In this document: positions 1 through 64,000 of the stretch, in pieces
Layout of the letters: every line of letters begins with the position of its first letter
Position numbering within the stretch: position 1 is the first letter of the stretch
Origin: a bacterium
GTDB lineage: Bacteria; JADJOY01
Length of the DNA stretch: 64,000 nt
Assembly: GCA_046331705.1 (NCBI GenBank)
Contig: JAXLQJ010000044.1
Span: 1 to 64,000 of the forward strand
Reading direction: 5' to 3'
Notes under the pieces: model-generated
The model's database searches: none
What the model was told of the DNA's origin: nothing
Seen by the model: the letters and a program-made list of their open reading frames with translations, nothing else
Made by a program: the position numbers and the translations under genes

Positions 1-2079
1 GCCGACCTTTTCGCGTCTGCCGTCTTTCGCGTAGCCCGCTTCAAGCTCAGATTTTATGAAGCCAATATCGTTGCTTCGTCGCCACGCGACGGAATCTAGC
101 CTCTCAACTTCAAAGCCAAGATCGCGCAGATAGGTGGCCAAGGCCCGCTCCGTCTGATAGGGCGCAATCGCTAGAAGGAATTTGTGAAACGATCCCTTGC
201 CCGAAAACTCGGCCGAAAGGGAGGCATATGCCGCGACAAAGACATTCAGGCCATCGGTACCACGAAATCGCACCTCTCTTTCGAGTCGATCGCGGTCCTC
301 AAGTTGAAGGGCACGAACCTCCTCAATGGCTCGAGCTCTGTGGGAAACAATCTCATTGAGAAACTCCTCTGGTGCAATGATTCTAATCTGTCCGGCCATC
401 CGCTTAACTTGATCCCGAAGTCGATCGATCGTCGGTCCGTAGAGTGATGCGAGCGGGTGTCCTCGAACGATTGCAGGCATCAGAACTGAAGCATCCAGGT
501 ACATGCGCTGGGGAAGCGTCATACCGTGACTAAACGTGGTTCTTGCGTGACCGAGCGCAATCTGAAGCGCGAAGCCAAGCCGTCCAAGCTCGGCCAAAAT
601 AGAGGCCTCGGCTCGCGATGGTCTATTCAGGAGATCTGCGATTGCATGCTCAGCGGCCTCACGCTTCGGGGCGGATAGCTTCGAGCGACCGACGAGCGAG
701 GAGAGCGTGCTGGCGGCGGATCCGATCTCTCCGACCACGGGCGAGACGAAGCTCGCAGCAAGGTCCCATGCGCGCACCACGAACAACTCCACCAATACCT
801 CGGAAATCTCCCGCGTCTCCGCCGGCGCCAACGCGACACTTTCTCGCACTTCCATGCGCTTCCCCACGCCGCGCGCCAGTTGAAGAGTCTGCTCGCTGAG
901 ATCGTTCTTCACCGTATGCGTAGAGACAAGATTGAGGCCGTCTTCTTTGCACGCGCCTACCGACGTTAATCTTCCGAGGGCGATTTCCAGCCGAGGCGCG
1001 ACTTCAACGTCTGGCATTCCAAGCCGTCGTCCCACCTCAAGTGTGAGCACGTCTCGGGCAAGCCCCACTTTGCCGGCATCTTCTAACAAGGCAATTACAA
1101 TGCCCTCAAGGACCACATCACGTAGTGGCGCGACTCGAGAGCCCATCTTGGCCGCGGCGTAACACAATCCTAGTAGTTGTCGCACCGCATCGAATGTGAC
1201 GGAGAACGGGCGCGCGGAACTTACATCCGCTGCGGGACGCGACCCGAGATTCTTGCTTACCTCGGCGATCGCCGACCAGAGCGCTTCATGATGGCGTGCG
1301 CTCGGATATTCAATGCATTTGAAGTTGAGTCGAGCAAGCTCGAATCCGAGGGGGGTATCATCGGATGAAATAAATGCTACCGGTGTTTGGGGAAAGGCCG
1401 TCCCGCGGAGTTCGCGCCACGACTTCAAGATCGCCAGGATTGCGGGGTCCGTGAAAGAAAATCCAAGAAACGCAAGGCGACGGTGGGAAAGAAGATTCAG
1501 AAGACCGTCGGTGAACGCGGGATCGTTGTAGGTGCGCTCATAATCTCTTTCATCAAAGACCATTTCGGCTGCATGCAGTGCGAGCTGACCACGTCCGTGA
1601 AGGAATAGGTAGAAGGGGTCCTTTACCCAGGCGGCATTGTTCGTGTGAGATTTGTCGATCTCGTGTGGTGTCTCTTGATCACGTTGGACAAGAATCTGCT
1701 TCCATGCCTCCAGCAGCGATGCGTCATAATTGGTGCTCACGATTCCCGCGATTGGGAGTGATGCGAGCGACATGAGGCTGCGCCAATCGTAGTGTTTGAG
1801 GGCGAAGAGATCCGTCAATGCGGTGGACTTCTCGCCCTCTGGGGCATTGAGAACACGCCGAAATAATGTCGCTGCTTGAAGCAATTGACCCGCTTTGACG
1901 CGGCTGCGCATCAAGTTGGCAAGGTCAGGCTCATACGTTTCAGCCCAGTCTGCCAAGCTCAGCAGAATGCCTGTCCAAGTTTTCCCGCCGGCCCGCGCGG
2001 ATACGCCGGCGCCAGTGAAGAGAAGCAACTCACCGTCGTGGCAGGCGGATGCAAGTGCTTGGCTGACTGATTGGGGCAT
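1..2079 (-). CDS. SIR2-like (SIR2_2) domain protein with central helical/wHTH-like region and C-terminal PIN-like domain; partial, runs off the left edge (>=693 aa)
   Basis: Not in the ORF track because there is no stop in the window. Hand translation from ATG 2079 (GGAG upstream) is open to base 1. Sirtuin-like motifs LLLFTGAGVS, IVSTNYD, YLFLHG, LAFLGFSFTDP; later MYLDASVLMP and IIAPEEFLNEIVSH resemble the start of a PIN fold. Confidence 0.85.
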   Translation of the reverse strand, partial: MPQSVSQALASACHDGELLLFTGAGVSARAGGKTWTGILLSLADWAETYEPDLANLMRSRVKAGQLLQAATLFRRVLNAPEGEKSTALTDLFALKHYDWRSLMSLASLPIAGIVSTNYDASLLEAWKQILVQRDQETPHEIDKSHTNNAAWVKDPFYLFLHGRGQLALHAAEMVFDERDYERTYNDPAFTDGLLNLLSHRRLAFLGFSFTDPAILAILKSWRELRGTAFPQTPVAFISSDDTPLGFELARLNFKCIEYPSARHHEALWSAIAEVSKNLGSRPAADVSSARPFSVTFDAVRQLLGLCYAAAKMGSRVAPLRDVVLEGIVIALLEDAGKVGLARDVLTLEVGRRLGMPDVEVAPRLEIALGRLTSVGACKEDGLNLVSTHTVKNDLSEQTLQLARGVGKRMEVRESVALAPAETREISEVLVELFVVRAWDLAASFVSPVVGEIGSAASTLSSLVGRSKLSAPKREAAEHAIADLLNRPSRAEASILAELGRLGFALQIALGHARTTFSHGMTLPQRMYLDASVLMPAIVRGHPLASLYGPTIDRLRDQVKRMAGQIRIIAPEEFLNEIVSHRARAIEEVRALQLEDRDRLEREVRFRGTDGLNVFVAAYASLSAEFSGKGSFHKFLLAIAPYQTERALATYLRDLGFEVERLDSVAWRRSNDIGFIKSELEAGYAKDGRREKVG

Positions 2080-2603
2080 CTTGGTTCTCCGCGAATGGCG
2101 ATTCGTACATCAGACCGCGTTGCGCAATCAACCGAGAGGAGGTCGCGAAGGTCCTGGCGCGTCGCCGAAGCTGGGTCTCCGTCCACGAACTGGGTGCGGT
2201 AAGGCGGGGTTTGCGCGTGGCCTGGTCTGGCCTCATTTCCGGAGGGGCGCAGGTCCGAGTCAAAGGGTGATGCGATTGGGGTCCAGGGGGGGCGCCGAGC
2301 TGTTGCGAGGGGGCGGGATGGCGGCTGGTGAGGGCGGGGGCCTAACGAGCGAGGCAAGGATTGCCATAGCCCGAGCCGGCTGGTGTGGAACGACACGGAT
2401 ACGACGACGAGGGAGTGGCAAAGGAAGACTTGGGATCGCCGGGAATGAAGGAAGGGTCCAGGATGTGGAGACGGCGTCCGAGATCCACGATCGGGAGGGG
2501 ATGAGTCGGGACAATGCGGGGTTGAAACCCTGATTGCGTATCGGCAACGTCTGCGCCTACGAGAATCTGTCCTAAGGGGCACCAAGTTGGTCGACAAATC
2601 GCG

Positions 2604-2690
2604 CGCGAACACACCGCTGTGGCTCCCGGACCACCACGGGATTTTCACGAGTGCATCCCGGGTGCCGTCAGCTTCAGCGACGAGTTGGGC
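2604..2690 (-). repeat. attC-like recombination site (imperfect, ~87 bp)
   Basis: Minus strand: R'' GCCCAAC just after the stop of 2718-3262, then a 5-nt spacer, GCTGAAGCTGACGGCACCCGG...CCGGGAGCCACAGC stem with bulges, a 5-nt spacer, then GTTCGCG. The L' arm looks about 5 nt short. Confidence 0.65.
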
Positions 2691-2717
2691 GGCCTCTCCG
2701 CTGCACCGTTTCTTGCC

Positions 2718-3262
2718 CTATGCGGCTTCGATGTCTTTGTCCGCCTCAAGCGCTGTCACGTAGCGTTCAAGATTATCGGCAATCTTCTCAAAGACCCGCG
2801 GCAGGAATGGTTCGATGTCCTCGAAAGTTGGGTTCGCTTGATGTGGACCGCCGTGATAGTACCGCAGGTGATGGAGGACGGCCTCCTTCTCTCCGTCGAG
2901 TTGGTCTAGGGCGTCCCGCGACCTGTAATCATGGAGTGCGGACAAGTGAATGAAACCACAACCAAAACGATAGACAGATTCGGTCCAGCCGTGCAGGCCA
3001 TTCGCGATGGACACCATCTCACGATCCGTGATTTTGCGGCGAGATGACGGGGCCGTCCATTTCTTGTCGTGTACGGCGGCATCGATCAGCGCATGTCGGT
3101 ACGATCGATCCGGCTGGGCCAAGAGGAAGATGAGCCTGACCATTGAATCGAGCTCCTGGCGAAGGATCGACACGATCTGACCAGGAAGCCCATCGAGTCT
3201 TCGCACGGGCCTGCCTGTGCTCAGCCGAGCGAGCACGCACTTGGCGGCAAAATTGCGACCAT
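2718..3262 (-). pseudogene. Gene-cassette hypothetical protein, frameshifted near the N-terminus
   Basis: The C-terminal frame 2718-3236 (RRLDGLPGQIVSILRQELDSMVR...) joins naturally to QFCRQVRARSAEHRQA in another frame if one C is removed at ~3208-3210. It lies between the attI-like core and attC. Confidence 0.6.
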
Positions 3263-3275
3263 GTTCACAATTGGT

Positions 3276-3312
3276 CCGCCCAACTCGAATTCGACTGAAC
3301 TACCCAGTTCAC
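3276..3312 (-). other. attI-like site / crossover point of the first cassette
   Basis: GTTGGGC core (GTTRRRY) on the minus strand at 3278-3284 is exactly complementary to the R'' of the same cassette (2684-2690); the inverted match extends to 12 bp (CCGCCCAACTCG). There is an adjacent TGAACT-N4-AGTTCA inverted repeat, and no attC arm upstream. Confidence 0.6.
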
Positions 3313-3433
3313 CCTACGAGGGCGGCTTCGCCCACGTAGCGGGGATTCTGCCCGGAGCGGCGGAATGGCGCAAGTGTGCGCCGTATCAGCAGATTCGAAG
3401 GTGGGCGAAGCGTTGAGCCAGACCGGAACCGCG

Positions 3434-4456
3434 CTACCAAGACCGGGGTAGCGGGTATTGGGTGGGTCGGCTTTCGAGGCGATCCATGGGGCTGCGGATG
3501 TTGGCGAAGCGGTGCTGGATCACGTGGGTGTAGATCATGGTGGTGCTGACGTCGTTGTGGCCGAGGAGCTCCTGGACGGTGCGAATGTCGTAGCCGTCCT
3601 CGAGGAGGTGCGTGGCAAAGGAGTGGCGCAATGTGTGGCAGGTGGCGCGTTTCGAGAGCCGCGCGCGAACCACGGCGAGGGAGACGGCGCGCTGGAGCAC
3701 GGATTCGTGCAGGTGATGGCGGCGGCGCTCGCCAGTGGGCGGGTGGAGGTAGGTGCGGGTCGCGGGAAATACCCACTGCCACGGCCACGACCGGGCTGCG
3801 GTGGGGAGTTTCTCGGCGAGGGCGGTGGGTAGTTCGACGTATCCGGCGCCGGCGGCGAGATCGCCCTGGTGCTGGGCGCGTGCGAAGGCGATCTGACGAG
3901 CGAGAGGCTCGATCAGCGACCCTGGCAAGATGGTCACGCGGTCTTTGGCGCCCTTGCCCTGGCGAACGGTGAGCTCGCGTCGCGCGATGTCCACGTCCTT
4001 GATCCGAAGCTGTGCGCACTCGAGCAATCGCAGGCCGGAGCCGTAGAGCAGTGCGGCCATGAGCCGCGGAGTGCCATCCAGGGCATCCAACAACGCGGCG
4101 ACCTCGTCGCGCGTGAGCACGACGGGGATTCGTTCGGGCCGCTTGGCGCGAACCACGTCGTCCAGCCACGGAAGATCGAGGCCGAGCACGTCGCGGTAGA
4201 GAAACAGCAGCGCAGCGAGGGCCGGGTTCTGGGTCGAGGCGCTGACGCGGCGCTGGACGGCGAGGAAGCTCAGGAACGCCGTGACCTCCGGGGCGCCGAG
4301 CTCACGCGGGTGGCGCTTGCCGTGAAAGACGATGAAACGGCGGATCCAGCTGACGTACGCCTTCTCGGTGCGGCGGCTCAGGTGGCGGGTGCGGGCGGTC
4401 TCGCGCACGCGATCCAGAAGGCGTGCCGGCTGGGCGATTGGGGTCGGTGTGAGCAT
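3434..4456 (-). CDS. intI: Integron integrase (tyrosine recombinase)
   Basis: [18 protein letters not shown]-terminus; [44 protein letters not shown]; IntI-specific insert [10 protein letters not shown]...WPWQWVFP...RRHHLHES. Confidence 0.97.
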
Positions 4457-4495
4457 GCGTGCGTGCGCCGGTTCGGAGGCATGCAGTGATCACGG

Positions 4496-4511
4496 AGCAC
4501 GGCACGTGCCG
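4496..4511 (-). promoter_or_regulatory. Possible sigma-54 (-24/-12) promoter of intI
   Basis: Minus strand CGGCACGTGCCGTGCT fits GG-N10-GC (consensus TGGCACG-N4-TTGCW), about 40 nt upstream of the ATG. Chance matches are possible at this GC content. Confidence 0.35.
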
Positions 4512-4763
4512 CAGGACGACATGCCGCTATTCCGCGGAATACGGGTTTCGACGGGGGGCGACCGCGCCCGGGCGGGCGCAGGCAGCGCGCAGGTGTGCGC
4601 CGCGGAGGGCGCAGGTGTTTTCAGCGGAAAACAGGTGAGGGATTCAGGGGCGATCGAGATCCGTGTTCCGCCGGTCGCACGCGCACCGACTGGAGCGCGC
4701 AACTCTGGGCCCTCGGCGCGAGGGGCGGGTGGTCGGGCTGCTGGTGGCCCGCCCGCGGCGAGA

Positions 4764-5483
4764 TCAGGCCGGCGGGCGGATTGTGGCGAAGCCGAGCAGC
4801 TCGCGGGTGGAGCCGCGCCGGTAGAGCTGGACGCATGCGCGCTCGCAGCGATCGAGCGCTGCTGCGAGATTGGCGCTCTCGGCGAAGGCGCGCAGCGTCG
4901 CTTCGTCGCTGCCGCCCACGGCGGCGGTCACCGGATAGGTGAGGCGGTTGGGGTCGTTGGGGCGCGGATCGACGACGAATTCGAAGTCGAGGCGCACCAC
5001 CGACTCGTACACCACGGGTAGGCCGGCGCGTCCCGACGCGTTGCGGATGGCGTCGAAGAAGGCGGTGGGGTCGGCGGCACACACGTGTGCGGCCAAGACC
5101 CGGCGATGGGTCTCGACGCCGCTCTTCGGATCACGCGGCTCCGTGAATGCGAGCTCGAGGCGGGCGGTGCCGCGCTCGCGAAAGCGGTTGACGAAGGCGT
5201 AGTAGGGATTCGCGATCATCGCGAGCATGCGGCGATGGTTGCGATAGCGCACCAGCATCCAGGTCTCGCACGGGCTTTGGTCCCGCCACGTCGCCACGCG
5301 GTGGCCGACGAAGAGCGGCCCGCCGCCGGTGGCGAGGAGCACCGGCGCCAAGAGCCGCGCGTACCAGCGGTACTGCGCGAGATCCGCGTAGGTGAGGAAG
5401 TTCGGGCAATCGGTGGGGCTGAACGTGGGCGCCGCGTACACGCGGCGAAACGCCGCGGTGTCGAAGCGGCGCGCGAGGCTCAC
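4764..5483 (-). CDS. Hypothetical protein
   Basis: 239-aa ORF with host-like codon usage, 6 nt downstream of the rhodanese gene on the same strand. Confidence 0.7.
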   Translation of the reverse strand: MSLARRFDTAAFRRVYAAPTFSPTDCPNFLTYADLAQYRWYARLLAPVLLATGGGPLFVGHRVATWRDQSPCETWMLVRYRNHRRMLAMIANPYYAFVNRFRERGTARLELAFTEPRDPKSGVETHRRVLAAHVCAADPTAFFDAIRNASGRAGLPVVYESVVRLDFEFVVDPRPNDPNRLTYPVTAAVGGSDEATLRAFAESANLAAALDRCERACVQLYRRGSTRELLGFATIRPPA

Positions 5484-5489
5484 GCTCGA

Positions 5490-6038
5490 TCAGCCCACTT
5501 CCGGCTGTTCGGGCCAGCCGTGAAAGATGCTGCCTGCCACGTTGTGGAGGTTCGTGTAGCCCTTCTGGTTCGCCAGGAACTCGCACGCCGCCGAGGAGCG
5601 TGCGCCGGCGGCGCAGTGCACCACGACGTTCGGCGCGTCCTTGGGCACCTCGGACCAGCGCTTCTCGATCTGGTCGACGGGGATGTGGATGGCACCCGCC
5701 ACGTGGCCTGCGCGCCACTCGTCGTAGGTGCGCACGTCCACCACGACGCTGCCCGGCGCCGCCTTCACCAGCTGGTAGGCCTTGGCGCCGTCGATGTCGT
5801 CGTAGAGGCGTCCTTCCATCACCATCGAGGGGCTCACGGTCTTGCCGCCGGCCAACGCCGCCACCTGCGCCTTGAGCACCTTGAGATCGGCGCGAACCTC
5901 TTCCTTGACGTTGGTGATCTGCGAGTCCTTGTAGCGCAGCTCGCTCTCGAGCTTGTCGATGCGTCCCGCCGCCGCGGTGGCGGTCTTGAACGCGAACGCG
6001 GCCGCGACGATCGCGGCCAACAGCAACAACGTGGTCAT
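5490..6038 (-). CDS. Membrane-anchored rhodanese-like protein
   Basis: Start MTTLLLL with GGAGG SD; N-terminal TM segment and coiled coil; VVDVRTYDEWRAGHVAGAIHIP and active-site HCAAGARS. Confidence 0.9.
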   Translation of the reverse strand: MTTLLLLAAIVAAAFAFKTATAAAGRIDKLESELRYKDSQITNVKEEVRADLKVLKAQVAALAGGKTVSPSMVMEGRLYDDIDGAKAYQLVKAAPGSVVVDVRTYDEWRAGHVAGAIHIPVDQIEKRWSEVPKDAPNVVVHCAAGARSSAACEFLANQKGYTNLHNVAGSIFHGWPEQPEVG

Positions 6039-6238
6039 GTCTTGATCCTCCCCTGAGTCGAGTCCGGCGAGGGTAACCAGCGCCAACTCGGCGCCGCAAG
6101 GCGGCCCATCGCGTGGCCCATCGCAGGCGGCCCGCCGCACGGCGCGTCGCGAACTGTCGTGCCCCGTCGCGAGCCCGCACGTCGGGGTCGTCTTGTAGCC
6201 GCAGGTGTCGGGACGATACGTTGCGCGGGGGTCGTGTC

Positions 6239-8494
6239 TTGAGAATTTCGGCTGCGTGCCGCGTTTTCGCCGCCTGCTGCGTGCTCGCGTGGGTTCTGCC
6301 GCGGGCGGACGCCGCTCGCGCGGCCACCAAGGGCCACGTCGCGGCGGCGCTGGTCTCGGAAGCCGCGCGCGTGGGTCCAGGCCGGCCGTTCTGGGTGGCG
6401 ATCGAGCTGGTCCACGACCCCGATTGGCACACCTACTGGCGGAACCCCGGCGACTCCGGGCTCGCCACCGACATCGAGTGGACGCTGCCGCAGGGTTTCC
6501 GCGCCGGCGAGATCCAGTGGCCGTTTCCCGGGCGGATCGAGAGCGGCCCGCTCACGAGCTATGGCTATTCTGGGCGGGTGTTGTTGCCGGTCGAGATCGA
6601 GCCGCCTCAGAAGATCGAGGGCAGCTCGACGGTCCAGCTCGCGGGCAAGGTGTCGTGGCTCGAATGCGCCGACATCTGCGTGCCGGGCTCGGCGGACGTC
6701 GCGGTGAACGTGGCGGTCTCGCCCGAGCCGACCGTCCTCGATCCCAAGCGAGCGCCGGAGCTGGCGGACGCGCGCGGGCGTCTTCCCCTCGAATCCGCCG
6801 CGTTGGGCTTCGCGTTCGCGGGGCGCTTCGACGAGCACACGATCGAGATCGACGTCACTCCGCCCAGCTGGCTCACCGAGCCGGTGGGACGAGTGGAGCT
6901 CTTCCCGTTCGACGCCGAGCTGATCCAGCACGCCGCGGCGCAAGAGTGGCGGGAATCGGCGCGCCCCTTCCAGCTCCGCGTCCCGCGCACCTCCACCTCG
7001 GTCGCGACGCCGAGCCGCGCCTCGGGCGTCCTGATCTCGCCGACGGGCTGGCGCGGCGCCGGGTCCGAACGAGCGCTCGCCATCGATGTACCGCTGGTGC
7101 GCGCGAGCACGGCCCTTCCGCCGGTGGCCGCCACCTCCGGCGCCGGCGAGACCCACCTCCACGTTCAGGGTGCCACCCGCGTCGCGCCCGCCGCGCCGAG
7201 CGGCGAGGTCACGAGCCTGCCGATGGCGCTGGTGTTCGCGTTCCTCGGCGGTCTGGTGCTGAACCTCATGCCGTGCGTGTTCCCGGTGCTCTCGATCAAG
7301 GTGATCGGCTTCATCGAGCAGGGGCACCAGGACCGGAGGCGCGCGCTGGAGCACGCGCTGGTGTTCGCCCTCGGCGTGCTGGTCTCGTTCTGGGCCCTGG
7401 CGGGTGCGCTCATGGCGCTGCGCGCGGGCGGCGCGCTGCTCGGCTGGGGCTTCCAGCTCCAGTCTCCGCCCTTCGTGGTGGCGCTGGCGGCGCTCTTCTT
7501 CGCCATGGCGCTCAATCTCTTCGACGTGTTCGAGATCAGCGGCGCCGGTGTCACGCAAGCCGCGAGCTCGGCCTCGGCGCGCTCCGGCTGGCTGGGCTCG
7601 TTCCTGAGCGGCTGCCTGGCGACGCTGGTCGCCACGCCGTGCACCGCGCCGTTCATGGGCGCGGCGCTCGGCTTCGCGCTGGCGCAGTCGCCGCTGGTGG
7701 GGCTCGCGATCTTCACGGCGCTCGGGCTCGGCATGGCGTTGCCCTACGTGGTGCTCGTGACCTCGCCGCGGCTGATGCGACGCATCCCGCGACCGGGCGC
7801 GTGGATGGACACCGTGCGACACCTCATGGGCTTCCTGCTCATGGCCACGGTGGTGTGGCTGGCATGGGTGCTGTCGCGGCTGGCGGGGATCGGCGCGGTG
7901 ATCGGGCTGCTCGGGGCGCTGTGGCTCATCGGTCTCGGTTCGTGGATCGCCGGGCGTTTCGGCTCGCTGGTCGCGAGCGACGCGAGCCGGCTGATCTCGC
8001 GTTTCGCCGCGGTCGCGCTCGTGGCGCTCGGCCTGTGGGTCGCGATTTCCCGCATCGGCGACGAGTGCAGCGCCGCCGCGCCGGGCTCCGAGGCCTGCTC
8101 GATCGCCACACCGGACTCGCGTGCCGCATCCCCAGGCGAGACCACCTGGGAGCCGTGGTCGCCGGATCGCGTGACCGCGGCGCTGGCGGCGGGGCGCCCC
8201 GTTCTCGTCGATGCGACGGCGGCGTGGTGCCTGAGCTGCCAGGTGAACGAGCGCGTGGCGCTCGCCTCGCCGGCGGTGAAGGCGGCGCTCGCGGCACGCA
8301 ACGTGGTCACGCTCCGCGCCGACTGGACGCATCGCGATCCCGCGATCACCCAGTGGCTCGCGTCCTTCGGTCGCGCCGGCGTGCCGCTCTACGTGCTCTA
8401 CGACGCACCGCACGGCAGCGACCCAGCGCCCACGATCCTGCCCGCGGTGCTCACGCCGCAGATCGTGCTCGACGCGCTGGCGCGTCTCACCTGA
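6239..8494 (+). CDS. dsbD: DsbD-family protein-disulfide reductase (DsbD_N + TM + thioredoxin)
   Basis: WHTYWRNPGDSG, CADIC, LNLMPCVFPVL, ATPCTAP, TAAWCLSCQVNE. Start codon uncertain. Confidence 0.92.
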   Translation: MRISAACRVFAACCVLAWVLPRADAARAATKGHVAAALVSEAARVGPGRPFWVAIELVHDPDWHTYWRNPGDSGLATDIEWTLPQGFRAGEIQWPFPGRIESGPLTSYGYSGRVLLPVEIEPPQKIEGSSTVQLAGKVSWLECADICVPGSADVAVNVAVSPEPTVLDPKRAPELADARGRLPLESAALGFAFAGRFDEHTIEIDVTPPSWLTEPVGRVELFPFDAELIQHAAAQEWRESARPFQLRVPRTSTSVATPSRASGVLISPTGWRGAGSERALAIDVPLVRASTALPPVAATSGAGETHLHVQGATRVAPAAPSGEVTSLPMALVFAFLGGLVLNLMPCVFPVLSIKVIGFIEQGHQDRRRALEHALVFALGVLVSFWALAGALMALRAGGALLGWGFQLQSPPFVVALAALFFAMALNLFDVFEISGAGVTQAASSASARSGWLGSFLSGCLATLVATPCTAPFMGAALGFALAQSPLVGLAIFTALGLGMALPYVVLVTSPRLMRRIPRPGAWMDTVRHLMGFLLMATVVWLAWVLSRLAGIGAVIGLLGALWLIGLGSWIAGRFGSLVASDASRLISRFAAVALVALGLWVAISRIGDECSAAAPGSEACSIATPDSRAASPGETTWEPWSPDRVTAALAAGRPVLVDATAAWCLSCQVNERVALASPAVKAALAARNVVTLRADWTHRDPAITQWLASFGRAGVPLYVLYDAPHGSDPAPTILPAVLTPQIVLDALARLT

Positions 8495-8545
8495 CCCCTC
8501 GCACCTCCCGCCCGACGCGAAACGAAAACGAAAGGTCCGTGCCTC

Positions 8546-9163
8546 ATGAAGCGATTCACCCTCGCGAGCCTCGCCGCGCTGGCGCTCTTGCTCGGCTGTC
8601 GCACCGAGAACGCTCGCGCCGACGAGGTGGAGATCGGAAAGCCCGCGCCCGCCTTCTCACTCCCCGATCCAAGTGGCAAGACCGTCGGCCTCGGGGACTT
8701 CAAGGGCAAGTACGTCGTCCTCGAGTGGACGAACCCCGAGTGCCCGTTCGTCCGCAAGCACTACTCGAGCGGGAACATGCAGAAGGTCCAGCAGACCTAC
8801 ACCGAAAAGGGCGTGGTGTGGCTGTCGATCGCCTCTTCGGCGCCGGGCAAGGAAGGAAACTACCCGGCCGCCGAATGGAACGACATCCAGGCGAAACGCG
8901 GCGCCCGCGCGACGGCGTTGCTGCTCGACCCCGACGGCAAGGTGGGACGGACGTACGGCGCCAAGACCACGCCGCACATGTTCATCGTCGATCCGGCGGG
9001 CACGCTGATCTACCAAGGAGCGATCGACGATCACGCGTCTGCGAATCCGAACGACATCCCCAAATCGAAGAACTACGTGGCCGCGGCGCTCGACGAGGCG
9101 ATGGCCGGGAAGGCCGTCTCGACTCCCTCCACGAAGTCCTACGGCTGCAGCGTGAAATACTGA
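8546..9163 (+). CDS. Exported thioredoxin/redoxin-family lipoprotein
   Basis: Signal peptide with LLGC; VVLEWTNPECPFV, YGAKTTPHMF, YQGAIDD, YGCSVKY; directly follows dsbD. Confidence 0.92.
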   Translation: MKRFTLASLAALALLLGCRTENARADEVEIGKPAPAFSLPDPSGKTVGLGDFKGKYVVLEWTNPECPFVRKHYSSGNMQKVQQTYTEKGVVWLSIASSAPGKEGNYPAAEWNDIQAKRGARATALLLDPDGKVGRTYGAKTTPHMFIVDPAGTLIYQGAIDDHASANPNDIPKSKNYVAAALDEAMAGKAVSTPSTKSYGCSVKY

Positions 9164-9323
9164 AAGGCATCGGGAACGATATCGGTGGCGGGCGAGATCG
9201 CGGCGGCCGCCGACACGCGCCGGGCGAGCCATGAGTCGGGCGGCCGGCGCGGAGCAGCGACAGCGACTACGGCAGCGGCGAGGGCATGAACCGCCACGCT
9301 CACGAAACAACCAGGAGAGAATC

Positions 9324-10649
9324 GTGATCGGTTGGATCTTCTTCTTCGGAAGCCTCGTCGGCGCGTGGTTTACCTACAATGCGTTCCGCCCCATCTACGC
9401 GCCCGCGAAGCTCGCGGTGGTGAGCTTCTTCGCGGGGTGGCTCACCAACGAGCTGGTGCTTCACCACCTGGTGTGGCAGGCGGCGGCGGTGGCGATCTTC
9501 GTGGCGTTGGGCGCGCTGCACGTGCCGGCGGGACAGATCGCGCTGGGAATCACCCTCGTCTCGTGGGTGGGCCTCGGTGAGCTCTATCGACGAGCGCTGC
9601 TGGCCGAGGGCGCGATGGAGCGCGCGCTCGGCGGCGCGCTCGGCGCCGACTATCGCTCGCGCATCGACCCCGCGGTGGCGCGCGCCCTCGCGCCGGCGCT
9701 CGATTGGCGGCAGATGCTGCGGCCTTTCCCGATCCGCCATCCCGAGGTGAAGCGCGTTCGCAACGTCGTGTACCGCCGCACCGCGGGCATCAACCTCAAG
9801 CTCGACGTCTACCATCACCGCGCGAAGCCCGCGGGCGCGCCGACGATGCTCTACGTACACGGCGGCGGCTGGGTGATCGGCAGCAAGGACGAGCAAGGCT
9901 TGCCGATGCTCACCCACCTCGCCTCGCGCGGCTGGGTGTGCGTGAACGTGAATTACCGGCTGAGCCCCCACGGCACGATGCCGGACCCGGTGATCGACCT
10001 GAAGCACGCCATCAAGTGGCTCCGCGAGCATGCCGCGGAATACGGCGGCGACCCCTCGTTCGTGGTGGTCTCGGGCGGCTCGGCGGGTGGACACCTCGCG
10101 GCGCTGGTCGCGCTCACCGCCAACGACCCCGATCTGCAGCCGGGAATCGAGAGCGTGGACACCTCGGTGCAGGGCGCGATCCCGCTCTACGGCGTCTACG
10201 ACCTCGCCGATCGCCACCAGGTCTGGCACCACGGCGACCTCGAGAAGTTCATGGAGACCTACGTCATGAAGGTCTCGAGATCCGAGGCGCCGCAGAACTA
10301 CGACAAGTATTCCCCGCTGACCCGCATCAACGAGAACGCGCCGCCGATGCTGGTGATCCACGGCGAGCTCGACACCCTCGTGCCCGTGGAGGACGCGCGC
10401 ATCTTCGTCGAGCGCGCCAAGACCGTCTCGCGGTCGCCCGTCGTCTACGCCGAGATCCCCGGGGCGCAGCACGCGTTCGAGATCTTCCCGTCGCTGCGCG
10501 CGCTCTCGGTGGTCCACGGCATCGAGCGCTTCCTCGCGTATCTCGTGAGCGAGCATCGACGCGCGCTCGCGTCGAAGCCCCTGCCCACGACCAACTCGAC
10601 CCCGACGCTCACGCCACCGGCTCCGCTCGGTCCGCCCGCGCTCGCCTGA
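9324..10649 (+). CDS. Membrane-anchored alpha/beta hydrolase (HSL-like esterase/lipase)
   Basis: HGGGW oxyanion motif, GGSAGG nucleophile, HGELD and AQHAFE; AGGAG SD before GTG 9324. Confidence 0.92.
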   Translation: MIGWIFFFGSLVGAWFTYNAFRPIYAPAKLAVVSFFAGWLTNELVLHHLVWQAAAVAIFVALGALHVPAGQIALGITLVSWVGLGELYRRALLAEGAMERALGGALGADYRSRIDPAVARALAPALDWRQMLRPFPIRHPEVKRVRNVVYRRTAGINLKLDVYHHRAKPAGAPTMLYVHGGGWVIGSKDEQGLPMLTHLASRGWVCVNVNYRLSPHGTMPDPVIDLKHAIKWLREHAAEYGGDPSFVVVSGGSAGGHLAALVALTANDPDLQPGIESVDTSVQGAIPLYGVYDLADRHQVWHHGDLEKFMETYVMKVSRSEAPQNYDKYSPLTRINENAPPMLVIHGELDTLVPVEDARIFVERAKTVSRSPVVYAEIPGAQHAFEIFPSLRALSVVHGIERFLAYLVSEHRRALASKPLPTTNSTPTLTPPAPLGPPALA

Positions 10650-12369
10650 GCTCGCGCGTCCACGCGGCGTCGATCCGGCAATCGCCGGTGACGGTGTGGG
10701 TGAGCTCCGTGCTCGTCACGGGCCGCGCGATACCGTCGACGCGCCACTCGACCGAGTGGCCGCGGGGCACCTGCGCGAGTCGCACGCGGATCGCCGTGTC
10801 GTGGAAGTAGACACCCGCATAGCCGGGTGATTCCGGGAATCCATCGATCTCGAGGCGCGCGCCCTCGGGCGCGGTCACCGTGCAGCGGTGACTCGCCGGC
10901 GCGCCCAGCCAGGTCACGAGCTGCGGTCGCAGCGCGTCGCTGCGCCTCGCGAAGAACTCGCCGATCTCGCGCAACCCGTCCTCGTAGTCGAGGCCGAGCT
11001 CGCGGGCCGTGCGCCGGTAGCGATCCAGCAGCTCGTTCAGGAAGAGCGGTGTGAGCTGGTGATTCATCATCGCGGCGAAGCGCTCGCGCAACCGGCTACG
11101 AAACTCGGGCGAATCGCGCAACAACCCGCGCAGCACGCGAGCGCGCGGCGTGTCCGGTCGCAAGACCCAACCCCACATGTCCAGCTCGTATGGCGCCCCA
11201 CGCGGCCCGTCCTGGTAGGCGTCCACGAAGCTGTGATCCATGTCGAGGTTGACGAAGAACCACTTGCCGTCGGGGCGGCTGGTGTCGAGGAGGAAGCGAC
11301 CTTGCTCCGCGTCGGTGGTCGCGCACCAGACCATCGCGAGGAGCCAGCGTGTCAGGTTCTCGAGGTCCACGCGGCTCTCCACCTCCTCGACGGTGAAGCG
11401 GCTCACGTGACGCGCCCATTTGTCGAAGCGATCGAAGGGGCGACGGTCGCCGTGCCGGACGGGCGTCTCGGTGCCGCGCGTGCTCGGGTCGTAGACCGTG
11501 AAGCGCTCGTGTCCGAAGTGCGCCCGCAGGAAATGGCGGTCGACGCGTTCGGTGAGCACGTAGGCGCCTTGCTCGCGACCGTTCAGGAAGAAGCGCACCG
11601 GCTGCGTCTGCGGCACGATGCAGCCCACGCGCTCGGCGATCGCGTACGCCATGGGGCTCAGGAAATGCCAGGTGCGCGTGTTCGGATACGCGCGCATGTC
11701 GTTGTGAACGATCAGCCGGCGCAGCGGATCGCCGCGACCGCCGAACAAGGCACCCGGCAAGAACTGATCCACGCCGTAGACCGAGCGAAAGTAGAGCCGG
11801 AAGCTCTGGGGATCCGGGCTCAAGCGACTGGTGGCGCCGTGAACGCGCAGGCCGGCGCCGCTGCCGAAGAGCAGCCGGCCGTCGTCGAAGTACGAGACGT
11901 ACGCAGGCGTCTCCCAGCGCCGCCCGCGGCGCTCCACGTTGGTCGGCGCCAAGATGCCGGTCTTGTGGTTGTAGAGGTCGCTCTTGGTGGCGACCACCGA
12001 GAGCACCGGGACCCCCGTCGCCAGCACCTCGGGGCGCACCACCTTGGTGCTCGGCAACCGGTCGGCGCGGGCGACGTCCAGGCTGTAGATGGCGGGGCGC
12101 TTGCGCGAGCCGGACGTGCCGTGGAAGCTCGCCGCGCGCGCCGATTTCGGGTTGCGCGGGACCGCACCGATCCGGCCGAGGAGCTGCAGCACGCGCGCCA
12201 GACGGCCGGAATCCATCGCGTGCCCGGGAACCGAGCGGCTGTGCACCGTCGCGGCCAGCGGCGCGAGCCACTCGGCGCGTTCGCTCGCCACGCCGAGCGC
12301 CACCACCAGCGCCGGCACCGCCACCAGCAGCCACGGCGCGCCGCGGGGCGAGGAGGCGCTCCGGCTCAC
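10609..12369 (-). CDS. CotH kinase family protein
   Basis: RVHGATSR, SFRLYFR, NGREQGAYVLTERVD, LDMDHSF. The GTG start overlaps the DUF4956 stop; the 3' end overlaps the convergent hydrolase by 41 nt. Confidence 0.8.
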   Translation of the reverse strand: MSRSASSPRGAPWLLVAVPALVVALGVASERAEWLAPLAATVHSRSVPGHAMDSGRLARVLQLLGRIGAVPRNPKSARAASFHGTSGSRKRPAIYSLDVARADRLPSTKVVRPEVLATGVPVLSVVATKSDLYNHKTGILAPTNVERRGRRWETPAYVSYFDDGRLLFGSGAGLRVHGATSRLSPDPQSFRLYFRSVYGVDQFLPGALFGGRGDPLRRLIVHNDMRAYPNTRTWHFLSPMAYAIAERVGCIVPQTQPVRFFLNGREQGAYVLTERVDRHFLRAHFGHERFTVYDPSTRGTETPVRHGDRRPFDRFDKWARHVSRFTVEEVESRVDLENLTRWLLAMVWCATTDAEQGRFLLDTSRPDGKWFFVNLDMDHSFVDAYQDGPRGAPYELDMWGWVLRPDTPRARVLRGLLRDSPEFRSRLRERFAAMMNHQLTPLFLNELLDRYRRTARELGLDYEDGLREIGEFFARRSDALRPQLVTWLGAPASHRCTVTAPEGARLEIDGFPESPGYAGVYFHDTAIRVRLAQVPRGHSVEWRVDGIARPVTSTELTHTVTGDCRIDAAWTRELRRARADRAEPVA

Positions 12370-13076
12370 AACGCTTGCGGGCGATTGAAGAAGATGCTGA
12401 AACGCGCCGCGCCCAAGCGTTCCTCGAGCGCGTGTCGCATCTCCGGCACCGAGCTCTCCGCGAGGCCGCGGAAGCCGTAGGCAAGCTCCACCCCCGACGC
12501 CGTGCGCGACAGACTTTCGAGCGAGCCGCGGCGCACGCGACTCGCGAGCAACGACAGGATCTCGTTCTGGCGCGCGGCGTCCCCGTCGCCGTCCAGCTCG
12601 ATCACGATCACCCCGTCTTGCTCGTGCCCGCGCAGCGGCGCGAACACGTACCGCAGCAACACCAGCGCCACGACGGCGGCGCCGAGCAGGACCCCGAGGA
12701 AGCGGAAGTGGAAGGTCGCGGCCGCGATCGAGATCGCGATCACGAACATGATGAACGCGACCTCTTCGGGCTCCTTGATGGGCGTGCGGAAGCGCACGAT
12801 CGAGAGCGCACCCAGCAAGCCGAGCGAGAGCGGCAACGAGAACTGGATGCAGAGGAAGATCGCGGTGATCGAGATCCCCAGCAGCGGGAACGCGCGATGG
12901 ATGCGGCTGCCCGTCGTCCGTCCCGAGTAGAAGACCAGGTAGAGATAGGACGCGAAGACCGAGCACGCGAACGACACCGCCATCACCACCGCGAACGACG
13001 CGATCCCCACCTGCTCCATCGTCGTGCCGGTGGGCGGGTTGAACACGTCGAGCAGGCTTGGCGACGCTTGCTTCAT
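12366..13076 (-). CDS. DUF4956 family membrane protein
   Basis: SLPLSLGLLGALSIVRFRTPIKEPEE signature; sits between the VTC and CotH genes. Confidence 0.9.
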   Translation of the reverse strand: MKQASPSLLDVFNPPTGTTMEQVGIASFAVVMAVSFACSVFASYLYLVFYSGRTTGSRIHRAFPLLGISITAIFLCIQFSLPLSLGLLGALSIVRFRTPIKEPEEVAFIMFVIAISIAAATFHFRFLGVLLGAAVVALVLLRYVFAPLRGHEQDGVIVIELDGDGDAARQNEILSLLASRVRRGSLESLSRTASGVELAYGFRGLAESSVPEMRHALEERLGAARFSIFFNRPQAL

Positions 13077-13107
13077 CGGAGCTCCTCGAAGGCGTGCGCG
13101 AACGGCG

Positions 13108-13809
13108 TCAGGTCGTCAGGTGCGGCGCGAGCGCGAGACAGATCCCGAACTTGGAGAAGGAAGCGCGGCGACAACCCAGATCCACGAGACGGCGAAAGCT
13201 CGGCGGCAGCTCTCCGGCCGTGCCCTTGGCCTCGACCACCGCGACCGACGGTCGCACCGTGGGGCAGGTCGGCACCACGCGAGAATTCACCTTCTCTACA
13301 CGAATCTCGGTATCGAGCGCCACACGAACGCCGGTCGTGGGATCCACGAAGCGGTGGCGCCGGTAGGCGATCGAGATCAAGGGCACGAGCCCGGGCGGCA
13401 CCGACACCCCCGCCGCGCGGAAGAGCGCGGCCAGCGCCGCGAGGCGCGGGTCGTCGAGCTCCATCGCCGCGAGCGCCTCGCCGCTCCACGAGGTGGGCAG
13501 GCGCCGTTTCTCGCGCGCCGTCCCGATCCGCGACTTCACCTCGACGAACGCAGGACCGAGATTCGCCCCGGAAACGGCATCGCGGTACCAGCGCAAGCGG
13601 AACTTGGTCTTCAGGTAATCGCTGTTCTGCTTCTCGCCGAACGAGAGCAGATCGCGCGTGTCGAAGTAGATGCTCGACACCGCGCCCACCGGGAAGACGG
13701 GGTCCGGCCGCGCGACGCGGCGCAGGTAGCGCAGCACGTCGGGAACGTGCGCGGTGCCGAGCACGAGCTTGAGCTCGTGCTCGACGTCCTCGGCCTGAGA
13801 GCCGAGCAC
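13108..13809 (-). CDS. VTC-domain (CYTH-like, polyphosphate polymerase-related) protein
   Basis: EHELK (ExExK-like), VSSIYFDT, KFRLRWY, FVEVKSR, YRRHRF, RVALD, SFSKF. Confidence 0.88.
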   Translation of the reverse strand: MLGSQAEDVEHELKLVLGTAHVPDVLRYLRRVARPDPVFPVGAVSSIYFDTRDLLSFGEKQNSDYLKTKFRLRWYRDAVSGANLGPAFVEVKSRIGTAREKRRLPTSWSGEALAAMELDDPRLAALAALFRAAGVSVPPGLVPLISIAYRRHRFVDPTTGVRVALDTEIRVEKVNSRVVPTCPTVRPSVAVVEAKGTAGELPPSFRRLVDLGCRRASFSKFGICLALAPHLTT

Positions 13810-13812
13810 GGC

Positions 13813-14508
13813 TCAGTCGGCGGTGGGGGACGCGACCGGGACGGTCTTGGGCGCCGCCGGCGGTCGCGGGTTGCGCTTGCTGCGGATGAACTCGATCACC
13901 AGCGGCAGGACCGAGACGCCGATGATCCCGAGGATCACCAGCTCGAAGTTCTCCTTCACCACCGGGATGTTGCCGAACAAGCGACCCGCGCCGAGGCAGA
14001 TCGCCACCCACGCGATCCCGCCCACGACGTTGAAGCTCGCGAAGCGCGGGTATTCCATCTTGCCGATGCCGGCGACGAAGGGCGCGAAGGTCCGGATGAT
14101 CGGCACGAAGCGCGCGAGGATGATCGTCTTGCCGCCGTGCTCCTCGTAGAACTCCTGGGTTCTCAACAGATGCTTCTTGTTGAGCCAGATGGAATCCTCC
14201 TTGGTGAAGACCTTCGGTCCCAGGAAACGGCCGACCGAATAGTTCACGGCGTCGCCCAGCACGGCGGCCACGCCCATCGCGAGGAAGAGCAGCTCGATCC
14301 GGATCGGCGAGCCCTCGCTGGCGCTCAGCGCTCCGGCCGCGAACAGCAGCGAGTCACCGGGCAGGAACGGCGTCACCACCAGGCCGGTCTCGCAGAACAC
14401 GATCGCGAACAGCACCAGATAGAGCCACGGGCCGAGCTGGCCCGCGAAGTCATTCAAGTGCTTGTCGAGGTGAAGAAAGAGATCGATCGCTGCGTGGATC
14501 AGTTCCAT
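13813..14508 (-). CDS. dedA: DedA family membrane protein
   Basis: FCETGLVVTPFLPGDSLLFAAG, ARFVPIIRTFAPFVAG. Confidence 0.95.
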   Translation of the reverse strand: MELIHAAIDLFLHLDKHLNDFAGQLGPWLYLVLFAIVFCETGLVVTPFLPGDSLLFAAGALSASEGSPIRIELLFLAMGVAAVLGDAVNYSVGRFLGPKVFTKEDSIWLNKKHLLRTQEFYEEHGGKTIILARFVPIIRTFAPFVAGIGKMEYPRFASFNVVGGIAWVAICLGAGRLFGNIPVVKENFELVILGIIGVSVLPLVIEFIRSKRNPRPPAAPKTVPVASPTAD

Positions 14509-14579
14509 GAAACCACCGTTTCGTGCGTGGGGGAGCCGGCCGGTTTACCCTCGCGCTTCCGAGCCCGGCAACCGCGCGC

Positions 14580-15389
14580 TCACCGCGCGAGCGCCACGAA
14601 GCACGGGCGGATGGCGTCGATCACGGCCGGGTGGCCGATGAGCACGTCGGCGGCGCACTTCGCGCCTTCGACCATGGGCGCGTAGTCGATGGAGGCGCCC
14701 GCCATGGTCTGGATCTCCACTCCCACCCGCGCGGCGATGGCGTGGGCGCCGGCCACGTCCCACACCCACGGGGCGAGCAGTTGCGCCGCCAGCGCGCCAC
14801 GCTGGGCCGCGACCAGGCAGACGTGCAGCGCGGCGCTGCCGAAGCCGCGACAGCGACCCGGATAGCCCGCGAACGAGTAGCGAAGGTGGGCCTTGGAGTC
14901 GATCAGGAGCTGCGAGCGCTCACCGAGGGTGAACGCGAGATCCGCTCCCAACGGCGCGAGCGGCACGTGATTCGAGAACGCCGGCTCGGTGGGGTCCAGA
15001 TCGGCGAGGAACGTGGTGTCCCACGTGGGCACGTGCACGATCCCGCCGATCGGTCGCGCGCACTCGTCGAGGACGCCCACGGCGATGCACCAGCCGGGGT
15101 TGCGCGCCGCGAACGATTCGGTGCCGTCGATGGGGTCGATCGCGAACGTGAGGCGTCCCGCCCCGCGCCGGCCGACACCGCCCTCCTCGCCCACGATGCG
15201 AGCCGATGGATCGAGCTCGCCGATGGCACGCCGGAGCAAGGCTTCGACCCGGCGATCGGCCTCGGTCACCAGCGTCTGGTCGCCCTTGAGCTCGGCGCCG
15301 AGACTCACCTCGCCGCGGTAGTAGCCCATGGCGAGCCCGGCGCACTCGTGAATCGCGGGTAGCAGCGCGCGAAGAGAGGGAAGCGACAC
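14580..15389 (-). CDS. Inositol monophosphatase family protein
   Basis: LVTEADRRVE, GEEG, IDPIDGT, GSAAL, WDVAGAHAI; GGAG SD before GTG 15389. Confidence 0.9.
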   Translation of the reverse strand: MSLPSLRALLPAIHECAGLAMGYYRGEVSLGAELKGDQTLVTEADRRVEALLRRAIGELDPSARIVGEEGGVGRRGAGRLTFAIDPIDGTESFAARNPGWCIAVGVLDECARPIGGIVHVPTWDTTFLADLDPTEPAFSNHVPLAPLGADLAFTLGERSQLLIDSKAHLRYSFAGYPGRCRGFGSAALHVCLVAAQRGALAAQLLAPWVWDVAGAHAIAARVGVEIQTMAGASIDYAPMVEGAKCAADVLIGHPAVIDAIRPCFVALAR

Positions 15390-15624
15390 GAGAGACTCCG
15401 GGGCCGTCGAGCGGCACCTGGGAAGGTACCGCGCGCGCACCGTGCGTGGCCCCCCTCGCGCAGCGCGCCTCGCGTCGTGGCGGCGCATCCGGCCCCGCTG
15501 CGGCCCCCTGACGCGGGCCCAGGCGCGCGCCTGGTTTGTCGTGACAAACCGGGCTTGCTCAGAGACGGCCGCTGCGGTGATGATCGGCGCCCACTCGCCG
15601 TCCCGACCGATCCTCGGAGCCGCC

Positions 15625-17286
15625 GTGCCGAACGTTCATCGCGCTCGTCTTCCCGTTCCAAGCCGCCGCAGCTGCTGGCGAAACGGAACGATCGCCCCAC
15701 TCGTCGTGCTCGCGGCCTTGACGCTCGCGTCCGCCGCGCGGGCGTCGTTCATCGAATCGCTGGGCCAGGGCTCGCGTGCGATCGGCCTGGGCAACGCCTT
15801 CATCGGCGTCGCCGACGATCTCACCGCCAACTACTACAACCCGGCCGGTCTCACCCAGCTCATCGGCGGCCCACGCAGCGACTCGATGTTCACCACCAAC
15901 ATGGTGGCGCTCCAGTTGCACTATCGCGAGCCCGTCGTCGAGGAGCGCTCGCGCGTGGCACCCGGCGAGACCATCGAGATGGACTCCGAGTTCCCGTCGT
16001 GGGCGGCCGAGCCGGTGGCGCCGTTCGGATTCGAGATCGGCGACAAGGTCTACCTCGTGCCGTTTCCCATCCAGATCCCGTTCGCCGGCTCGGTGCAGTT
16101 CCCGTTCGAGCGCGGCGACGCCCGCTACTCGGCGGCCGAGGTCGGGCAGATCTTCGTGACCTGGGCGCCGTCGATGGCGTTCAAGGCCAACGACTGGCTC
16201 TCGATCGGCGTCGGCTTCGATCTCATGATCGCGACCGACGTCTGGCAGAAGGCGGCCATCGGCGACGGCGCGGTGTGCGAGGACCTGGCGGGGGCCACCG
16301 GCGGCTTGATCCCCTGCGACAAGCCGATGGAGCAAGGCGGTTTCGCCACCCGCAACGGCATCGACGATGGCTACACGCTGCTGCGCGCCAACCAGGAGTT
16401 CCGCAGCGGCCTCTCGCCGGTGAACGACGTGAACCTCGACTTCCGCACGCCGGGCTTCCACGTCGGCGTGATGATGTTCCCGCGCGAGGGCCTGCGGCTC
16501 GGCGCCGTCTACCGGAGCGCGCTCACGCCGACCATCCCGGGCCGCCTCGAGAGCCATTTCGAGGACGCCATCACCCGCGCCGGCGGCACCTACAACGGCG
16601 CGCTCCTGCACCTGCCGGAGGATGCGTCGCGCTTCACGCTGGAATTCCCGCTTCCCCAGGAGGTCGGCGCGGGTTTCAGCTTCGACTTCACCGAAGAGTG
16701 GATGATCGCCATCGACTGGACGTGGGTGGACTGGGGAAGCGCCCGCAACAAGGACCTGATCAAGATCAAGAACCCGGGCGGCCTCTCGCCGATCACCATC
16801 TTGCCGAACGGGCTCGGCCCGGTCGGAGCGATCACCGTGCCGGGCTTCCAGCTGCTGAACATCCCGCGTGACGGCTGGAAGGCCACCCACAGCATCCGCG
16901 CCGGCCTCGAGTGGCGACCGCTCGACGGGCTGCGCGTGGACGCGGGCTTCTGGTGGGACCCGACTCCCACCCCGGATCGCGACTTCACTCCCGACTCCGA
17001 CCCCGGCGACCGCTTCGTGTACTCGGGGGCCATCGGGTACTACGGCATGCTCGACGGCATGATCGACCTCGCCGCGCACCTCCAATGGCTCACCATCGAG
17101 ACTCGCCACATCGCCGTCGGCGAGAGCCGGAATCTGGGCGGCTCGATCTCGCTGCCGGCGATCACGCTGGGCGCGGATCCGGCCGCCGCCGGGCCGTCGT
17201 ATCCGTTCTTCCCGAACGACACCTTCGCCATGGACTTCGGCGGCCGAATCATCAACTGGGGTCTCACGCTCACGATCCACCTGTGA
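15625..17286 (+). CDS. FadL/OmpP1-family outer-membrane transporter
   Basis: Signal peptide, then RAIGLGNAFIGVADD...YYNPAGL (FadL N-terminal motif) and a beta-barrel-like C-terminus. Start uncertain. Confidence 0.85.
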   Translation: MPNVHRARLPVPSRRSCWRNGTIAPLVVLAALTLASAARASFIESLGQGSRAIGLGNAFIGVADDLTANYYNPAGLTQLIGGPRSDSMFTTNMVALQLHYREPVVEERSRVAPGETIEMDSEFPSWAAEPVAPFGFEIGDKVYLVPFPIQIPFAGSVQFPFERGDARYSAAEVGQIFVTWAPSMAFKANDWLSIGVGFDLMIATDVWQKAAIGDGAVCEDLAGATGGLIPCDKPMEQGGFATRNGIDDGYTLLRANQEFRSGLSPVNDVNLDFRTPGFHVGVMMFPREGLRLGAVYRSALTPTIPGRLESHFEDAITRAGGTYNGALLHLPEDASRFTLEFPLPQEVGAGFSFDFTEEWMIAIDWTWVDWGSARNKDLIKIKNPGGLSPITILPNGLGPVGAITVPGFQLLNIPRDGWKATHSIRAGLEWRPLDGLRVDAGFWWDPTPTPDRDFTPDSDPGDRFVYSGAIGYYGMLDGMIDLAAHLQWLTIETRHIAVGESRNLGGSISLPAITLGADPAAAGPSYPFFPNDTFAMDFGGRIINWGLTLTIHL

Positions 17287-17351
17287 GCGGGACAGGCTGC
17301 GCCGCGTCGCCCCGCGCGCGGGCGCGCCGACTCAGCCCGGCGCCGCCGCGC

Positions 17352-18092
17352 TCAGCGGGCGTTGGTCAGCAGGTCGCGAGCGAGGTCGGGTCGATCGGTG
17401 AGCACATCGGTGAGACCGATCGCCCGGGCGCGCGCGAAATCGGATTCGTCGTTCACCAGGAAGCCGACGAACTGCTTGCCGCGCCGCACCAGCGAGCGCA
17501 CCTGACGCCGCGACACCACCGGCAACCCGTGGTGCAAGACCGGTAGCGACAGGATCGGGTTGGGCGGCTCGACGAGCCGCCCCAATCCCACCAGGCTCGC
17601 GAGTCCCCAATGGCGGGTGGCACGCTCGCGGGCGAAGATCGGTGAGCGCGGGAAGCGGGCGGCGACCTCGCGGTCGGCGGCGGCGCTCCACGTGAGGAAC
17701 CACGGCGGCGTCGCGAGCGGCGGCATCCGCGCCAGCAGGTTGGCCAGGGCCTCGAAGAGCGCCGGCTCGTCGATCTTGCAATCGAAGATGTAGGCCTTCT
17801 CCGGGTGAGCCGCGAGCAGCGTCTCGAGCCGGATCAGCCGGTCGCGAAAGCGGCCGTCGGGCGAGGGGATCGCGAGCTGCTCGAGCTCGGCGGCGCGGGT
17901 GGCGGCGATCGAGACGCCGTCGATCCCGAAACGCGCGAGGGCGGCGTCGTGCGCCAGCACGATCTCGCCGTCGGCCGAGAGCCTCAGATCGGTCTCGAAG
18001 CCGGTGGCGCCCGCCTCGTGCGCGAGCCGGAACGCGAGCAGCGTGTTCTCGGGCCAGATCAGCGACGAGCCGCGGTGCGCGAAGATCCGCAT
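17352..18092 (-). CDS. Glycerophosphodiester phosphodiesterase family protein
   Basis: FAHRGSS...PENTLLAF, FETDLRLSADG...LAHD, VLTDRPD. Confidence 0.92.
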   Translation of the reverse strand: MRIFAHRGSSLIWPENTLLAFRLAHEAGATGFETDLRLSADGEIVLAHDAALARFGIDGVSIAATRAAELEQLAIPSPDGRFRDRLIRLETLLAAHPEKAYIFDCKIDEPALFEALANLLARMPPLATPPWFLTWSAAADREVAARFPRSPIFARERATRHWGLASLVGLGRLVEPPNPILSLPVLHHGLPVVSRRQVRSLVRRGKQFVGFLVNDESDFARARAIGLTDVLTDRPDLARDLLTNAR

Positions 18093-18095
18093 CGC

Positions 18096-18368
18096 TCACC
18101 GCGCACTGCAGGTCCGGGTCGCCGGCTGCGTGTGCTCGCATTGAATCGACGAGGTCACGCCATCGCTGATCGTGGCGCAGGCCGTGGTGCGCGCCGCTCG
18201 TTCCGCCTCCGCCTCGTTCGCGCCCACCGCCGAAGCGCAGTTGCGCTGCCCGGCGAATACCATGCAAACCTGACAATGGGCCTCGCCGCCCGAGAACGAG
18301 CTCCAGATCACCAGCGCCATGAATGCGAAAAAAGCGAGTGCGATCAGCCAGGTCGATTTCGTTCCCAT
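18096..18368 (-). CDS. Small Cys-rich exported/membrane hypothetical protein
   Basis: 90 aa from MGTKSTW; N-terminal TM segment, six Cys; abuts the GDPD gene. Confidence 0.7.
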   Translation of the reverse strand: MGTKSTWLIALAFFAFMALVIWSSFSGGEAHCQVCMVFAGQRNCASAVGANEAEAERAARTTACATISDGVTSSIQCEHTQPATRTCSAR

Positions 18369-18660
18369 CTGCGTTCGTCTCGAATCGGGCGGCTCGGCCC
18401 TTGCAAAGTCACCTCGACCATGACGATCGAGACCCGGGAGGGTACCACCGCGAGACCCGGCGACCCCAGCGCAACGAGCCTGAGCGACAGCGCTTTGCGT
18501 CGTTGCTCGCCCCGAGCGCGCCGGTGCCACCCACCTCGCAACGTGAGCAAATGTCCTCGCCGAGCGTCGGTTCGTTGACGGTTTGCGGCGAAAGTTCACT
18601 CGGCAGTAGGTTCACGGGGGAGTCGGCCCGCGTGCAGTCGGCGGGCGTTCGAGAGCGCGC

Positions 18661-19782
18661 ATGCTGATCATCTGTCCCCAATGCACCAACCGTCTCCAGG
18701 TCGACGCGGTCATGGCGACGGGCAAGACCTTCCGCGTGCGCTGCTCCCGCTGCCAGATGCGGTTCGAGGTCGATCGCCTCACCGGGAAGCCGACGGGCGT
18801 GGTCGGCGATGCGCCGCCGCGACAGACCCCCACGGTCACCTCCGAGCCCGCGCGCATGCGAACCGAGCGCGGCACCACGGTGGTGGGAACCACGCGCGAG
18901 AGCACCACCGTCGGATCGACTCGACTCGCCGCCACCACCCACGCGCCACCGAGCCCTCAAGCCGAGGAGTTTCGGCGCGCGCTGCCGGATCGATACAAGG
19001 TCATGCGCGAGCTCGACGAGATCGCGCTGCTCGGCGTGGATTCGCAGGCGAACGACGTGGACCTGCTGCACGCGTACCTGAAGCTCGCCGAGGAATGGCG
19101 CCCCTCGCGCTACGAGGGCTACCTGAACGCCGCCGAGCTCGAGATGGTGCGCACCATCGCCACGCGCCTCGACCGCGCCTACAACGACCTCGGCGACCTG
19201 GCCCGCCGCAAACGGATCATCGCCGAACGCGGCGAAGCGGCCATGGGAGCGCCGAAGACCGGACCGCTTCCCCCGCGCACCAACACGCTGCCGCCGAAAT
19301 CCGGGCCGGTCGATCGCGGCACCCAGAACTTCCCCAAGGAAGAGAGCTCGGCGTCGATCTTCTTCGGTCACGGTATGGACGCGCTCAAGGGCGGCCGGTT
19401 GCTCGAGGCGCGCGAGCATTTCCAGCACTGCATCTCGCTCGACCCGAAGCGCCCCGAGTTCCACTTCCGGCTCGGACAGACGGTGATCCGGCTCGGGGAC
19501 GGGAACGGACACACCGATTGGGCCACGGTGGAGCGCTGCTACACGGAGGCGCTCGTCCTCGCCCCCGACGACGTCGAGCTGCTGGTCGGCATGGCGAAGC
19601 AGTGGCAGCTACGCGGCCAGCCCTCCACCGCGATGAAGTACTACAAGCGGGTGCGCGACCTCGATCCGGGCCACGCGGAAGCGGGGCGCGAGATCCGGCT
19701 CTATCTGCTGCGCAAGAAGAAGGACCAGCAGCCCACACCCACCACGTCCAAGCTGCTGAGCCTGTTCGGCAACAAGAAGTAG
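18661..19782 (+). CDS. Zinc-ribbon + degenerate J-domain + TPR protein
   Basis: CPQC...CSRC zinc ribbon; LLHAYLKLAEEWRPSRY (J-like, no HPD); C-terminal TPR helices. Confidence 0.8.
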   Translation: MLIICPQCTNRLQVDAVMATGKTFRVRCSRCQMRFEVDRLTGKPTGVVGDAPPRQTPTVTSEPARMRTERGTTVVGTTRESTTVGSTRLAATTHAPPSPQAEEFRRALPDRYKVMRELDEIALLGVDSQANDVDLLHAYLKLAEEWRPSRYEGYLNAAELEMVRTIATRLDRAYNDLGDLARRKRIIAERGEAAMGAPKTGPLPPRTNTLPPKSGPVDRGTQNFPKEESSASIFFGHGMDALKGGRLLEAREHFQHCISLDPKRPEFHFRLGQTVIRLGDGNGHTDWATVERCYTEALVLAPDDVELLVGMAKQWQLRGQPSTAMKYYKRVRDLDPGHAEAGREIRLYLLRKKKDQQPTPTTSKLLSLFGNKK

Positions 19783-19817
19783 CCCCGGGACGGCGAGCGG
19801 ACGGGCCACGGCGGCGC

Positions 19818-20225
19818 TCAGCGCATCGAGCCGCTCAAGTAGAGCCATTTGAGCGCCAGCGCGACGACCACCGCCATGGCGATCGACATCACCACGTAGG
19901 CCGCCGCGAGCAAGCGCACCACCGGCCGACGCGCACCCGCGCGCCGGCGCGCCGTCACGAAACCGGAGAGCGCGAGCATCAAGCCCGCGCCGCCGAGCCC
20001 CAGCGCGCTTCCCGGCGTCAGCTCACCGAGCACGGCCTGGTAGCCGAAGAGCAGCACGCCGACGAACGCGATCGCGCGAAGCTCGGTCACGGCGGCACTC
20101 GGCGTCACGATCGCGAGGCGCGCCGCGCGCGACGCCGCGGTCCAACCATCGATCGTACGTGTGGTAGCTTCGCACGGGCACGCGTCGCGCGCCGCCCGTC
20201 GCCACGCGATACCCCTTCCGCTCAT
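19818..20225 (-). CDS. Small membrane hypothetical protein (true start probably further downstream)
   Basis: Three hydrophobic segments; fills the gap between two plus-strand genes. Confidence 0.55.
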   Translation of the reverse strand: MSGRGIAWRRAARDACPCEATTRTIDGWTAASRAARLAIVTPSAAVTELRAIAFVGVLLFGYQAVLGELTPGSALGLGGAGLMLALSGFVTARRRAGARRPVVRLLAAAYVVMSIAMAVVVALALKWLYLSGSMR

Positions 20226-21822
20226 GCGCCTGCGAGCCCTCGATTGCGCGCTGATCGCGTTGCTCGGCGCCGCGCTCTACCTGCCGGGCCTCGGCTCGAG
20301 CCACTCGCTGTGGAACCCGGACGAGCCGCGCTTCGCCGAGATCGCGCGCGTGATGCTGACGCGTGGCGAATGGCTCACGCCCACGCTCAACGGCGAGCCG
20401 TACTCGAACAAGCCACCGCTGCTCTTCTGGTCGATCGCCACGGTGGGAAAGGCCGACGGCGGCGTGTCCGAGCTGGCCGCTCGCTTGCCCTCGGCGCTGG
20501 CCGCCATCGGCGTGCTGGTGCTGACCGGGGTGATGGCGGCTCGGATCGGTGGACGGCGCGTGGGCTGGCTCGCGGTGGCCGTGCTCGCCACCGCGCATCG
20601 CTTCGCGTGGCAAGCACGATGGTGTCAGACCGACATGCTGCTCACGCTGTGGGTCATGGTGGCGCTCACGGCGTATCACGCGGCGGTGCGCCGTGGGCGT
20701 CTCGACAACGGCGGCGTGCTGGCGCTCTACGGCGGCACGGCGTTGGGCGTGCTCACCAAGGGCCTCGCCGCACCCGTGATCACCGGGCTCGCCGTGCTGG
20801 CGGACCTGATCCGGCGGCGCGCGTTCCGCGAGATCCCGCGCTATCGCCTGGTGATGGGCACGCTGGTCTTCCTGGGGCTGGCCGCGCCGTGGTTCGTCGC
20901 CATGGCCATCGAGCACGGTAGCGCGTTCCCGGCGCAGTTCTTCCTGCGCCAGCATCTGCAGCGCTTCGTCGATCCCTTCGACCACGCCCACAACGCGTTC
21001 TACTACCTCTACACGTTTCCGGCGGAGTTCCTGCCGTGGACGGTGGTGTTACCGGGCGTGGCGCTGGTGCTCTACCGCGATCGAGCGCTGCTCGGCCGAT
21101 TGTGGTTCCCGCTCGGTTGGTTCGCGCTCACGTTCGCGTTCTTCTCGGCGGCTGGTGCGAAGCGCGGGCTCTACCTGCTGCCCGCGTACCCCGCCGCGGC
21201 GATCGTGGTGGGTGCCGCGCTCGAGCGCTGGATCGAGAACAAGCGGCTGGCGGGCTTCCCCTATCTCTGGTTCGACGTGCCGTTGTGGGCGGTTCCCGCG
21301 TTGATCGGCGGCGGTGCGCTGGTGGCGCCGCTGGTGGTGGCGTTCCTGTCGCGCGCCGACGTGGGAGCCGCGCTCCTCGCGGCCTTGCTCTTGGCGCCGC
21401 TCGGCGCCGGGCTCGCGGTGTGGGGCGCACGCGGTGCCCGCGAGCGCTTGCTCGCCACGTTCGGGAGCGCCGCGGCCGTGGTGCTCGTGACCAGCGCCAT
21501 CGCGTTCCCGCGGCTGGATGGCTACAAGTCGGCGAAGCCGCTCGCCGCCCACATCGCGAGCGTGCTGCCGCCCGACGTCCCGCTCGCGCTCTATCAATAC
21601 GATCGCGCCCACTTCAACTTCTATCTGCGCCGCGAATTCATCCCCTCGCTCGACACGCCCGAGCAAGGCGTCGCCTACCTGCGCGCGAGCAAGCGCGCCT
21701 GCGTGCTGACCGAGACCAAGCATCTGGCCGAGCTCGAACAGGCCTTCGGCGCCTCGCTCGCCCGCGTCGCCGCCGATTCCGTGGGACACCGCAAGCTCGA
21801 GCTCGCGTGCGCCGATCGGTGA
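20224..21822 (+). CDS. ArnT/PMT-like GT-C glycosyltransferase (family 39/83)
   Basis: LWNPDEPRFAEIAR, PTLNGEPYSNKPPL, ARLPSALA, DMLLT, LTKG, YLLPAYP. Confidence 0.93.
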   Translation: MRLRALDCALIALLGAALYLPGLGSSHSLWNPDEPRFAEIARVMLTRGEWLTPTLNGEPYSNKPPLLFWSIATVGKADGGVSELAARLPSALAAIGVLVLTGVMAARIGGRRVGWLAVAVLATAHRFAWQARWCQTDMLLTLWVMVALTAYHAAVRRGRLDNGGVLALYGGTALGVLTKGLAAPVITGLAVLADLIRRRAFREIPRYRLVMGTLVFLGLAAPWFVAMAIEHGSAFPAQFFLRQHLQRFVDPFDHAHNAFYYLYTFPAEFLPWTVVLPGVALVLYRDRALLGRLWFPLGWFALTFAFFSAAGAKRGLYLLPAYPAAAIVVGAALERWIENKRLAGFPYLWFDVPLWAVPALIGGGALVAPLVVAFLSRADVGAALLAALLLAPLGAGLAVWGARGARERLLATFGSAAAVVLVTSAIAFPRLDGYKSAKPLAAHIASVLPPDVPLALYQYDRAHFNFYLRREFIPSLDTPEQGVAYLRASKRACVLTETKHLAELEQAFGASLARVAADSVGHRKLELACADR

Positions 21823-21869
21823 GCCCGGCATCGCCGCGGCCGCGATCGGCGAGGGGCTGAGGAAACCGG

Positions 21870-23018
21870 TCAGCGCGCCACGACGCGGTTTCGCCCTTGC
21901 TGCTTGGCGTCGTAGAGCGCCTGGTCGGCGCGCCGCAGCAGCGCGTCGGTATCGTCGTCGGGGGCCAGCTCGGCGCAGCCCAGGCTGATCGTGCAACGCA
22001 CCGGCGCATGGATCGAGAACGAGGCCGTGCCCTCGACCGCCTGGCGGACGCGCTCCGCGACCTCGATCGCCGTCGCGCGCTGGGTGTTGGGCAACACGAT
22101 CGCGAACTCCTCGCCACCCATGCGACCCACCTGGTCGATCTCGCGCACGGTCCGCAGCAGGAGCGCCGCCAGCTCCGTGAGCACCGCGTCGCCGACCGCG
22201 TGGCCGAAGGCGTCGTTGACGGGCTTGAAGTGGTCGACGTCGATCATGAGCAACGAGAGCGCCGAGCCCGTGCGACGGGCGCGCGCGATCTCGTGCGTGG
22301 CGATCGCGCGCAGGTGCCCGTGGTTCGACACGCCGGTGAGCGGATCGGTGCGGCTCAGCCGCCTGAGCTCTTGGCGCTGCTCGAACGCCGTGCGGATCAC
22401 GGCGTAGAGCATGTGACCGACGCCCACGAAGAGCATGCTCACGCCACCGAGCACTCCCAGAAAGGCCGGCAGGAACGGGTCGTGACCGTGCTCCGGGTGG
22501 ATCGCGAAATAGGTGAGCAACGCGATCGCGAGCCCGCCGTAGACGATCAGCGTGCGCTCGAGCAGCCGCACCAGCATCATCGTCGTGAAGAGCGGTACCG
22601 CGTAGAGCACGTAGAGCCACGGGGTCGTCGGTCCGCCCATCCAGCTCGCGGTGGCGAACGTCAACGACGTGAGCGCGTAGAAGAAGAGCGTGAGCGTCAG
22701 GCGTGGCCGCCATCGTCCGTCGTGCAGACTGCGCGTGAGCAACAACAGACACGCCGTCGCCAGCACCACCGCGGCGCGCCAGCCGAACGCGATGCGAAGG
22801 CGCCGCGGATCCGCGGCGAAGACCACGAAATCCATCGGCCAGAACAGGACCGAGAGCGCGCAGCCGAACACCGCGAGCGCGCTGATCAGCCGCACCGTGG
22901 TGCGCTCGGCGTAGACGGAGAACGCGTGCGGGCCGTCCGGCAGCTCGTCCGGGTCGACGAGCAACCGCTCGAGGTAACGCTTCGGGGGGCGGGGCTCGCG
23001 GGATGGGGAGCGTTGCAT
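21870..23018 (-). CDS. Membrane-bound diguanylate cyclase (GGDEF)
   Basis: Multi-TM N-terminus; TDPLTG, IDVDHFKPVNDAFGHAVGD, RMGGEEF with RxxD, ADQALYDAK. Confidence 0.93.
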   Translation of the reverse strand: MQRSPSREPRPPKRYLERLLVDPDELPDGPHAFSVYAERTTVRLISALAVFGCALSVLFWPMDFVVFAADPRRLRIAFGWRAAVVLATACLLLLTRSLHDGRWRPRLTLTLFFYALTSLTFATASWMGGPTTPWLYVLYAVPLFTTMMLVRLLERTLIVYGGLAIALLTYFAIHPEHGHDPFLPAFLGVLGGVSMLFVGVGHMLYAVIRTAFEQRQELRRLSRTDPLTGVSNHGHLRAIATHEIARARRTGSALSLLMIDVDHFKPVNDAFGHAVGDAVLTELAALLLRTVREIDQVGRMGGEEFAIVLPNTQRATAIEVAERVRQAVEGTASFSIHAPVRCTISLGCAELAPDDDTDALLRRADQALYDAKQQGRNRVVAR

Positions 23019-23128
23019 CGGTGGATGGTGCCGTTCGTCCCCCTCTCCAGCGTACACGTGTCGCACCCGGCGCCGGAATGGCAGCCCGGCGAATGCGGCC
23101 CGCGGACCAGAGGGAGCCTGGGTTTGCC

Positions 23129-24772
23129 TCACCTCACCCGCGTGACGACGACGCGAAGCGTGAGTGTCGCGGCGTGCGTGCCGGCCGCGAATGAGAGGTG
23201 CCACCCACCTTCTTCGGACCGGCGAGCCTCGATGGGAACAGGAATTGCGTCGGGACGAGCGATCTCGAACCCGGGCTCGGGCGTGAGCTCGATCGCAACG
23301 CTGTCGGCGTCGGGTATCGGCACGACGAGCGTGAACGGACCAGCGCCTTCCGGGCTGGCGGGGCGCGGCGCAACGGGCACCTCCAGGACGACTCGACCCG
23401 CAGGCAGGTCGAGAGCCTGCCAGCGCGCGGAGCCGTCGGCGGCCGCTGGCCAGGTGCGGCGCTCGGGCTCGACCAGCTCGAGTCCGAGCGCGCGTTCGCC
23501 CGGGGCGAGCGGCGCCTCGAAGCCCACCGCGGCCGTCCCCGTCGAGATCGAGCGGTAGGTCTGTCGGATGGTTCGGGTCACCGTAGCCCCGAGTCGGTAG
23601 ACGACGTCGACTCGCTCCGGCCTCGCCAACGCGTGCGCCGCACCGCCACCCGCGGCATCGCGCTTGGCCAAAGCCGAGCCGAGGTCGCCGGCCTCGGCTG
23701 CCGCCCGTGGGGCTCGTTGCGGCGCCGCGGCCCCGGCGGCGATCTCACCGGTCTCGCGCGACTTGGCATCGCGCGCGATCGGGGCGGGTCCCCCTGACGC
23801 GCTCGACGCTCGGGAATCGCCGTCGCCGAGGCCCGTCGCCACGGGCGCGGCGGGAGCCGGCTCTTCCCGCGCACTCGGCCCGGAACTGCTCGCGGACGCG
23901 GGTGCTGGCGCTGGCGCGCGCGACGCCTGGGCATCGAGCTCCGGTCGCTCGTACGCGGGCTCCACAGGTGCGGGCTTCGCGGACGGCATCTGCTGGCGCC
24001 CCTTGGATGCGTCGGCAACGGCGTTCGCCTCGTCCTTGCCAGCCGCTTCGAATGGCAGCGCGATCGGACGATCCAACGCCCCGTTCTGCTTCACGGGCTC
24101 GGGCGCTCGCGCGAGCTCGTCGACCAGGGATCCCCCCGCGCCTGGCGCGTCCGCGAGCTCCTTCGAGGCCACCTTCGTGTCCGCGAGGCGTTGCTCGAGA
24201 TGCGCGCCACCGGCCGGCGCCTGCTTCGCACGCAGTTCCGCGGACTTCTCGGATGCCTCCGAGAGCTTCGACTCGGCCTGCTTCCGCTGCTCGGGGGGCC
24301 GAGCGGTGTCCGCCGCTGGCGCAGGTGCCGCGGCGGGCGCCGACACCGATGCGGGCGAGGAGGCGGCCGGTAGCGCGATCGCGTCGTTGCTCGTGCGGAC
24401 CGGCGTGTGCTCGCTCCACGACGGATTGCGCTGCAGGTACGTCAGGTAGCCGGCCCCCGCCGCCACCATCATCGACGCCGCGAGCGCCAGCGGTCCGGGA
24501 CGTTTCCACCACGCGAGGCGCACGAGCTTTCCCGATCGGATCGCGGCGGCGCGGCTCCGCGCGGCCGCGAGAATGGCGTCCTCGCGCGCCGCGGGGATCG
24601 AATCGCTCGCGCGAGCGACGTCGCGCTTCACCGCCGCGGCCAGGCGCGCGATCTCGTCGAGCTCGGCGCGACACGCGGCACACGCCGAGAGGTGCTTGCG
24701 CTCGTCCGCCGTGCCTTCGCCAGCACGCACTCGATCGAGGGCGTCCCAATCGAGATGCGGCGACGCGATCAC
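23129..24772 (-). CDS. Zinc-finger (ZAS-type) anti-sigma factor with long Ala/Pro-rich extracytoplasmic region
   Basis: HLSACAAC motif, single TM segment; GTG start overlaps the ECF sigma stop. Confidence 0.8.
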   Translation of the reverse strand: MIASPHLDWDALDRVRAGEGTADERKHLSACAACRAELDEIARLAAAVKRDVARASDSIPAAREDAILAAARSRAAAIRSGKLVRLAWWKRPGPLALAASMMVAAGAGYLTYLQRNPSWSEHTPVRTSNDAIALPAASSPASVSAPAAAPAPAADTARPPEQRKQAESKLSEASEKSAELRAKQAPAGGAHLEQRLADTKVASKELADAPGAGGSLVDELARAPEPVKQNGALDRPIALPFEAAGKDEANAVADASKGRQQMPSAKPAPVEPAYERPELDAQASRAPAPAPASASSSGPSAREEPAPAAPVATGLGDGDSRASSASGGPAPIARDAKSRETGEIAAGAAAPQRAPRAAAEAGDLGSALAKRDAAGGGAAHALARPERVDVVYRLGATVTRTIRQTYRSISTGTAAVGFEAPLAPGERALGLELVEPERRTWPAAADGSARWQALDLPAGRVVLEVPVAPRPASPEGAGPFTLVVPIPDADSVAIELTPEPGFEIARPDAIPVPIEARRSEEGGWHLSFAAGTHAATLTLRVVVTRVR

Positions 24773-25359
24773 GAGCCGACCTCCTTGCGTGGACTCGCGC
24801 GCGTGGCGCGGACGCCCGACGAGGCGTGACGTTCGCGAATCATCTCGAGGCCGTTGTGCAGCCGCGACTTCACGGTTCCGAGCGGAATGTCGAGCGCCAC
24901 CGCGATGTCCTTGAGACTCATGTCGTCGGCGAATCGTAACCACACCACGTCGCGATGCGTTTCGGGGAGCTCGGCGAGCAACGTCTCGATTTCCGAGGGC
25001 TCGCCCGGCCGCACGCCGAGGTGGCGCTCGGGAATCGTCGCGAGGTCGTCGTGGGGGCGATCCTTGCGCTTCCGCGAAAGCGCCACGTGCTTGACCACCG
25101 GAAAGAGGAACGAGCGCAACGCCGCCGTCAGCTCGAATCCAGGGAACTTGGCGAAGAAGTACGCGAAGGTGTCCTGCAAGGTGTCGAGCGCGTCGTCCGG
25201 GCTGGTGGTGTAGCGACGGGCGACACCCACCACCCAATCGCGATGGCGGCGATAGAGCGCCTCGAACGCCTCCGCGTCTCCGCGGTTGGCCCGCGCCACC
25301 AGATCGTGATCGATCCGCGCCTCCGGCGACACCGCCACTCGGGCTTCCCGCTCGTCCAT
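24769..25359 (-). CDS. ECF sigma-70 factor
   Basis: GDAEAFEALYRRH, DALDTLQDTF, region 4 SLKDIAVALDIPLGTVKSRLHNG. Confidence 0.93.
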   Translation of the reverse strand: MDEREARVAVSPEARIDHDLVARANRGDAEAFEALYRRHRDWVVGVARRYTTSPDDALDTLQDTFAYFFAKFPGFELTAALRSFLFPVVKHVALSRKRKDRPHDDLATIPERHLGVRPGEPSEIETLLAELPETHRDVVWLRFADDMSLKDIAVALDIPLGTVKSRLHNGLEMIRERHASSGVRATRASPRKEVGS

Positions 25360-25516
25360 CGCGGAGAAGACATCGCAGAGCAGCCGTGCCGGACGCAAGA
25401 GGTCGCCGAGACGATCGGCTGGAATCGCGAGCACGAGCACCCTCCCGGAAGGCACCGGTGGGAGCGCGCCAACGGGGCGCGAGGTTCACCCGCCAGCGAC
25501 GAATCGCGGGGAGGGA

Positions 25517-26245
25517 CTAGACCAGCTTCCAGTCGTCGATGGTGATGTCGACCAGGATGGGAAACGAACGGGGCGTCCCGTCCGGCTTGCGCGGCGTCAC
25601 GCGCCGACGCGACGGATACGGAATGCCCATCCACCGCTCGTGCGCGAGCACCACGTTGGCCGCCACCGCCCACGACCCGAAGACCTCGGCGGTGTAATCG
25701 TGTTGCTGCAACAGCGAAGTCCTGGGATCGACGTGGAACTGCTGAACCGCGGAGTGGGTGGGCAGATGCGCGGGAAACCGCGCTTCGAGGGTGCGCGGGC
25801 TCACTTGCTTCCAGTGGATGTCGTCGCGAAGGAGCAGCGCCGGAAACGTGAGGTAGTTCCAGAGCGCGTAGCCGGAGAAGTACGTCTGATCGAGACGATC
25901 CCACCACACGAGGCGACGGCCACCGGGAAAGAGCTTGCGCGGTTCGTCGCGCATCGCGACCACGCCACCACCGCCATCCTCGAGCCGCACCGCCTGCGCT
26001 TCGAGGATTCCCGTCTGGCCCTCCCATTCCGAGGGCCGCATGCGAACGCGCGGCTCGGCGACCCGCGCGTGGACCTTCATGCGGTGGAACGCCGGCTGGA
26101 ACTTGCTCAAGAACGCGAAGCCGCCCGCCGACACGACAGCTTCGACGGCCTTGGCATTGCGCCAGTAGTCGGCGCCGCCGTACGCGGCAACCACCGACTC
26201 CGCGAGGGGGCAAAGCGGCATGGCGCGCGAATCTAGCACGGGCAT
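25517..26245 (-). CDS. Conserved hypothetical protein
   Basis: C-terminal 242 aa of the listed ORF (AAYGGADYW...WWDRLDQTYFSGYALWNYLTFPALL) has a globular composition. The upstream part is a shadow of the ABC gene. Confidence 0.8.
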   Translation of the reverse strand: MPVLDSRAMPLCPLAESVVAAYGGADYWRNAKAVEAVVSAGGFAFLSKFQPAFHRMKVHARVAEPRVRMRPSEWEGQTGILEAQAVRLEDGGGGVVAMRDEPRKLFPGGRRLVWWDRLDQTYFSGYALWNYLTFPALLLRDDIHWKQVSPRTLEARFPAHLPTHSAVQQFHVDPRTSLLQQHDYTAEVFGSWAVAANVVLAHERWMGIPYPSRRRVTPRKPDGTPRSFPILVDITIDDWKLV

Positions 26246-26359
26246 ATCGGCGGTTTCTCGGCCGCCGGCACGGGAGCGTCGCGATCGGGCGCGTGCCGTG
26301 TGCGAGACTGCGCGCACCTGCGGATCGGCTCGTTCGCTCGCGCTCGTGACGCTCGCCCC

Positions 26360-27271
26360 ATGTCCGAACCCGTCATTCGAATCGAGGCGCTGACCAAGCG
26401 TTACCGCGAGCTGGTGGCGCTCGACCGCGTCTCGCTCGAGGTGGAGCACGGCGAGATCTTCGCCTTGCTCGGGCCGAACGGAGCCGGCAAGACCACGCTC
26501 ATCAGCATCGTCTCGGGGCTCACGCGGGCGACCTCCGGAACCGCCCGCGTCTTCGGTCACGACGTGGTGCGCGAGTTCCGTACGACACGCCGGCTCCTGG
26601 GGCTCGTGCCCCAGGAGGTGAACTTCGATCCCTTCTTCAGCCCCCTCCAGGCGCTGCGCTTCCAGCGTGGCTTCTTCGGCCTTTCCGACGCGCCAGAGCT
26701 CTACCGCGAGATCCTCGAGAACCTGGACCTGTGGGAGAAGCGCGACGCCTACACGCGTACGCTCTCCGGCGGGATGAAGCGGCGACTGCTGATCGCCAAG
26801 GCGCTCGTGCACCAGCCGCGCGTGCTCTTCCTCGACGAGCCCACCGCGGGGGTCGACGTGGCGCTGCGGCAGGACTTGTGGAAGTACGTGCGCCGGCTAC
26901 GCGCCGAGGGCGTCACGATCGTGCTCACGACGCATTACCTCGAGGAGGCGGAGGAGCTCGCCGATCGCGTCGGCATCCTCGACAAAGGGCAGCTCAAGCT
27001 CGTCGACACCAAGCTCGCGCTGATGGCGTCGCACGGCGGCGAGCGCGTGAACATCCGCGTCGCGGGCGATCCCAGCCGTTTACCGGCGGGCCTGCGGAGC
27101 GAGCTGCGCGAGGGCGAGCTCGCGGTGCGCGGCGTCGAGAACGTCGCCGACGCGATCGAGTCGCTGGTGCGAGCGGGCCTGCGCGTCGAGAACGTGGAGC
27201 GCCAACCCGTGCGGCTCGAGGACGTGTTCCTCGAGGTGATCGGGCGCGCCGGGCGGCAGGCGCCACCGTGA
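26360..27271 (+). CDS. ABC-2 transporter ATP-binding protein (YadG-like)
   Basis: GPNGAGKTT, LSGGMKRR, LDEPT, TTHY. Confidence 0.95.
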   Translation: MSEPVIRIEALTKRYRELVALDRVSLEVEHGEIFALLGPNGAGKTTLISIVSGLTRATSGTARVFGHDVVREFRTTRRLLGLVPQEVNFDPFFSPLQALRFQRGFFGLSDAPELYREILENLDLWEKRDAYTRTLSGGMKRRLLIAKALVHQPRVLFLDEPTAGVDVALRQDLWKYVRRLRAEGVTIVLTTHYLEEAEELADRVGILDKGQLKLVDTKLALMASHGGERVNIRVAGDPSRLPAGLRSELREGELAVRGVENVADAIESLVRAGLRVENVERQPVRLEDVFLEVIGRAGRQAPP

Positions 27272-28119
27272 GCGCTGCGGGCGGAGCGGCCATGTCCACC
27301 GAGGCCGACCGGGGCGCCGGCGTCGATTCCGGCGCTGCCGCACTCAGGCCGATGCGCGTCAACTGGATCGGGTTCTGGACGCTCTTTCGGAAGGAGGTGG
27401 CGCGCTTCCTGGCCGTTCCCGGGCAGACCGTCGCGTCACCGGTCATCACCACGAGCCTCTACTTCCTGGTCTTCGGCTACTCGCTCGGCTCGCGGCTGAA
27501 GCAGATGGGCGGCATGCCCTACATCCAGTACATCGTGCCGGGGCTCGTGATGTTGAGCGTGATCTCGAGCTCGTTCCTCAACACCTCGAGCAGCCTGTTC
27601 GGCGCAAAGGTGATGGGGACGATCGTCGACATCCTGGTCACGCCGCTCGCGCCCGCGGAGATCGTCGCGGCGATGCTCCTCGGCGCGGTGGTTCGCGCCA
27701 CGCTCGTCGGCTTCCTGGTCTGGATGGTCGCGGCCGTGTTCGTGGGACCGTTGCTCGCGCACCCGCTCTACATCCTCGCATTCGTCGTGCTGGTGAGCGT
27801 GATGATGGGAGCGTTCGGGCTGATCGTGGCCACCTGGTCCGACAAATTCGAGCAGCTCAGCATCGTTCCCACCTTCGTTCTCACCCCGCTCACCTACCTG
27901 GGCGGCGTCTTCTACACCCTCGACGCCCTCCCCGACTTCTGGAGACGGGCCAGCCTCTTCAACCCGGTCGTCTACATGGTGAACGGGCTGCGCTACGGAA
28001 TGCTCGGCATCACCGACGTCCCCATCCAGCGTGCCACCCTCCTCGCCGCGCTCGCCGCCTGCGTCTTCACCCTCGCGGCCTGGGGCGTGATCCGCAGCGG
28101 CTGGAAGCTGCGCGGCTGA
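27268..28119 (+). CDS. ABC-2 transporter permease (YadH-like)
   Basis: TLFRKEVARF, YIQYIVPGL, LTYLGGVFY, NPVVYMVNGLRYG. Confidence 0.93.
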   Translation: MSAAGGAAMSTEADRGAGVDSGAAALRPMRVNWIGFWTLFRKEVARFLAVPGQTVASPVITTSLYFLVFGYSLGSRLKQMGGMPYIQYIVPGLVMLSVISSSFLNTSSSLFGAKVMGTIVDILVTPLAPAEIVAAMLLGAVVRATLVGFLVWMVAAVFVGPLLAHPLYILAFVVLVSVMMGAFGLIVATWSDKFEQLSIVPTFVLTPLTYLGGVFYTLDALPDFWRRASLFNPVVYMVNGLRYGMLGITDVPIQRATLLAALAACVFTLAAWGVIRSGWKLRG

Positions 28120-28173
28120 GCGGGCGCGAGCCACGCATGCTCAGCCGCGCATGCCGCGCTTCTTCGGATCCGA

Positions 28174-30123
28174 CTACGGCAGCTCGAAAAGATAGGCCGA
28201 GCTCGTGCGGTTGCCTCCGACGATCGCCGTTCCGGTCGACACGACTACGTCGCCGTCCGTCGCGAGGCTCATGCCCAAGAACCCGCCGAGCGAGAGATCA
28301 CTGCCGAAGAGTTTGGTCGTGAGCGTCCACGCTCCGCCCTGACTCTCGTAGACGTAGATGCGGCTGCGACCGCCGAACACGGGAGCGCCAACCAGCACGC
28401 GACCGTTGGCAAATGCGACCGCAAACCCGAAGTCCCAACTCGCGCCCAGCTCCGTCGGTACCAACCGCGCTGTTTCGGTCCAGACGCCGGCGATGCGCTC
28501 GAAGACGTAGGCGGCGCCACTCTCCGTCTCGGCGGAATCCGACGTGCCACGCGCGCCCACGACGACCCGGTCATCGGCGATCGCGACCGCGCTGCCGAAC
28601 TTGGCGTACGCGTTCGACGACGATGCGAGCAGCTTGGTCTCGACCCAGCTCGCGCCATTCCATTGATAGACGTAGGCGGCGCCGCTGAAGTCGCCCGCGG
28701 TGTCGTCGCCCATCGCACCGACCACGAGTGTGTCACCGTCGATGGCGACACTCGAGCCGAAGAACTGTTGCAGCGCAGCGTCGCTCGGCCGCAGGGTGGC
28801 CGTGAGCGTCCAGACGCCTCCCGGCTTCTCGTACACATAAACGGCGCCGGCGTCCCGCGCCAGCGTCGATTCGCCTCGTGCACCGATGACGACCCGCCCA
28901 CCACCCACCGCGACCGCCGCCCCGAAGTTGTCGTCGTACTGTTGCGGCGAGGGATTGGGGATGTGCGCGACGAGCTGAAACAGGCCCGCGACGCGCTCGA
29001 ACACGTACGCCGCACCTGCCGTGAGACCGCCGGCGAGGTCCTGGGGCGCACCGACGGCCAAGACGTCACCATCGAGCGCCACTGAGGCGCCCATCCAGGC
29101 GATGGTCGCGGGAGTGTCGGAGAAGAGCTTCTGGGTCTGGACGAAGCCGCTGCCAGAATCGACGAACACGTACGCCGCCCCTGCGTCTTGGGCGAACGTG
29201 TCGTCATCGACGCCGCCCGCGACCAGCGTGTTCCCGTCGAGCGCCACCGTGTTGCCGAGGCCGTACGGAGGCTGCACCGTCAGGCCGTCGGGCTCGCCGT
29301 CGGCTGCCACACGCGCAGTCTCGCTCTGCCCGAGGATCGCCGCAGGACACAGCACCACTTTGGAAATCTTGGGCGTGTCGTTCCAGACCTGCAAGAAAGT
29401 CGTGCTAGCGCTCGAGCTTCCCGTCCAGCTCGTCACGCTGACATCGATGGTGCCCGCGCCACCACCGCTCACGAGCGCGGTGAGGGTGGCACCGCCATCG
29501 GTCCACGTCGATCCCGTCGCACCCGAGCTAGCGCGAATCGGTTCGTGGTTGTCGCCCGCGTCTCCGAAACGCGTCGTGCCCGGAATCAGGTCGAGGTCGT
29601 AGGCCTTGTACGGGAACGAGCCGACGAAGTCGTAAGTGACGGTGGTGTCGTCTCCTGCGGTCGCGGTCACCGTGCACGAGGGCTCGCCGAGCACGATCGC
29701 GCAGCTCCCCGGCCCCTTCCAGCACTTGTAGGGATCGTAGACGTTCGTATCGACGATGTACTGGAGAGTCGCGCTGTCCGAGGGCCCTGAGCCGATCTGC
29801 CAGGTGACCGAAGTCGCGTTCCCCCCCGCGGTTCCAGAGAGAGTCACGACCTCACTGGAATTGGCGACGTTGCGCGCGGTGGCGTTGAACGTCTGGTCCG
29901 GACCCCAGGTACCGGAATCGATCACGTAGCGCGCCGAGGGCAGCGGCTGCCCGCTCGCGTAGAGCGTGAATTCTCCCTCGACCTGGCCGAGCGCGGTGTT
30001 CTCGTCGAACACCAAGCCGACATCATCGCTGGTTCGTTCCGCCAAGAAATGCCCGGCGGGGCCGCGATAGCAGCCGGCCGCCACGAACAGCGTCAGCATG
30101 AACGCAACTCGCCAAGCGTTCAT
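28174..30123 (-). CDS. Lipoprotein with C-terminal FG-GAP beta-propeller
   Basis: Lipobox VAAGC; about 7 repeats of FGxSVAIDGDTLVVGA...GAAYVF. Confidence 0.88.
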   Translation of the reverse strand: MNAWRVAFMLTLFVAAGCYRGPAGHFLAERTSDDVGLVFDENTALGQVEGEFTLYASGQPLPSARYVIDSGTWGPDQTFNATARNVANSSEVVTLSGTAGGNATSVTWQIGSGPSDSATLQYIVDTNVYDPYKCWKGPGSCAIVLGEPSCTVTATAGDDTTVTYDFVGSFPYKAYDLDLIPGTTRFGDAGDNHEPIRASSGATGSTWTDGGATLTALVSGGGAGTIDVSVTSWTGSSSASTTFLQVWNDTPKISKVVLCPAAILGQSETARVAADGEPDGLTVQPPYGLGNTVALDGNTLVAGGVDDDTFAQDAGAAYVFVDSGSGFVQTQKLFSDTPATIAWMGASVALDGDVLAVGAPQDLAGGLTAGAAYVFERVAGLFQLVAHIPNPSPQQYDDNFGAAVAVGGGRVVIGARGESTLARDAGAVYVYEKPGGVWTLTATLRPSDAALQQFFGSSVAIDGDTLVVGAMGDDTAGDFSGAAYVYQWNGASWVETKLLASSSNAYAKFGSAVAIADDRVVVGARGTSDSAETESGAAYVFERIAGVWTETARLVPTELGASWDFGFAVAFANGRVLVGAPVFGGRSRIYVYESQGGAWTLTTKLFGSDLSLGGFLGMSLATDGDVVVSTGTAIVGGNRTSSAYLFELP

Positions 30124-30489
30124 GCCATCGCCCTCCCACCAACGGTTCCGTCCTGCGAGACGATGAGTTGCCGTTCCCATGAGTTCCGCCCCCGCCTTCG
30201 TGGTCTCGTTTCCGTACATCGCCTCACGCAGCATCCGCGCGAAGGCGCCGCACGCTAGCTGAACGAGAGCAGGATCGGTGCCGGCTCGAATCGGCGCACG
30301 GCCAGGCTTCGCCGCTGAAATCAATGAGGTTTCCCACGGAGTGGCACGACCAGAGTGGTGACGAAACTCGCCAGTTCCGCAACCAAAGTTGCGCGGCACT
30401 CGCCGAGCGCGCGGCCCGGTGCCTCTTCGTCGGGGCGCCGCCGGTGCCCGACTGTCGATTCCGCAGGCCGCGCGCGGTCGACCATCCTG

Positions 30490-30533
30490 CCGCGAACGGT
30501 GCCCCGCGAACGGTGCCCCCCGCGGACGGTGCC
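30490..30533 (+). repeat. Tandem 14-nt repeat CCGCG(A/G)ACGGTGCC x3 at the left end of the Y1 element
   Basis: Units at 30490-30503, 30504-30517 and 30520-30533; the last continues into ACCC. Confidence 0.9.
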
Positions 30534-30728
30534 ACCCTACTTGAAGCGCTCTCGACCGCGCTCGGAGGTGGCAGGAAATGCGTAGCCGACCGATCGGCGC
30601 CGCGCTGCTCGCCCACCCCACTTCGGCGCATCCACCGTGCGCCCCTGGGGGCGCACACGCTGCGCCCCGTTGAACGCAGCGCGACCAGCTTCAAGGCCAC
30701 AAACCAAAGGATCCCGTGACCCGAGGCA

Positions 30729-30744
30729 TGGCACGGCACATGCC
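30729..30744 (+). promoter_or_regulatory. Possible sigma-54 promoter of the Y1 transposase
   Basis: TGGCACGGCACATGCC fits GG-N10-GC; the predicted start lies a few nt before ATG 30759. Confidence 0.45.
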
Positions 30745-30758
30745 ACAGCGCTTGCGCC

Positions 30759-31685
30759 ATGCCCCGACCCGTCCGCTGGCTACGACCCCACACGCGCTGG
30801 TTCGTCACATCCCGTGCGCTCGAGGCGCGCTTCCTATTGGTTCCGAGCGACGCCCTCAACCAGCGCGTGGGCTTCTGGCTCGGCCGCGCCTTGAAGCGCT
30901 TCCCCGGAATTCGAGCGCACGCGCTCTACGTGGCCTCGAACCACGTCCACGCCTGCGTCACCGATCGCGACGGATCGCTCAGCGCCTTCTTCGGCTACTT
31001 CCTCGGCCAGCTCGCCAAGGACGTCAATGCGCTCCGTGAGCGAGGAGGGCCCGTATTCCATCGGCGATTCTCGGCAGAGCCGATCCTCGACGACGAAGCG
31101 GTCGCCGAGCGCATCGCGTACCTGGTCTGCAACCCGATCGAGGATCGCTTACTCGAAGACTGGCGCGAATGGCCCGGCGTCATGCTCTGGACGCAATCCA
31201 GCCAGCCGGAGACGTTCCGGTTCCGGCGGCTGGATACCACCGGCTACGCGATCGCCAAGCGAAGCGCCGAACGCAACGGCAAGAAGGTCAAGCAGGGCGA
31301 GTTCTTCGAGGAAGAGACGGTCACGATCTCCCCCTTCGACGCTTGCGAGAACGGTGTCCTCGATCCGAAGGTGATCGTTCGCGCGGTGAAGCATCGGGCA
31401 CAAGCGCTGCGGGAGCAGCACCGCGGCAAGGTCTATCTCGGCGTGCGGAAAATCCTTCGCCAGCAAGCGAACGACGCTCCGAAGAGCTCCGACCAGTCGC
31501 CGCGACCGCTCTGCCACACGACGCGACTCGAGCTCTGGCAGGAGTTCAAGGAGTTGTGGAAGAACCTCGTCTCGACCTACCGCGAGATCTCCGCGCGTTT
31601 CCGTCAGGGTGAGCTCAGGATCCGATTCCCTGCGTTCACCTTTCCACCCTGGCGGCCGCTGATCGTTCCCTTGCCGCGCTGCTGA
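30759..31685 (+). CDS. Y1 (HUH) tyrosine transposase, RAYT/IS200-like
   Basis: MPRPVR N-terminus, SNHVH (HUH), VFHRRF, YLVCNP (catalytic Tyr), WREWPG. Confidence 0.9.
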   Translation: MPRPVRWLRPHTRWFVTSRALEARFLLVPSDALNQRVGFWLGRALKRFPGIRAHALYVASNHVHACVTDRDGSLSAFFGYFLGQLAKDVNALRERGGPVFHRRFSAEPILDDEAVAERIAYLVCNPIEDRLLEDWREWPGVMLWTQSSQPETFRFRRLDTTGYAIAKRSAERNGKKVKQGEFFEEETVTISPFDACENGVLDPKVIVRAVKHRAQALREQHRGKVYLGVRKILRQQANDAPKSSDQSPRPLCHTTRLELWQEFKELWKNLVSTYREISARFRQGELRIRFPAFTFPPWRPLIVPLPRC

Positions 31686-31895
31686 CGACGAGGTCGATAC
31701 CGGCACCGTCGAGCACGTCCGCGAGGCCGTGAACGGACAAGGCGCGTCCCGATTGCGTGCCCGCGCGCATGCCGCCTTGCCTCTTCTCTTGGCGATTCGC
31801 CGCGCATCCGCGCGAGCGCCTTCACGCACGAGGTCTGCGCCTCAATCGCGATCGTCGGTCGCCGGCACCCCCACCCTGTGATCAAGAAGGTGGGT

Positions 31896-31927
31896 GGCAC
31901 CTCGCCCGGGGGGCACCTCGCCCGGGG
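31896..31927 (-). repeat. Tandem 16-nt repeat GGCACCTCGCCCGGGG x2 at the right end of the Y1 element
   Basis: Exact units at 31896-31911 and 31912-31927. Confidence 0.9.
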
Positions 31928-31995
31928 GCGCGCGAAACAGGCGAGCCTCGATCCGTAGCTGCGGCCCGGATCGCTCTTCCGTCACGGGACGCTCG

Positions 31996-32445
31996 TCACG
32001 CGACGAGATCGGCTCCGGGACCGGGGAAGCGGGACTTGAGCAGCTCGGCCAGGAATCGACACGCGTCGCTGGATGTGAAGATGCCGGCAAGGCGACCATC
32101 CTTGACGACGATGGCCGAGCCGATGTGGCGGGTGGCCATCGTGAGCACCACGTCGTCGAGCCGGGCGGTGGTCTCGACGACGTACGGATCGGGCCGGCAC
32201 AGGTAGCCCACCTTGATGGGCTCACCGCTGGCGTCGGCGCGTACGTTGTCGCCGAAGGCGATCAGATCGCGCTCGGACACCACTCCCACCAGCGCGTGCT
32301 GATCGCGCACCGGCACGTGGCGGATCTTGTGTTGGTGCATGAGATCCCAGGCCCGCTCGATGGGATCGTGAACGTTCACCGAGTACGGGAACGGCGTCAT
32401 GACTGCCGCCATCGACGGCATGCGATCGATCCGGTGCCAATCCAT
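31996..32445 (-). CDS. CBS domain protein
   Basis: VMTPFPYSV, IRHVPV...LVGVVSERD, IGSAIVV...LAGIFTSSD. Confidence 0.9.
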   Translation of the reverse strand: MDWHRIDRMPSMAAVMTPFPYSVNVHDPIERAWDLMHQHKIRHVPVRDQHALVGVVSERDLIAFGDNVRADASGEPIKVGYLCRPDPYVVETTARLDDVVLTMATRHIGSAIVVKDGRLAGIFTSSDACRFLAELLKSRFPGPGADLVA

Positions 32446-32449
32446 GCGA

Positions 32450-33379
32450 TCACCTCGTTTCAGGTGCTGCGTGAGCCACCGGGAGAATCTCGCCACCCAG
32501 CCGCGCAACCTCGGCGACGAGCTCGTCTCGCGACGGTGCCGTGAGGCGAACCGTAGCCCAGGTCACCCCCAATGCGGCCAGTGCGCGGACCGAATCGCGA
32601 ACGGCGTTCACGTCGAACGCGCCTGCGGCGCGCGAGCCCAAGGCGTAGCAGACATCGAGCGGCTCGGTTCGCCCGATCCGATCCGCGTGCTCACGGGCGT
32701 ACGCGATCCGCTCCGCCAGCTCCGCGTGGCTCTCGATGGCGGCGGTGCGCGTGTGCGCGGCCGACGCCGAGGGATTGGGAAAGGGCGACCAGCCATCGCC
32801 GCGCTCGACCGCCCGCCGGATCGCTTGCTGGCTGTTTCCCCCGACCCAGATCGGCGGGTGTGGCCGCTGCAGCGGGCGCGGCGCGAGCACGTTGCCGACG
32901 GCACGGAAATACCGCCCTTCGAGGTAAATCTCCTCGCCGGACCACGCGCGGCGAATGGCGTCGATGGATTCGTCGGTGATGGCGGCGCGGTTCTCGAAGT
33001 CGGCGCCCAGGGCCGCGAACTCGCTGCGCAGATAGCCGGCAGCCACACCCAGGATCATCCGGCCGCCGGAGAGCACGTCGAGGCTCGCCGCGGCGCGCGC
33101 CACCAGAAACGGGTTGCGGTACGGCAGCACGAGGATGTGGGTGTGCAGGCGCAGTCGGGTGGTGGCGGCGGCGGCGAACGACAGCGCCACGAACGGATCG
33201 AGGGCGTGGTGACCGCCCTCACGCACCCAGCGGGCGAGCGGAAACGGATGGTCCGTGACGTAGCAGGCGTCGAACCCGACGCGCTCGGCAGCGGAGGCCA
33301 CCTCGGCGATCGCCGCCGCGCTCAGGAACTCGTCGCCGTGCTCGACGTCGAAGAGGGGGAGTCCCAGCGAGATCCGCAT
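32450..33379 (-). CDS. LLM-class (probably F420-dependent) oxidoreductase
   Basis: AERVGFDACYVTDH, LDPFVALSFAAAATTRLRL, SLDVLSGGR, PLQRPHPPIWVGG. Confidence 0.92.
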   Translation of the reverse strand: MRISLGLPLFDVEHGDEFLSAAAIAEVASAAERVGFDACYVTDHPFPLARWVREGGHHALDPFVALSFAAAATTRLRLHTHILVLPYRNPFLVARAAASLDVLSGGRMILGVAAGYLRSEFAALGADFENRAAITDESIDAIRRAWSGEEIYLEGRYFRAVGNVLAPRPLQRPHPPIWVGGNSQQAIRRAVERGDGWSPFPNPSASAAHTRTAAIESHAELAERIAYAREHADRIGRTEPLDVCYALGSRAAGAFDVNAVRDSVRALAALGVTWATVRLTAPSRDELVAEVARLGGEILPVAHAAPETR

Positions 33380-33440
33380 GGTGGTTGCGCGTGTTGCGGG
33401 TATTTCCGCGATTGCGCTCTACACCACCGTCCGTGCCCGT

Positions 33441-36400
33441 TCAATGGAAATCGCGGCTCGCGACCCGCGTGGGCGCCCGCAGCGAGCGCGGCGACCAGAG
33501 CTCCTCGGCGACGATGTGCACCACGCGATCTTCCACTTGCAGCGCGCCGGTCACGCCGAGGAACGACGCGGTCCGCACCAAGGTGGCGTGGGCATCGAAG
33601 ATGCGCTTCCAGATCACCAGGTTGGCGAAACCGGTCTCGTCTTCGAGGGTCATGAACGTGACGCCGGAGGCGGTACCGGGATGCTGGCGGCAGATGACGA
33701 TGCCCGCATAGCTCACGCGCTGGCCGCCCGCCATGGCGGCGATCTCGCGTGCCGTGGGTAGGCCACGCGCGCGGAGCGTGGCACGCAACGGCTCCAGCGG
33801 ATGCGACCGCGAGCTGTGGCTGCTGGCACCGTAGTCCCAGGCGACCTGCTCGAGCGGCGTGAGCGGCGCGAAGCTCGCGCGCGCGCCACGACGATTGGGC
33901 GTGGCGAGCGGCAACGACGCGCGACGGGTGCGCACCAGCTCGCGCACCGCCCACAGGTCCTCACGGCGCGATCCACCGAGGCTCTCGAAGGCGCCTGCTT
34001 CGACGAGGGCGGTGAGCAGACGAAGGTCGAGCGCGGTGCGTTGCACGAAGTCCTCGAGCGAGGTGAACGGAGCGTCGCCGCGGACCGCGACGATGCGCTC
34101 GGCGGCATCGGCGCGAAAGCCTTTCACGTAGCGAAAGCCCATCCGCACCGCGAATGCCACCTGCGGGCGGAAGGCTCGCCCCTCCCGCAACCGATCTCCA
34201 CGCTCGGCTTCCATCTCTCCCGGTGCCGGCGGCGCCGCACGAGCGAAGCGAGTGACGTGGGGGTGGGGCCCCGTCGAGACCGCGCTCTCGACGGGGCGGG
34301 GGTCTGGAACCCGCGTGCGCGTTGCGCACGCTCCCCGCGGAAACAACGCACAATCCCAATCGCTGCTGCAGACGTCGATGGGGAGGATCGCGACGCCGTG
34401 GCGTTTGGCGTCGTCGACGATGGTGGCGGGCATGTAGAAGCCCATCGGCTGCGCGTTGAGCAGGCTGCACGTGAACTCGGCCGGATGATGGCAGCGCAGA
34501 TACGACGTGGCGTAAGCGATGAGCGCGAAGCTCGCGGCGTGGCTCTCCGGGAAGCCGTACTCGCCGAAGCCCAGGATCTGCTTGAAGATCCGCTCCGCGA
34601 ACTCGGCGGCGATGCCCTTGGCCTGCATCCGCGTGAGCAACCGCTCGCGATGCCCTTCCATGCGACCGCTGCGCCGCCAGGCCGCCATGTCGCGGCGCAA
34701 CTGATCCGCCTCGCCAGGCGTGTAGTCGGCGGCCACCACCGCGAGCCGCATGACCTGCTCCTGGAAGAGCGGCACGCCGAGCGTCTTCTCGAGCACCGGC
34801 ACCAGACACGGGTGCGGATAGGCCACCGCTTCCTCGCCTTTGCGGCGGCGCAGATACGGATGGACCATGCCGCCGGTGATCGGTCCCGGCCGCACGATGC
34901 TCACCTCCACCACCAGGTCGTAGAAGTTCTTGGGCTCGAGGCGCGGCAACATCGCCATCTGCGCCCGGCTCTCGATCTGGAACACGCCGACGGTGTCGGC
35001 GCGCTGGATCATCGCGTAGGTGTCGGGATCGTCGGCGGGAATGGTGGCGAGCGAAAGCGTGATGCCCCGGTGCCGGTACAGCAGATCGAAGCAGCGGTGC
35101 AGGTGTGTCAGCGCGCCCAAGCCGAGCAGATCGAGCTTGAAGAGCCCGAGCGCCTCGACGTCGTCCTTGTCCCACTGGATGACGGTGCGCGCCGCCATGG
35201 TGGCGTTCTCGATCGGCACCAGATCGTGGACCGGCTCGTGCCCGAGCAGGAACCCGCCCGGATGGATCGAGAGGTGGCGTGGGAAATCGAGCACCTCCCC
35301 CACCAGCTCGACGAGCCGGACGTGAAGCGGCGCCGTGGGATCGAAGCCGGCACGCTCGAGCGCGCGCACGTCGATCGTGTCCCAGTGCGAGCAGACCTTG
35401 GCCAGACGATCGAGCGCCGTCTCCGGCAAACCGAGCGCCTTGCCCACGTCGCGCACCGCCGAGCGCGCGCGGTAGCGGATGACGTTCGCCACCATGGCGG
35501 CATGGCTGCGGCCGTATTTCTCGTAGACGTGCTGGATCACCTCCTCGCGGCGCTCGTGCTCGATGTCGAGATCGATGTCGGGCGGCTCGGCCCGCTCCAC
35601 CGACAGGAAGCGCTCGAAGAGCAACCCCATCTGCACGGGATCGACGGCGGTGATGCCGAGGCAATAGCAGACCGCCGAGTTGGCGGCCGAGCCGCGCCCC
35701 TGGCAGAGGATGCCGCGCGCCCTGCAGAACTCGACGATCTCCCACATCGTGAGGAAGTAGCCGCCGTAATCGAGGAGCTCGATGACCCGAAGCTCCTGTT
35801 CGAGCTGGGCGCGCATGGGCGCGCTCACGGCGCCGCCCTCGCGCCGTGCCGCACCCTCGAACACGAGCCGGCGCAGCCACTCGCCGGTGGTGGTGCCGTC
35901 GGGCAACCGCTCCGACGGATAGCGATAGCGGATCTCGGCGAGCGAGAACGTGCAGCGCGCCGTGACCTCGTCGATGCGCGCCAGCGCCGCGGGATCGTCG
36001 GCGAAGAGTTGCTCGAAGACCGTGGGCGTCACGAGGCCGTGCTCGGCGTTGGGCTTGAGGCGATTGCCCGCGGTGGTGAGCGTCACGTGGTGACGGATGC
36101 ACGTGAGCACGTCCTGCAGCGGGCGGCGCGCGGGCGTGTGGTAGAGCACCTCGATGGCGGCGACCCGCAGCAAGCCGTAGCGCTCCGCACGCGCACGCAG
36201 CCGCGCCTCCTCGCGCACTTCCGAGGCGCGGCGATGGCGCGCGACCATCGCGTAGAGCGCGTCGCCGAACGCCTCCCCGAGCGGCCCCGCCACGGAGTCG
36301 AGCGCCGCGGGATCGTCCTCGCCCGCGGCACCCGTGAGCAGGCTGCGATCGCCGCCCCACAGCGCCAGCAACCCGCCGGCGTGGGCGCAGATCTCCTCCC

Positions 36401-36728
36401 AAGCGACGGTGCACGTGCCTTTCTCGTGACGCAGCCGGCCGCGCGTGACGAGGCGGCAGAGGTTCGCGTAACCGGCGCGATCGCGCACCAGAAGCACGAT
36501 CGTGGAGCCGTCCTCCACCGTGATCTCGGAGCCGATCACGAGCGGCACGCCGCGCTCGCGCGCCTTCGTGTGGGCGCGCACCACACCCGCCACGCCGTCG
36601 CGATCGGTGATCGCGAGAGCGGGAAGCCCCAGGCGCTGCGCTTCCTCGACCAGCTCGTCCGGATGGCTCGCTCCTTCGAGGAACGAGTAGTTGCTCTTGC
36701 ACCACAGCGCCGCACGCGCGCGCGTCAC
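33441..36728 (-). CDS. dnaE2: Error-prone DNA polymerase DnaE2 (ImuC)
   Basis: [33 protein letters not shown]-terminal SRDFH; GTG start overlaps the imuB stop. Confidence 0.97.
34218..34344 (+). repeat. Multi-hairpin palindromic (REP/MITE-like) element, copy A, in frame inside dnaE2
   Basis: The first 58 nt match 62547-62604 at 53/58 positions; the downstream GACGGGGCGGGGG.CTGGAAC and CCCCG.GGAAAC are also shared. Confidence 0.88.
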
Positions 36729-38221
36729 GACACTTCCCCGTGGAGGAAGAAACGGCGCCGGCGACGATCGTAGAAGACCCAGAGCAATGCCCCGCGCGTG
36801 GTGAGCGCGAACAGGTACTCGCGATGGATCTCGCGGATCCACCACCCACCCGAGAGGATGTGCGGACCGACCAGCTTGGTGACCGCGCCGTGCGACGGGC
36901 CGCGCACCAGCCAGCCGTCGTCGCGAAGCGCGCGCGGAACGGCGGGCAGCGGGACGGGCTTGGCGTAGACGTGACGCACCAGTGGACGCGGCAGCCGCGA
37001 GACCGCGATCGCCCGCGGCGCGCGCACGGAGTCGATCGGCTCCCACGCGAAGCTCGCTTCCGGCAGGTGGCCCGCGCGCAGCACCGCGCGCACCACCGCT
37101 TGCTCACCGATCTCGGCACGCAAGCGAGCGAGGGCGCGATTGGCCGCGGCGAGATCGCGCCGGGGCTGGATCGTGAAGAGCCCGAGCTGCTCCTTGGTGG
37201 CGGGGACGCCGTCCGCTTCCAGCTCGATCTCGGCGACGCCGGCGGCGAGCGTCATCGATTCGAGGCGCAGGCGCACCAGATCGAGGATCTCGGTGACCTC
37301 GAGGGTGGGGACCGCCGGCCGGAGCTCCGCCGTGTGCGTGCCCTGGCGCCGATCGAGCACCAAGCGCACGTGGAGCGCGGCCAGCACCCAAGCCCGGCGC
37401 ACGAGCGCCGCGAGCAGCGGGTGCAGCATGCGCTTCACCCCGAACAGGAGCCGGGTGTGATCGCTCTCGGGGTCGTCGAGGACGAGCCGCTCGATCAACG
37501 GCTCGACGTACGCGATGGGTTGTAACGGCGGCGCGAGCTCGCCCGTGGCGAGCCGGTGCAAGCGATGGGCGCGCTCGTCGAAACGCGCGAGCAGATCTCC
37601 CGCTGGCAGCGACAGAAACCCCGCGACGGTGGTGATGCCGAGCTTGGCGAGCAGGTCGCGTAGCTCGGGATCGAGATCGAGCAGCCGGAGCGCCACCTCG
37701 CCGGCCGCCGCGCGCTCTTCCACCTCGCTCGCGAACACCTGGTTCTCGCGCCGCGAACGCGCCACGGCGTAGGTACCGAAGCGCGAGAACCCGACCACCA
37801 CCACCGCCCGGAGCGCCAGCGTGCGCGAGAGCTCTTCGCGTAGCGCTCGTGCCCACCGTTCGAGCGAGGGATGGAGGCGCTCGAGCCCCGTGGCGCCGAG
37901 CCAGAAGACGCCTTCCTCGGGCGCGGTCTCGACGTCGGGCGTGAACCGCCACAGGCATTCGAGGATGCGCGTGCGCGCGTCCCGGACCTCGTCGTTCGAG
38001 ATCTCGCCGGCACGCAGCCCCGGCACCAGCGCCAGCCCCACGGCATAACGCTGCCCGGGCAGGATGCCCCCGCTTCGCGCCGCGCGGTTCACCCACAGGA
38101 TCTCGCCCTGGGGCTTGTCCTCGCTGACCACCGCGGCCGGCAGCTCCGCCCAGCCTGGATGCCTTCGCAGCAGGAGCTGGAGCGGAAACGCGGCGACGCT
38201 AACGCAGGCCACTCGGCCCAC
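36725..38221 (-). CDS. imuB: ImuB, Y-family polymerase-like protein
   Basis: [39 protein letters not shown]...REY; AGGAG SD; located between imuA and dnaE2. Confidence 0.93.
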
Positions 38222-38837
38222 GACACTCCTCGACGTGCGACCACGTCGGCCCGCGGCGCTTGTCCTTGAGAATGCCGAGCGTGCAACGAAACCGGTCGAC
38301 CGCCGTCCATTCCCGTGATCCTTGGGCACGCAGCGAGACCAGCGAGCCGAGCGAGGGCGCCCGCTCGTCCTTCTCGGTCAGGCACACCAGCGCCGTGTGG
38401 TGGCGCTGCGCGAGGCCGAGCAGCCGCGATTGCAGCGGCGACGCGATCACCGCCTCCTTGCCGAGGTGCAAGACCACCAGCGCGAACGCGCCCGAGCGCG
38501 CGAGCCGCTCTGCGGCGGTCGCCACCGAGACACGGCGGCTCGCGACCGGCACCCGCACCACCACCAGCGATTCGAGATCGACTCCGCTCTCGGCGACGTC
38601 GGGCGGATAAAACGAGCTCTCGTCGCTCGTCACCCAGCCGGCGAGCTCGCCCTGGCGCTGCGCGTCCAGCACCAGTCCCACGGCGAGCGTCAGCGCGGCG
38701 CTCGCTTCGGCACCGGCGATCTCCACCAGCCGCCCCGCCAGCTCCTCCACCTCGAAGCGCGCGGGACGCCCGCGCGACGGAAACGCCTGATCGCCAAAGC
38801 GAACCGAGGAAGGCAAGGATGCGAGCTGCAACGCCAT
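38199..38837 (-). CDS. imuA: ImuA, RecA-like protein
   Basis: GRLVEIAG...LTLA, FYPPD...GVDLESLVVV, RSGAFALVVL. Confidence 0.88.
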   Translation of the reverse strand: MALQLASLPSSVRFGDQAFPSRGRPARFEVEELAGRLVEIAGAEASAALTLAVGLVLDAQRQGELAGWVTSDESSFYPPDVAESGVDLESLVVVRVPVASRRVSVATAAERLARSGAFALVVLHLGKEAVIASPLQSRLLGLAQRHHTALVCLTEKDERAPSLGSLVSLRAQGSREWTAVDRFRCTLGILKDKRRGPTWSHVEECRGPSGLR

Positions 38838-38912
38838 GGGACGCTTTCGACACGAGACCTGGGCTTTCGAGGTTCGGGAACTGCGGAGTCGATGCGAGCG
38901 CGTCCTCGAGCC

Positions 38913-39545
38913 TCAAGCCTCGGGCCGCCCGAGAACCTTTCCGTCGGGCTCGTAGCCGCGCCGGAACATGATGCTGATGCGCGGCCCAGCGCGCGCGAGC
39001 TTGGGCACACCATGAAGCCAATCCACGTGCACGGTGCCGCCCAGCACCACCAGATCGCCCCAGCCGAGCCGGAAGGTGGCGGAGCGCCCACCCGCCTTGG
39101 GGCGCAGCATGAAAGGACGTGGATCGCCCACCGACACGATGGCCAGCGGATCGAGCCGATTCTCCGCCGGCAGATGATCCGCATGGGGCGCGACGCTGTC
39201 CGCGCCGTCCCGGTAGAGATTGCAGCTCACCCACGGAAAGGCACCGTCGTAGCGCTCCGCGAGCACCGCACCCAGCTCCGCGAGCACCGGATGGCCAGGG
39301 CCGTCCTCGGGAATCCGCGCGAAAAGGCGCGGCACCGCGACCACGCGGTCGTACATGGTGCGCTCACCCACGCGCCAGCGAAGCCCGTCGTGAAGCGCCG
39401 CGAAGACCTCGTCATGCCCTTCCAGCCAGGCCGGCGCGTGGTCCACCCAGGCCGTGGCATCGAGCTGGATGCGCCGGCAGCGCCTGAGCGCCCGGTCGAA
39501 CCGGACACCGTTTCCCGAGAACAGGGATTGCGCGAGCGCGATCAC
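38913..39545 (-). CDS. AlkB-like 2OG-Fe(II) dioxygenase
   Basis: MYDRVVAVPRL, NLYRDGADSVAPHAD (HxD), WLHGVPK, RISIMFR. Confidence 0.9.
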   Translation of the reverse strand: MIALAQSLFSGNGVRFDRALRRCRRIQLDATAWVDHAPAWLEGHDEVFAALHDGLRWRVGERTMYDRVVAVPRLFARIPEDGPGHPVLAELGAVLAERYDGAFPWVSCNLYRDGADSVAPHADHLPAENRLDPLAIVSVGDPRPFMLRPKAGGRSATFRLGWGDLVVLGGTVHVDWLHGVPKLARAGPRISIMFRRGYEPDGKVLGRPEA

Positions 39546-39559
39546 GGAGTCTCAGCATA

Positions 39560-39575
39560 GTGAACATATTTTCAC
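39560..39575. promoter_or_regulatory. Probable LexA/SOS-like operator
   Basis: GTGAACATATTTTCAC inverted repeat (GAAC-N4-GTTC with one mismatch) next to a TATGCT -10 element, 15 nt upstream of the mutasome operon. Confidence 0.6.
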
Positions 39576-39660
39576 CTGTCCACCGCGACCGAGCAACAAC
39601 GGAACTAGGCTGATAACTAGAATGATTTCGATGCTTTGCAGAATTCATGATGTTGATGTC

Positions 39661-39918
39661 ATGAAATCACGAGCCACTCAGCGAACTCAGGTGTACCTGC
39701 CCCCCGAGCTTCACCAGCGTGCCCGAGTGCTCGGATTGCGCACCCGTCGAAGCCTCACGAGCCTGGTGCGCGTGGCGCTCGAACGATACGTGGAGGAAGC
39801 CGAAGCGAGCGCGCGATCCGCGCCTGCACCCGATCCCATCGATTCCCTGATCGGGTTCGTGAGCGCCGGTGGGCATGCTCGCGTGACGCACGACGACGAG
39901 ATCCACGGCGAGCCATGA
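39661..39918 (+). CDS. RHH/CopG-type antitoxin (VapB-like)
   Basis: QRTQVYLPPEL...SLTSLVRVALERY; acidic tail HDDEIHG; ATGA overlap with the vapC fragment; TTCATGA-N8-TCATGAA palindrome over the start. Confidence 0.85.
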   Translation: MKSRATQRTQVYLPPELHQRARVLGLRTRRSLTSLVRVALERYVEEAEASARSAPAPDPIDSLIGFVSAGGHARVTHDDEIHGEP

Positions 39919-40025
39919 GCACCGTGTTCGTCGACACGGCGGCGTGGGTCGCGCTCTTCGACGAGCGCGACCGCGATCACCGGCGCGCCAAGTCCACGCT
40001 GCCACGAGGCGATGCAGGGATATAA
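39915..40025 (+). pseudogene. Truncated VapC/PIN toxin (36 codons)
   Basis: MSTVFVDTAAWVALFDERDRDHRRA is a canonical PIN N-terminus, followed by an early TAA. Not in the ORF track. Confidence 0.85.
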
Positions 40026-40032
40026 TCGGGCG

Positions 40033-41352
40033 ATGGTATCCGCCCGCCCACGGCCTGAGCTCGAGATCACGAAGGTTGCCACGAATCTCGACGAGCTCTG
40101 GGACAACTTCGACCCCGCCCTCGCCGTCGATCCTGAGAGCGAGTTCTACGTCCACCGTACGGACGAGGACGAGCTTGGGCGCCTTTGCTTCGAGCTGGTT
40201 CGGGTCAAGCCGGACGCCATCTTTCACGGCTTCCTGTGCGGTCACGGCGGCAGCGGCAAGAGCACGGAGCTGCGACGCCTCGCGCGGAATCCAAAAGTCC
40301 GTCAGCACTTCCTTCCGATCCACGTATCCATCCGGACTTTCGGCAAGGACACGATCGATCTCACCCACGACGCACTCATGGTCGAGATCGGCCTCGCACT
40401 GCGGGAAGCCACCGAGAAAAACGGCCTCGAGTCGACGTTCGCAGGGGAGCTCGACGAGTGGGGCACAACGACGGTGAAAGGCTTTCTCAAGGAGGAAGCC
40501 GTCGCCGCCGAGGCCGGCGCCAAGGGAAACGCGTGGCTCGCCTACTTCAAGGCAAGCCTGCGCACCCGGCGAACGTGGAACGTGGAGCAGCAGCAACGCT
40601 TCGAGCCACGTGTCGTCGAGCTCGTCGCCATCCTCAACCGAATGGCGCAAGAGCTGGAGAACCGCACGAAACGCCGCGTGCTCGTGATCGTGGATGATCT
40701 CGAGAAGGGTGATTCGGAAGGCCACCGGGCCATGCACGCGCGCCTTTTCTGCGACCACTACGAAACGCTCGTCGGTCCCCGTTTCGCCACGATCTACACC
40801 CTACCCGTCTACTTCCGTGCCCTGCCCGACAACCGCATTCCCGGGGATCAGATCTACTCGTTCGCCGCGGCACGTCTCTACCCGCCAGAGCGCAAGGACG
40901 AGGACCATCCCGCGCTGGATCGCGCGCACCCGGGCTACCAGCTCATGCACGGCTTCGCGAAGGCCCGGGTCGGCGATGTCGACCGTTACTTCGAGGCCGA
41001 CGTGCTCGACGAGCTACTGCTCGTGGGCGGCGGGCTGTTCCGAGAGACGGCTCGCGCCATCCGGCTCGCAGCCCAACGGGCCATCATGCGGGCTGCCGAC
41101 CGCATCTCCCTCGATGACGCGAAGCACGCGGCGGAGCAGATCAAGAAGGACTATCAGCCCATCGTGCGCGGCGACGCGGTGCGAGTGTTGAAAGCGGTGT
41201 TGGATTCGCGCTACGGCTGGGTCGAGGACGTCGAGCCCTACCTTCAGTGGCGGGCCGTGGTCGAGTACGAAAACGGTTCGATGTGGCTCGACGTCCGCTC
41301 GGTCTTGAAGGGGTACGTGCGCACTCTTGACGGTGCAGCCGCTCGAAGCTGA
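40033..41352 (+). CDS. P-loop ATPase (STAND/AAA-like)
   Basis: Walker A GHGGSGKST, Walker B VLVIVDDLEK, GGLFRE; TATAAT at 40021-40026 lies 6 nt before ATG 40033. Confidence 0.88.
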   Translation: MVSARPRPELEITKVATNLDELWDNFDPALAVDPESEFYVHRTDEDELGRLCFELVRVKPDAIFHGFLCGHGGSGKSTELRRLARNPKVRQHFLPIHVSIRTFGKDTIDLTHDALMVEIGLALREATEKNGLESTFAGELDEWGTTTVKGFLKEEAVAAEAGAKGNAWLAYFKASLRTRRTWNVEQQQRFEPRVVELVAILNRMAQELENRTKRRVLVIVDDLEKGDSEGHRAMHARLFCDHYETLVGPRFATIYTLPVYFRALPDNRIPGDQIYSFAAARLYPPERKDEDHPALDRAHPGYQLMHGFAKARVGDVDRYFEADVLDELLLVGGGLFRETARAIRLAAQRAIMRAADRISLDDAKHAAEQIKKDYQPIVRGDAVRVLKAVLDSRYGWVEDVEPYLQWRAVVEYENGSMWLDVRSVLKGYVRTLDGAAARS

Positions 41353-43952
41353 AGGCACCTCCCCCGAGCGGGAGGCCGCCCGAGAGATCGCGCTGCTCGC
41401 GAAGCGCGCGGTGGCGAACGATCGTCCGCTTTTCTTGCTCGCCTTCTGCCAAAACGAGAGCGATGTCCGCGCCGTGCTCACGAGCCTGACGGCGACGGCG
41501 CGCGTCGCGGGCGTTGCGATCGACGTCATCAGTCCCGACGACGATGACATCGGCCGCGCCTACGACCAACTCGCACGAAGCTCCGAAGCGGGTCGCCTCG
41601 CCGTGCTCCGAGAGCTTCCGCGAGACGCCGCGGACCCGACGAGGCCGTCCGCCTCCTTCCTCAGCTACCTAAACCTGCACCGGGACCGAATCGCCTCGGA
41701 TCGGTTGCGCTTCCTGCTGATCCTCAGGACGCGTGAGGCGGAGACGTTCATCGCCCGCGCGCCAGACCTCTGGGACTTTCGCCACGGCACGTATTGGATC
41801 GAACGCGAGGCCTCCGTGCTCCTCGGCACGCGCTTCCTCGAACCGATCGCACGGATGGAGGCGGGCGCAGCCTCTCCACCCACGGATGCGGCGCGCGCCG
41901 AGGTTCGAAAGCGCCTGGAACGCGTCACGAAACTGCTCACCGAGACGGAAGAGGCCACTGCGCGCGCCGCCCTCCGGCTCGATCTCGCGCAGTGGCTCGC
42001 GCCCCGCGGCTTCGCCCTGGAAGCAGCGGCGGCGTGTCGCGAAGCGCTCGAGGATCTTCCCGACGAGGAGGTGGTCCTGCGGGCTCGCATCGAGGTGCTC
42101 CTCGGGGACCTTCACGTCGCACTCGGAAACGGCACCGAGGCCAAACGGCTCTTCGAACGATCCCTCGAGATCGCCGAGCGACTCGCCAACCAAGAACCGG
42201 GACGCGCCGACTTCCAACGAGACCTCTCCGTCTCACTCAACAAGCTCGGGGACCTTCACGTCGCACTCGGAAACGGCACCGAGGCCAAACGGCTCTTCGA
42301 ACGATCCCTCGAGATCCGAGAGCGACTCGCCAACCAAGAACCGGGACGCGCCGACTTCCAACGAGACCTCTCGATCTCCTTCGACCGGCTCGGGGACCTT
42401 CACGTCGCACTCGGAAACGGCACCGAGGCCAAACGGCTCTTCGAACGATCCCTCGAGATCCGAGAGCGACTCGCCAACCAAGAACCGGGACGCGCCGACT
42501 TCCAACGAGACCTCTCCGTCTCACTCAACAAGCTCGGGGACCTTCACGTCGCACTCGGAAACGGCACCGAGGCCAAACGGCTCTTCGAACGATCCCTCGA
42601 GATCCGAGAGCGACTCGCCAACCAAGAACCGGGACGCGCCGACTTCCAACGAGACCTCTCGATCTCCTTCGAGCGGCTCGGGGACCTTCACGTCGCACTC
42701 GGAAACGGCACCGAGGCCAAACGGCTCTTCGAACGATCCCTCGAGATCCGAGAGCGACTCGCCAACCAAGAACCGGGACGCGCCGACTTCCAACGAGACC
42801 TCTCGATCTCCTTCGAGCGGCTCGGGGACCTTCACGTCGCACTCGGAAACGGCACCGAGGCCAAACGGCTCTTCGAACGATCCCTCGAGATCGCCGAGCG
42901 ACTCGCCAACCAAGAACCGGGACGCGCCGACTTCCAACGAGACCTCTCCGTCTCACTCAACCAGCTCGGGGACCTTCGTCGCACTCGGACGGCACCGAGG
43001 CCAAACGGCTCTTCCGATCCCTCAGATCGCCGAGCGACTCGCCAACCAAGAAGGACGCGCCGACTCAACGAGACGTCTCCTCAACCACCGGGGACCTTAC
43101 GTCGCACTCGGAAACGGCACCGAGGCCAAACGGCTCTTCGAACGATCCCTCGAGATCCGAGAGCGACTCGCCAACCAAGAACCGGGACGCGCCGACTTCC
43201 AACGAGACCTCTCCGTCTCACTCAACAAGCTCGGGGACCTTCACGTCGCACTCGGAAACGGCACCGAGGCCAAACGGCTCTTCGAACGATCCCTCGAGAT
43301 CGCCGAGCGACTCGCCAACCAAGAACCGGGACGCGCCGACTTCCAACGAGACCTCTCCGATCTCACTCGAGCGGCTCGGGGACCTTCACGTCGCACTCGG
43401 AAACGGCACCGAGGCCAAACGGCTCTTCGAACGATCCCTCGAGATCCGGAGCGACTCGCCAACCAAGAACCGGGACGCGCCGACTTCCAACGAGACCTCT
43501 CGATCTCACTCGAGCGGCTCGGGGACCTTCACGTCGCACTCGGAAACGGCACCGAGGCCAAACGGCTCTTCGAACGATCCCTCGAGATCGCCGAGCGACT
43601 CGCCAACCAAGAACCGGGACGCGCCGACTTCCAACGAGACCTTGCCGTGTCATACGAGCGAATCGGCAACATCACCGAGGCGCCGGAAGCGGAACACTGG
43701 CTCGACCGCGCCGTGGCAATTCGGCGGCGTCTACATGCGCTCGACGCGGCGAGCGCGGTGCTCCAGAGGGAGCTTGCCATCGCGCTCGACCTCCGCGGCA
43801 GGACGTGTCACCGTCCCGAGGATCGGGGCGAAGCCCGCTTCCTGCTTCGAGCACTGAACGATCGAGGCGCGCTCGAGGTTCGCTATCGCGCGCTGCTCGA
43901 GAAGCTCGAGAGCCTGGCCCTCCCGACGCCCGGCGCTTCGGCCCAGCCGTGA
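41327..43952 (+). CDS. TPR-repeat protein with N-terminal degenerate ATPase-like domain; frameshifted within the repeats as given
   Basis: LNLHRD...APDLWDFR N-terminal domain; 48-aa TPR-like units; the C-terminal cap is read in the 41733-43952 frame. Confidence 0.8.
42101..43661 (+). repeat. 11 tandem ~144-bp coding repeats (48-aa TPR-like unit)
   Basis: Unit starts at 42101, 42245, 42389, 42533, 42677, 42821, 42965, ~43088, 43230, 43375, 43518. Units 7-8 lose 23 nt, unit 9 is +1 and unit 10 is -1. Confidence 0.95.
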
Positions 43953-44004
43953 CCCCGCAGCGCGAGTGAGGTCGGCCACGAGGTCCGCGTGCCGCTCCGG
44001 CGTC

Positions 44005-44339
44005 GCCACCTCGACGAGCACGATTGGGTTGGTCATCGAAAGCGGGTCTTGGTGGTCTGGCTCCACACGCCCGCAAACGACGCTCGCGTCCGGGTCGTAG
44101 GCGTTCCCCGTCGCGAGCACACGGACCCGCGCGTTCGAGTCATAGACGTTGCACCGCCGCGAGCGAAGCTCGGCGCTCGACGCTGCAAGGATGCGAGCGG
44201 TCGAGCGCCCGTGCTCCAGCGTGCCGCCGGTCATCGCGAGGATGAGGCCGCCCACGTACTCGTGCTTCTCGTGCGCGCTCGCTTGATGGCGCACGTATTC
44301 GGCGAACGAGTGATCGAGCCTGAGCGCGACGCTGGCCAT
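44005..44339 (-). pseudogene. Uma2-family (PD-(D/E)XK) endonuclease, C-terminally truncated
   Basis: KHEYVGGLILAMTGGTLEH, YDPDASVVC, NPIVLVEV; similarity ends where LSPST would be expected, and the frame runs on into the TPR gene. Confidence 0.75.
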
Positions 44340-44561
44340 GCAAAGATGCTACCTCGCGGGCTCGTGAGCGCTGCACACCGTCGCCGAGCATCCTTTGCTC
44401 GCCGTGAGATCGTCGCCCGGAAGCCCGACTGTTCGCCGGGAGACGGTGTCGAACGGACGGATCTCGCGAGCCCATGAGAGGCGGCGGAGCAGGAGCTCCG
44501 CCCTCCGACCGATCGCTCCCATCCGTCGCCGCTGATCGAGAACCGCGGATCTCGCACGCAC

Positions 44562-46361
44562 GTGAAAGTCGTCAGCGTGAGCACACTCCAGCATCCGGCG
44601 AACGATCGCGGCTGGGCACGGTGGGCCGTCGTGCTCGCCGGCGTGATCCCGCTGGTGGCGCTGGTGGTCGCGGTGTGGCGCTACGCCGTGAACGTCCTCT
44701 ATTGGGACGAATGGGCGGTCGCCACGGTGCTGCCCCGTTACCACCTCGGGCGGCTGCGCTGGATCGATCTGTTCGTCCAGCACAACGAGAGCCGGATGGT
44801 GGTGCCGCGGCTCTTGATCCTGGCGCTCGCCAACGCGAGCGGCGGCGACGTGCGCTCGGAGATGGCGGCGACCATCGCGCTCGCTTGCGTGGTGTCGGGC
44901 GGCGTGTGGGTCCTGGGACGTCGCACGCTTCCGTGCGGCGCGGGCACGCGCACCGCGATCTGGGCGTTGGCCAACCTGCTGATCTTCGGCTTGGTGCAGC
45001 ACGAGAACTGGCTGATGGGCATGCAGCTCGTGGCGGAGCTGCCGGTGGCGTGCCTCGTCGGTGGGCTGGTGATGGCCACCTCGGATCGATCCGTCGCCGC
45101 GCGCTTCGTCGCGTGCATGAGCTTGGCCACCGTGAGCACGTTCTCGATGGCGCACGGCGCGATCTGCTGGGTGCTGTTGCTACCGGCGTTGTGGGTGGAC
45201 GGGGCGCGCGTGACCACGGACGAACGCGCGCGGCGCGTGCGCTGGACCTGGATCTACGTCGCGGTCTTCGTCTCGACCCTGCTCGTCTACTTTCGCGATT
45301 ACCACAAGCCCGCCGGCCATCCCGGGCTGGACGAGGTGTTGCGTCAGCCCGCGTCCGCGCTCGCCTACGCGCTCTCGTTCCTCGGCCATCCGCTCATGGG
45401 CATCGGCATGCCGCGCTTGGGCTCGGCGATCGCCGCGGGCGTCGTCTCGCTGGTCGTGCTCGTGGCGATCGTGCTTCGGATCGCGCGGGCGAGCGACGCG
45501 CCGGCGCGACTCCATCGCGCGGCACCCTGGCTCGTCGTCACCGCCTATGCCCTCGGATCGGCGGCGATCACGACCCTCGGACGTCTGGGCTTCGGGCTCG
45601 AGCAATCGCTCGAGTCTCGCTACACGGCGTACTCGAGCTATCTGCCGCTCGCGATCCTCCATCTGCTGGTGATCGCGCGACCGCCGCGCTGGGCGAGCGT
45701 GACCGTGAGCGCCTGGATCGCGATCGCCAGTGTCTGCACCTCGATCGCCTCGCTCGACGACATGGCTCAGACGCGCATGCGCCGGCTGCAGGCGGCCGCC
45801 GTGCTGCGCATGAGCGCGGTGGTGACGCGCCCCGACGAGATCGCGCGCACGCTCTATCCGAACGTCGCGCAGTTCCAGCGCGTGGCGGCCAAGCTCGAGC
45901 AAGTCGGGATGATGTCGCCGCCGCGCCTCGCCGATCCGCATCTGGACCGGATCGCGGGCGAGACGAGCGCCGATGCGCCGAGCGGCTTCGTGGACACCGT
46001 CACGCGCGGGCCCGATGGCTCGCTCGACGTGATCGGCTGGGCCGTGTTGCGTGAAGACCGACGGCTCGCCGACGCGGTGGTGCTGAGCTACGACGACGAG
46101 CAAGGCCGTCCCGTGGCGTTCGATCTCACCACCGAGCGAAAGATCCGCGACGACGTCGCGGCGCGAGAAAACTGGCCTGGCTACGCGCGTTCCGGCTTCC
46201 ACGTCCGCGTTCCCGCCGACGCGACGAGCGAAACACGCGTGCCGACGATCCGCGCGTGGGCGTTCGATGCGATCTCCGGCAAGGCGTTCCCGCTCGAGCG
46301 AAGCGCGGCGTCCCCGTCGAACGCGCAACCGACGGAAGCGGCGAGCCCGGCGTCGGGCTGA
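44562..46361 (+). CDS. Polytopic membrane protein (GT-C-like) with C-terminal periplasmic domain
   Basis: AVNVLYWDEW, QHNESRMVVPRL, SRYTAYS; about 11 TM segments; GFVD...GWA...RDDVA...SGF tail. Confidence 0.75.
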   Translation: MKVVSVSTLQHPANDRGWARWAVVLAGVIPLVALVVAVWRYAVNVLYWDEWAVATVLPRYHLGRLRWIDLFVQHNESRMVVPRLLILALANASGGDVRSEMAATIALACVVSGGVWVLGRRTLPCGAGTRTAIWALANLLIFGLVQHENWLMGMQLVAELPVACLVGGLVMATSDRSVAARFVACMSLATVSTFSMAHGAICWVLLLPALWVDGARVTTDERARRVRWTWIYVAVFVSTLLVYFRDYHKPAGHPGLDEVLRQPASALAYALSFLGHPLMGIGMPRLGSAIAAGVVSLVVLVAIVLRIARASDAPARLHRAAPWLVVTAYALGSAAITTLGRLGFGLEQSLESRYTAYSSYLPLAILHLLVIARPPRWASVTVSAWIAIASVCTSIASLDDMAQTRMRRLQAAAVLRMSAVVTRPDEIARTLYPNVAQFQRVAAKLEQVGMMSPPRLADPHLDRIAGETSADAPSGFVDTVTRGPDGSLDVIGWAVLREDRRLADAVVLSYDDEQGRPVAFDLTTERKIRDDVAARENWPGYARSGFHVRVPADATSETRVPTIRAWAFDAISGKAFPLERSAASPSNAQPTEAASPASG

Positions 46362-46395
46362 TCGAGACCGTGCGGCGGGCGCGCTTCGCCCAAGG

Positions 46396-47769
46396 TCAAT
46401 CGCAAGCGACGGCCGGTGAGCTCCCGGTCCACGAGCACGCATCGCCGAGCTGGAAGTCGTCCGCGAAGATCTCGTCGAGCACGACCTCGACGGCACCCGC
46501 GTCACATGCCGCTCCCTGCGGTCGCGTCGTCTCGCGCTGATCCGAGGCGAGGCAATTCGCGGCGACCGCGGCACCGACTGCCACGCTCGTGAGCCCCGGC
46601 ACGTGCGTCGACGTGCGACCGCCGTTTTGCGCCAGCGCGCCGAGCGCGAGCGCCACGCTCGAGACGCCGTGGCGATCCGTGTCGAGCGCGAAGCCGCAGG
46701 TATCGCCCGGGCTCTCGACGTTGCCGCCGTCGGAGCTCCACGACCCACCGTGCACGCAGGACCCGGTCAGCAGATCGTTGCGCAAGATCGTGGTGGGCGG
46801 GCCGTTGACCTGCACCTGACGAATCGCCGTTGCACCCGTGACCGCCGTGTTGCTCGCGATCGTCGAATGCACGATCGTCAGCGTGCCCGCGGTGTGGCTG
46901 ATCCCGCCGCCGTCGGCTCCGGCGTGGTTGCCGGTCACGGTGGAGTTCGAGAGCGTGAAGTTGCCGCCGATCTGGAACTCGATGCCTCCGCCCGGACCCG
47001 GCGTCTGATTGCCACTGATCGTCGAGCGCTCGATGAGCACGGTGGAAACCGGAAAGTCGTCGCCGACCAGCAAACCACCGCCGCGCGAGCTGGGGTGACC
47101 CGTCGCCACGTTGTCCGCCACCGTCGAGTCGCGCAGCGTGAGCGACGGAAACCACACCAATCCGCCGCCATGCCTCCCGGTGTTGCCGGAGATCACCACG
47201 CGCTCGATCACGCCGTCTCCCCCCTGCGCGTGCAGCCCACCCCCGCCGCTCTCCGAGAAGTTGCCGAGGATCTTCGAGTCCGTGAGCGTGAGGGTGCCGG
47301 CGTTCACCAGCCCGCCGCCCGCGGACGACGAGTGACCACCCGTCAGCGTCACCCCCGAGAGGATCTCGGTGTAGCGCGTGGATCCGGTGAGAATTCCCAT
47401 CGACAGAACGCGATCGATGCCGTTGCCGTCGATGATCGTGGTGTCCGCGCCGTCACCACGGATCTCGGTGGCGTAGAAGGCGTCGATGCTGCCGCCGGCG
47501 TTTCCGTTGCCGCTCGCCGGCGGCGGCAGCGTGAGCACGTACGTTCCCGCCGGCAGCAGGACGAGATCCATGTCGGTGCCGGCATTGGCCCGCTCCACCG
47601 CGCCGCGCAGCGAGCAATCGTTGGGCGCGTTGGTGCAGGCCGTGGCGGTGAGCACGTCGTCGGTGCGATCCACCTGGAACGTGGCGGCGGAAGCGCCGGT
47701 GGCGCACGCCACCCCAGCCATCGCGAGGCCGCCCATCACACGGCGAATCGAGCCGAACGAACGACACAT
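46396..47769 (-). CDS. Secreted CSLREA-like beta-helix protein (polymorphic GGG repeats, choice-of-anchor-Q-like tail)
   Basis: ATFQVDRTDD...DCSLRGAV; TISGN..GGG repeats; LGALAQNGG...DQR...CDAGAVE; IFADDF tail. Confidence 0.85.
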   Translation of the reverse strand: MCRSFGSIRRVMGGLAMAGVACATGASAATFQVDRTDDVLTATACTNAPNDCSLRGAVERANAGTDMDLVLLPAGTYVLTLPPPASGNGNAGGSIDAFYATEIRGDGADTTIIDGNGIDRVLSMGILTGSTRYTEILSGVTLTGGHSSSAGGGLVNAGTLTLTDSKILGNFSESGGGGLHAQGGDGVIERVVISGNTGRHGGGLVWFPSLTLRDSTVADNVATGHPSSRGGGLLVGDDFPVSTVLIERSTISGNQTPGPGGGIEFQIGGNFTLSNSTVTGNHAGADGGGISHTAGTLTIVHSTIASNTAVTGATAIRQVQVNGPPTTILRNDLLTGSCVHGGSWSSDGGNVESPGDTCGFALDTDRHGVSSVALALGALAQNGGRTSTHVPGLTSVAVGAAVAANCLASDQRETTRPQGAACDAGAVEVVLDEIFADDFQLGDACSWTGSSPAVACD

Positions 47770-47914
47770 GGCAGCGCCTCTCCCGCCCACCCGGAGCACG
47801 CGCGGCGACCGCCGCGGAACGACGCTCCCCGCGCTCCGGAGGAATCCCAGGATTCTGCGCATCGCCGCGAGTGGCACGCAACCCGCGCGACGCGACCGGC
47901 GCGGCGGCGCGAGC

Positions 47915-48931
47915 TCAACGCTGAGGATTCGCGGTGGGCGGCATGGGAACCGCGAGGTCGGGCACGAAGGACTGCATCAGCTCGAGCTGGCTCTCTTGGG
48001 TCTTGCGCCACGCCTCGAGCTTGCCGAGCTGATCCGCGTCGAGCAGGCCCGTGAGCTGCGCCGTCGCCGCGTCGAGCTGCTTGCGCCGCAGCTCGACCAT
48101 CTTGGTCATCATCGCCTTGGTGCTGGTCTGGCCGGGCGCGGAGAGCTCCTTCGCCCACTCCTGTGAATCGGCAGCATCCGGGACGAACGTGCCGAGGACG
48201 CCGAAGCCGCCCTTGCGCATGATGGCCTCGACCTGGCCACGCTGGTCGTCGCGCAGCCCGACGTCGCGCGCGAAGAACGAGAACTCGCTGCGGAACGCGG
48301 TCTCCTTTTGCTCCTCGAGCTCGCGTGATTTGGCCGCCTGGTAATCCCGATAGCGGGCCGCGCCGAGGATGCGCTCGATCTCCCGCTCGCTGTCGGTGAG
48401 CGCGCCGGTGGAGTCGCGCGGGTCGACTTTCTCACCGCTCATCAGACGTCGCGCCATGTCCTGACCCTGCTTGGCGCGATCCAGCAGCAGCTTCTCGAGA
48501 TCCTCGCGCTCGCGCGGCGTGAGCTTCACCGCGCGATCGATCTGCGCGAGCTCCTGCTCGACCATCTGCTTCTGGACCTGGTCGAGAAAGCCGCTCTGCA
48601 TCACCGCGGCGAAGAGATCCTTGGGCGCGCTTCCATCGGCGGGTACGGGAGAGGCCGCGGGTGCTGCCGCCGGGGATCCACGGTTCACCGCGGCGCCCGG
48701 GGTGGGTGCCGCGGGCTGCGCGTCGCTCGCCATCGCCGTTTCCAGCGAGTCGAGCCGCTTCTCCAGATCGTCGAGCGCCGCCTTCATCTCGATCTGGATC
48801 TTTCGCGAGCGCCCCAGCTCGTCGGCGAGGCGCGTTCGCTCGCCCTCCTCCCAGGCGATCGCGCCCGCCGCACCGAGCGTCACGAGAACCAGCAAGACCC
48901 AGGCGATTCGTCCCGACATCGGCTCCCCCAC
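47915..48931 (-). CDS. Hypothetical exported helical/coiled-coil protein
   Basis: N-terminal TM segment, coiled coil, Pro/Ala linker and repeated helical units. Confidence 0.75.
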   Translation of the reverse strand: MGEPMSGRIAWVLLVLVTLGAAGAIAWEEGERTRLADELGRSRKIQIEMKAALDDLEKRLDSLETAMASDAQPAAPTPGAAVNRGSPAAAPAASPVPADGSAPKDLFAAVMQSGFLDQVQKQMVEQELAQIDRAVKLTPREREDLEKLLLDRAKQGQDMARRLMSGEKVDPRDSTGALTDSEREIERILGAARYRDYQAAKSRELEEQKETAFRSEFSFFARDVGLRDDQRGQVEAIMRKGGFGVLGTFVPDAADSQEWAKELSAPGQTSTKAMMTKMVELRRKQLDAATAQLTGLLDADQLGKLEAWRKTQESQLELMQSFVPDLAVPMPPTANPQR

Positions 48932-49205
48932 GCACCGCGGATCGCTGCGCGCGCGAGTCTACGCGATGTCCCCCGCGGGCACCGCTCGCGCCGCGGCGGC
49001 TCGATTCGGCGCCCCGGAGAGGACGGTGGCCCGAATCGCGCGCGAACCACCGGGGTCGCGTCCACGCGAAAGCCACGCCGAGGTCACGGCAGCGCCGGTT
49101 TGGCGCCACGCGGGGCGCGACGCGCGTCACATGTGCGAATGATTTCACCGTGAATTCATCTACGGCTCATTCCGGTTTGACGGGGCGCGCCTACGGTGTG
49201 CGCCC

Positions 49206-50057
49206 ATGAACGACACGACGATCCCCAACGAGCTGCTCACCTGGGAACCCTTCGACTTCCGCGACGCGGCGCGCGGCAGCGCGATCGCTAGCGCGGAACG
49301 CGCGACGTTCGCGCTCGGTCACGACGCGCCGACGCTCGCCGAGTGGCTGCGCGCCCGCGCCCGGCTGCTGCGCTTCGCCGGCATCACCAGCGCGGCGACC
49401 GCGGGGCTCGCGGCCCGCAGCGCGCTCGGCGTCGGCGCGATCGCCAAGTCCGCGCTCCTCGCGCACGCGTGGGCCGAGCGCGTGGTGACACAGCTGGATC
49501 TCGAGCTCCGGATCGTCGGCGCGGCTCCGCCGCCAGGCACGCTGATCGTGGCGAACCACCGCTCGTACGTCGACATCGCCGCGGTGCTCGCGGCGGCACC
49601 CGCGATCTTCCTCGCCAAGGTCGAGGTCGGAAGCTGGCCCGTGCTCGGCCTGGGGGCCCGGATCGCGCACACGATCTTCGTGTGCCGCGAGGATCCGGCG
49701 AGCCGCAAGCAAGCCATCGCTTCCATGCAGCGCGTGCTCGACCAGGGCACCAGCGTCGCGCTCTTCCCCGAGGGAACCACCACCAAGCGGCCGGGGATGC
49801 TGCCGTTCCACCCGGGCTCGTTCCGGATGGCGGCGTCCCGCGGCTACCGCGTGACGCCCATGGCCCTCGTCTACCCCCATGCGGAGGACGCGTGGGTGGA
49901 CGACGAGAGCTTCGTCTCTCACTTCCTGCGCCGGTGTGGGCAGCGCTGCCTGCGCGTCTCGCTCCACATCGGACCGACGTTTCAGGACGACGACCCCAAC
50001 CGTCTCAAAGCGCGCGCCGAGGAGTGGATTCTCGGCCGCATTGGAGGACACCGATGA
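49206..50057 (+). CDS. Lysophospholipid acyltransferase (PlsC-like)
   Basis: ANHRSYVD (HX4D), FLAK, LFPEGTT. Confidence 0.92.
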   Translation: MNDTTIPNELLTWEPFDFRDAARGSAIASAERATFALGHDAPTLAEWLRARARLLRFAGITSAATAGLAARSALGVGAIAKSALLAHAWAERVVTQLDLELRIVGAAPPPGTLIVANHRSYVDIAAVLAAAPAIFLAKVEVGSWPVLGLGARIAHTIFVCREDPASRKQAIASMQRVLDQGTSVALFPEGTTTKRPGMLPFHPGSFRMAASRGYRVTPMALVYPHAEDAWVDDESFVSHFLRRCGQRCLRVSLHIGPTFQDDDPNRLKARAEEWILGRIGGHR

Positions 50058-50956
50058 GCACCGTCAACCACGGCAAGCGATCGCGGTACCGCATCGAGAT
50101 GCTCCATCGCCCCGGATTGCGCCTTTCGGAAGCCGATCTCGCGCGGCTGGTCGCGAACGTCCGCACCGTCGCCGCCGAGTGCTTCGACGAGGTCCCCGAC
50201 TACCAGTGCATGCGCGGCACGCGCGCGGAGCTCTCGGACAAGGTGATGACGCTCGCCTGGCGCGCCGACGGCACGCTCGCCGGCTTCTGCTCGGCCGTGC
50301 TGTTGCCGGTGCCAGGCGTGGGCGAGGTGCTGCATCTCGGGCTCACGTGCGTGTCGCAGCGCGACCGCAGCTCCGGCCTCACCCACCGGCTGACGTCCAA
50401 GCTCACGATCCGGTACCTGCTGCGGCACCGGCCGTTGAGCCGGGTGTGGGTGACGAACGTCGCCTGCGTGCTCTCGAGCCTCGCGAACGTGGGCCGCCAC
50501 TTCGATCGGGTCTATCCCTCGCCCGAGGGCCCCGAGACGGCCACGACGACCCATCGCCGGATCGCCGAGGCCATCGACACGCTCTACCGCGACAAGATCT
50601 ACATCCGCAGCGACGCGGAGCTCGATCGCGACGCCTTCGTGTTCCGCGGCAGCGTCCGCGGCACCGTGTTCCAGAAGGACGAAGGCGACCCCCGCTACCA
50701 CCATCGCGACGCCGCCAGCAACGCGTTCTACTCGTCGCTGCTGAGCTTCGAGGACGGCGACGAGGTCTTGCAGATCGGCTCGATGAGCTTGCTCACCGGC
50801 TTGCGCTACCTGCGTCGCAAGCGCGCGGCGGCGCCCGCGCGCGCCCGCCGCGCGATCGTGCCGCGCGTCCCGCGCGTCCCCACCACCGAGATCGCGCCGA
50901 CCGTTCCACTCTGGTCGGCCCCCGAAGCGGTCGACCGACCCGCGCCGCGAGCCTGA
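50054..50956 (+). CDS. Hypothetical protein, possible GNAT-like fold
   Basis: ATGA-coupled to the acyltransferase; LAGFCSAV...VLHLGLTCVSQRDRSSGLTHRL resembles GNAT motif A. Confidence 0.75.
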   Translation: MSTVNHGKRSRYRIEMLHRPGLRLSEADLARLVANVRTVAAECFDEVPDYQCMRGTRAELSDKVMTLAWRADGTLAGFCSAVLLPVPGVGEVLHLGLTCVSQRDRSSGLTHRLTSKLTIRYLLRHRPLSRVWVTNVACVLSSLANVGRHFDRVYPSPEGPETATTTHRRIAEAIDTLYRDKIYIRSDAELDRDAFVFRGSVRGTVFQKDEGDPRYHHRDAASNAFYSSLLSFEDGDEVLQIGSMSLLTGLRYLRRKRAAAPARARRAIVPRVPRVPTTEIAPTVPLWSAPEAVDRPAPRA

Positions 50957-51120
50957 GCACGCACCTTCGCGTGCTCGACGCGCCGCGTCCGCGCCCGAGC
51001 GCGCGGGCGCGGCGCATGTTTCGTTGACGATCTCCGACCTCGTCCGTATCGTGGCCGCACGCTTCGCGGCGTGTCGCGACGGAGTCTGCGACGGTCGCCG
51101 AGCACGACGCGAGTGATGGC

Positions 51121-53418
<2,298 letters not shown>

Positions 53419-53435
53419 GCGAGCTCGGCGCGCGC

Positions 53436-55280
53436 TCAGCGGATCTCGAGGTCGATGCGGCCGAGCTCCTCGTCGACACGCACCAGCGTCACGTCGAGCG
53501 GCGTGCCGAGCGCCACGCCACCCTTGGGCAACGATTCGCTCGCGATCGTCCCCGTGATTCCCATGCCCTCGAGCTGCACGACCACGCCGAACGACTTGAT
53601 CGAGACCACGTTGCCGCGGAATCGCTCGCCGATGCGCCCCGCCAGCCAGCGCGCCGCGACCATCTGCAGCCGCTCGATCTCGGCACGTCGCGCGGCGTAG
53701 GCCGAACGATTCAGGTCGGTCGCGAGCGCTTCGAGCGTGGGATCGGCGGTGGTGGCATCGCGCCGGCCCGCGAGGAACCGCTTCACCGCACGGTGCACCA
53801 CCAGATCCGCGTAGCGCCGGATCGGCGAGGTGAAGTGGAGATAGCGCGGCGCCGCGAGCCCGAAGTGCGGCGCGGCCTTGGGGCTGTAGCGCGCGGGGCC
53901 GAGCACGCCGAGCATCGCCGTGCGCATCGCCGGCTCCACCGAGGTACCGCGATACTGCGCCTCGAACGCCGCCAGACCGAGCGGGGTGAGCGTCTCGGCG
54001 AAGCCCGGCTCGAAGCCCGAGTTCCGCGCCAGCTCCGCGAGCGTTTCCACGCGCTCGCGATCGGGCTGATCGTGGACGCGAAAGAGCGCGGGCAAGCCGC
54101 GGTCGATGAGCCACGAAGCCACGGCCTCGTTGGCCGCGACCATCAATCGCTCGACCAGGCGATGGGCGCTGGTCTCACCGCGCGTGACGATGCCGGTCGG
54201 CTCGCGCGTGTCGGCGTCGAGCCGCACCGAGGCCTCTTCGCGGAAGAAGGCGCTCGTGCCGCCGCGTGCGGCGCGCACCACCGAGAGCCGCGCGGCGGCG
54301 GTACGCAGCCAGCGCAAGCAAGCGAGCACCTCGGCGCTCAGCTCGCCCGTCTCGCCATGCTCGAGATACGCGGCGACCTGGTCGTACGTGAGCCGTGCGT
54401 GCGATCGAATCACCGACTCGGCGACGTCCACCGCCACGACGTCGCCTTCGGGCCCGACGCGCAGCTCCACGGTCAGCGCCAACCGATCCTGACCCGGGAC
54501 CAAGCTCGCGCGCAGCTCGCTCACCTCGGGTGGCAGCATCGGGATGACGCGGCCGACGAGGTAGACGCTGGTGCCGCGCGCGCGGGCCTCGCGGTCGAGG
54601 GCGCTCTCCGCGGGCACCGCGGCGTCGACGTCGGCGATCGAGATCAGCACCCGCACCGCACCGTCGTCCTGGGCCGGCAGCACCGCCAGCGCGTCGTCGA
54701 TGTCGCGGGTCTCGGCCGAGTCGATGGTGACCGTGGGCACGTCGCGCAGATCCCGTCGGCCGCGGACGTCGAGACGCCGGCCACCGCGCTTGGCTTGCGT
54801 GACGCACGCGCTCGGAAAATCCCCGCGAATCCCGTGACGAACGAGCACGCGCTCGATGCTCGCCTCGCTCGCGGCCACCGAGCGCTCGAAGCGCGCCGTG
54901 GCGCCGTCGATGCTCGCGACCACCGCGGCGCCGTCGGGGAGATCGCGCGGCGCGCCTTCCAACGGCCAATCGGTGTTGGCGACCACGCGGTCGACGCGCA
55001 GGAACGCGCGCCCCGAGCGACGCGTGAGCGACCCGAAGAGCTCGCTCCGCGTGCGCTCGAGGAGCTTGAGATGCTGAGCGGAATAGCGCTCGGGCTGGCT
55101 CTCGAGGACTCGCGCCTCGACGCGATCGCCCTCGAGGAACCGGTTCAGGTCGGGCGGCGCCACGAACGCGGAGCGGGCCTCGGCCCCTTCGAGGTTGAGA
55201 AAACCGAATCCGCGCGGATGAACGGAGATCCGACCGATCGCGGGGACGGCGTGCGACTTGGGACGCTCGGCGGGCTTCAT
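53436..55280 (-). CDS. RNB-domain exoribonuclease (RNase R/II family)
   Basis: HPRGFGF cold-shock domain, TIDSAETRDIDDAL, HFTSPIRRYADL, S1-like tail. Confidence 0.93.
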   Translation of the reverse strand: MKPAERPKSHAVPAIGRISVHPRGFGFLNLEGAEARSAFVAPPDLNRFLEGDRVEARVLESQPERYSAQHLKLLERTRSELFGSLTRRSGRAFLRVDRVVANTDWPLEGAPRDLPDGAAVVASIDGATARFERSVAASEASIERVLVRHGIRGDFPSACVTQAKRGGRRLDVRGRRDLRDVPTVTIDSAETRDIDDALAVLPAQDDGAVRVLISIADVDAAVPAESALDREARARGTSVYLVGRVIPMLPPEVSELRASLVPGQDRLALTVELRVGPEGDVVAVDVAESVIRSHARLTYDQVAAYLEHGETGELSAEVLACLRWLRTAAARLSVVRAARGGTSAFFREEASVRLDADTREPTGIVTRGETSAHRLVERLMVAANEAVASWLIDRGLPALFRVHDQPDRERVETLAELARNSGFEPGFAETLTPLGLAAFEAQYRGTSVEPAMRTAMLGVLGPARYSPKAAPHFGLAAPRYLHFTSPIRRYADLVVHRAVKRFLAGRRDATTADPTLEALATDLNRSAYAARRAEIERLQMVAARWLAGRIGERFRGNVVSIKSFGVVVQLEGMGITGTIASESLPKGGVALGTPLDVTLVRVDEELGRIDLEIR

Positions 55281-55353
55281 GGGGCCGAAGGATAGCGGCG
55301 CCGCCGACGCCGCAGAAACGCGCGTGGCCGGGACGATGGTCGCGCTCGCCGGA

Positions 55354-56538
55354 TCAGCCCGCGCCCGTGTCGGATGCGGCCTGCGCGGTGTCGCGCACGG
55401 CCTGCACTTCCGCCGCCGTCGCGTCGCGCCAGATCCCGAGCTTGCGACGGCGCTCGATGGCCTGCGGCCGCAAGCGCAGCGAGGTGACGAGCTTCCCCGC
55501 GAGATTGAAGACGTGGGCGCGCCCGCGCTCGCCGAGCGCCACCACGGTGCCGTGGCGCGTGTCGATCAAGATCGCGTCGTCGCTCGCACGCACCAGGTCG
55601 CGCACGGCCATGCGCGTCGGTCGATCGCCCTCCTCGTGGCGCGTGGCCGCGTGCGAGGTGCGGCGCGCCTTGGCCCGATCGCCTTGCTCGAGGCGCCTGG
55701 CGATGCCCTTGAGCAGCCCGTCGATGCGCGACTGCGGCCCCTCGGCGCCGCGGGTCCGCTTCTTCGGCGCCCGCTCGATCTGCTCCAGGACGGTCTGCGC
55801 CCAGCGCGCGGTGGCCGCCCACGGCACCGGATCGGTCTGGGTGGCCAGCGATGCGAGCGGCTCGCCGCACGGACCGATGCCCACGACGTTGAGCGAGAGC
55901 CGGCGACGCGCGCCGGGCACCTGCGTCGAGATCACCTGCAGGCTGATCGCGAGCGGCGCCGGGAGACCCGAGCGATCGGGCGCACGGTAGTAACCCGCGC
56001 ACACCTGACCGTGGACGCGGAAGCCGGTGGCGACATCGCGAAACTCGGGCAGCAGCTCGCTCGCGAGCTCGCGCCCGCCGAGCACCACGACCACCAGCTC
56101 GCGGCGCTCGGCATAGAGCTTCTCGATCCGCGGGTCCTTGCGCTCGAGGAGCAGCTGGCCGAAGTCGCCGAAGCGCGGCTGGCCGGTGGGACCGTAACCG
56201 CGGAACACCTCGCGGCTCTCGACCGGCGAGCTGTGCTCGCAATCGGCGGCGGCGCAGCGAAGGCAATAGGCGTGGCCGGGGCGGGCCAGGCTGCGCGCGG
56301 CGACCAACGACCGGATGCCCGCGTCGAGGGCTCGACCGAGATCGCCGGCGACCTCGACGCGCGTGGCCTCGTCGCCGCCGATCGGCAGCGCGAGCCGCAG
56401 CTCGATGCGCTGCCCTCGACCGCGAGCGAGATGCCCAGCGGGATGGCCGAGGATCCGCTCGCGCGCCTCCTCCTCGAGAAGCCGCGCGACCTGCTGCAGC
56501 CGAGGGCCCACTGCGCGGCGATCCGGCATCGCGACCAC
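55354..56538 (-). CDS. Hypothetical protein with a C/H cluster
   Basis: 394 aa; YCLRCAAADCEHS; co-oriented directly upstream of the RNB gene. Confidence 0.75.
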   Translation of the reverse strand: MVAMPDRRAVGPRLQQVARLLEEEARERILGHPAGHLARGRGQRIELRLALPIGGDEATRVEVAGDLGRALDAGIRSLVAARSLARPGHAYCLRCAAADCEHSSPVESREVFRGYGPTGQPRFGDFGQLLLERKDPRIEKLYAERRELVVVVLGGRELASELLPEFRDVATGFRVHGQVCAGYYRAPDRSGLPAPLAISLQVISTQVPGARRRLSLNVVGIGPCGEPLASLATQTDPVPWAATARWAQTVLEQIERAPKKRTRGAEGPQSRIDGLLKGIARRLEQGDRAKARRTSHAATRHEEGDRPTRMAVRDLVRASDDAILIDTRHGTVVALGERGRAHVFNLAGKLVTSLRLRPQAIERRRKLGIWRDATAAEVQAVRDTAQAASDTGAG

Positions 56539-56718
56539 TCCTCACCCAGCACGCGAGTCGCTCGCGGCGGCGTCGGCGCCAGGGTAGCGCCTCGGCCCGG
56601 GTCCTCGCGATCCCGATCGCAACGTCCCGCTCGCGACGATGCCGCCCACGGTGGTTGCGGGGGAGGGGCGACCATGCAAGCATCGGCGCCCGTCACCCGA
56701 AAACCGAGGAGCATCGAG

Positions 56719-59148
56719 ATGCAATGCCGATTCGCCACGCGCGCGCGAGGTCACCGGCGCACGCTCTCCACGGTCGCTTGGCTGGTCGCCGTCGGCAGCG
56801 CGCTCGCCGGCGCGGGGTGCGGCGGAGATGGCGGTGCCTCGAGCGCGCCGTCGGTGGACGAGTACCGGGTGGTGAAGATCGACGCCGGGCCCGACCTCGA
56901 GTTCCGCGTCCAGGACGCGTTCATCCGCGCCCAGCCTGGGACCGTGATCGAGCTCCCCGAGGGACGCTTCGAGATCGCGAGCCAGCTGGTCGTCGACCAA
57001 TCGCACGTGGTCGTCCGCGGTCAGGGGATGGACAAGACCACGCTCGACTTCGCCAAGCAGGAATCGGGCGCCGAGGGGATCCTGGCGCGCGGCGACGCGT
57101 TCCAGATCGAGGACATCGCCGTGCTCAACGCGCCCGGCGATTGCCTGAAGGTCGACGATGCCGACGGCGTCACCATTCGGCGCGTGAAGGCCGGCTGGCC
57201 GACCGCCAGCACCCAGAACGGCTCGTACGCGATCTATCCCGTCGGCTGCCAGAACGTGCTGATCGAGGACAGCTACGCGAGCGGAGCCTCGGACACCGGC
57301 ATCTACGTCGGGCAATCGAAGAACATCGTGGTGCGCCGCAACTTCGCCGAGCTCAACGTGGCGGGCATCGAGATCGAGAGCTCGAACGACGCCGACGTCT
57401 ACGAGAACGAGACCACGCGCAACTCGGGCGGCATCCTGGTCTTCGACCTGCCCGGGCTCACCATCAGCGGTGCGCGCGCCCGCGTGTACGACAACCACGT
57501 CCACGGAAACAACAACCCGAACTTCGCGCCCGCCGGCAACATCGTCGGCTTGGTGCCGACGGGCACCGGGCTGATGGTCATGGCGAACGACGACGTCGAA
57601 GCCTTCGGCAACGAGATCGTCGACAACTTCACGACGGACGTGGTGGTCGCGAGCTACCAGGTCACCGGCCTGCCCTACGACGATCCCGAGTTCGATCCCC
57701 ACCCCCAGCGCAATTTCATCCACGACAACGTCACCGAGCGCGGCACGGATTTCTTCTTCGACGGCGGCCAGCTCGGCATCTTCGCCAGCCTGCTCTTCTT
57801 GTTCACGCCCGAGCGCGTCATCCCCGATCTCGTCTACGACGGCATCGCCGAGAACGCGCTCGGCCTGCACCCGCTGCCACCCGAGCAACAGAACTGCTTC
57901 CGCGGCAACGTCCGCCGCGATGGATCGACGGCGACCTTCGGTGACCTCAACCTCCGGCCCCGTCCCGGCGTGCCCCTGCCCGCCGGCCCGATCAGCACCG
58001 ACCCCGCGCCGTTCGATTGCAGCCAGCCCGCGGAGGCGGCGGTGCGACTCGCGTCGCTCGCGCCGATCCCGGCGACCACGCAAGGCCCCACGGAAGCGGA
58101 GATCGCCGCCGCCTGCACGCCCAGCGGCACCGCCGTGAACTTCAGCGCCGTCGAGTTCGATTGCCCGACGCTCGCCGGCTACAACCTCTACGACCTTCCG
58201 AGCGACTTGATCGGCACCGGCGCGCTGCACGGCGGGATCCCGTACGACCTGACCACCCCGCTCTTCTCGGACTACGCGCTCAAGAATCGCATCGTCTACG
58301 TCCCGCCTGGCGCCCACGCCACGTACACCGCGGACGGCGCGTTCTCGTTTCCAGTCGGCACGATCATCGCGAAGACCTTCAGCTACCTCGAGTCCAACGA
58401 GGATCGCTTCGCCGCGGACACGATGATCGAGACGCGCCTGCTGCTCCACCGCGCCGACGGCTGGGTGGGTCGCGCCTACATCTGGGACGACGACCAGCAG
58501 ATGGCCCGGCTATCGCTCGGCGGCGGCGCCAAGCTCGTGGTCTGGTACGACGGCGAGAAGAACCAGCACTCCACGACTTACCGCATCCCCAACGCACTCC
58601 AGTGCAACACCTGTCACTCCGGCGGAGCGACCGCGGATCCGATCGGACCGAAGGCGCGACTCCTCAACAAGGACTTCACGTACGGAGACGGCGCCGGCCC
58701 CACGGAGAACCAGCTGGTCCACTGGACCAAGGCCGGTGCGCTCTCGGGCGCGCCGAGCGATCCGGCGCAGGCGCCGCGCCTCCCGGTGTGGAACGACCCG
58801 AACGACGGCACGCTCGAAGGCCGCGCGCGTGCCTATCTCGAATCCAACTGCGCCCACTGTCACTCGGAGACCGGCTATGCGCGGTTCTCCGGCCTCTACT
58901 TGAACAGCCACGACGCGCTCGGAACCGCATACGGCCTCTGCAAGACGCCGGTCGCCGCGGGCCGTGGCGCCGGCGCGTTCCAGTACGACATCGTCCCCGG
59001 TCATCCCGAGGAATCGATCCTGACCTTCCGCATGGGCTCGAACGATCCCGGCATCAAGATGCCGGAGCTCGCGCGCAGCGTCGTCCACGAAGAAGGCCTC
59101 GCGCTCGTGACCGAATGGATCCAGAGCCTCGAAGGAGCGTGCCAATGA
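56719..59148 (+). CDS. Lipoprotein fusing a parallel beta-helix domain and an SO2930-like diheme cytochrome c
   Basis: GAGGAG SD; lipobox AGAGC; GASDTGIYVGQS...NVAGIEIE beta-helix; PYDLTTPLFSDYA, CNTCH, YLESNCAHCH, KMPEL. Confidence 0.88.
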   Translation: MQCRFATRARGHRRTLSTVAWLVAVGSALAGAGCGGDGGASSAPSVDEYRVVKIDAGPDLEFRVQDAFIRAQPGTVIELPEGRFEIASQLVVDQSHVVVRGQGMDKTTLDFAKQESGAEGILARGDAFQIEDIAVLNAPGDCLKVDDADGVTIRRVKAGWPTASTQNGSYAIYPVGCQNVLIEDSYASGASDTGIYVGQSKNIVVRRNFAELNVAGIEIESSNDADVYENETTRNSGGILVFDLPGLTISGARARVYDNHVHGNNNPNFAPAGNIVGLVPTGTGLMVMANDDVEAFGNEIVDNFTTDVVVASYQVTGLPYDDPEFDPHPQRNFIHDNVTERGTDFFFDGGQLGIFASLLFLFTPERVIPDLVYDGIAENALGLHPLPPEQQNCFRGNVRRDGSTATFGDLNLRPRPGVPLPAGPISTDPAPFDCSQPAEAAVRLASLAPIPATTQGPTEAEIAAACTPSGTAVNFSAVEFDCPTLAGYNLYDLPSDLIGTGALHGGIPYDLTTPLFSDYALKNRIVYVPPGAHATYTADGAFSFPVGTIIAKTFSYLESNEDRFAADTMIETRLLLHRADGWVGRAYIWDDDQQMARLSLGGGAKLVVWYDGEKNQHSTTYRIPNALQCNTCHSGGATADPIGPKARLLNKDFTYGDGAGPTENQLVHWTKAGALSGAPSDPAQAPRLPVWNDPNDGTLEGRARAYLESNCAHCHSETGYARFSGLYLNSHDALGTAYGLCKTPVAAGRGAGAFQYDIVPGHPEESILTFRMGSNDPGIKMPELARSVVHEEGLALVTEWIQSLEGACQ

Positions 59149-59567
59149 GGCTCACGCAGGATCTCGCGAGGCCTTCCCATCCGCTCACGGCCTCGCAGTC
59201 GACATCCAAGGAGCGTCATCGTTCGAGGGGCAACGGGTAGCGACGAAACCGATCGCAGGCCTGTAGCGAGCAAGCACAGCACTCGCTTCTCGACCCGGCC
59301 GAGTCCTTCGCATCGAGCGCCAAATCGAATACGCAACTCCCGATCGTCCGGGCGATTGGATGCCTTGCGTTCCGGCGCTCGAGGCGGGGCGGATCGGAAG
59401 ACCATCGCTCCCGGGCCGCTTTCCACACGAGTGAGGACGCCCTCGGCGCGAGGCGGTCGACGGGGAATCGTCCGACTCGTTCGCGGCACGGGCGGATCCT
59501 CGCCCTCGATTCCACACCCGCAGCAGCCCCGGCTCTCGCGCACCCGCTTGCCGAGCGGTCGCACCCT

Positions 59568-60716
59568 TCACCCGCTCGCGAGGTCTCCGTCGCAACGAGC
59601 GACGAGGCCGAGCGCCTCGGCGAGCCCGGGGTTGCTGCCGTCGAGGCGCCAGAGGTAGCCGTCCAGCACGTAATGCGTCGCCTGTGGCAGCGCGAGCAGC
59701 GGTACGACGATCGCCTGCCACGCCGATAGATCGAGCGCGGGAAACGGAAAGAGCCGCGGATGATCGCGCCACACCGCGCCGTCCCAGAGCCATTCCTCGG
59801 CGAAGGCGAGTGCCACGAGTCCCAGGGCGAAGAGCGCGAAGCGGCGCGGGGCGAACACGGCGGCGAGCATCCGGCTCAGCGAGGAGCCGCCCGCGGGTTT
59901 GACGGAGCTCGCCCAGCGGATCACGCCGTAGCGGTGCGAGATCGCCATGTACGGGATGCCGTGAACGAGCACGTTCGCGGCGGTGAAGGCGAAATCGCTC
60001 TCCCAGAGCACGATTCCCGCCCACCACGTCGCGGCGGTGGTGACGACCAGCAGGATCTTCCCCGTGAACCACGGCTGACCCGCGACGCGGCGCTGGATCT
60101 GGCGCACGGCGAACGCCAGCAGCACGACGATCCAGACGCCGCGGGCGATCGCCGCGGCCGTCGACGGCACCCCCGCGACGAAGTCTCCGTCGATCAGCCA
60201 CGCGAACGGTCGCGGCAGCCGCGCGTGCCACGAGATCAGCGGATAACCGGTCGCCACGTAGATTGCCGCCTCGTCGACGAACCGATCGACGCGTGAACGA
60301 TCTCCGGCACGATGCCGGTAGAGCCGCATCCACCCGAGCTGCTGCTTCACGAAGTGGAATACCGCCACGTACGCGAGCACCCGCCAGAACGCGAGCGGCG
60401 AGAGCGAGTAGAGAAAGACGCCCACCACCCAGGCCGCGATCGGCACCGCCACGTAGAGCCCGAGCCGGCGCTCGAGCTCGGCACCGTCGAGGTAGACGCG
60501 CAACGTGGTGCCGTGGACGTGCGCCACGTCCACCGCCACCACCAGCGCCAGCCACGCCCAGGTGGGCGTCGAGCCGTCCGGCTCGGCGAGCCGCCCGGCG
60601 AGCGCGCCCAGCACCAGCGCCACGATCGCCGGCAACACCAGGAACGCCGCGTCGTACGCCGGATCGACGAGCCAAACGCTCGGCAGCGGCCGCGCCGCGC
60701 GGCTCGCGAGGCTCAT
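59568..60716 (-). CDS. Conserved membrane protein of the speE-like operon
   Basis: VDVAHVHGT, FHFVKQQLG, HGIPY, PQATHYVLDGYLW; ATGA-coupled to the oxidoreductase. Confidence 0.82.
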   Translation of the reverse strand: MSLASRAARPLPSVWLVDPAYDAAFLVLPAIVALVLGALAGRLAEPDGSTPTWAWLALVVAVDVAHVHGTTLRVYLDGAELERRLGLYVAVPIAAWVVGVFLYSLSPLAFWRVLAYVAVFHFVKQQLGWMRLYRHRAGDRSRVDRFVDEAAIYVATGYPLISWHARLPRPFAWLIDGDFVAGVPSTAAAIARGVWIVVLLAFAVRQIQRRVAGQPWFTGKILLVVTTAATWWAGIVLWESDFAFTAANVLVHGIPYMAISHRYGVIRWASSVKPAGGSSLSRMLAAVFAPRRFALFALGLVALAFAEEWLWDGAVWRDHPRLFPFPALDLSAWQAIVVPLLALPQATHYVLDGYLWRLDGSNPGLAEALGLVARCDGDLASG

Positions 60717-62479
60717 CCCAGCGCCTCGAATGGCACGCGCAGCGCCGCGAGCACCTCCTCGGCAGCGCGCACGCCGTGGTAGTGGGCTTCCTCGAAGAGC
60801 GGCAATCCCGAGAGGTCGGTATGCGCGAAATGCACCGCGCCGCGCGGCTCCGCGGCGCGTCGGCGCGCGGCGCCGAACACGAAGCCGGGCACGGGGCGCA
60901 CCATGGCGTGGCCCCAGCGCCACGCCTCGATGCGCGTGACGCACGCGTCGAGGTCTGGATGGCCACGCCTCAGGTCGGCGAGGATCGCGCTCGCCGCGTC
61001 GACGAAGCTCGTTTCCAGCAGGCGCTTTCGGGCGAGCGCCGGATCGGCGTCCGTGAGCGGCAGGTAGTAGGTCCAGACCGTCGGGCCGTAGCGGGTGGGC
61101 GCGCGGCGCGCGCAGCCGGTGGTCGCCGTCGAAGCGCGTCCCGCGGGATCGCCGCTCAGCTGCGCGAGCACGCTCGGAGAGCAGCGACCTTCGTCGGTCT
61201 GGTGTGTCGCGTCCACGTAGCCCAGGCCGGCGCTGCCGTAGAGCACGTTGTCCCACGCTTGCGGGAATCCGCGCGAGCGCGGGTGTCGCGCCAGCGAGAG
61301 GTTCGCCACGAGCCAGGGGCTGACCTGGAACTCGCGCGCGTCGCGGATCAGCTCGTCGTCGGCGAGCAGACGCGCGGCGAACATCCTGGGTAACGCGACG
61401 ATCACGCGGTCGGCCTCGAGCGCCTCCGCGCGATCCATCGCCGGGTCGTAGGTCCAGACCTCGACCGGCGCACCGACGGCGGCGGGATCACCGCCTCTGG
61501 CAGCGGGTCTGGCGCGGATGCGCGTGACCGCGACGCCCGCGCGCAGCCGCCCGCCGCCGCCGGCGGCGCGCTGCGCCAGGTGCGCCACCAAGCGGCCGTT
61601 GCCCTCCGGCCAGGTGAGGAACGGCTGCGTGTCGCCGTGCTCCCAGCGGGACGCGAAGTAGTGGATTCCCGCCCACGCGCTGGTGGTCTCGAGTGTCGAG
61701 CCGAAATCGTCGCGGCAGCCGTACTCGACGAGCCAGCGCAGGCGCTTGGAGCGAAAGGCGCGCTCGTCCAACCACTCGGCCATCGAGATGCGGTCGAGCG
61801 CGGTCACGTCCGCGTCGTCGGAACCGTGCGCCATCGGCACGGCGAACGCACGCCTCCCGCGACCATCGCGAAGCATCGCCCAGCGCGCGATCTCGGCGTC
61901 GAAGCGATCCCGCTCCGCGAGCTCCTCGGGCCTCGCCCCGGGCCACGGAAAGAGCCCCTCGTACCAGCGATCGGCCACGAAGACACGCTCCTCCGGCGCG
62001 CGACAGAGCTGCCCCTCGTCCGCGACGAACGCACCGCTTGCCGGATCGCGCAGGCCGGCGCCGGCCTCCACCAGGAGCTCGATCATCGCTTTCGCGTGAG
62101 GCAACGGCGCCGGCACGTAATGGGCGCCCCACGGGAACGCGCTGATCGCGTTCTCCCCCGGGCGCGCGGTCCCACCCAGAATCGAATCGAGCTCGACGAG
62201 CTCGAAATCGTGGAAGCCGGCGCGCGCCAGCCGCCATGCCGCCGTCAGACCCGCGACACCGCCGCCCACGATGAGCACCGGCACGCGTCGGCGCGCGCTC
62301 GGTGGCGGCGCGAAGCCATCGCGCAAGCGATGCCCGAGCTCGTGAGGCGCGCCGACGAAATCGCCTTCGATCGCCCGCGGCCGCGGCTCGCGACACGCCG
62401 AGAGCGCCGCCGGCAACCCGACCAACGCGGCGACGGCCTCCCGCCGCGAGATCCGCGCCCCCAGGCAATCACGCGTCAC
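60713..62479 (-). CDS. FAD-dependent amine-oxidase-like oxidoreductase with Tat-like signal
   Basis: SRREAV; GGGVAGL; PWGAHYVP; RWGHAM; HTDLSGLPLFEEA. Confidence 0.9.
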   Translation of the reverse strand: MTRDCLGARISRREAVAALVGLPAALSACREPRPRAIEGDFVGAPHELGHRLRDGFAPPPSARRRVPVLIVGGGVAGLTAAWRLARAGFHDFELVELDSILGGTARPGENAISAFPWGAHYVPAPLPHAKAMIELLVEAGAGLRDPASGAFVADEGQLCRAPEERVFVADRWYEGLFPWPGARPEELAERDRFDAEIARWAMLRDGRGRRAFAVPMAHGSDDADVTALDRISMAEWLDERAFRSKRLRWLVEYGCRDDFGSTLETTSAWAGIHYFASRWEHGDTQPFLTWPEGNGRLVAHLAQRAAGGGGRLRAGVAVTRIRARPAARGGDPAAVGAPVEVWTYDPAMDRAEALEADRVIVALPRMFAARLLADDELIRDAREFQVSPWLVANLSLARHPRSRGFPQAWDNVLYGSAGLGYVDATHQTDEGRCSPSVLAQLSGDPAGRASTATTGCARRAPTRYGPTVWTYYLPLTDADPALARKRLLETSFVDAASAILADLRRGHPDLDACVTRIEAWRWGHAMVRPVPGFVFGAARRRAAEPRGAVHFAHTDLSGLPLFEEAHYHGVRAAEEVLAALRVPFEALG

Positions 62480-62546
62480 GCGTCACCTCGCTCGCGTGAG
62501 TGGCCAGCCGATCCGCGCAATTCGGTCTCCGCGCGCCGTCGATCCA

Positions 62547-62654
62547 TCCCGGTGCCGGCGGCACCACACGAGCGAAGCGAGTGACTCAGGGGTGGGGCCC
62601 CGTCGCGGCTTCGCCGTGACGGGGCGGGGGGCTGGAACAGCCCCCCGAGGAAAC
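62547..62654 (+). repeat. Multi-hairpin palindromic (REP/MITE-like) element, copy B, intergenic
   Basis: Hairpins GGTGCC-GGC-GGCACC, CCCCGTCGCGGC-TTC-GCCGTGACGGGG and CGGGGGGCTG-GAA-CAGCCCCCCG; homologous to 34218-34344. Confidence 0.88.
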
Positions 62655-62687
62655 CTCGGACTAGGCTGCCGTCGCTCCGACGGAAGC

Positions 62688-64000
62688 CTAGTCCCACCGG
62701 CGCCACTCCTCGTCGTAGTACTGGACGAGGATCTGGTTGTCGAGCCGGTTCACCTCGCCCTCGAGAGGCGCCAGGTCGGGACCGAACACGAAGAGCGTGG
62801 GCAAGAGCTGGTCGTCGAGAAAGCGCAGATCGGGGAGCGTGCGGCGCGGCGCCTCGAAGGGCGCGCGCTTCGCGAGCACGAATCCCCACTCGCCGAACGA
62901 CGGCACGGGCACGTGGTAGGGCCGCACGGTGAACCCCGCCTTCTCGATGGTGCGCGCGATGCACCAGTACGACTTCCGCGCGAACAACGGCGAGGTGGCC
63001 TGCACCGCGATGGCGCCGTCCTCGGCGACGTGCGGCGCGAGCAGCCGGTAGAAGCGCGTGGTGTAGAGCTTGCCCAGCGAGAAGTTGTTGGGATCGGGAA
63101 AATCGACGATCACCACGTCGTAGCGCGCATCCGCCGGAGCCTCGTCGAGCCATGCCATCGCATCGGCGTTCACGACCCGCACCCGCGGGTTCTCGAGCGA
63201 GGCGCCGTTGAGGTCGCGCACCAGCGGCAACCGTGCAACCACCTCCGTCATCGCGGGATCGAGATCGACCAGCGTCACGTGCTCCACCGTTGGGTGCTTG
63301 AGGATCTCGCGCACGGCGAGCCCGTCGCCGCCGCCCAACACCAGCACGTTGCGACCGCGCGCCGCCGCCGCGAACGCTGGATGCACGAGCCCCTCGTGGT
63401 AGCGGTACTCGTCGACGCTCGAGAACTGGAGGTTCCCGTCCAGGAAGAGCGCGAACGTGTCGCGATTCTTGGTCAGCACGATGCGTTGATACGGCGTCTG
63501 CTTCGACCACACGATCGGATCGGCGTAGTGCTCCTCCTCGGCCAGGCTCGTGAGCCGGTCCGCGGACACGAACGCCGCCATCAACGCCACCAGCACCGCC
63601 AGACACTGCACCCGCAGCCACGACACGGCGCGGATCTCGGAAGCGAGCAGCCACGTCGTCCAGAGCGCGGCGAGCGCGTTCAACGCACCGAACCCCAGCG
63701 AGCTTCGAACCAGGCCGAGCCGCGGGACGAGCAGGATCGGGAAGAGCAGCGAGGCGATCAGGGCGCCCAGGTAGTCGAAGGCGAGCACCTGTGCCACGAC
63801 CTCCTTGAACGTCAGCCGGTCGCGCAAGATGCGAAGCAGCAGCGGGATCTCGAGGCCGACCAGCACCCCGATCACGACCACCACGCCGTAGAGCAGCGGA
63901 CGGAACGCGGCGAAGCGGCCGAACGCGAAGAAGAGCAGCGGCGCCGAGAAGCCGCCCACCACCGCCACCGCCAGCTCCACGTCCACGAATCGTCGCGCCA
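62688..64000 (-). CDS. speE: Membrane-fused polyamine aminopropyltransferase (spermidine synthase-like); 5' end outside the window
   Basis: TM N-terminus; QTPYQRI, LFLDGNLQF, LVLGGGDG, VDLD, VDFPDP, VPSFGEWGF. Confidence 0.93.
   Translation of the reverse strand, partial: ARRFVDVELAVAVVGGFSAPLLFFAFGRFAAFRPLLYGVVVVIGVLVGLEIPLLLRILRDRLTFKEVVAQVLAFDYLGALIASLLFPILLVPRLGLVRSSLGFGALNALAALWTTWLLASEIRAVSWLRVQCLAVLVALMAAFVSADRLTSLAEEEHYADPIVWSKQTPYQRIVLTKNRDTFALFLDGNLQFSSVDEYRYHEGLVHPAFAAAARGRNVLVLGGGDGLAVREILKHPTVEHVTLVDLDPAMTEVVARLPLVRDLNGASLENPRVRVVNADAMAWLDEAPADARYDVVIVDFPDPNNFSLGKLYTTRFYRLLAPHVAEDGAIAVQATSPLFARKSYWCIARTIEKAGFTVRPYHVPVPSFGEWGFVLAKRAPFEAPRRTLPDLRFLDDQLLPTLFVFGPDLAPLEGEVNRLDNQILVQYYDEEWRRWD

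Follow-up and report, generated by a model that had tools for sequence, protein, structure and literature searches.

The window, by which we mean the whole stretch of 64,000 nucleotides that was analysed, comes from an activated-sludge bacterium, and at its left end lies a chromosomal, active-looking integron with an integrase gene, an attI-like insertion point, and an array whose third unit holds the beginning of a long gene on the minus strand, truncated at the contig edge (Table 1).

Table 1. Features at the left end of the window (window coordinates).
Feature	Position	Strand	Basis or remark
Partial CDS, SIR2–wHTH–PIN-like protein; 693 of ~880 codons	1..2079	-	3' end lost at contig edge
First half of PIN-like domain, aa 521–693: strand 1 with Asp529, strand 2, Glu576, helical insert	1..519	-	homologue model and conservation
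Middle region, aa ~295–520: winged-helix-like unit (~nt 922–1128), then helical domain	520..1197	-	homologue model
SIR2 domain (ThsA/DSR-type, NADase-like), aa 1–285; GAG loop aa 23–25, Asn117, His161	1225..2079	-	Pfam, PADLOC, PDB profile
Leader, core site to start codon; no credible ORF	2080..2339	-	ORF search
GTTAGGC core site (R' box, GTTRRRY), upstream boundary of the gene's unit	2340..2346	-	breakpoint with contig C59
Second cassette-like unit, common to contig C59	2347..2603	-	paralogue comparison
attC of first cassette; R'' GCCCAAC 2690–2684, R' GTTCGCG 2610–2604	2597..2691	-	nhmmer E 7e-20, 8-copy alignment
First-cassette ORF, 172 aa, without family match	2718..3236	-	ORF and profile search
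GTTGGGC core, attI-like insertion point, 150 nt beyond the stop codon of intI	3278..3284	-	contig divergence
intI, integron integrase, 340 aa	3434..4456	-	TIGR02249, 448.7 bits vs. cut-off 265

The frame runs from its ATG at 2079 through 693 open codons and reaches the contig edge without a stop because window base 1 is, according to the assembly record, also base 1 of the contig. The preliminary description had reported a minus-strand frame of this length, open to the window edge and missing from the list of reading frames, and the ORF listing confirms the frame itself, which is listed only when the search allows open ends; finders that drop edge-crossing frames would miss it. All six motifs quoted there are found in the translation (FTGAGVS at aa 21, STNYD at 115, LHG at 160, FLGFSFTD at 204, YLDASVL at 527, and FLNEI at 573). 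The visibly lower GC content claimed for the frame is likewise real: 58% against about 70% beyond, with values of 0.58 for positions 1–2346, 0.593 for 2347–3433, 0.681 for intI, and 0.696 for the remaining window.

Eighteen full-length homologues (856–932 aa, 30–44% identity) match the translation at E values from 1e-76 to 1e-170, and the frame is therefore not a chance ORF. Since the proteins of this family measure about 850–900 aa, approximately 190 C-terminal residues of the window protein are unassembled. The remainder of the gene was absent from the assembly when it was queried with a whole homologue and with the C-terminal 230 aa of eight homologues (best E 0.15), and an exact 48-base search of JGI metagenome contigs gave 0 matches. 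Logan contigs of sequencing runs X1, X5, and X8 extend beyond window base 1; one X5 contig covers positions 1–1964 and continues for 887 nt past base 1. The assembly of the host genome comprises 118 contigs, with a contamination of 2.57%.

The placement of the gene in an integron array, also proposed in the preliminary description, is borne out by the integrase, the attI-like site, one attC, and a cassette-type boundary. The integrase gene has paralogues on two other contigs of the same genome, C59 (94% identity) and C23 (71%), and lies on the same strand as the cassettes. The insertion point was located by divergence: in runs X1, X5, and X6 there are contigs that agree with the window on the right side of positions 3281–3288 and carry unrelated sequence to the left. 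The attC of the first cassette is a member of a repeat family of which the genome has 23 copies, and in a variant array from run X8 it is followed by another cassette with a GTTAGG core. The second unit has no attC hairpin here, whereas its counterpart on C59 closes with one. Identity with the paralogous C59 integron ends at position 2347, directly after which, on the minus strand, stands GTTAGGC, and a contig of run X5, which comes from an independent study, bridges positions 1945–2610. No sigma-70-like promoter was found in 1900–3500.

The attC family of the genome has no copy in window positions 1–2596, as would be expected if the gene's own attC follows its stop codon, the 3' end lying beyond the contig, and a generic repeat search of positions 1–4600 gave no attC-like pair near the gene. 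The true attC family of this genome departs from the consensus in its R' boxes, and only similarity to other contigs brought it to light. A strict search for RYYYAAC...GTTRRRY with a folding filter in window positions 1–3500 returned a single 141-nt candidate (3418..3278), which was rejected as not being an attC-type hairpin. A cassette of more than 2.9 kb would be large for an integron. The best reading of this arrangement is that the gene is an integron cassette in the variable part of a chromosomal integron, with its 5' boundary visible and its own attC beyond the contig.

Domain composition of the truncated protein

The N-terminal part of the window protein matches the Pfam family SIR2_2 (PF13289) over residues 113–241 with 53.3 bits, well above the cut-off of 24.5 (E 4e-14), and the same family is matched in all 19 of the 19 family members scanned. 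The ThsA model of PADLOC matches the SIR2 part at E 3e-15, and a profile of the family searched against the PDB finds ThsA (6lhx) at E 9e-26. The Asn of the TTNYD motif and the His of the HG motif, which are Asn117 and His161 in the window protein, are each kept in 104 of the 105 full-length members, and the Asp of SFxDP is kept in every one (105/105). The former two align with the same motifs of ThsA, whose catalytic residues we take them to be. The domain matches the SIR2_2/ThsA/KomC/DSR2 branch in preference to classical sirtuins, of which 1ma3 is matched at only E 1.1. The SIR2-like N-terminus read from the motifs alone thus stands, with a Pfam match above cut-off and a profile match to 6lhx, and the domain can be described as NAD+-hydrolase-like, of the ThsA/DSR type, with a predicted NADase activity.

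For the middle region no family match was obtained. In the secondary structure of a homologue model, three helices and two strands follow one another (H-H-H-E-E) at residues 313–381, and after them come five long helices. The winged helix that had been suspected near nt 900–1100 corresponds, by this model, to the unit of three helices and two strands at approximately nt 922–1128.

The third domain is represented in the window copy only by its first half, where the contig breaks off, and its fold was examined on a homologue with 44% identity. AF2 modelled the last 379 aa of this homologue (locus L004) with a pLDDT of 84.2, and the model contains strands at residues 13–16, 54–58, 145–147, 205–208, and 230–231, in keeping with the parallel five-stranded sheet, with helices on its flanks, of a PIN fold. 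In a wide VIA-align search the best match of the model was 1y82 (145 of 147 residues aligned, rmsd 3.5), at a Z of 9.5, which is only a little higher than the 7–8 that is usual when a model has no clear match. Among the 20 best chains are nine VapC/VapBC entries, FitAB, two further toxin–antitoxin complexes, Nmd4, and exosome chains. According to the relevant passages of Matelska et al. 2017 (PMC5499597), 1y82 and 1w8i are related to DUF4935, in whose members strand 2 is followed by a long helical insert.

Foldseek returned no PDB match for the C-terminal model at E<=1e-3, the best PIN entry being 1y82 at E 0.08, and when the PDB was searched with a sequence profile of this module, no chain came up at E<=10. 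Pfam PIN_12 was matched below its cut-off, by the window protein at E 0.25 and by 6 of 29 C-terminal modules at E 0.0055 at best, and PF01850 was matched by one of the 29 (E 0.049). In the ESM Atlas, residues 510–886 of the homologue P0002 led to three unnamed clusters at 0.90–0.92, which provided no lead.

In an hmmalign alignment of the 105 full-length proteins, a set of five acidic positions (P0002 numbering) is kept almost without exception: D525, E572, and E/D699 in 105 of 105, D722 in 104, and D/E752 in 103. The His, Asn, Lys, and Gln residues around them are kept in 98–105 members. The window copy carries two of the five acidic positions (D529 and E576), the other three lying off the contig. 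These data support the assignment of the C-terminal domain as a DUF4935-like PIN domain of the VapC group, an assignment based on the model of the 44%-identical homologue and not on the window protein; from its conserved residues the domain may be a nuclease. The PIN-like C-terminus of the preliminary description is accordingly borne out on the modelled homologue, and the further acidic residues that it had called for are present in the family.

Distribution and neighbours of the family

The family is sparse yet widespread, comprises proteins of about 850–900 aa, and ranges over Acidobacteriota, Verrucomicrobiota, Chloroflexota, and Pseudomonadota in approximately 200 clusters. With sequence clusters defined at 50% identity, a search with the C-terminal module's profile yields 379 representatives at E<=1e-3, of which 195 reach E<=1e-30. 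Uninterrupted frames of 836–1007 codons are present at 29 of the 41 genome loci. A Pfam scan of 39 representatives, drawn from the best 150 of the 379, detected SIR2_2 in 25, the other 14 being N-terminally short fragments, and no Pfam family other than SIR2_2 was found in these 39, i.e., no effector swap. Full-length copies exist in the cultured strains Pseudomonas brenneri DSM 15294, Halotalea alkalilenta DSM 17697, Panacagrimonas perspica DSM 26377, and Acidovorax sp., which makes the idea set out below directly testable. The gene was absent from 40 related genomes, four of them of the same genus. NCBIfam has no family for the protein, and NCBI labels the members only as 'SIR2 family protein'.

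No neighbour gene is conserved across 32 loci, where 152 neighbour ORFs gave only two clusters of two, in agreement with the earlier view of a single-gene system. PADLOC models were matched (E<=1e-12) by 12 of 150 neighbour ORFs at 9 of the 32 loci, as a raw count; the matches include DruE, DpdE/DrmD, DrmMI, PD-Lambda-1, DrmC, MADS, and PDC-S24. On two IMG/VR contigs homologues adjoin IS21-type transposase genes. At another locus (L008) a homologue follows an intI remnant, and no attC sites were found around it.

Possible function and rival explanations

Bacterial immunity uses SIR2 NADases as effectors again and again, and with every new partner domain another mode of phage sensing has come to light; in the present family SIR2 is coupled to a DUF4935/PIN_12-type domain that also looks catalytic. 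We favour, with a probability of roughly 0.55, the reading that this unnamed single-chain family is a stand-alone abortive-infection anti-phage protein, carried on an integron cassette, in which a SIR2 NADase is joined to a PIN nuclease as second effector. The roles in defence, in NAD+ depletion, and as a nuclease or RNase are ones that we infer.

The chain runs from the SIR2 domain through a winged-helix-like and helical middle to a DUF4935-like PIN domain, into which a long helical segment is inserted, and closes with a helical tail. In the mechanism that we propose, a phage cue, most likely nucleic acid or protein, would be read by the middle or the C-terminal part and would switch on the SIR2 domain, with NAD+ depletion as the consequence. 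The PIN-like domain keeps the full putative metal-binding acidic set and on that ground may itself be a Mg2+-dependent nuclease, acting as the second effector. A more far-reaching version, which we put forward tentatively and hold to be less than an even chance, would have two catalytic weapons in one chain with a winged helix reading nucleic acid between them; the PIN domain would sense or cut the invader's nucleic acid and gate NAD+ depletion, and the gene would pass from phylum to phylum as a cassette of unusual size. Integron cassettes have recently been found to be stores of defence genes; the location of the present copy agrees with this and would extend it to a large multi-domain gene.

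The same protein could also act in defence with NAD+ depletion as its sole effector, the PIN-like domain being a sensor or switch that binds phage nucleic acid or drives oligomerisation. In SIR2 defence proteins of known structure, sensing is indeed the task of the part outside SIR2, as with the SLOG domain of ThsA and the C-terminal region of DSR2, which binds the tail tube. Moreover, the C-terminal module never occurs with another effector in the 39 scanned representatives, so the SIR2 and C-terminal parts appear to act as one unit. We nevertheless regard a purely sensory PIN domain as unlikely, since the five acidic positions together with the conserved His, Asn, Lys, and Gln have the look of a catalytic metal site, and mutants of such residues lose defence in Cosus (Brc24). 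As described in the preprint (bioRxiv 10.1101/2024.07.02.601719), the latter is an integron cassette with a PIN12 domain that confers protection against T7, most of which is lost in the mutants T12A, D14A, and D96A.

Explanations outside anti-phage defence are less probable still. A selfish toxin or addiction module, in which a SIR2/PIN toxin retains the integron array or other mobile DNA, would agree with the fact that VapC-group PIN domains are classic toxins of toxin–antitoxin systems, with VapBC complexes among the top structural matches, and with the position of the copies next to IS21-type transposase genes or in the window's integron. It is made improbable by the size of the protein (~880 aa, with sensor-like middle domains), by the lack of a conserved small antitoxin-like neighbour in the 32 loci, and by the defence genes found among the neighbours at nine of them. 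Protein deacylases have SIR2 domains as well, and the name given by NCBI says nothing beyond the SIR2 family; a housekeeping or regulatory enzyme without a role in conflict, such as an NAD-dependent deacylase or ADP-ribosyltransferase tied to RNA processing, is however highly improbable for a protein outside the classical sirtuins (1ma3 at E 1.1) whose gene is patchy, being found in 0 of 40 related genomes, and lies in acquired DNA of low GC content within an integron. That the link between gene and integron is an artefact of assembly, or the copy a dead fragment, is hardly credible: the contig does begin within the gene, the assembly has its 118 contigs and 2.57% contamination, and the rest of the gene is absent from it, but contigs of the independent run X5 both bridge 1945–2610 and cover 1–1964 plus 887 nt, all 693 codons are open, and both catalytic SIR2 residues are intact. 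The reading as an anti-phage protein with SIR2 and PIN domains therefore remains the one that we prefer.

Comparison with known systems

The best match of the N-terminal 240 residues, in sequence and structure, is ThsA of Thoeris (PDB 6lhx and 8bto), with which they have the GAG loop, the TTNYD Asn, the HG His, and SFxDP in common. The likeness ends there, as the ThsA profile matches stop at positions 211–233 of 478 (12–211 and 11–233). ThsA continues with a SLOG (STALD) domain, the receptor of a signal that the TIR protein ThsB produces, whereas the present family has a PIN-like C-terminus, no conserved TIR/ThsB neighbour in the 32 loci of homologues, and no ThsB match among 150 neighbour ORFs; in the window the downstream side of the gene is off the contig.

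In general layout the family resembles DSR1 and DSR2, in each of which one long chain begins with a SIR2 effector and goes on into a large C-terminal part, and Foldseek with the whole homologue model returned only SIR2 proteins, DSR2 chains first (E 3e-9). The PADLOC Dsr1 and Dsr2 models, however, match only within residues 4–215 (E 2e-3 to 9e-3) and not from end to end. Aligned over the whole chain, DSR2 gives a TM-score of about 0.25 at an rmsd of more than 27 A, and the rest of the protein outside SIR2 therefore does not superpose on DSR2. The C-terminus of DSR2 is a helical repeat sensor, in contrast to the PIN-like one with its catalytic-looking acidic set. A further SIR2 effector, LmuA of Lamassu, is matched by the SIR2 part (PADLOC PDLC03856, up to E 2e-27 for the Pseudomonas brenneri homologue), but the match covers only positions 3–270 of the 433 in the LmuA profile, and no conserved LmuB/SMC-like partner adjoins the gene.

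On the C-terminal side, the modelled domain has the fold of the VapC-group PIN, DUF4935, and PIN_12 (PF16289) proteins, with Z of 8–9.5 to VapC, FitB, 1y82, and 1w8i. As in PIN nucleases, strands 1 and 4 end in acidic residues, which are also present in the helix that follows strand 2, and the long insert after strand 2 is as in DUF4935 by the description in PMC5499597. It differs from these proteins in having no VapB-type antitoxin, in the fusion of PIN to SIR2 and a winged helix, and in an extra helical tail of ~100 residues, and the match is below the Pfam cut-off. Cosus offers the nearest parallel in setting, a PIN_12/DUF4935-type domain in an integron cassette, to whose mutated residues the YxD and T/S-x-D motifs of the family appear analogous in a comparison by description. 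Cosus is described by its PIN12 domain only and in mobile integrons, whereas the family's proteins have ~880 aa and a SIR2 domain, and their PIN_12 match is weak.

Taken as a whole, the protein corresponds to no named system from end to end, as the preliminary description had supposed: PADLOC 2.0.0 matches only its SIR2 part, and phrase searches of the literature gave no paper naming a SIR2–PIN fusion. The family, unnamed in PADLOC 2.0.0 and in the literature searched, is best read as a SIR2-based defence with an added nuclease-like domain.

Gene family and neighbourhood

The frame 1..2079 encodes 693 residues from an ATG at 2079 and is open at its 3' end, in agreement with the preliminary description; it stops at base 1 because the contig, whose bases 1–64,000 of 66,322 form the window, ends there (assembly 8.17 Mb, 118 contigs). 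All six motifs quoted in that description (FTGAGVS, STNYD, LHG, FLGFSFTD, YLDASVL and FLNEI) were found in the translation, at residues 21, 115, 160, 204, 527 and 573, and the lower GC content noted there was confirmed, the values being 0.58 at 1–2346 and 0.593 at 2347–3433, compared with 0.681 in the integrase gene and 0.696 over the other 59.5 kb.

When 5.8 billion clustered proteins were searched (8000 candidates scored), 23 proteins were returned at E ≤ 1e-3, 18 of which are 856–932 residues long and 30–44% identical to the query over 91–99% of its length (E 1e-76 to 1e-170), the others being two shorter fragments, two distant 490-residue SIR2 proteins and the query itself. Judged by these matches, 1..2079 is a genuine gene that belongs to a defined family, and from the homologue lengths the window copy is without about 190 C-terminal residues. 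The missing 3' part was not found elsewhere in the assembly, either with the whole closest homologue or with the C-terminal 230 residues from eight homologues as query (best E 0.15).

Scanning one genome per species gave 69 pattern matches, reduced to 41 loci in Acidobacteriota, Verrucomicrobiota, Chloroflexota, Desulfobacterota and many Pseudomonadota, including Pseudomonas brenneri, Acidovorax, Halotalea, Panacagrimonas, Luteimonas and Xanthomonas chitinilytica. An uninterrupted frame of 836–1007 codons is present in 29 of them; in the other 12 a contig end or a stop leaves a shorter frame. The gene was found in none of 40 related genomes, four of them congeneric and one from the same family (74–100% completeness), and is therefore accessory. 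It should be noted that the host lineage is sparsely sampled, these five being its only close ones among the species genomes searched and all other relatives among the 40 belonging to the same domain only.

The single-gene organisation first proposed agrees with the neighbourhoods: up to three ORFs on each side of the gene at 32 loci gave 152 ORFs, which cluster only as two pairs, so that no conserved partner gene was found. In a Pfam scan of 39 representatives, SIR2_2 was found in 25, the other 14 being fragments of at most 653 residues that start after the SIR2 region, and no other Pfam family was matched at E ≤ 1e-3; the C-terminal module is therefore unshared with other effectors among the sequences seen. 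A 350-position profile of this module matched 379 of 1.84 billion cluster representatives at E ≤ 1e-3 (195 at E ≤ 1e-30), and in the best 150 of the 379 it lies at about 510–865 of proteins of about 850–870 residues, or in shorter fragments.

Domains and conserved sites

Residues 113–241 match Pfam SIR2_2 with 53.3 bits (cut-off 24.5). The PADLOC match to ThsA covers the SIR2 part alone (E 3e-15, profile 12–211 of 478), LmuA, PDC-S25 and Dsr1 are matched more weakly, likewise in their SIR2 parts, and a profile from 19 family members matched ThsA (6lhx, E 9e-26), followed by KomC, DSR2 and FAM118B, all inside profile positions 7–262. The Pfam and 6lhx matches bear out the SIR2-like N-terminus of the preliminary description. 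The TTNYD and HG motifs of ThsA align with those of the family, and the corresponding Asn and His of ThsA are presumably catalytic; 104 of 105 members of 800–1000 residues keep each of these two, and all 105 keep the SFxDP Asp. By sequence, the domain looks catalytically competent.

The AlphaFold2 model of P0002, the closest full-length homologue (44% identical; 45-sequence alignment, pLDDT 86.7, pTM 0.78), has a SIR2 fold at 1–285, a helix-helix-helix-strand-strand unit at 313–381 and five long helices to 517. The middle unit is of winged-helix topology in this model and maps to window nt 922–1128, where a winged helix had been placed near 900–1100.

Because Foldseek with the whole P0002 model gave SIR2 proteins only (DSR2, ThsA, KomC and SPARSA), the C-terminal 379 residues of the L004 homologue were modelled alone, the input being a 29-sequence alignment taken from locus DNA (pLDDT 84.2). 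Foldseek against the PDB gave nothing at E ≤ 1e-3 for this model, the top PIN row being 1y82 (E 0.08, probability 0.99). In VIA-align, a Foldseek-independent structure search of 48,161 chains, residues 8–249 match PIN domains, with 1y82 as the best row (Z 9.5, 145/147 residues, rmsd 3.5), followed by 7vwo (Z 9.0), 5x3t VapBC (Z 9.0) and 3zvk VapBC2 (Z 8.9); by title, the best 20 rows include nine VapC/VapBC, FitAB, two more toxin-antitoxin complexes, Nmd4 and two exosome chains. Models without a match usually reach Z 7–8, to which 9.5 is modestly higher, and the probable PIN assignment is carried by the consistency of this list and by whole-chain coverage rather than by the score. The last 90 residues (262–353) match helical bundles, e.g., sigma-factor domains, at an uninformative Z 6–7.

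Among Pfam families, PIN_12 (PF16289, formerly DUF4935) matches the largest number of C-terminal modules, though no more than 6 of 29 (best E 0.0055, below the cut-off). According to Matelska et al. (2017, PMC5499597), DUF4935 is a PIN-like family of the VapC group, related to 1w8i and 1y82, with conserved metal-binding acidic residues and, following strand 2, a long helical insert, the family's genes being generally expressed as mono-cistrons; features described there are also seen in the L004 model.

Five acidic positions are conserved among the 105 members (see table), as are H576, N608, K/R691, H698 and Q702 (P0002 numbering; each 103–105 of 105), and in the model the acidic residues appear to stand where those of a PIN site are expected. 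The proposed PIN-like C-terminus is thus supported by a homologue model, and the YxD Asp is joined by further acidic residues in the family; the window protein has the first two (D529 and E576), the remaining three lying past the contig edge.

Features of the window, its genome, the family and homologue loci
Feature	Location	Strand	Evidence or conservation
Gene under study	1..2079	minus	3' end open
Unit 2	2603..2347	minus	
90-codon frame filling unit 2	2342-2614	minus	TAG stop inside GTTAGGC core
attC copy	2691..2597	minus	nhmmer / repeat family
Cassette 1 ORF (172 aa)	2718-3236	minus	no match in Pfam and NCBIfam
GTTGGGC core	3284-3278	minus	at run-contig divergence point
Perfect 11-nt inverted repeat	3325-3335 / 3401-3411		just past integrase stop
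82 nt skipped in contigs of three runs	3358-3439		includes stop-codon region; short sides 29 nt
Integron integrase	3434..4456	minus	TIGR02249 448.7 bits, cut-off 265
Duplicated segment (integrase, attI, cassette 1, unit 2)	2347-4433 / C59:23793-21697		94%; both flanks differ
Integron stretches on other contigs	C59:21697-27083, C23:84852-91279, C30:14630-19514, C54:29793-43464, C100:6903-7678		
YxD, D525	end of strand 1		105/105 (P0002 numbering)
NE, E572	helix after strand 2		105/105
H-E/D, acidic	helix before strand 4		105/105
T/S-x-D, D722	end of strand 4		104/105
D/E752	helix after strand 5		103/105
1761-aa DruE-like helicase upstream; DpdE/DrmD-like and DrmMI-like downstream	L009:586-16039	one strand	PADLOC
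PDC-S24	L014		PADLOC
PD-Lambda-1, DrmC	L041		PADLOC
MADS components	L018, L033, L038		PADLOC
HmaB	L022		PADLOC
CARF-type model match	L016		PADLOC
Controller protein	L040		PADLOC
IS21-type transposase and helper pair	L048:63-1870		
Integron-integrase remnant	L008:1480-2511		aa 1-142 and 299-330 recognisable

Integron setting

The integron array of the preliminary description is recovered as an integrase, an attI-like core, an attC and a GTTAGGC boundary. Integrase paralogues lie on contigs C59 (94% identity) and C23 (71%), with further fragments, and a repeat family of about 90 nt, which starts with an R''-like GYCCAAC and ends in a part containing GTT, has 23 copies in the genome (nhmmer E ≤ 0.01), in co-oriented runs downstream of these two paralogues and also on C30, C54 and C100; several integrons or cassette arrays are therefore present in one 8.2-Mb genome.

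Contigs from three of four activated-sludge runs match the window to the right of 3281–3288 and carry unrelated sequence to the left. The GTTGGGC core lies exactly at this divergence point, 150 nt past the integrase stop, and behaves as attI; integrase and cassettes are therefore co-oriented, the layout of some chromosomal integrons. Run X8 has a different sequence after the window's attC, past a GTTAGGT core, which shows that cassettes are exchanged there. The minus-strand order is attI, cassette 1 with its attC, unit 2 and the SIR2-gene unit. Identity between C59 and the window, at 94%, extends from 4433 to 2347 and ends there; unit 2 of C59 continues into a full attC, and the window's following seven bases read GTTAGGC, a consensus GTTRRRY core without the preceding hairpin half (chance at one fixed position 1/1024). 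The pattern is as expected if the SIR2 unit was a circular cassette inserted at a secondary site.

The frame filling unit 2 may be the remnant ORF of a truncated cassette, and the C59 copy points either to a recently duplicated integron platform or to the presence of a second strain in the bin. At the Verrucomicrobiota locus L008, the homologue is situated 1 kb downstream of an integrase remnant, which is broken and contains interrupting copies of a 32-nt palindromic repeat; no attC was found at that locus. In the near-identical IMG/VR contigs L048 and L049 the homologue is at the contig ends, in L048 adjoining the transposase pair rather than phage structural genes.

Proposed function and comparison with known systems

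PADLOC was run on 150 of the 152 neighbour ORFs, leaving out L005:5-379 and L031:136-402, two of the shorter ones; 12 ORFs in 9 of 32 loci matched defence models at E ≤ 1e-12, which is suggestive of a defence context. At L009 the homologue is sandwiched between such genes, with gene ends overlapping or touching, and might serve a larger system as an accessory gene embedded in it.

The domain order, two conserved catalytic-looking sites, no partner gene, patchy distribution and integron location are shown here; the protein is inferred to be a stand-alone abortive-infection system. On the model of SIR2 effectors such as ThsA and DSR2, which deplete NAD+ upon a phage cue, the protein would sense such a cue and its SIR2 domain would deplete NAD+. 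The C-terminal domain would, because its PIN site is strictly kept, be an active metal-dependent nuclease; a rival reading makes it a sensor only, and the site may kill, sense or do both.

The protein might instead, with lower probability, be an addiction-type toxin, which the VapC/VapBC chains among the structural matches favour and the lack of a kept neighbour at the 32 loci disfavours, or a housekeeping enzyme, against which the patchy occurrence speaks. That the gene or its junction is an artefact is countered by independent contigs of run X5, from another study: one bridges 1945–2610, so the junction is no artefact of this assembly, and a second spans 1–1964 and 887 nt beyond base 1, so the gene continues. 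The stretch is present in runs of 12 studies, mainly of activated sludge; no JGI metagenome contig was matched when 48 bases were searched for exactly. Another X5 contig matches from 1703 rightwards, with 255 unrelated letters leftwards, inside the SIR2 domain, and may be explained as a variant, as a rearranged copy or as a chimeric contig.

The architecture had been regarded as unnamed, and this stands for what was searched: PADLOC 2.0.0 lacks a model of the C-terminal part, giving 0 families for two isolated modules and matching three full-length members in the SIR2 part only, and no SIR2-PIN fusion was found in the openly accessible literature searched. The portions considered of comparative-genomics papers on related terms describe no such fusion, and those of recent discovery papers mention SIR2 combinations other than the present one, which does not occur in them. 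A precedent for a PIN-like integron gene is Cosus (Brc24), a PIN12-domain integron cassette which, according to the preprint (bioRxiv 10.1101/2024.07.02.601719), protects against T7 and needs T12, D14 and D96. Taken together, the family, which may have been named earlier, would represent a single-gene defence built on SIR2, in which the partner domain is new and catalytic-looking.

Follow-up and report, generated by a model that had tools for sequence, protein, structure and literature searches.

The window analysed here is the whole stretch of 64,000 nucleotides at positions 1 to 64,000 of contig JAXLQJ010000044.1, from a bacterium of lineage JADJOY01. It contained two copies of a hairpin-rich repeat, one inside dnaE2 at 34191-34344 (copy A) and one intergenic at 62524-62654 (copy B); no other window copies were found. 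The features considered were as follows.

30502..31927, strand not assigned: Y1-like gene with 41-nt inverted-repeat arms (30502-30542 and 31887-31927), which consist of tandem 16-mers CCCCGCGRACGGTGCC
30759..31685, plus strand: diverged Y1 (HUH) transposase-like gene, 308 aa, a candidate mobiliser only
33441..36728, minus strand: dnaE2 (error-prone DNA polymerase, ImuC), 1095 aa, host gene of copy A
34152..34343, minus strand: 64 extra DnaE2 codons (FPRG...RPQVAF) between WDCAL and AVRMG, from the orthologue alignment
60713..62479, minus strand: amine-oxidase-like gene (Pfam Amino_oxidase and NAD_binding_8), its start pointing towards copy B's 5' end
62524..62654, plus strand: copy B, with 5' module 62524-62545, H1 62551-62565, 19-mer 62567-62585, H3 62598-62624, H4 62626-62646 and tail 62647-62654
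62658..62694, plus strand: extra hairpin adjoining copy B, whose right arm contains the stop codon of the minus-strand gene (62688-62690)
62688..63986, minus strand: spermidine-synthase-like gene (Pfam Spermine_synth, E 3.1e-36), whose stop faces the tail of copy B

The host gene was assigned with Pfam domains PHP, DNA_pol3_alpha, finger, HHH_6 and OB; its product was identical to P0001 and its homologues were named error-prone DNA polymerase. An IMS domain in the overlapping upstream ORF (36725-38329) placed it in an imuB-dnaE2 cassette. Between 8 and 64 kb, GC skew on the plus strand was mostly negative, being too weak and too confounded with gene strand to assign a replication polarity.

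The two copies were homologous beyond chance. A repeat search returned 77% identity over 102 ungapped nt and blastn 54 of 59 identical positions (E 3.6e-17) plus a second stretch of 20/21; both copies were also aligned with MAFFT. A covariance model built without copy A and run with filters off recovered copy B at E 2.9e-19 (104.8 bits) and copy A at E 1.4e-11, the next window match being at E 0.065. As stated in the initial annotation, hairpin 3 differs between the copies with its stem preserved, and copy A has the additional CGTGCGC-GTT-GCGCACG hairpin. The homologous segment given there also stood, but its start had been set too far 3': the element extends to about 34193 in copy A and 62524 in copy B, because a conserved 5' module (TCTCCACGC..CGATCC) is common to other copies. 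As RNA, copy B folded strongly on both strands (z-scores -6.1 top, -4.3 bottom) and copy A modestly (-2.2 and -2.1). The modules of copy A were delimited as follows.

34193..34221, plus strand: 5' module, type I (gaTCTCCACGCTCGGCTTCCATCTCTCC), also in copy B, L033, L035, L037, L057, L088, L091 and L107
34222..34236, plus strand: H1 (GGTGCC-GGC-GGCGCC), from folding and covariation
34238..34256, plus strand: 19-mer CACGAGCGAAGCGAGTGAC, with H2 at 34238-34254, its shape recovered by RNAalifold
34257..34268, plus strand: G-tract GTGGGGGTGGGG, near-invariant columns in alignments A3 and A4
34269..34296, plus strand: H3 (CCCCGTCGAGA-CCGCGC-TCTCGACGGGG), from covariation
34298..34336, plus strand: H4, with nested hairpin GCGTGCGC-GTT-GCGCACGC at 34313-34331
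34337..34344, plus strand: tail GCGGAAAC, abutting the DnaE2 codons for C-A-L

Candidate loci were recruited from GTDB genomes by exact matches to the 19-mer (122 matches at 116 loci), after which a covariance model was applied. The full architecture of the window copies was common to 41 of these matches, at 36 loci in four assemblies (JADJOY01, 15; CAYVDO01, 10; CAYMQR01, 12; CAYUSL01, 4). Model R1 retrieved 57 copies at E<=0.01 from 37 sources (four MAG species and the window), 15 of which lacked the exact 19-mer. The repeat is thus not confined to two copies, and stem-preserving changes were found in many of the 57. Multiple copies occur in each of five or more related GC-rich uncultured bacteria. 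The 57 copies formed 38 clusters, of which 16 held two or three copies in tandem. In the NODE-named assemblies (CAYVDO01, CAYMQR01 and CAYUSL01), 14 of 23 loci were no more than about 350 nt away from the end of their contig, as is typical of assembly-breaking repeats.

Units were about 105-170 nt long and displayed, on the window-plus ("top") strand, a 5' module and the hairpins H1 and H2, then a G-tract, followed by H3, H4 and the tail. H1 is a covarying 7-bp stem closed by an RGC loop, H3 is variable and covarying, H4 reads GGGGGGCTGGAACAGCCCCCC and the tail GAGRAAAC. H2 is a near-invariant GCGNAGC mini-hairpin set within tandem G.A mismatches and CAC/GTG (CAC-GA-GC-GAA-GC-GA-GTG). It was identical in 43 copies, for which that very string had served as search query; copies found by the model alone displayed slight variants (e.g. 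GCGTAGC, GCCAGGC, GCAAAGC). Both the 5' modules and the H3 and H4 variants were interchangeable among copies. Stop-containing hairpins such as that beside copy B also adjoined copies in L006, L033, L037 and L074.

Comparison with described elements returned nothing of this kind. Rfam at gathering thresholds gave no match in the window or in 20 loci, and in E-value mode nothing usable over 34100-34420, the sole match at E<=10 being NEAT1_3 (E 8.2). A distant blastn search of the element against a plasmid collection gave no match. Literature string searches with the H2 sequence and its complement returned unrelated primer and eukaryote matches only, and a literature search combining 'Myxococcota' and REP nothing related. 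The suggestion of an uncharacterised dispersed hairpin repeat therefore held: the family is new, while landing in frame in a protein gene is a type of event already known.

The copy inside dnaE2 was an insertion into a normally short loop. The initial annotation had counted about 60 extra residues between SDWDCAL and AVRMG and had raised an ancient conserved loop as the alternative; 64 were counted here. Among 23 aligned orthologues, 19 displayed a short loop of about 8-12 residues, two carried the insert (the window protein and P0002) and two carried unrelated insertions. About 50 of the 64 extra codons probably derive from the element, and the original loop would account for roughly 12 others. 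On Thermus Pol III alpha (2HPI/3E0D; Taq), sequence alignment placed WDC at residue 880 and VRMG at 887, so that the insertion site corresponded to a 6-residue turn just before the helix-hairpin-helix (HhH) motif. By tblastx of the family loci against the window, dnaE2 (L057) was the sole orthologous site, and no orthologous empty sites were detected.

From H1 to the H4 loop, the window and L057 copies in dnaE2 differed at four of 114 aligned columns, the rest of the gene being about 89% identical. Differing codons were nonsynonymous in 12 cases and synonymous in three within the insert, against 56 and 140 in the other 713 codons: the insert peptide is not under purifying selection and its DNA is conserved. 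Two indels, of 18 and 69 nt, separated the two copies; both were whole hairpin modules and multiples of three. The L057 copy has a simple H4, and the 18-nt difference begins right after ..CTGGAAC; the nested H4 variant of copy A recurs in L015, L081, L113 and L115. A single old insertion into dnaE2 thus predates the split of the window organism and the CAYVDO01 MAG, and it follows the usual polarity of the family. Since the bottom strand is poor in stops and the frame is open throughout, the insert reads as about 50 extra residues and would be translated, to judge from conservation of the frame.

It is hardly credible, and largely refuted, that the extra segment is instead an old functional loop specific to this lineage, or that it is removed before maturity as an intron, intein or translational bypass. 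The frame did stay open in two lineages, and the loop tolerates insertions of other origin (P0006 and P0030, with a nearby duplication in P0109). Such a reading is contradicted by the short loop of most orthologues, by the prevalence of nonsynonymous differences and by the segment being a full copy of a repeat that 37 further sites, none of them homologous, also carry. Neither an intron nor a ribozyme of Rfam matched, and indels in multiples of three are demanded by translation through the insert while splicing has no such need.

The element had further been proposed to add peptide to host proteins. As a family trait this did not hold, since coding overlap beyond the shared dnaE2 event was found in one of 38 clusters (L047, a 13-codon C-terminal read-in). 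A search for the insert peptide in 5.8 billion proteins gave 169 candidates, of which two were real, namely the two DnaE2 proteins.

Conservation of the fold extended across the family. When 25 copies were simply aligned with MAFFT, 87.4% of stem cells paired against 77.2% after shuffling (0/500), and the covariation score was 0.272 against 0.129 when shuffled (0/500) and 0.045-0.083 in slid controls. Pairs changed on both sides numbered five of seven in H1 and six of seven in H3 (inner pairs). In alignment A5, whose 57 copies were fitted to the covariance model, 92.7% of cells paired and 27 of 31 pairs had changed on both sides, including all seven of H1 and all seven of H3. RNAalifold, unguided, recovered H1, H2, part of H3 and H4. 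On the top strand, G:T pairs outnumbered A:C pairs by 22 to 8.

The stem-preserving differences might owe nothing to selection on the fold and reflect palindrome-templated correction, by intrastrand template switching or gene conversion. This is somewhat unlikely, and several observations do lean towards it. Stems were mostly perfect, Watson-Crick pairs making up 618 of the 720 scored stem cells even where the sequences of copies were unrelated; the element in dnaE2 is more conserved than the surrounding gene; and H4 of the dnaE2 copy changed to a variant of other copies after the lineages split, which suggests copy-to-copy conversion. Templated correction leaves unexplained, however, why the unpaired G-tract and the non-Watson-Crick positions of H2 are nearly invariant, why G:T exceeds A:C, and why the modules keep one order and polarity. 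According to an excerpt of PMC13037366, GCGNAGC is an extraordinarily stable, nuclease-resistant mini-hairpin motif of DNA. Because the stabilising features of H2 exist on one strand only, the family may be rearranged and propagated via a single-stranded intermediate.

Tandem arrays pointed to a preferred junction. The type II unit start GTGCTCGAGCGC lay directly 3' of GGGGGGCTKGAAN in eight of nine occurrences, and nested-hairpin variants begin at that same position in the H4 loop. As tandem units and nested hairpin modules both start there, breakage and joining would occur at one H4-loop position (..CTGGAAC^), as expected of a nick by a HUH-type nuclease. Tandem junctions outside the H4 loop (L066, L091 and L107) count against a single position. 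No stand-alone H4 'target' hairpins were found outside family copies in the window or the loci. Terminal inverted repeats were sought in ten elements, none of which exceeded shuffled controls, and at the dnaE2 and copy B junctions, inspected by eye, no target duplication longer than 4 nt was seen, element ends being uncertain by a few nt. Copies may have arisen by active transposition or by ancient amplification and recombination, the comparison of filled and empty sites being one of DnaE2 proteins.

Insertions were strongly oriented with respect to neighbouring genes. With ORF calls based partly on a GC3 heuristic, the tail faced the stop codon of an opposite-strand gene in 19 of 22 clusters. 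Checked against Pfam, these calls had the wrong distance in two clusters and the wrong orientation in one; after revision (L047, L048 and L069), 20 of 23 clusters were tail-to-stop, in agreement with 10 of the 11 neighbours for which a Pfam domain was found. Gaps between tail and stop were only 0-3 nt in L030, L040, L067, L069, L105 and L113. Copies were also encountered within operons, one between nuoC and nuoD (L074) and another between two macB genes. In the sense of the mRNA, the complement of the element directly follows the stop codon, operons included. The bottom strand was open in at least two frames in 35 of 41 full-length copies. The H2-forming strand is, by this polarity, antisense to the flanking genes; were the mRNA the form that matters, it would carry the weaker H2 complement, a point against the explanation preferred here.

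This placement invites a reading as a cis-acting 3'-end RNA element, of which the transcribed complement stabilises the mRNA, ends transcription or damps translation, like the REPs of E. coli, and of which copies arise by recombination without a dedicated transposase. We hold it to be possible, if doubtful; as a statement of function it is compatible with the explanation preferred here. Most clusters lie just after the stop of the antisense gene, several at 0-8 nt and some in operons, and both strands fold well, as the bottom strand of copy B illustrates. In excerpts of PMC12306157, REPs are situated 1-20 nt away from the ends of ORFs, and those closer than 16 nt to the stop lower translation, which the stop proximity of the present family parallels. 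Against a role in RNA, no U-tract terminator or promoter-like site was found around copy B (0 terminator-like sites on either strand over 62300-62900), and the stabilising G.A and GNA features of the conserved H2 as well as the G:T excess belong to the strand that is not mRNA. Nor would a purely RNA-level role explain the common position of tandem and nested junctions. The family would behave like REP/BIME elements, i.e. non-autonomous, defined by structure and resident at gene 3' ends.

The Y1-like gene of the window was the obvious candidate for a mobiliser. Its translation displayed HUH-like and Tyr motifs (NHVHACV and IAYLVCNP), and it matched NCBIfam REP_Tyr_transpos at E 3.5e-9 with 36.7 bits. 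Twenty homologues were found, one of which was named RayT (JGI) and two of which carried PF01797. A REP/RAYT system, in which this gene (30759-31685) would nick the hairpins of the family and spread it as its cognate REP or REPIN, can accommodate these matches, the 2.5 kb that separate the gene from copy A, the hairpin-based and extragenic character of the family and, by analogy, the hairpin-loop junction, which would suit a HUH enzyme. Nicking in a hairpin loop fits the biochemistry of HUH enzymes.

This assignment is nonetheless unlikely. The NCBIfam score lies below the cut-off of 80, and no Pfam match (Y1_Tnp) was obtained at 1e-3. On either side the gene carries 41-nt inverted repeats of its own, built on a different 16-mer, which has no further occurrence in the window and none in the 116 loci. 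The best covariance-model match near the gene had E 0.74, and tblastn of its protein detected no homologue within 1.5 kb of any copy at the 116 loci. Two paralogues in one relative (U0610_30425 and U0610_26810) suggest an IS-like gene and not a domesticated single-copy RAYT. REPINs almost always flank their RAYT, as stated in an excerpt of PMC5581495. The initial annotation had taken an initial GGTGCC, shared with the ends of the Y1 element, as a hint at the mobiliser. This hint was lost: GGTGCC is a 6-mer inside the covarying H1 stem, which also reads GGCGCC, GCGTCGC, GGTCGC or GCGTGCC and is thus not tied to GGTGCC, the terminal repeats of the Y1 gene are different, and a search with the GGTGCC-containing H1 pattern gave no link to it. 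Nothing links the Y1-like gene to the repeat family.

The exact 19-mer was more widespread than the family. It was also encountered in other multi-copy hairpin repeats, of rabbit-gut Clostridia (13 loci in one MAG, six in another) and further of Bacteroidales, Bradyrhizobiaceae, Caulobacterales and haloarchaea. In most of these the string was part of a longer [G/C]TG[G/T]-19mer-GG/TGAGGGG, with C4/G4 hairpins on either side. On 80 non-family loci, model R1 scored only 23-34 bits, equal to obvious chance matches inside genes, and so gave no support for homology beyond the 19-mer. In other phyla, 120 ORFs beside the 19-mer were scanned with Pfam and proved to be ordinary housekeeping genes, with no transposase, HUH or integrase domain; when haloarchaeal and other chance loci were scanned for tRNAs, some lay nearby without clear link. 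It is very unlikely that CACGAGCGAAGCGAGTGAC is a cross-domain module, homologous or converged on one recognition signal, uniting these repeats in a superfamily. Were it so, some conserved enzyme of nicking, priming or repair would recognise the mini-hairpin in single-stranded DNA, the repeats would spread via single-stranded DNA, and the polarity and H4-loop junctions would mark the mechanism.

BIMEs are mosaic and clustered. The present family resembles them by its interchangeable 5' modules, its H3 and H4 variants and its many tandem clusters. In broad terms it conforms to the REP/BIME type, being multi-copy, palindromic, extragenic and located at gene 3' ends and in operons, near stops as are the REPs of enterobacteria and pseudomonads (excerpt of PMC12306157). 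It differs in that its unit strings together four different hairpins in constant order, while a REP consists of one palindrome of 20-40 nt or of two in inverted orientation, in its strict polarity towards the upstream gene and in its conserved GCGNAGC/tandem-GA hairpin; neither Rfam nor the plasmid search revealed any sequence similarity. REPIN-RAYT systems likewise combine non-autonomous hairpin repeats with a Y1/HUH gene, which here lies in the same genome region. The family lacks adjacency of repeat and RAYT, however, its Y1-like gene scores under the family cut-off, and it displays H1-H2-G-tract-H3-H4 in fixed order instead of an inverted doublet of one palindrome.

In-frame insertion is known from the Rickettsia palindromic elements (RPEs), palindromic repeats of about 150 nt found in frame in proteins at structurally permissive sites (excerpt of PMC10969869, citing Ogata 2000). 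The dnaE2 copy resembles them in being of similar length, palindromic, in frame at a permissive site of a housekeeping protein and adding peptide. RPEs habitually reside inside ORFs, with 44 insertions in R. conorii (PMC10969869, in the same excerpt), whereas one internal event and one C-terminal read-in were found in the present 38 clusters, and the host lineage is unrelated. MITEs such as Correia, ERIC and Nezha are, as the excerpt has it, short elements without coding function, present in multiple copies and at times located inside genes with frames left open (PMC10969869). The family shares these traits but has no terminal inverted repeats and showed no target-site duplication.

GCGNAGC mini-hairpins occur at replication or priming sites of single-stranded DNA, for instance in phage G4 (excerpt of PMC13037366). 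H2 contains GCGAAGC, or GCGTAGC in variants, a likeness by sequence alone, and it lies within a chromosomal interspersed repeat, unlike those origins. IS200/IS605 transposition and nicking by HUH Rep proteins involve strand-asymmetric hairpins, absence of TIRs and target-site duplications, fixed polarity and a defined junction by or in a hairpin. The family shows asymmetric hairpins, no TIR or target-site duplication, polarity and one junction position, but it encodes no transposase and is linked to none, and its putative cleavage site and target are deduced from array junctions alone.

Taken as a whole, the family is probably a lineage-specific interspersed repeat with four hairpins per unit, similar to REP/BIME elements, with an RPE-like in-frame passenger in dnaE2. 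With it, a structured repeat family of clear limits becomes known from GC-rich bacteria that are uncultured. For the movement of repeats and their role at gene 3' ends it offers a cleaner model than classical REPs, because it combines a super-stable hairpin on one strand only, strict polarity towards the upstream stop and a single hairpin-loop junction hot spot. For annotation, repeats of this family break short-read assemblies and, the bottom strand being poor in stop codons, lengthen ORF calls. A natural experiment is provided by the dnaE2 copy: maintained in frame next to the DNA-binding HhH, within a loop of the polymerase, it has kept its DNA while its peptide drifts, and it is still gaining hairpin modules in multiples of three.

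Copy A of the repeat, lying inside dnaE2, and its intergenic counterpart copy B were members of a dispersed family of structured elements. The stretches concerned are:
30759-31685: ORF of a candidate Y1/HUH protein, weakly hinted at as mobiliser in the initial annotation
33441-36728, minus strand: dnaE2
34191-34344: copy A, within dnaE2
36725-38329: IMS-domain (imuB-like) ORF, directly upstream of dnaE2
62524-62654: copy B, intergenic

The homology first noticed between copy A and the stretch near 62.5 kb was upheld. The copies were 77% identical over 102 ungapped nt, blastn aligned 54/59 plus 20/21 identical positions (E 3.6e-17), and a covariance model resting on 16 other copies, run on the window with filters off, hit both (copy B E 2.9e-19, copy A E 1.4e-11). 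Hairpin differences between them preserved the stems as described. The 64-kb window contained no further copies, its third-best score being E 0.065.

The census query was CACGAGCGAAGCGAGTGAC, the 19 nt exactly common to A and B, scanned over one genome per GTDB species, and it gave 122 matches in 116 loci. Forty-one of these matches, in 36 loci, came from four MAG assemblies, namely JADJOY01 (assembly label 'Deltaproteobacteria bacterium'), CAYVDO01, CAYMQR01 and CAYUSL01, whose loci displayed the entire architecture of copies A and B. Contigs were longest in JADJOY01, reaching 682 kb.

Modules of the repeat unit, from the 5' module to the tail (H1-H4, hairpins)
Module 1, 5' module: about three interchangeable types
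Module 2, H1: 7-bp stem with RGC loop
Module 3, the 19-mer, folding as H2: CAC-GA-GC-GAA-GC-GA-GTG
Module 4: ACTYG, then GGGGTGGG
Module 5, H3: variable in sequence and length
Module 6, H4: two forms, GGGGGGCTGGAACAGCCCCCC and one in which a GCGYGCGC hairpin is nested
Module 7, tail: GAGRAAAC

At E<=0.01, R1, the covariance model of the family, recognised 57 copies in the 36 loci plus the window, 15 of them without the exact 19-mer. They formed 38 clusters, 16 of which contained two or three copies. Among loci of the NODE-named assemblies (CAYVDO01, CAYMQR01 and CAYUSL01), 14 out of 23 were no more than about 350 nt away from the end of a contig; such crowding is the usual mark of an assembly-breaking repeat, and true copy numbers are therefore probably higher. 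Neither the window nor the 20 loci scanned contained an Rfam family at gathering threshold, and the neighbourhood of copy A gave nothing usable at E<=10. The element was without match in the plasmid collection, and string searches of the literature returned only unrelated primer matches, in agreement with the initial view of an uncharacterised family.

The secondary structure, read off the sequences by the author, was supported by a 25-copy alignment from plain MAFFT, in which 87.4% of pairing cells could pair versus 77.2% after shuffling, and the covariation score was 0.272 versus 0.129; none of 500 shuffles reached either value, and sliding the partners lowered the score to 0.045-0.083. Five out of seven pairs of H1 and six out of seven of H3 had changed on both sides. 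RNAalifold, with no structure supplied, retrieved H1, the shape of H2, part of H3, and H4. When the 57 copies were aligned by the model, 92.7% of cells paired and 27 of the 31 pairs changed on both sides; this alignment leans to the model. The GGTGCC 6-mer once taken as a cue to the Y1 mobiliser lay within a stem whose pairs covary among family copies, and this cue was abandoned.

H2 was without variation in 43 copies, an invariance that is partly circular because these were retrieved by H2's own sequence. The 15 model-only copies displayed modest changes (GCGTAGC, GCCAGGC and GCAAAGC loops), and two lacked H2. Its flanking C-GA-G/C-GA-G context is a setting for tandem sheared G.A pairs. The stabilising features were present on the top strand only (window plus), the complement having U/T.C mismatches, and GCGNAGC is termed a 'mini-hairpin DNA' motif in PMC13037366. 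Over all stems, G:T pairs outnumbered A:C (22 versus 8), a mild signal pointing the same way as the strand asymmetry of H2.

Copies were usually sited outside genes and displayed a strict polarity. With GC3 used to call coding ORFs, the genomes being roughly 70% GC, the tail-side neighbour was an opposite-strand gene with its stop codon towards the tail in 19 out of 22 clusters. A Pfam check of flanking ORFs confirmed ten of 11 such neighbours (MacB/FtsX, TIG, AAA ATPase, MopE, Trypsin_2, molybdopterin oxidoreductase, Cys/Met PLP enzyme, NuoC, BadF/BcrA ATPase and, for copy B, a spermidine-synthase-like gene whose stop codon was 36 nt from the tail). It also changed the calls for loci L047, L048 and L069, which brought the count to 20 of 23 clusters (two-sided binomial p about 5e-4, author's arithmetic). 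L035, upstream of zwf, was the exception among the 11 neighbours. The gap between element and gene was only 0-3 nt in L030, L040, L067, L069, L105 and L113. Neighbours on the 5' side were mixed (11 antisense, eight sense); copies therefore lay between co-directional or convergent genes and, in this sample, never between divergent ones. As L074 sits between nuoC and nuoD, its complement must belong to the operon transcript.

A long near-perfect hairpin (62658-62694) separated the tail of copy B from the upstream gene, and comparable stop-containing hairpins adjoined copies in L006, L033, L037 and L074. Their outer right arm held the stop codon of the adjoining gene (CTAG...CTAG or CTGAC...GTCAG); the left arm was an inverted copy of that gene's last coding bases.

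The ORF hosting copy A was a DnaE2-type polymerase with PHP, DNA_pol3_alpha, finger, HHH_6 and OB domains, and its homologues bear the name error-prone DNA polymerase. Alignment of orthologues confirmed the extra residues noticed initially, 64 of them separating SDWDCAL from AVRMG. Only a short loop of ~8-12 residues was present there in 19 out of 23 aligned orthologues, which disposes of an ancient conserved DnaE2 loop. Two displayed the repeat insert, namely P0001, which is the window protein, and P0002, encoded at locus L057 of CAYVDO01, and two (P0006 and P0030) displayed unrelated insertions. In the alignment to Thermus Pol III alpha (2HPI/3E0D), WDC fell at residue 880 and VRMG at 887, so that the insert occupies a turn of six residues immediately ahead of the helix-hairpin-helix motif; the HMMER match to this protein broke in two at the insert. 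That the insert is the element was correct, but its start had been set too late: by the modules common to other copies it lay at ~34193, not 34218, and the protein insert is thus mostly element. Its polarity was that of the remaining family copies.

The same turn appeared to be an insertion hot spot, since P0030, P0006, P0109 and L057 were all altered there or nearby. In P0030 the 40 residues before the turn were duplicated, with a Pro/Ser/Arg-rich stretch in addition; P0006 displayed an unrelated insert of 24 to 28 residues, and P0109, another homologue, a duplication near the turn.

L057 shared both element and site with the window, so the insertion was a single event that predates the split of the two lineages. 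From H1 to the H4 loop they differed at four of 114 aligned columns, while dnaE2 outside the insert was 89% identical. Differing codons were 12 nonsynonymous and three synonymous within the insert (58 aligned codons), versus 56 and 140, respectively, outside it (713 codons). On these counts the insert is conserved as nucleic acid, or homogenised with other copies, and not conserved as a peptide. Copy A contained 18 extra nt relative to L057, forming a nested hairpin in H4 that started right after ..CTGGAAC and was also present in L015, L081, L113 and L115; L057 in turn was longer by 69 hairpin-rich nt at the 5' side (about 1545-1615, minus strand). Both indels are multiples of three, which translation through the insert would need and splicing would not. 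The bottom strand of 41 full-length copies displayed three open frames in 18 and two in 17, and favours read-through. Among 5.8 billion proteins searched, the insert peptide was found within longer proteins only in the two DnaE2 proteins (2/169 candidates), a blank that is weak evidence.

A putative second, independent case of coding sequence supplied by the element was found at L047:1435-1478, where a BadF/BcrA-type ATPase ORF entered it by 13 codons (..ILALE|SSEGRFQAPTRRE*) and ended where the H3 loop has a TGA. The initial claim that the element adds peptide to host proteins thus holds for the dnaE2 event and this read-in, but not for the family at large, given the usual siting of copies.

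Terminal inverted repeats beat shuffles in none of ten elements, and no target duplication was seen. Type II units, defined by one kind of 5' module, started with GTGCTCGAGCGC directly after GGGGGGCTKGAAN (left arm and loop of H4) in eight of nine occurrences, for example in the arrays L040:1426-1732, L089, L031, L067 and L015; within such arrays the H4 right arm and tail were confined to the final unit. Nested-hairpin variants started after GGAAC too, while arrays L066, L091 and L107 displayed junctions elsewhere. No free-standing H4 that might act as an empty target was found in the window or the loci. Single-strand nicking by HUH-type enzymes is characterised by a fixed junction, strand-specific hairpins, fixed polarity and neither TIR nor TSD. 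The fixed hairpin-loop junction, strand-specific hairpin features, absence of TIR and TSD and fixed polarity of the family would accordingly be those expected of a nick by such an enzyme, possibly at a fixed position in the H4 loop.

The product of ORF 30759-31685 is probably a diverged Y1/HUH protein. It scored 36.7 bits with NCBIfam REP_Tyr_transpos (E 3.5e-9), less than the cut-off of 80, had no Pfam match at 1e-3, and displayed the motifs NHVHACV and IAYLVCNP. One of its 20 homologues was named RayT, two had PF01797 and two were paralogues in one MAG. The gene was flanked, within 30502-31927, by 41-nt inverted repeats consisting of tandem CCCCGCGRACGGTGCC 16-mers (three left, two right), which were absent from the rest of the window and from all loci; gene and arms look like a small IS200/RAYT-like unit. 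No family copies flanked this gene and no Y1 homologue was near any family copy. Since REPINs 'almost always' flank their RAYT (PMC5581495), REPIN-RAYT membership was not supported.

The remaining 81 exact 19-mer matches (80 loci, 54 assemblies) were not random, roughly four being expected at uniform base composition (author's arithmetic). R1 recognised nothing beyond the 19-mer in these 80 loci. Most lay inside other multi-copy hairpin repeats (for example L013:1406-1654, L043:1406-1654, L003:1366-1614, L005:1406-1654 and L021:1406-1654), with gut Clostridia contributing 13 loci in MAG CANREF01 and six in CANQSR01; several others were found in Bradyrhizobiaceae, Caulobacterales, Bacteroidales and haloarchaea. 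The 19-mer was usually extended to [G/C]TG[G/T]-19mer-GG.. with C4/G4 hairpins on the flanks, about 55 of the 81 following [G/C]TG[G/T] (author's tally), and adjacent genes were ordinary housekeeping ones. In three unrelated genomes it lay directly after or close to a gene for tRNA-Leu, tRNA-Ser or tRNA-Gly (L070:1419-1519, L014:1348-1519, L018:1371-1519), and in the two haloarchaea among them within a further tRNA-like stretch uncalled by ARAGORN.

Elsewhere in the window, 41327-43969 encoded TPR_10/TPR_12 repeats in twelve units arranged in tandem, about 144 nt each but with one 121-nt spacing. TPR matches changed frame, from residues about 224-458 of ORF 41327-43969 to 496-650 of ORF 41733-43952, so that this array contains a frameshift, is misassembled or is a pseudogene.

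In placement and mosaic clustering the family resembled REP/BIME, and it was filed as a further case of this already known kind of repeat. REPs are placed 1-20 nt from ORF ends (PMC12306157), with reduced translation when the stop is under 16 nt away. The dnaE2 copy behaved like a Rickettsia palindromic element, as these are described in PMC10969869; the likeness first suggested stood for this copy and not for the family, in which in-frame insertion is the exception and not the rule. The four-hairpin unit, strict polarity and one-strand mini-hairpin distinguished the family from both kinds.

The stop-poor bottom strand in a GC-rich genome led mechanical ORF calls, in the window and in many loci, to cross elements and overlap real genes, as in L066:237-2132, which crossed two copies, and, at 33441-37119, in dnaE2 (1201 aa called versus the 1095-aa P0001). 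For genomes harboring this family, ORF calls that cross its elements are an annotation trap.
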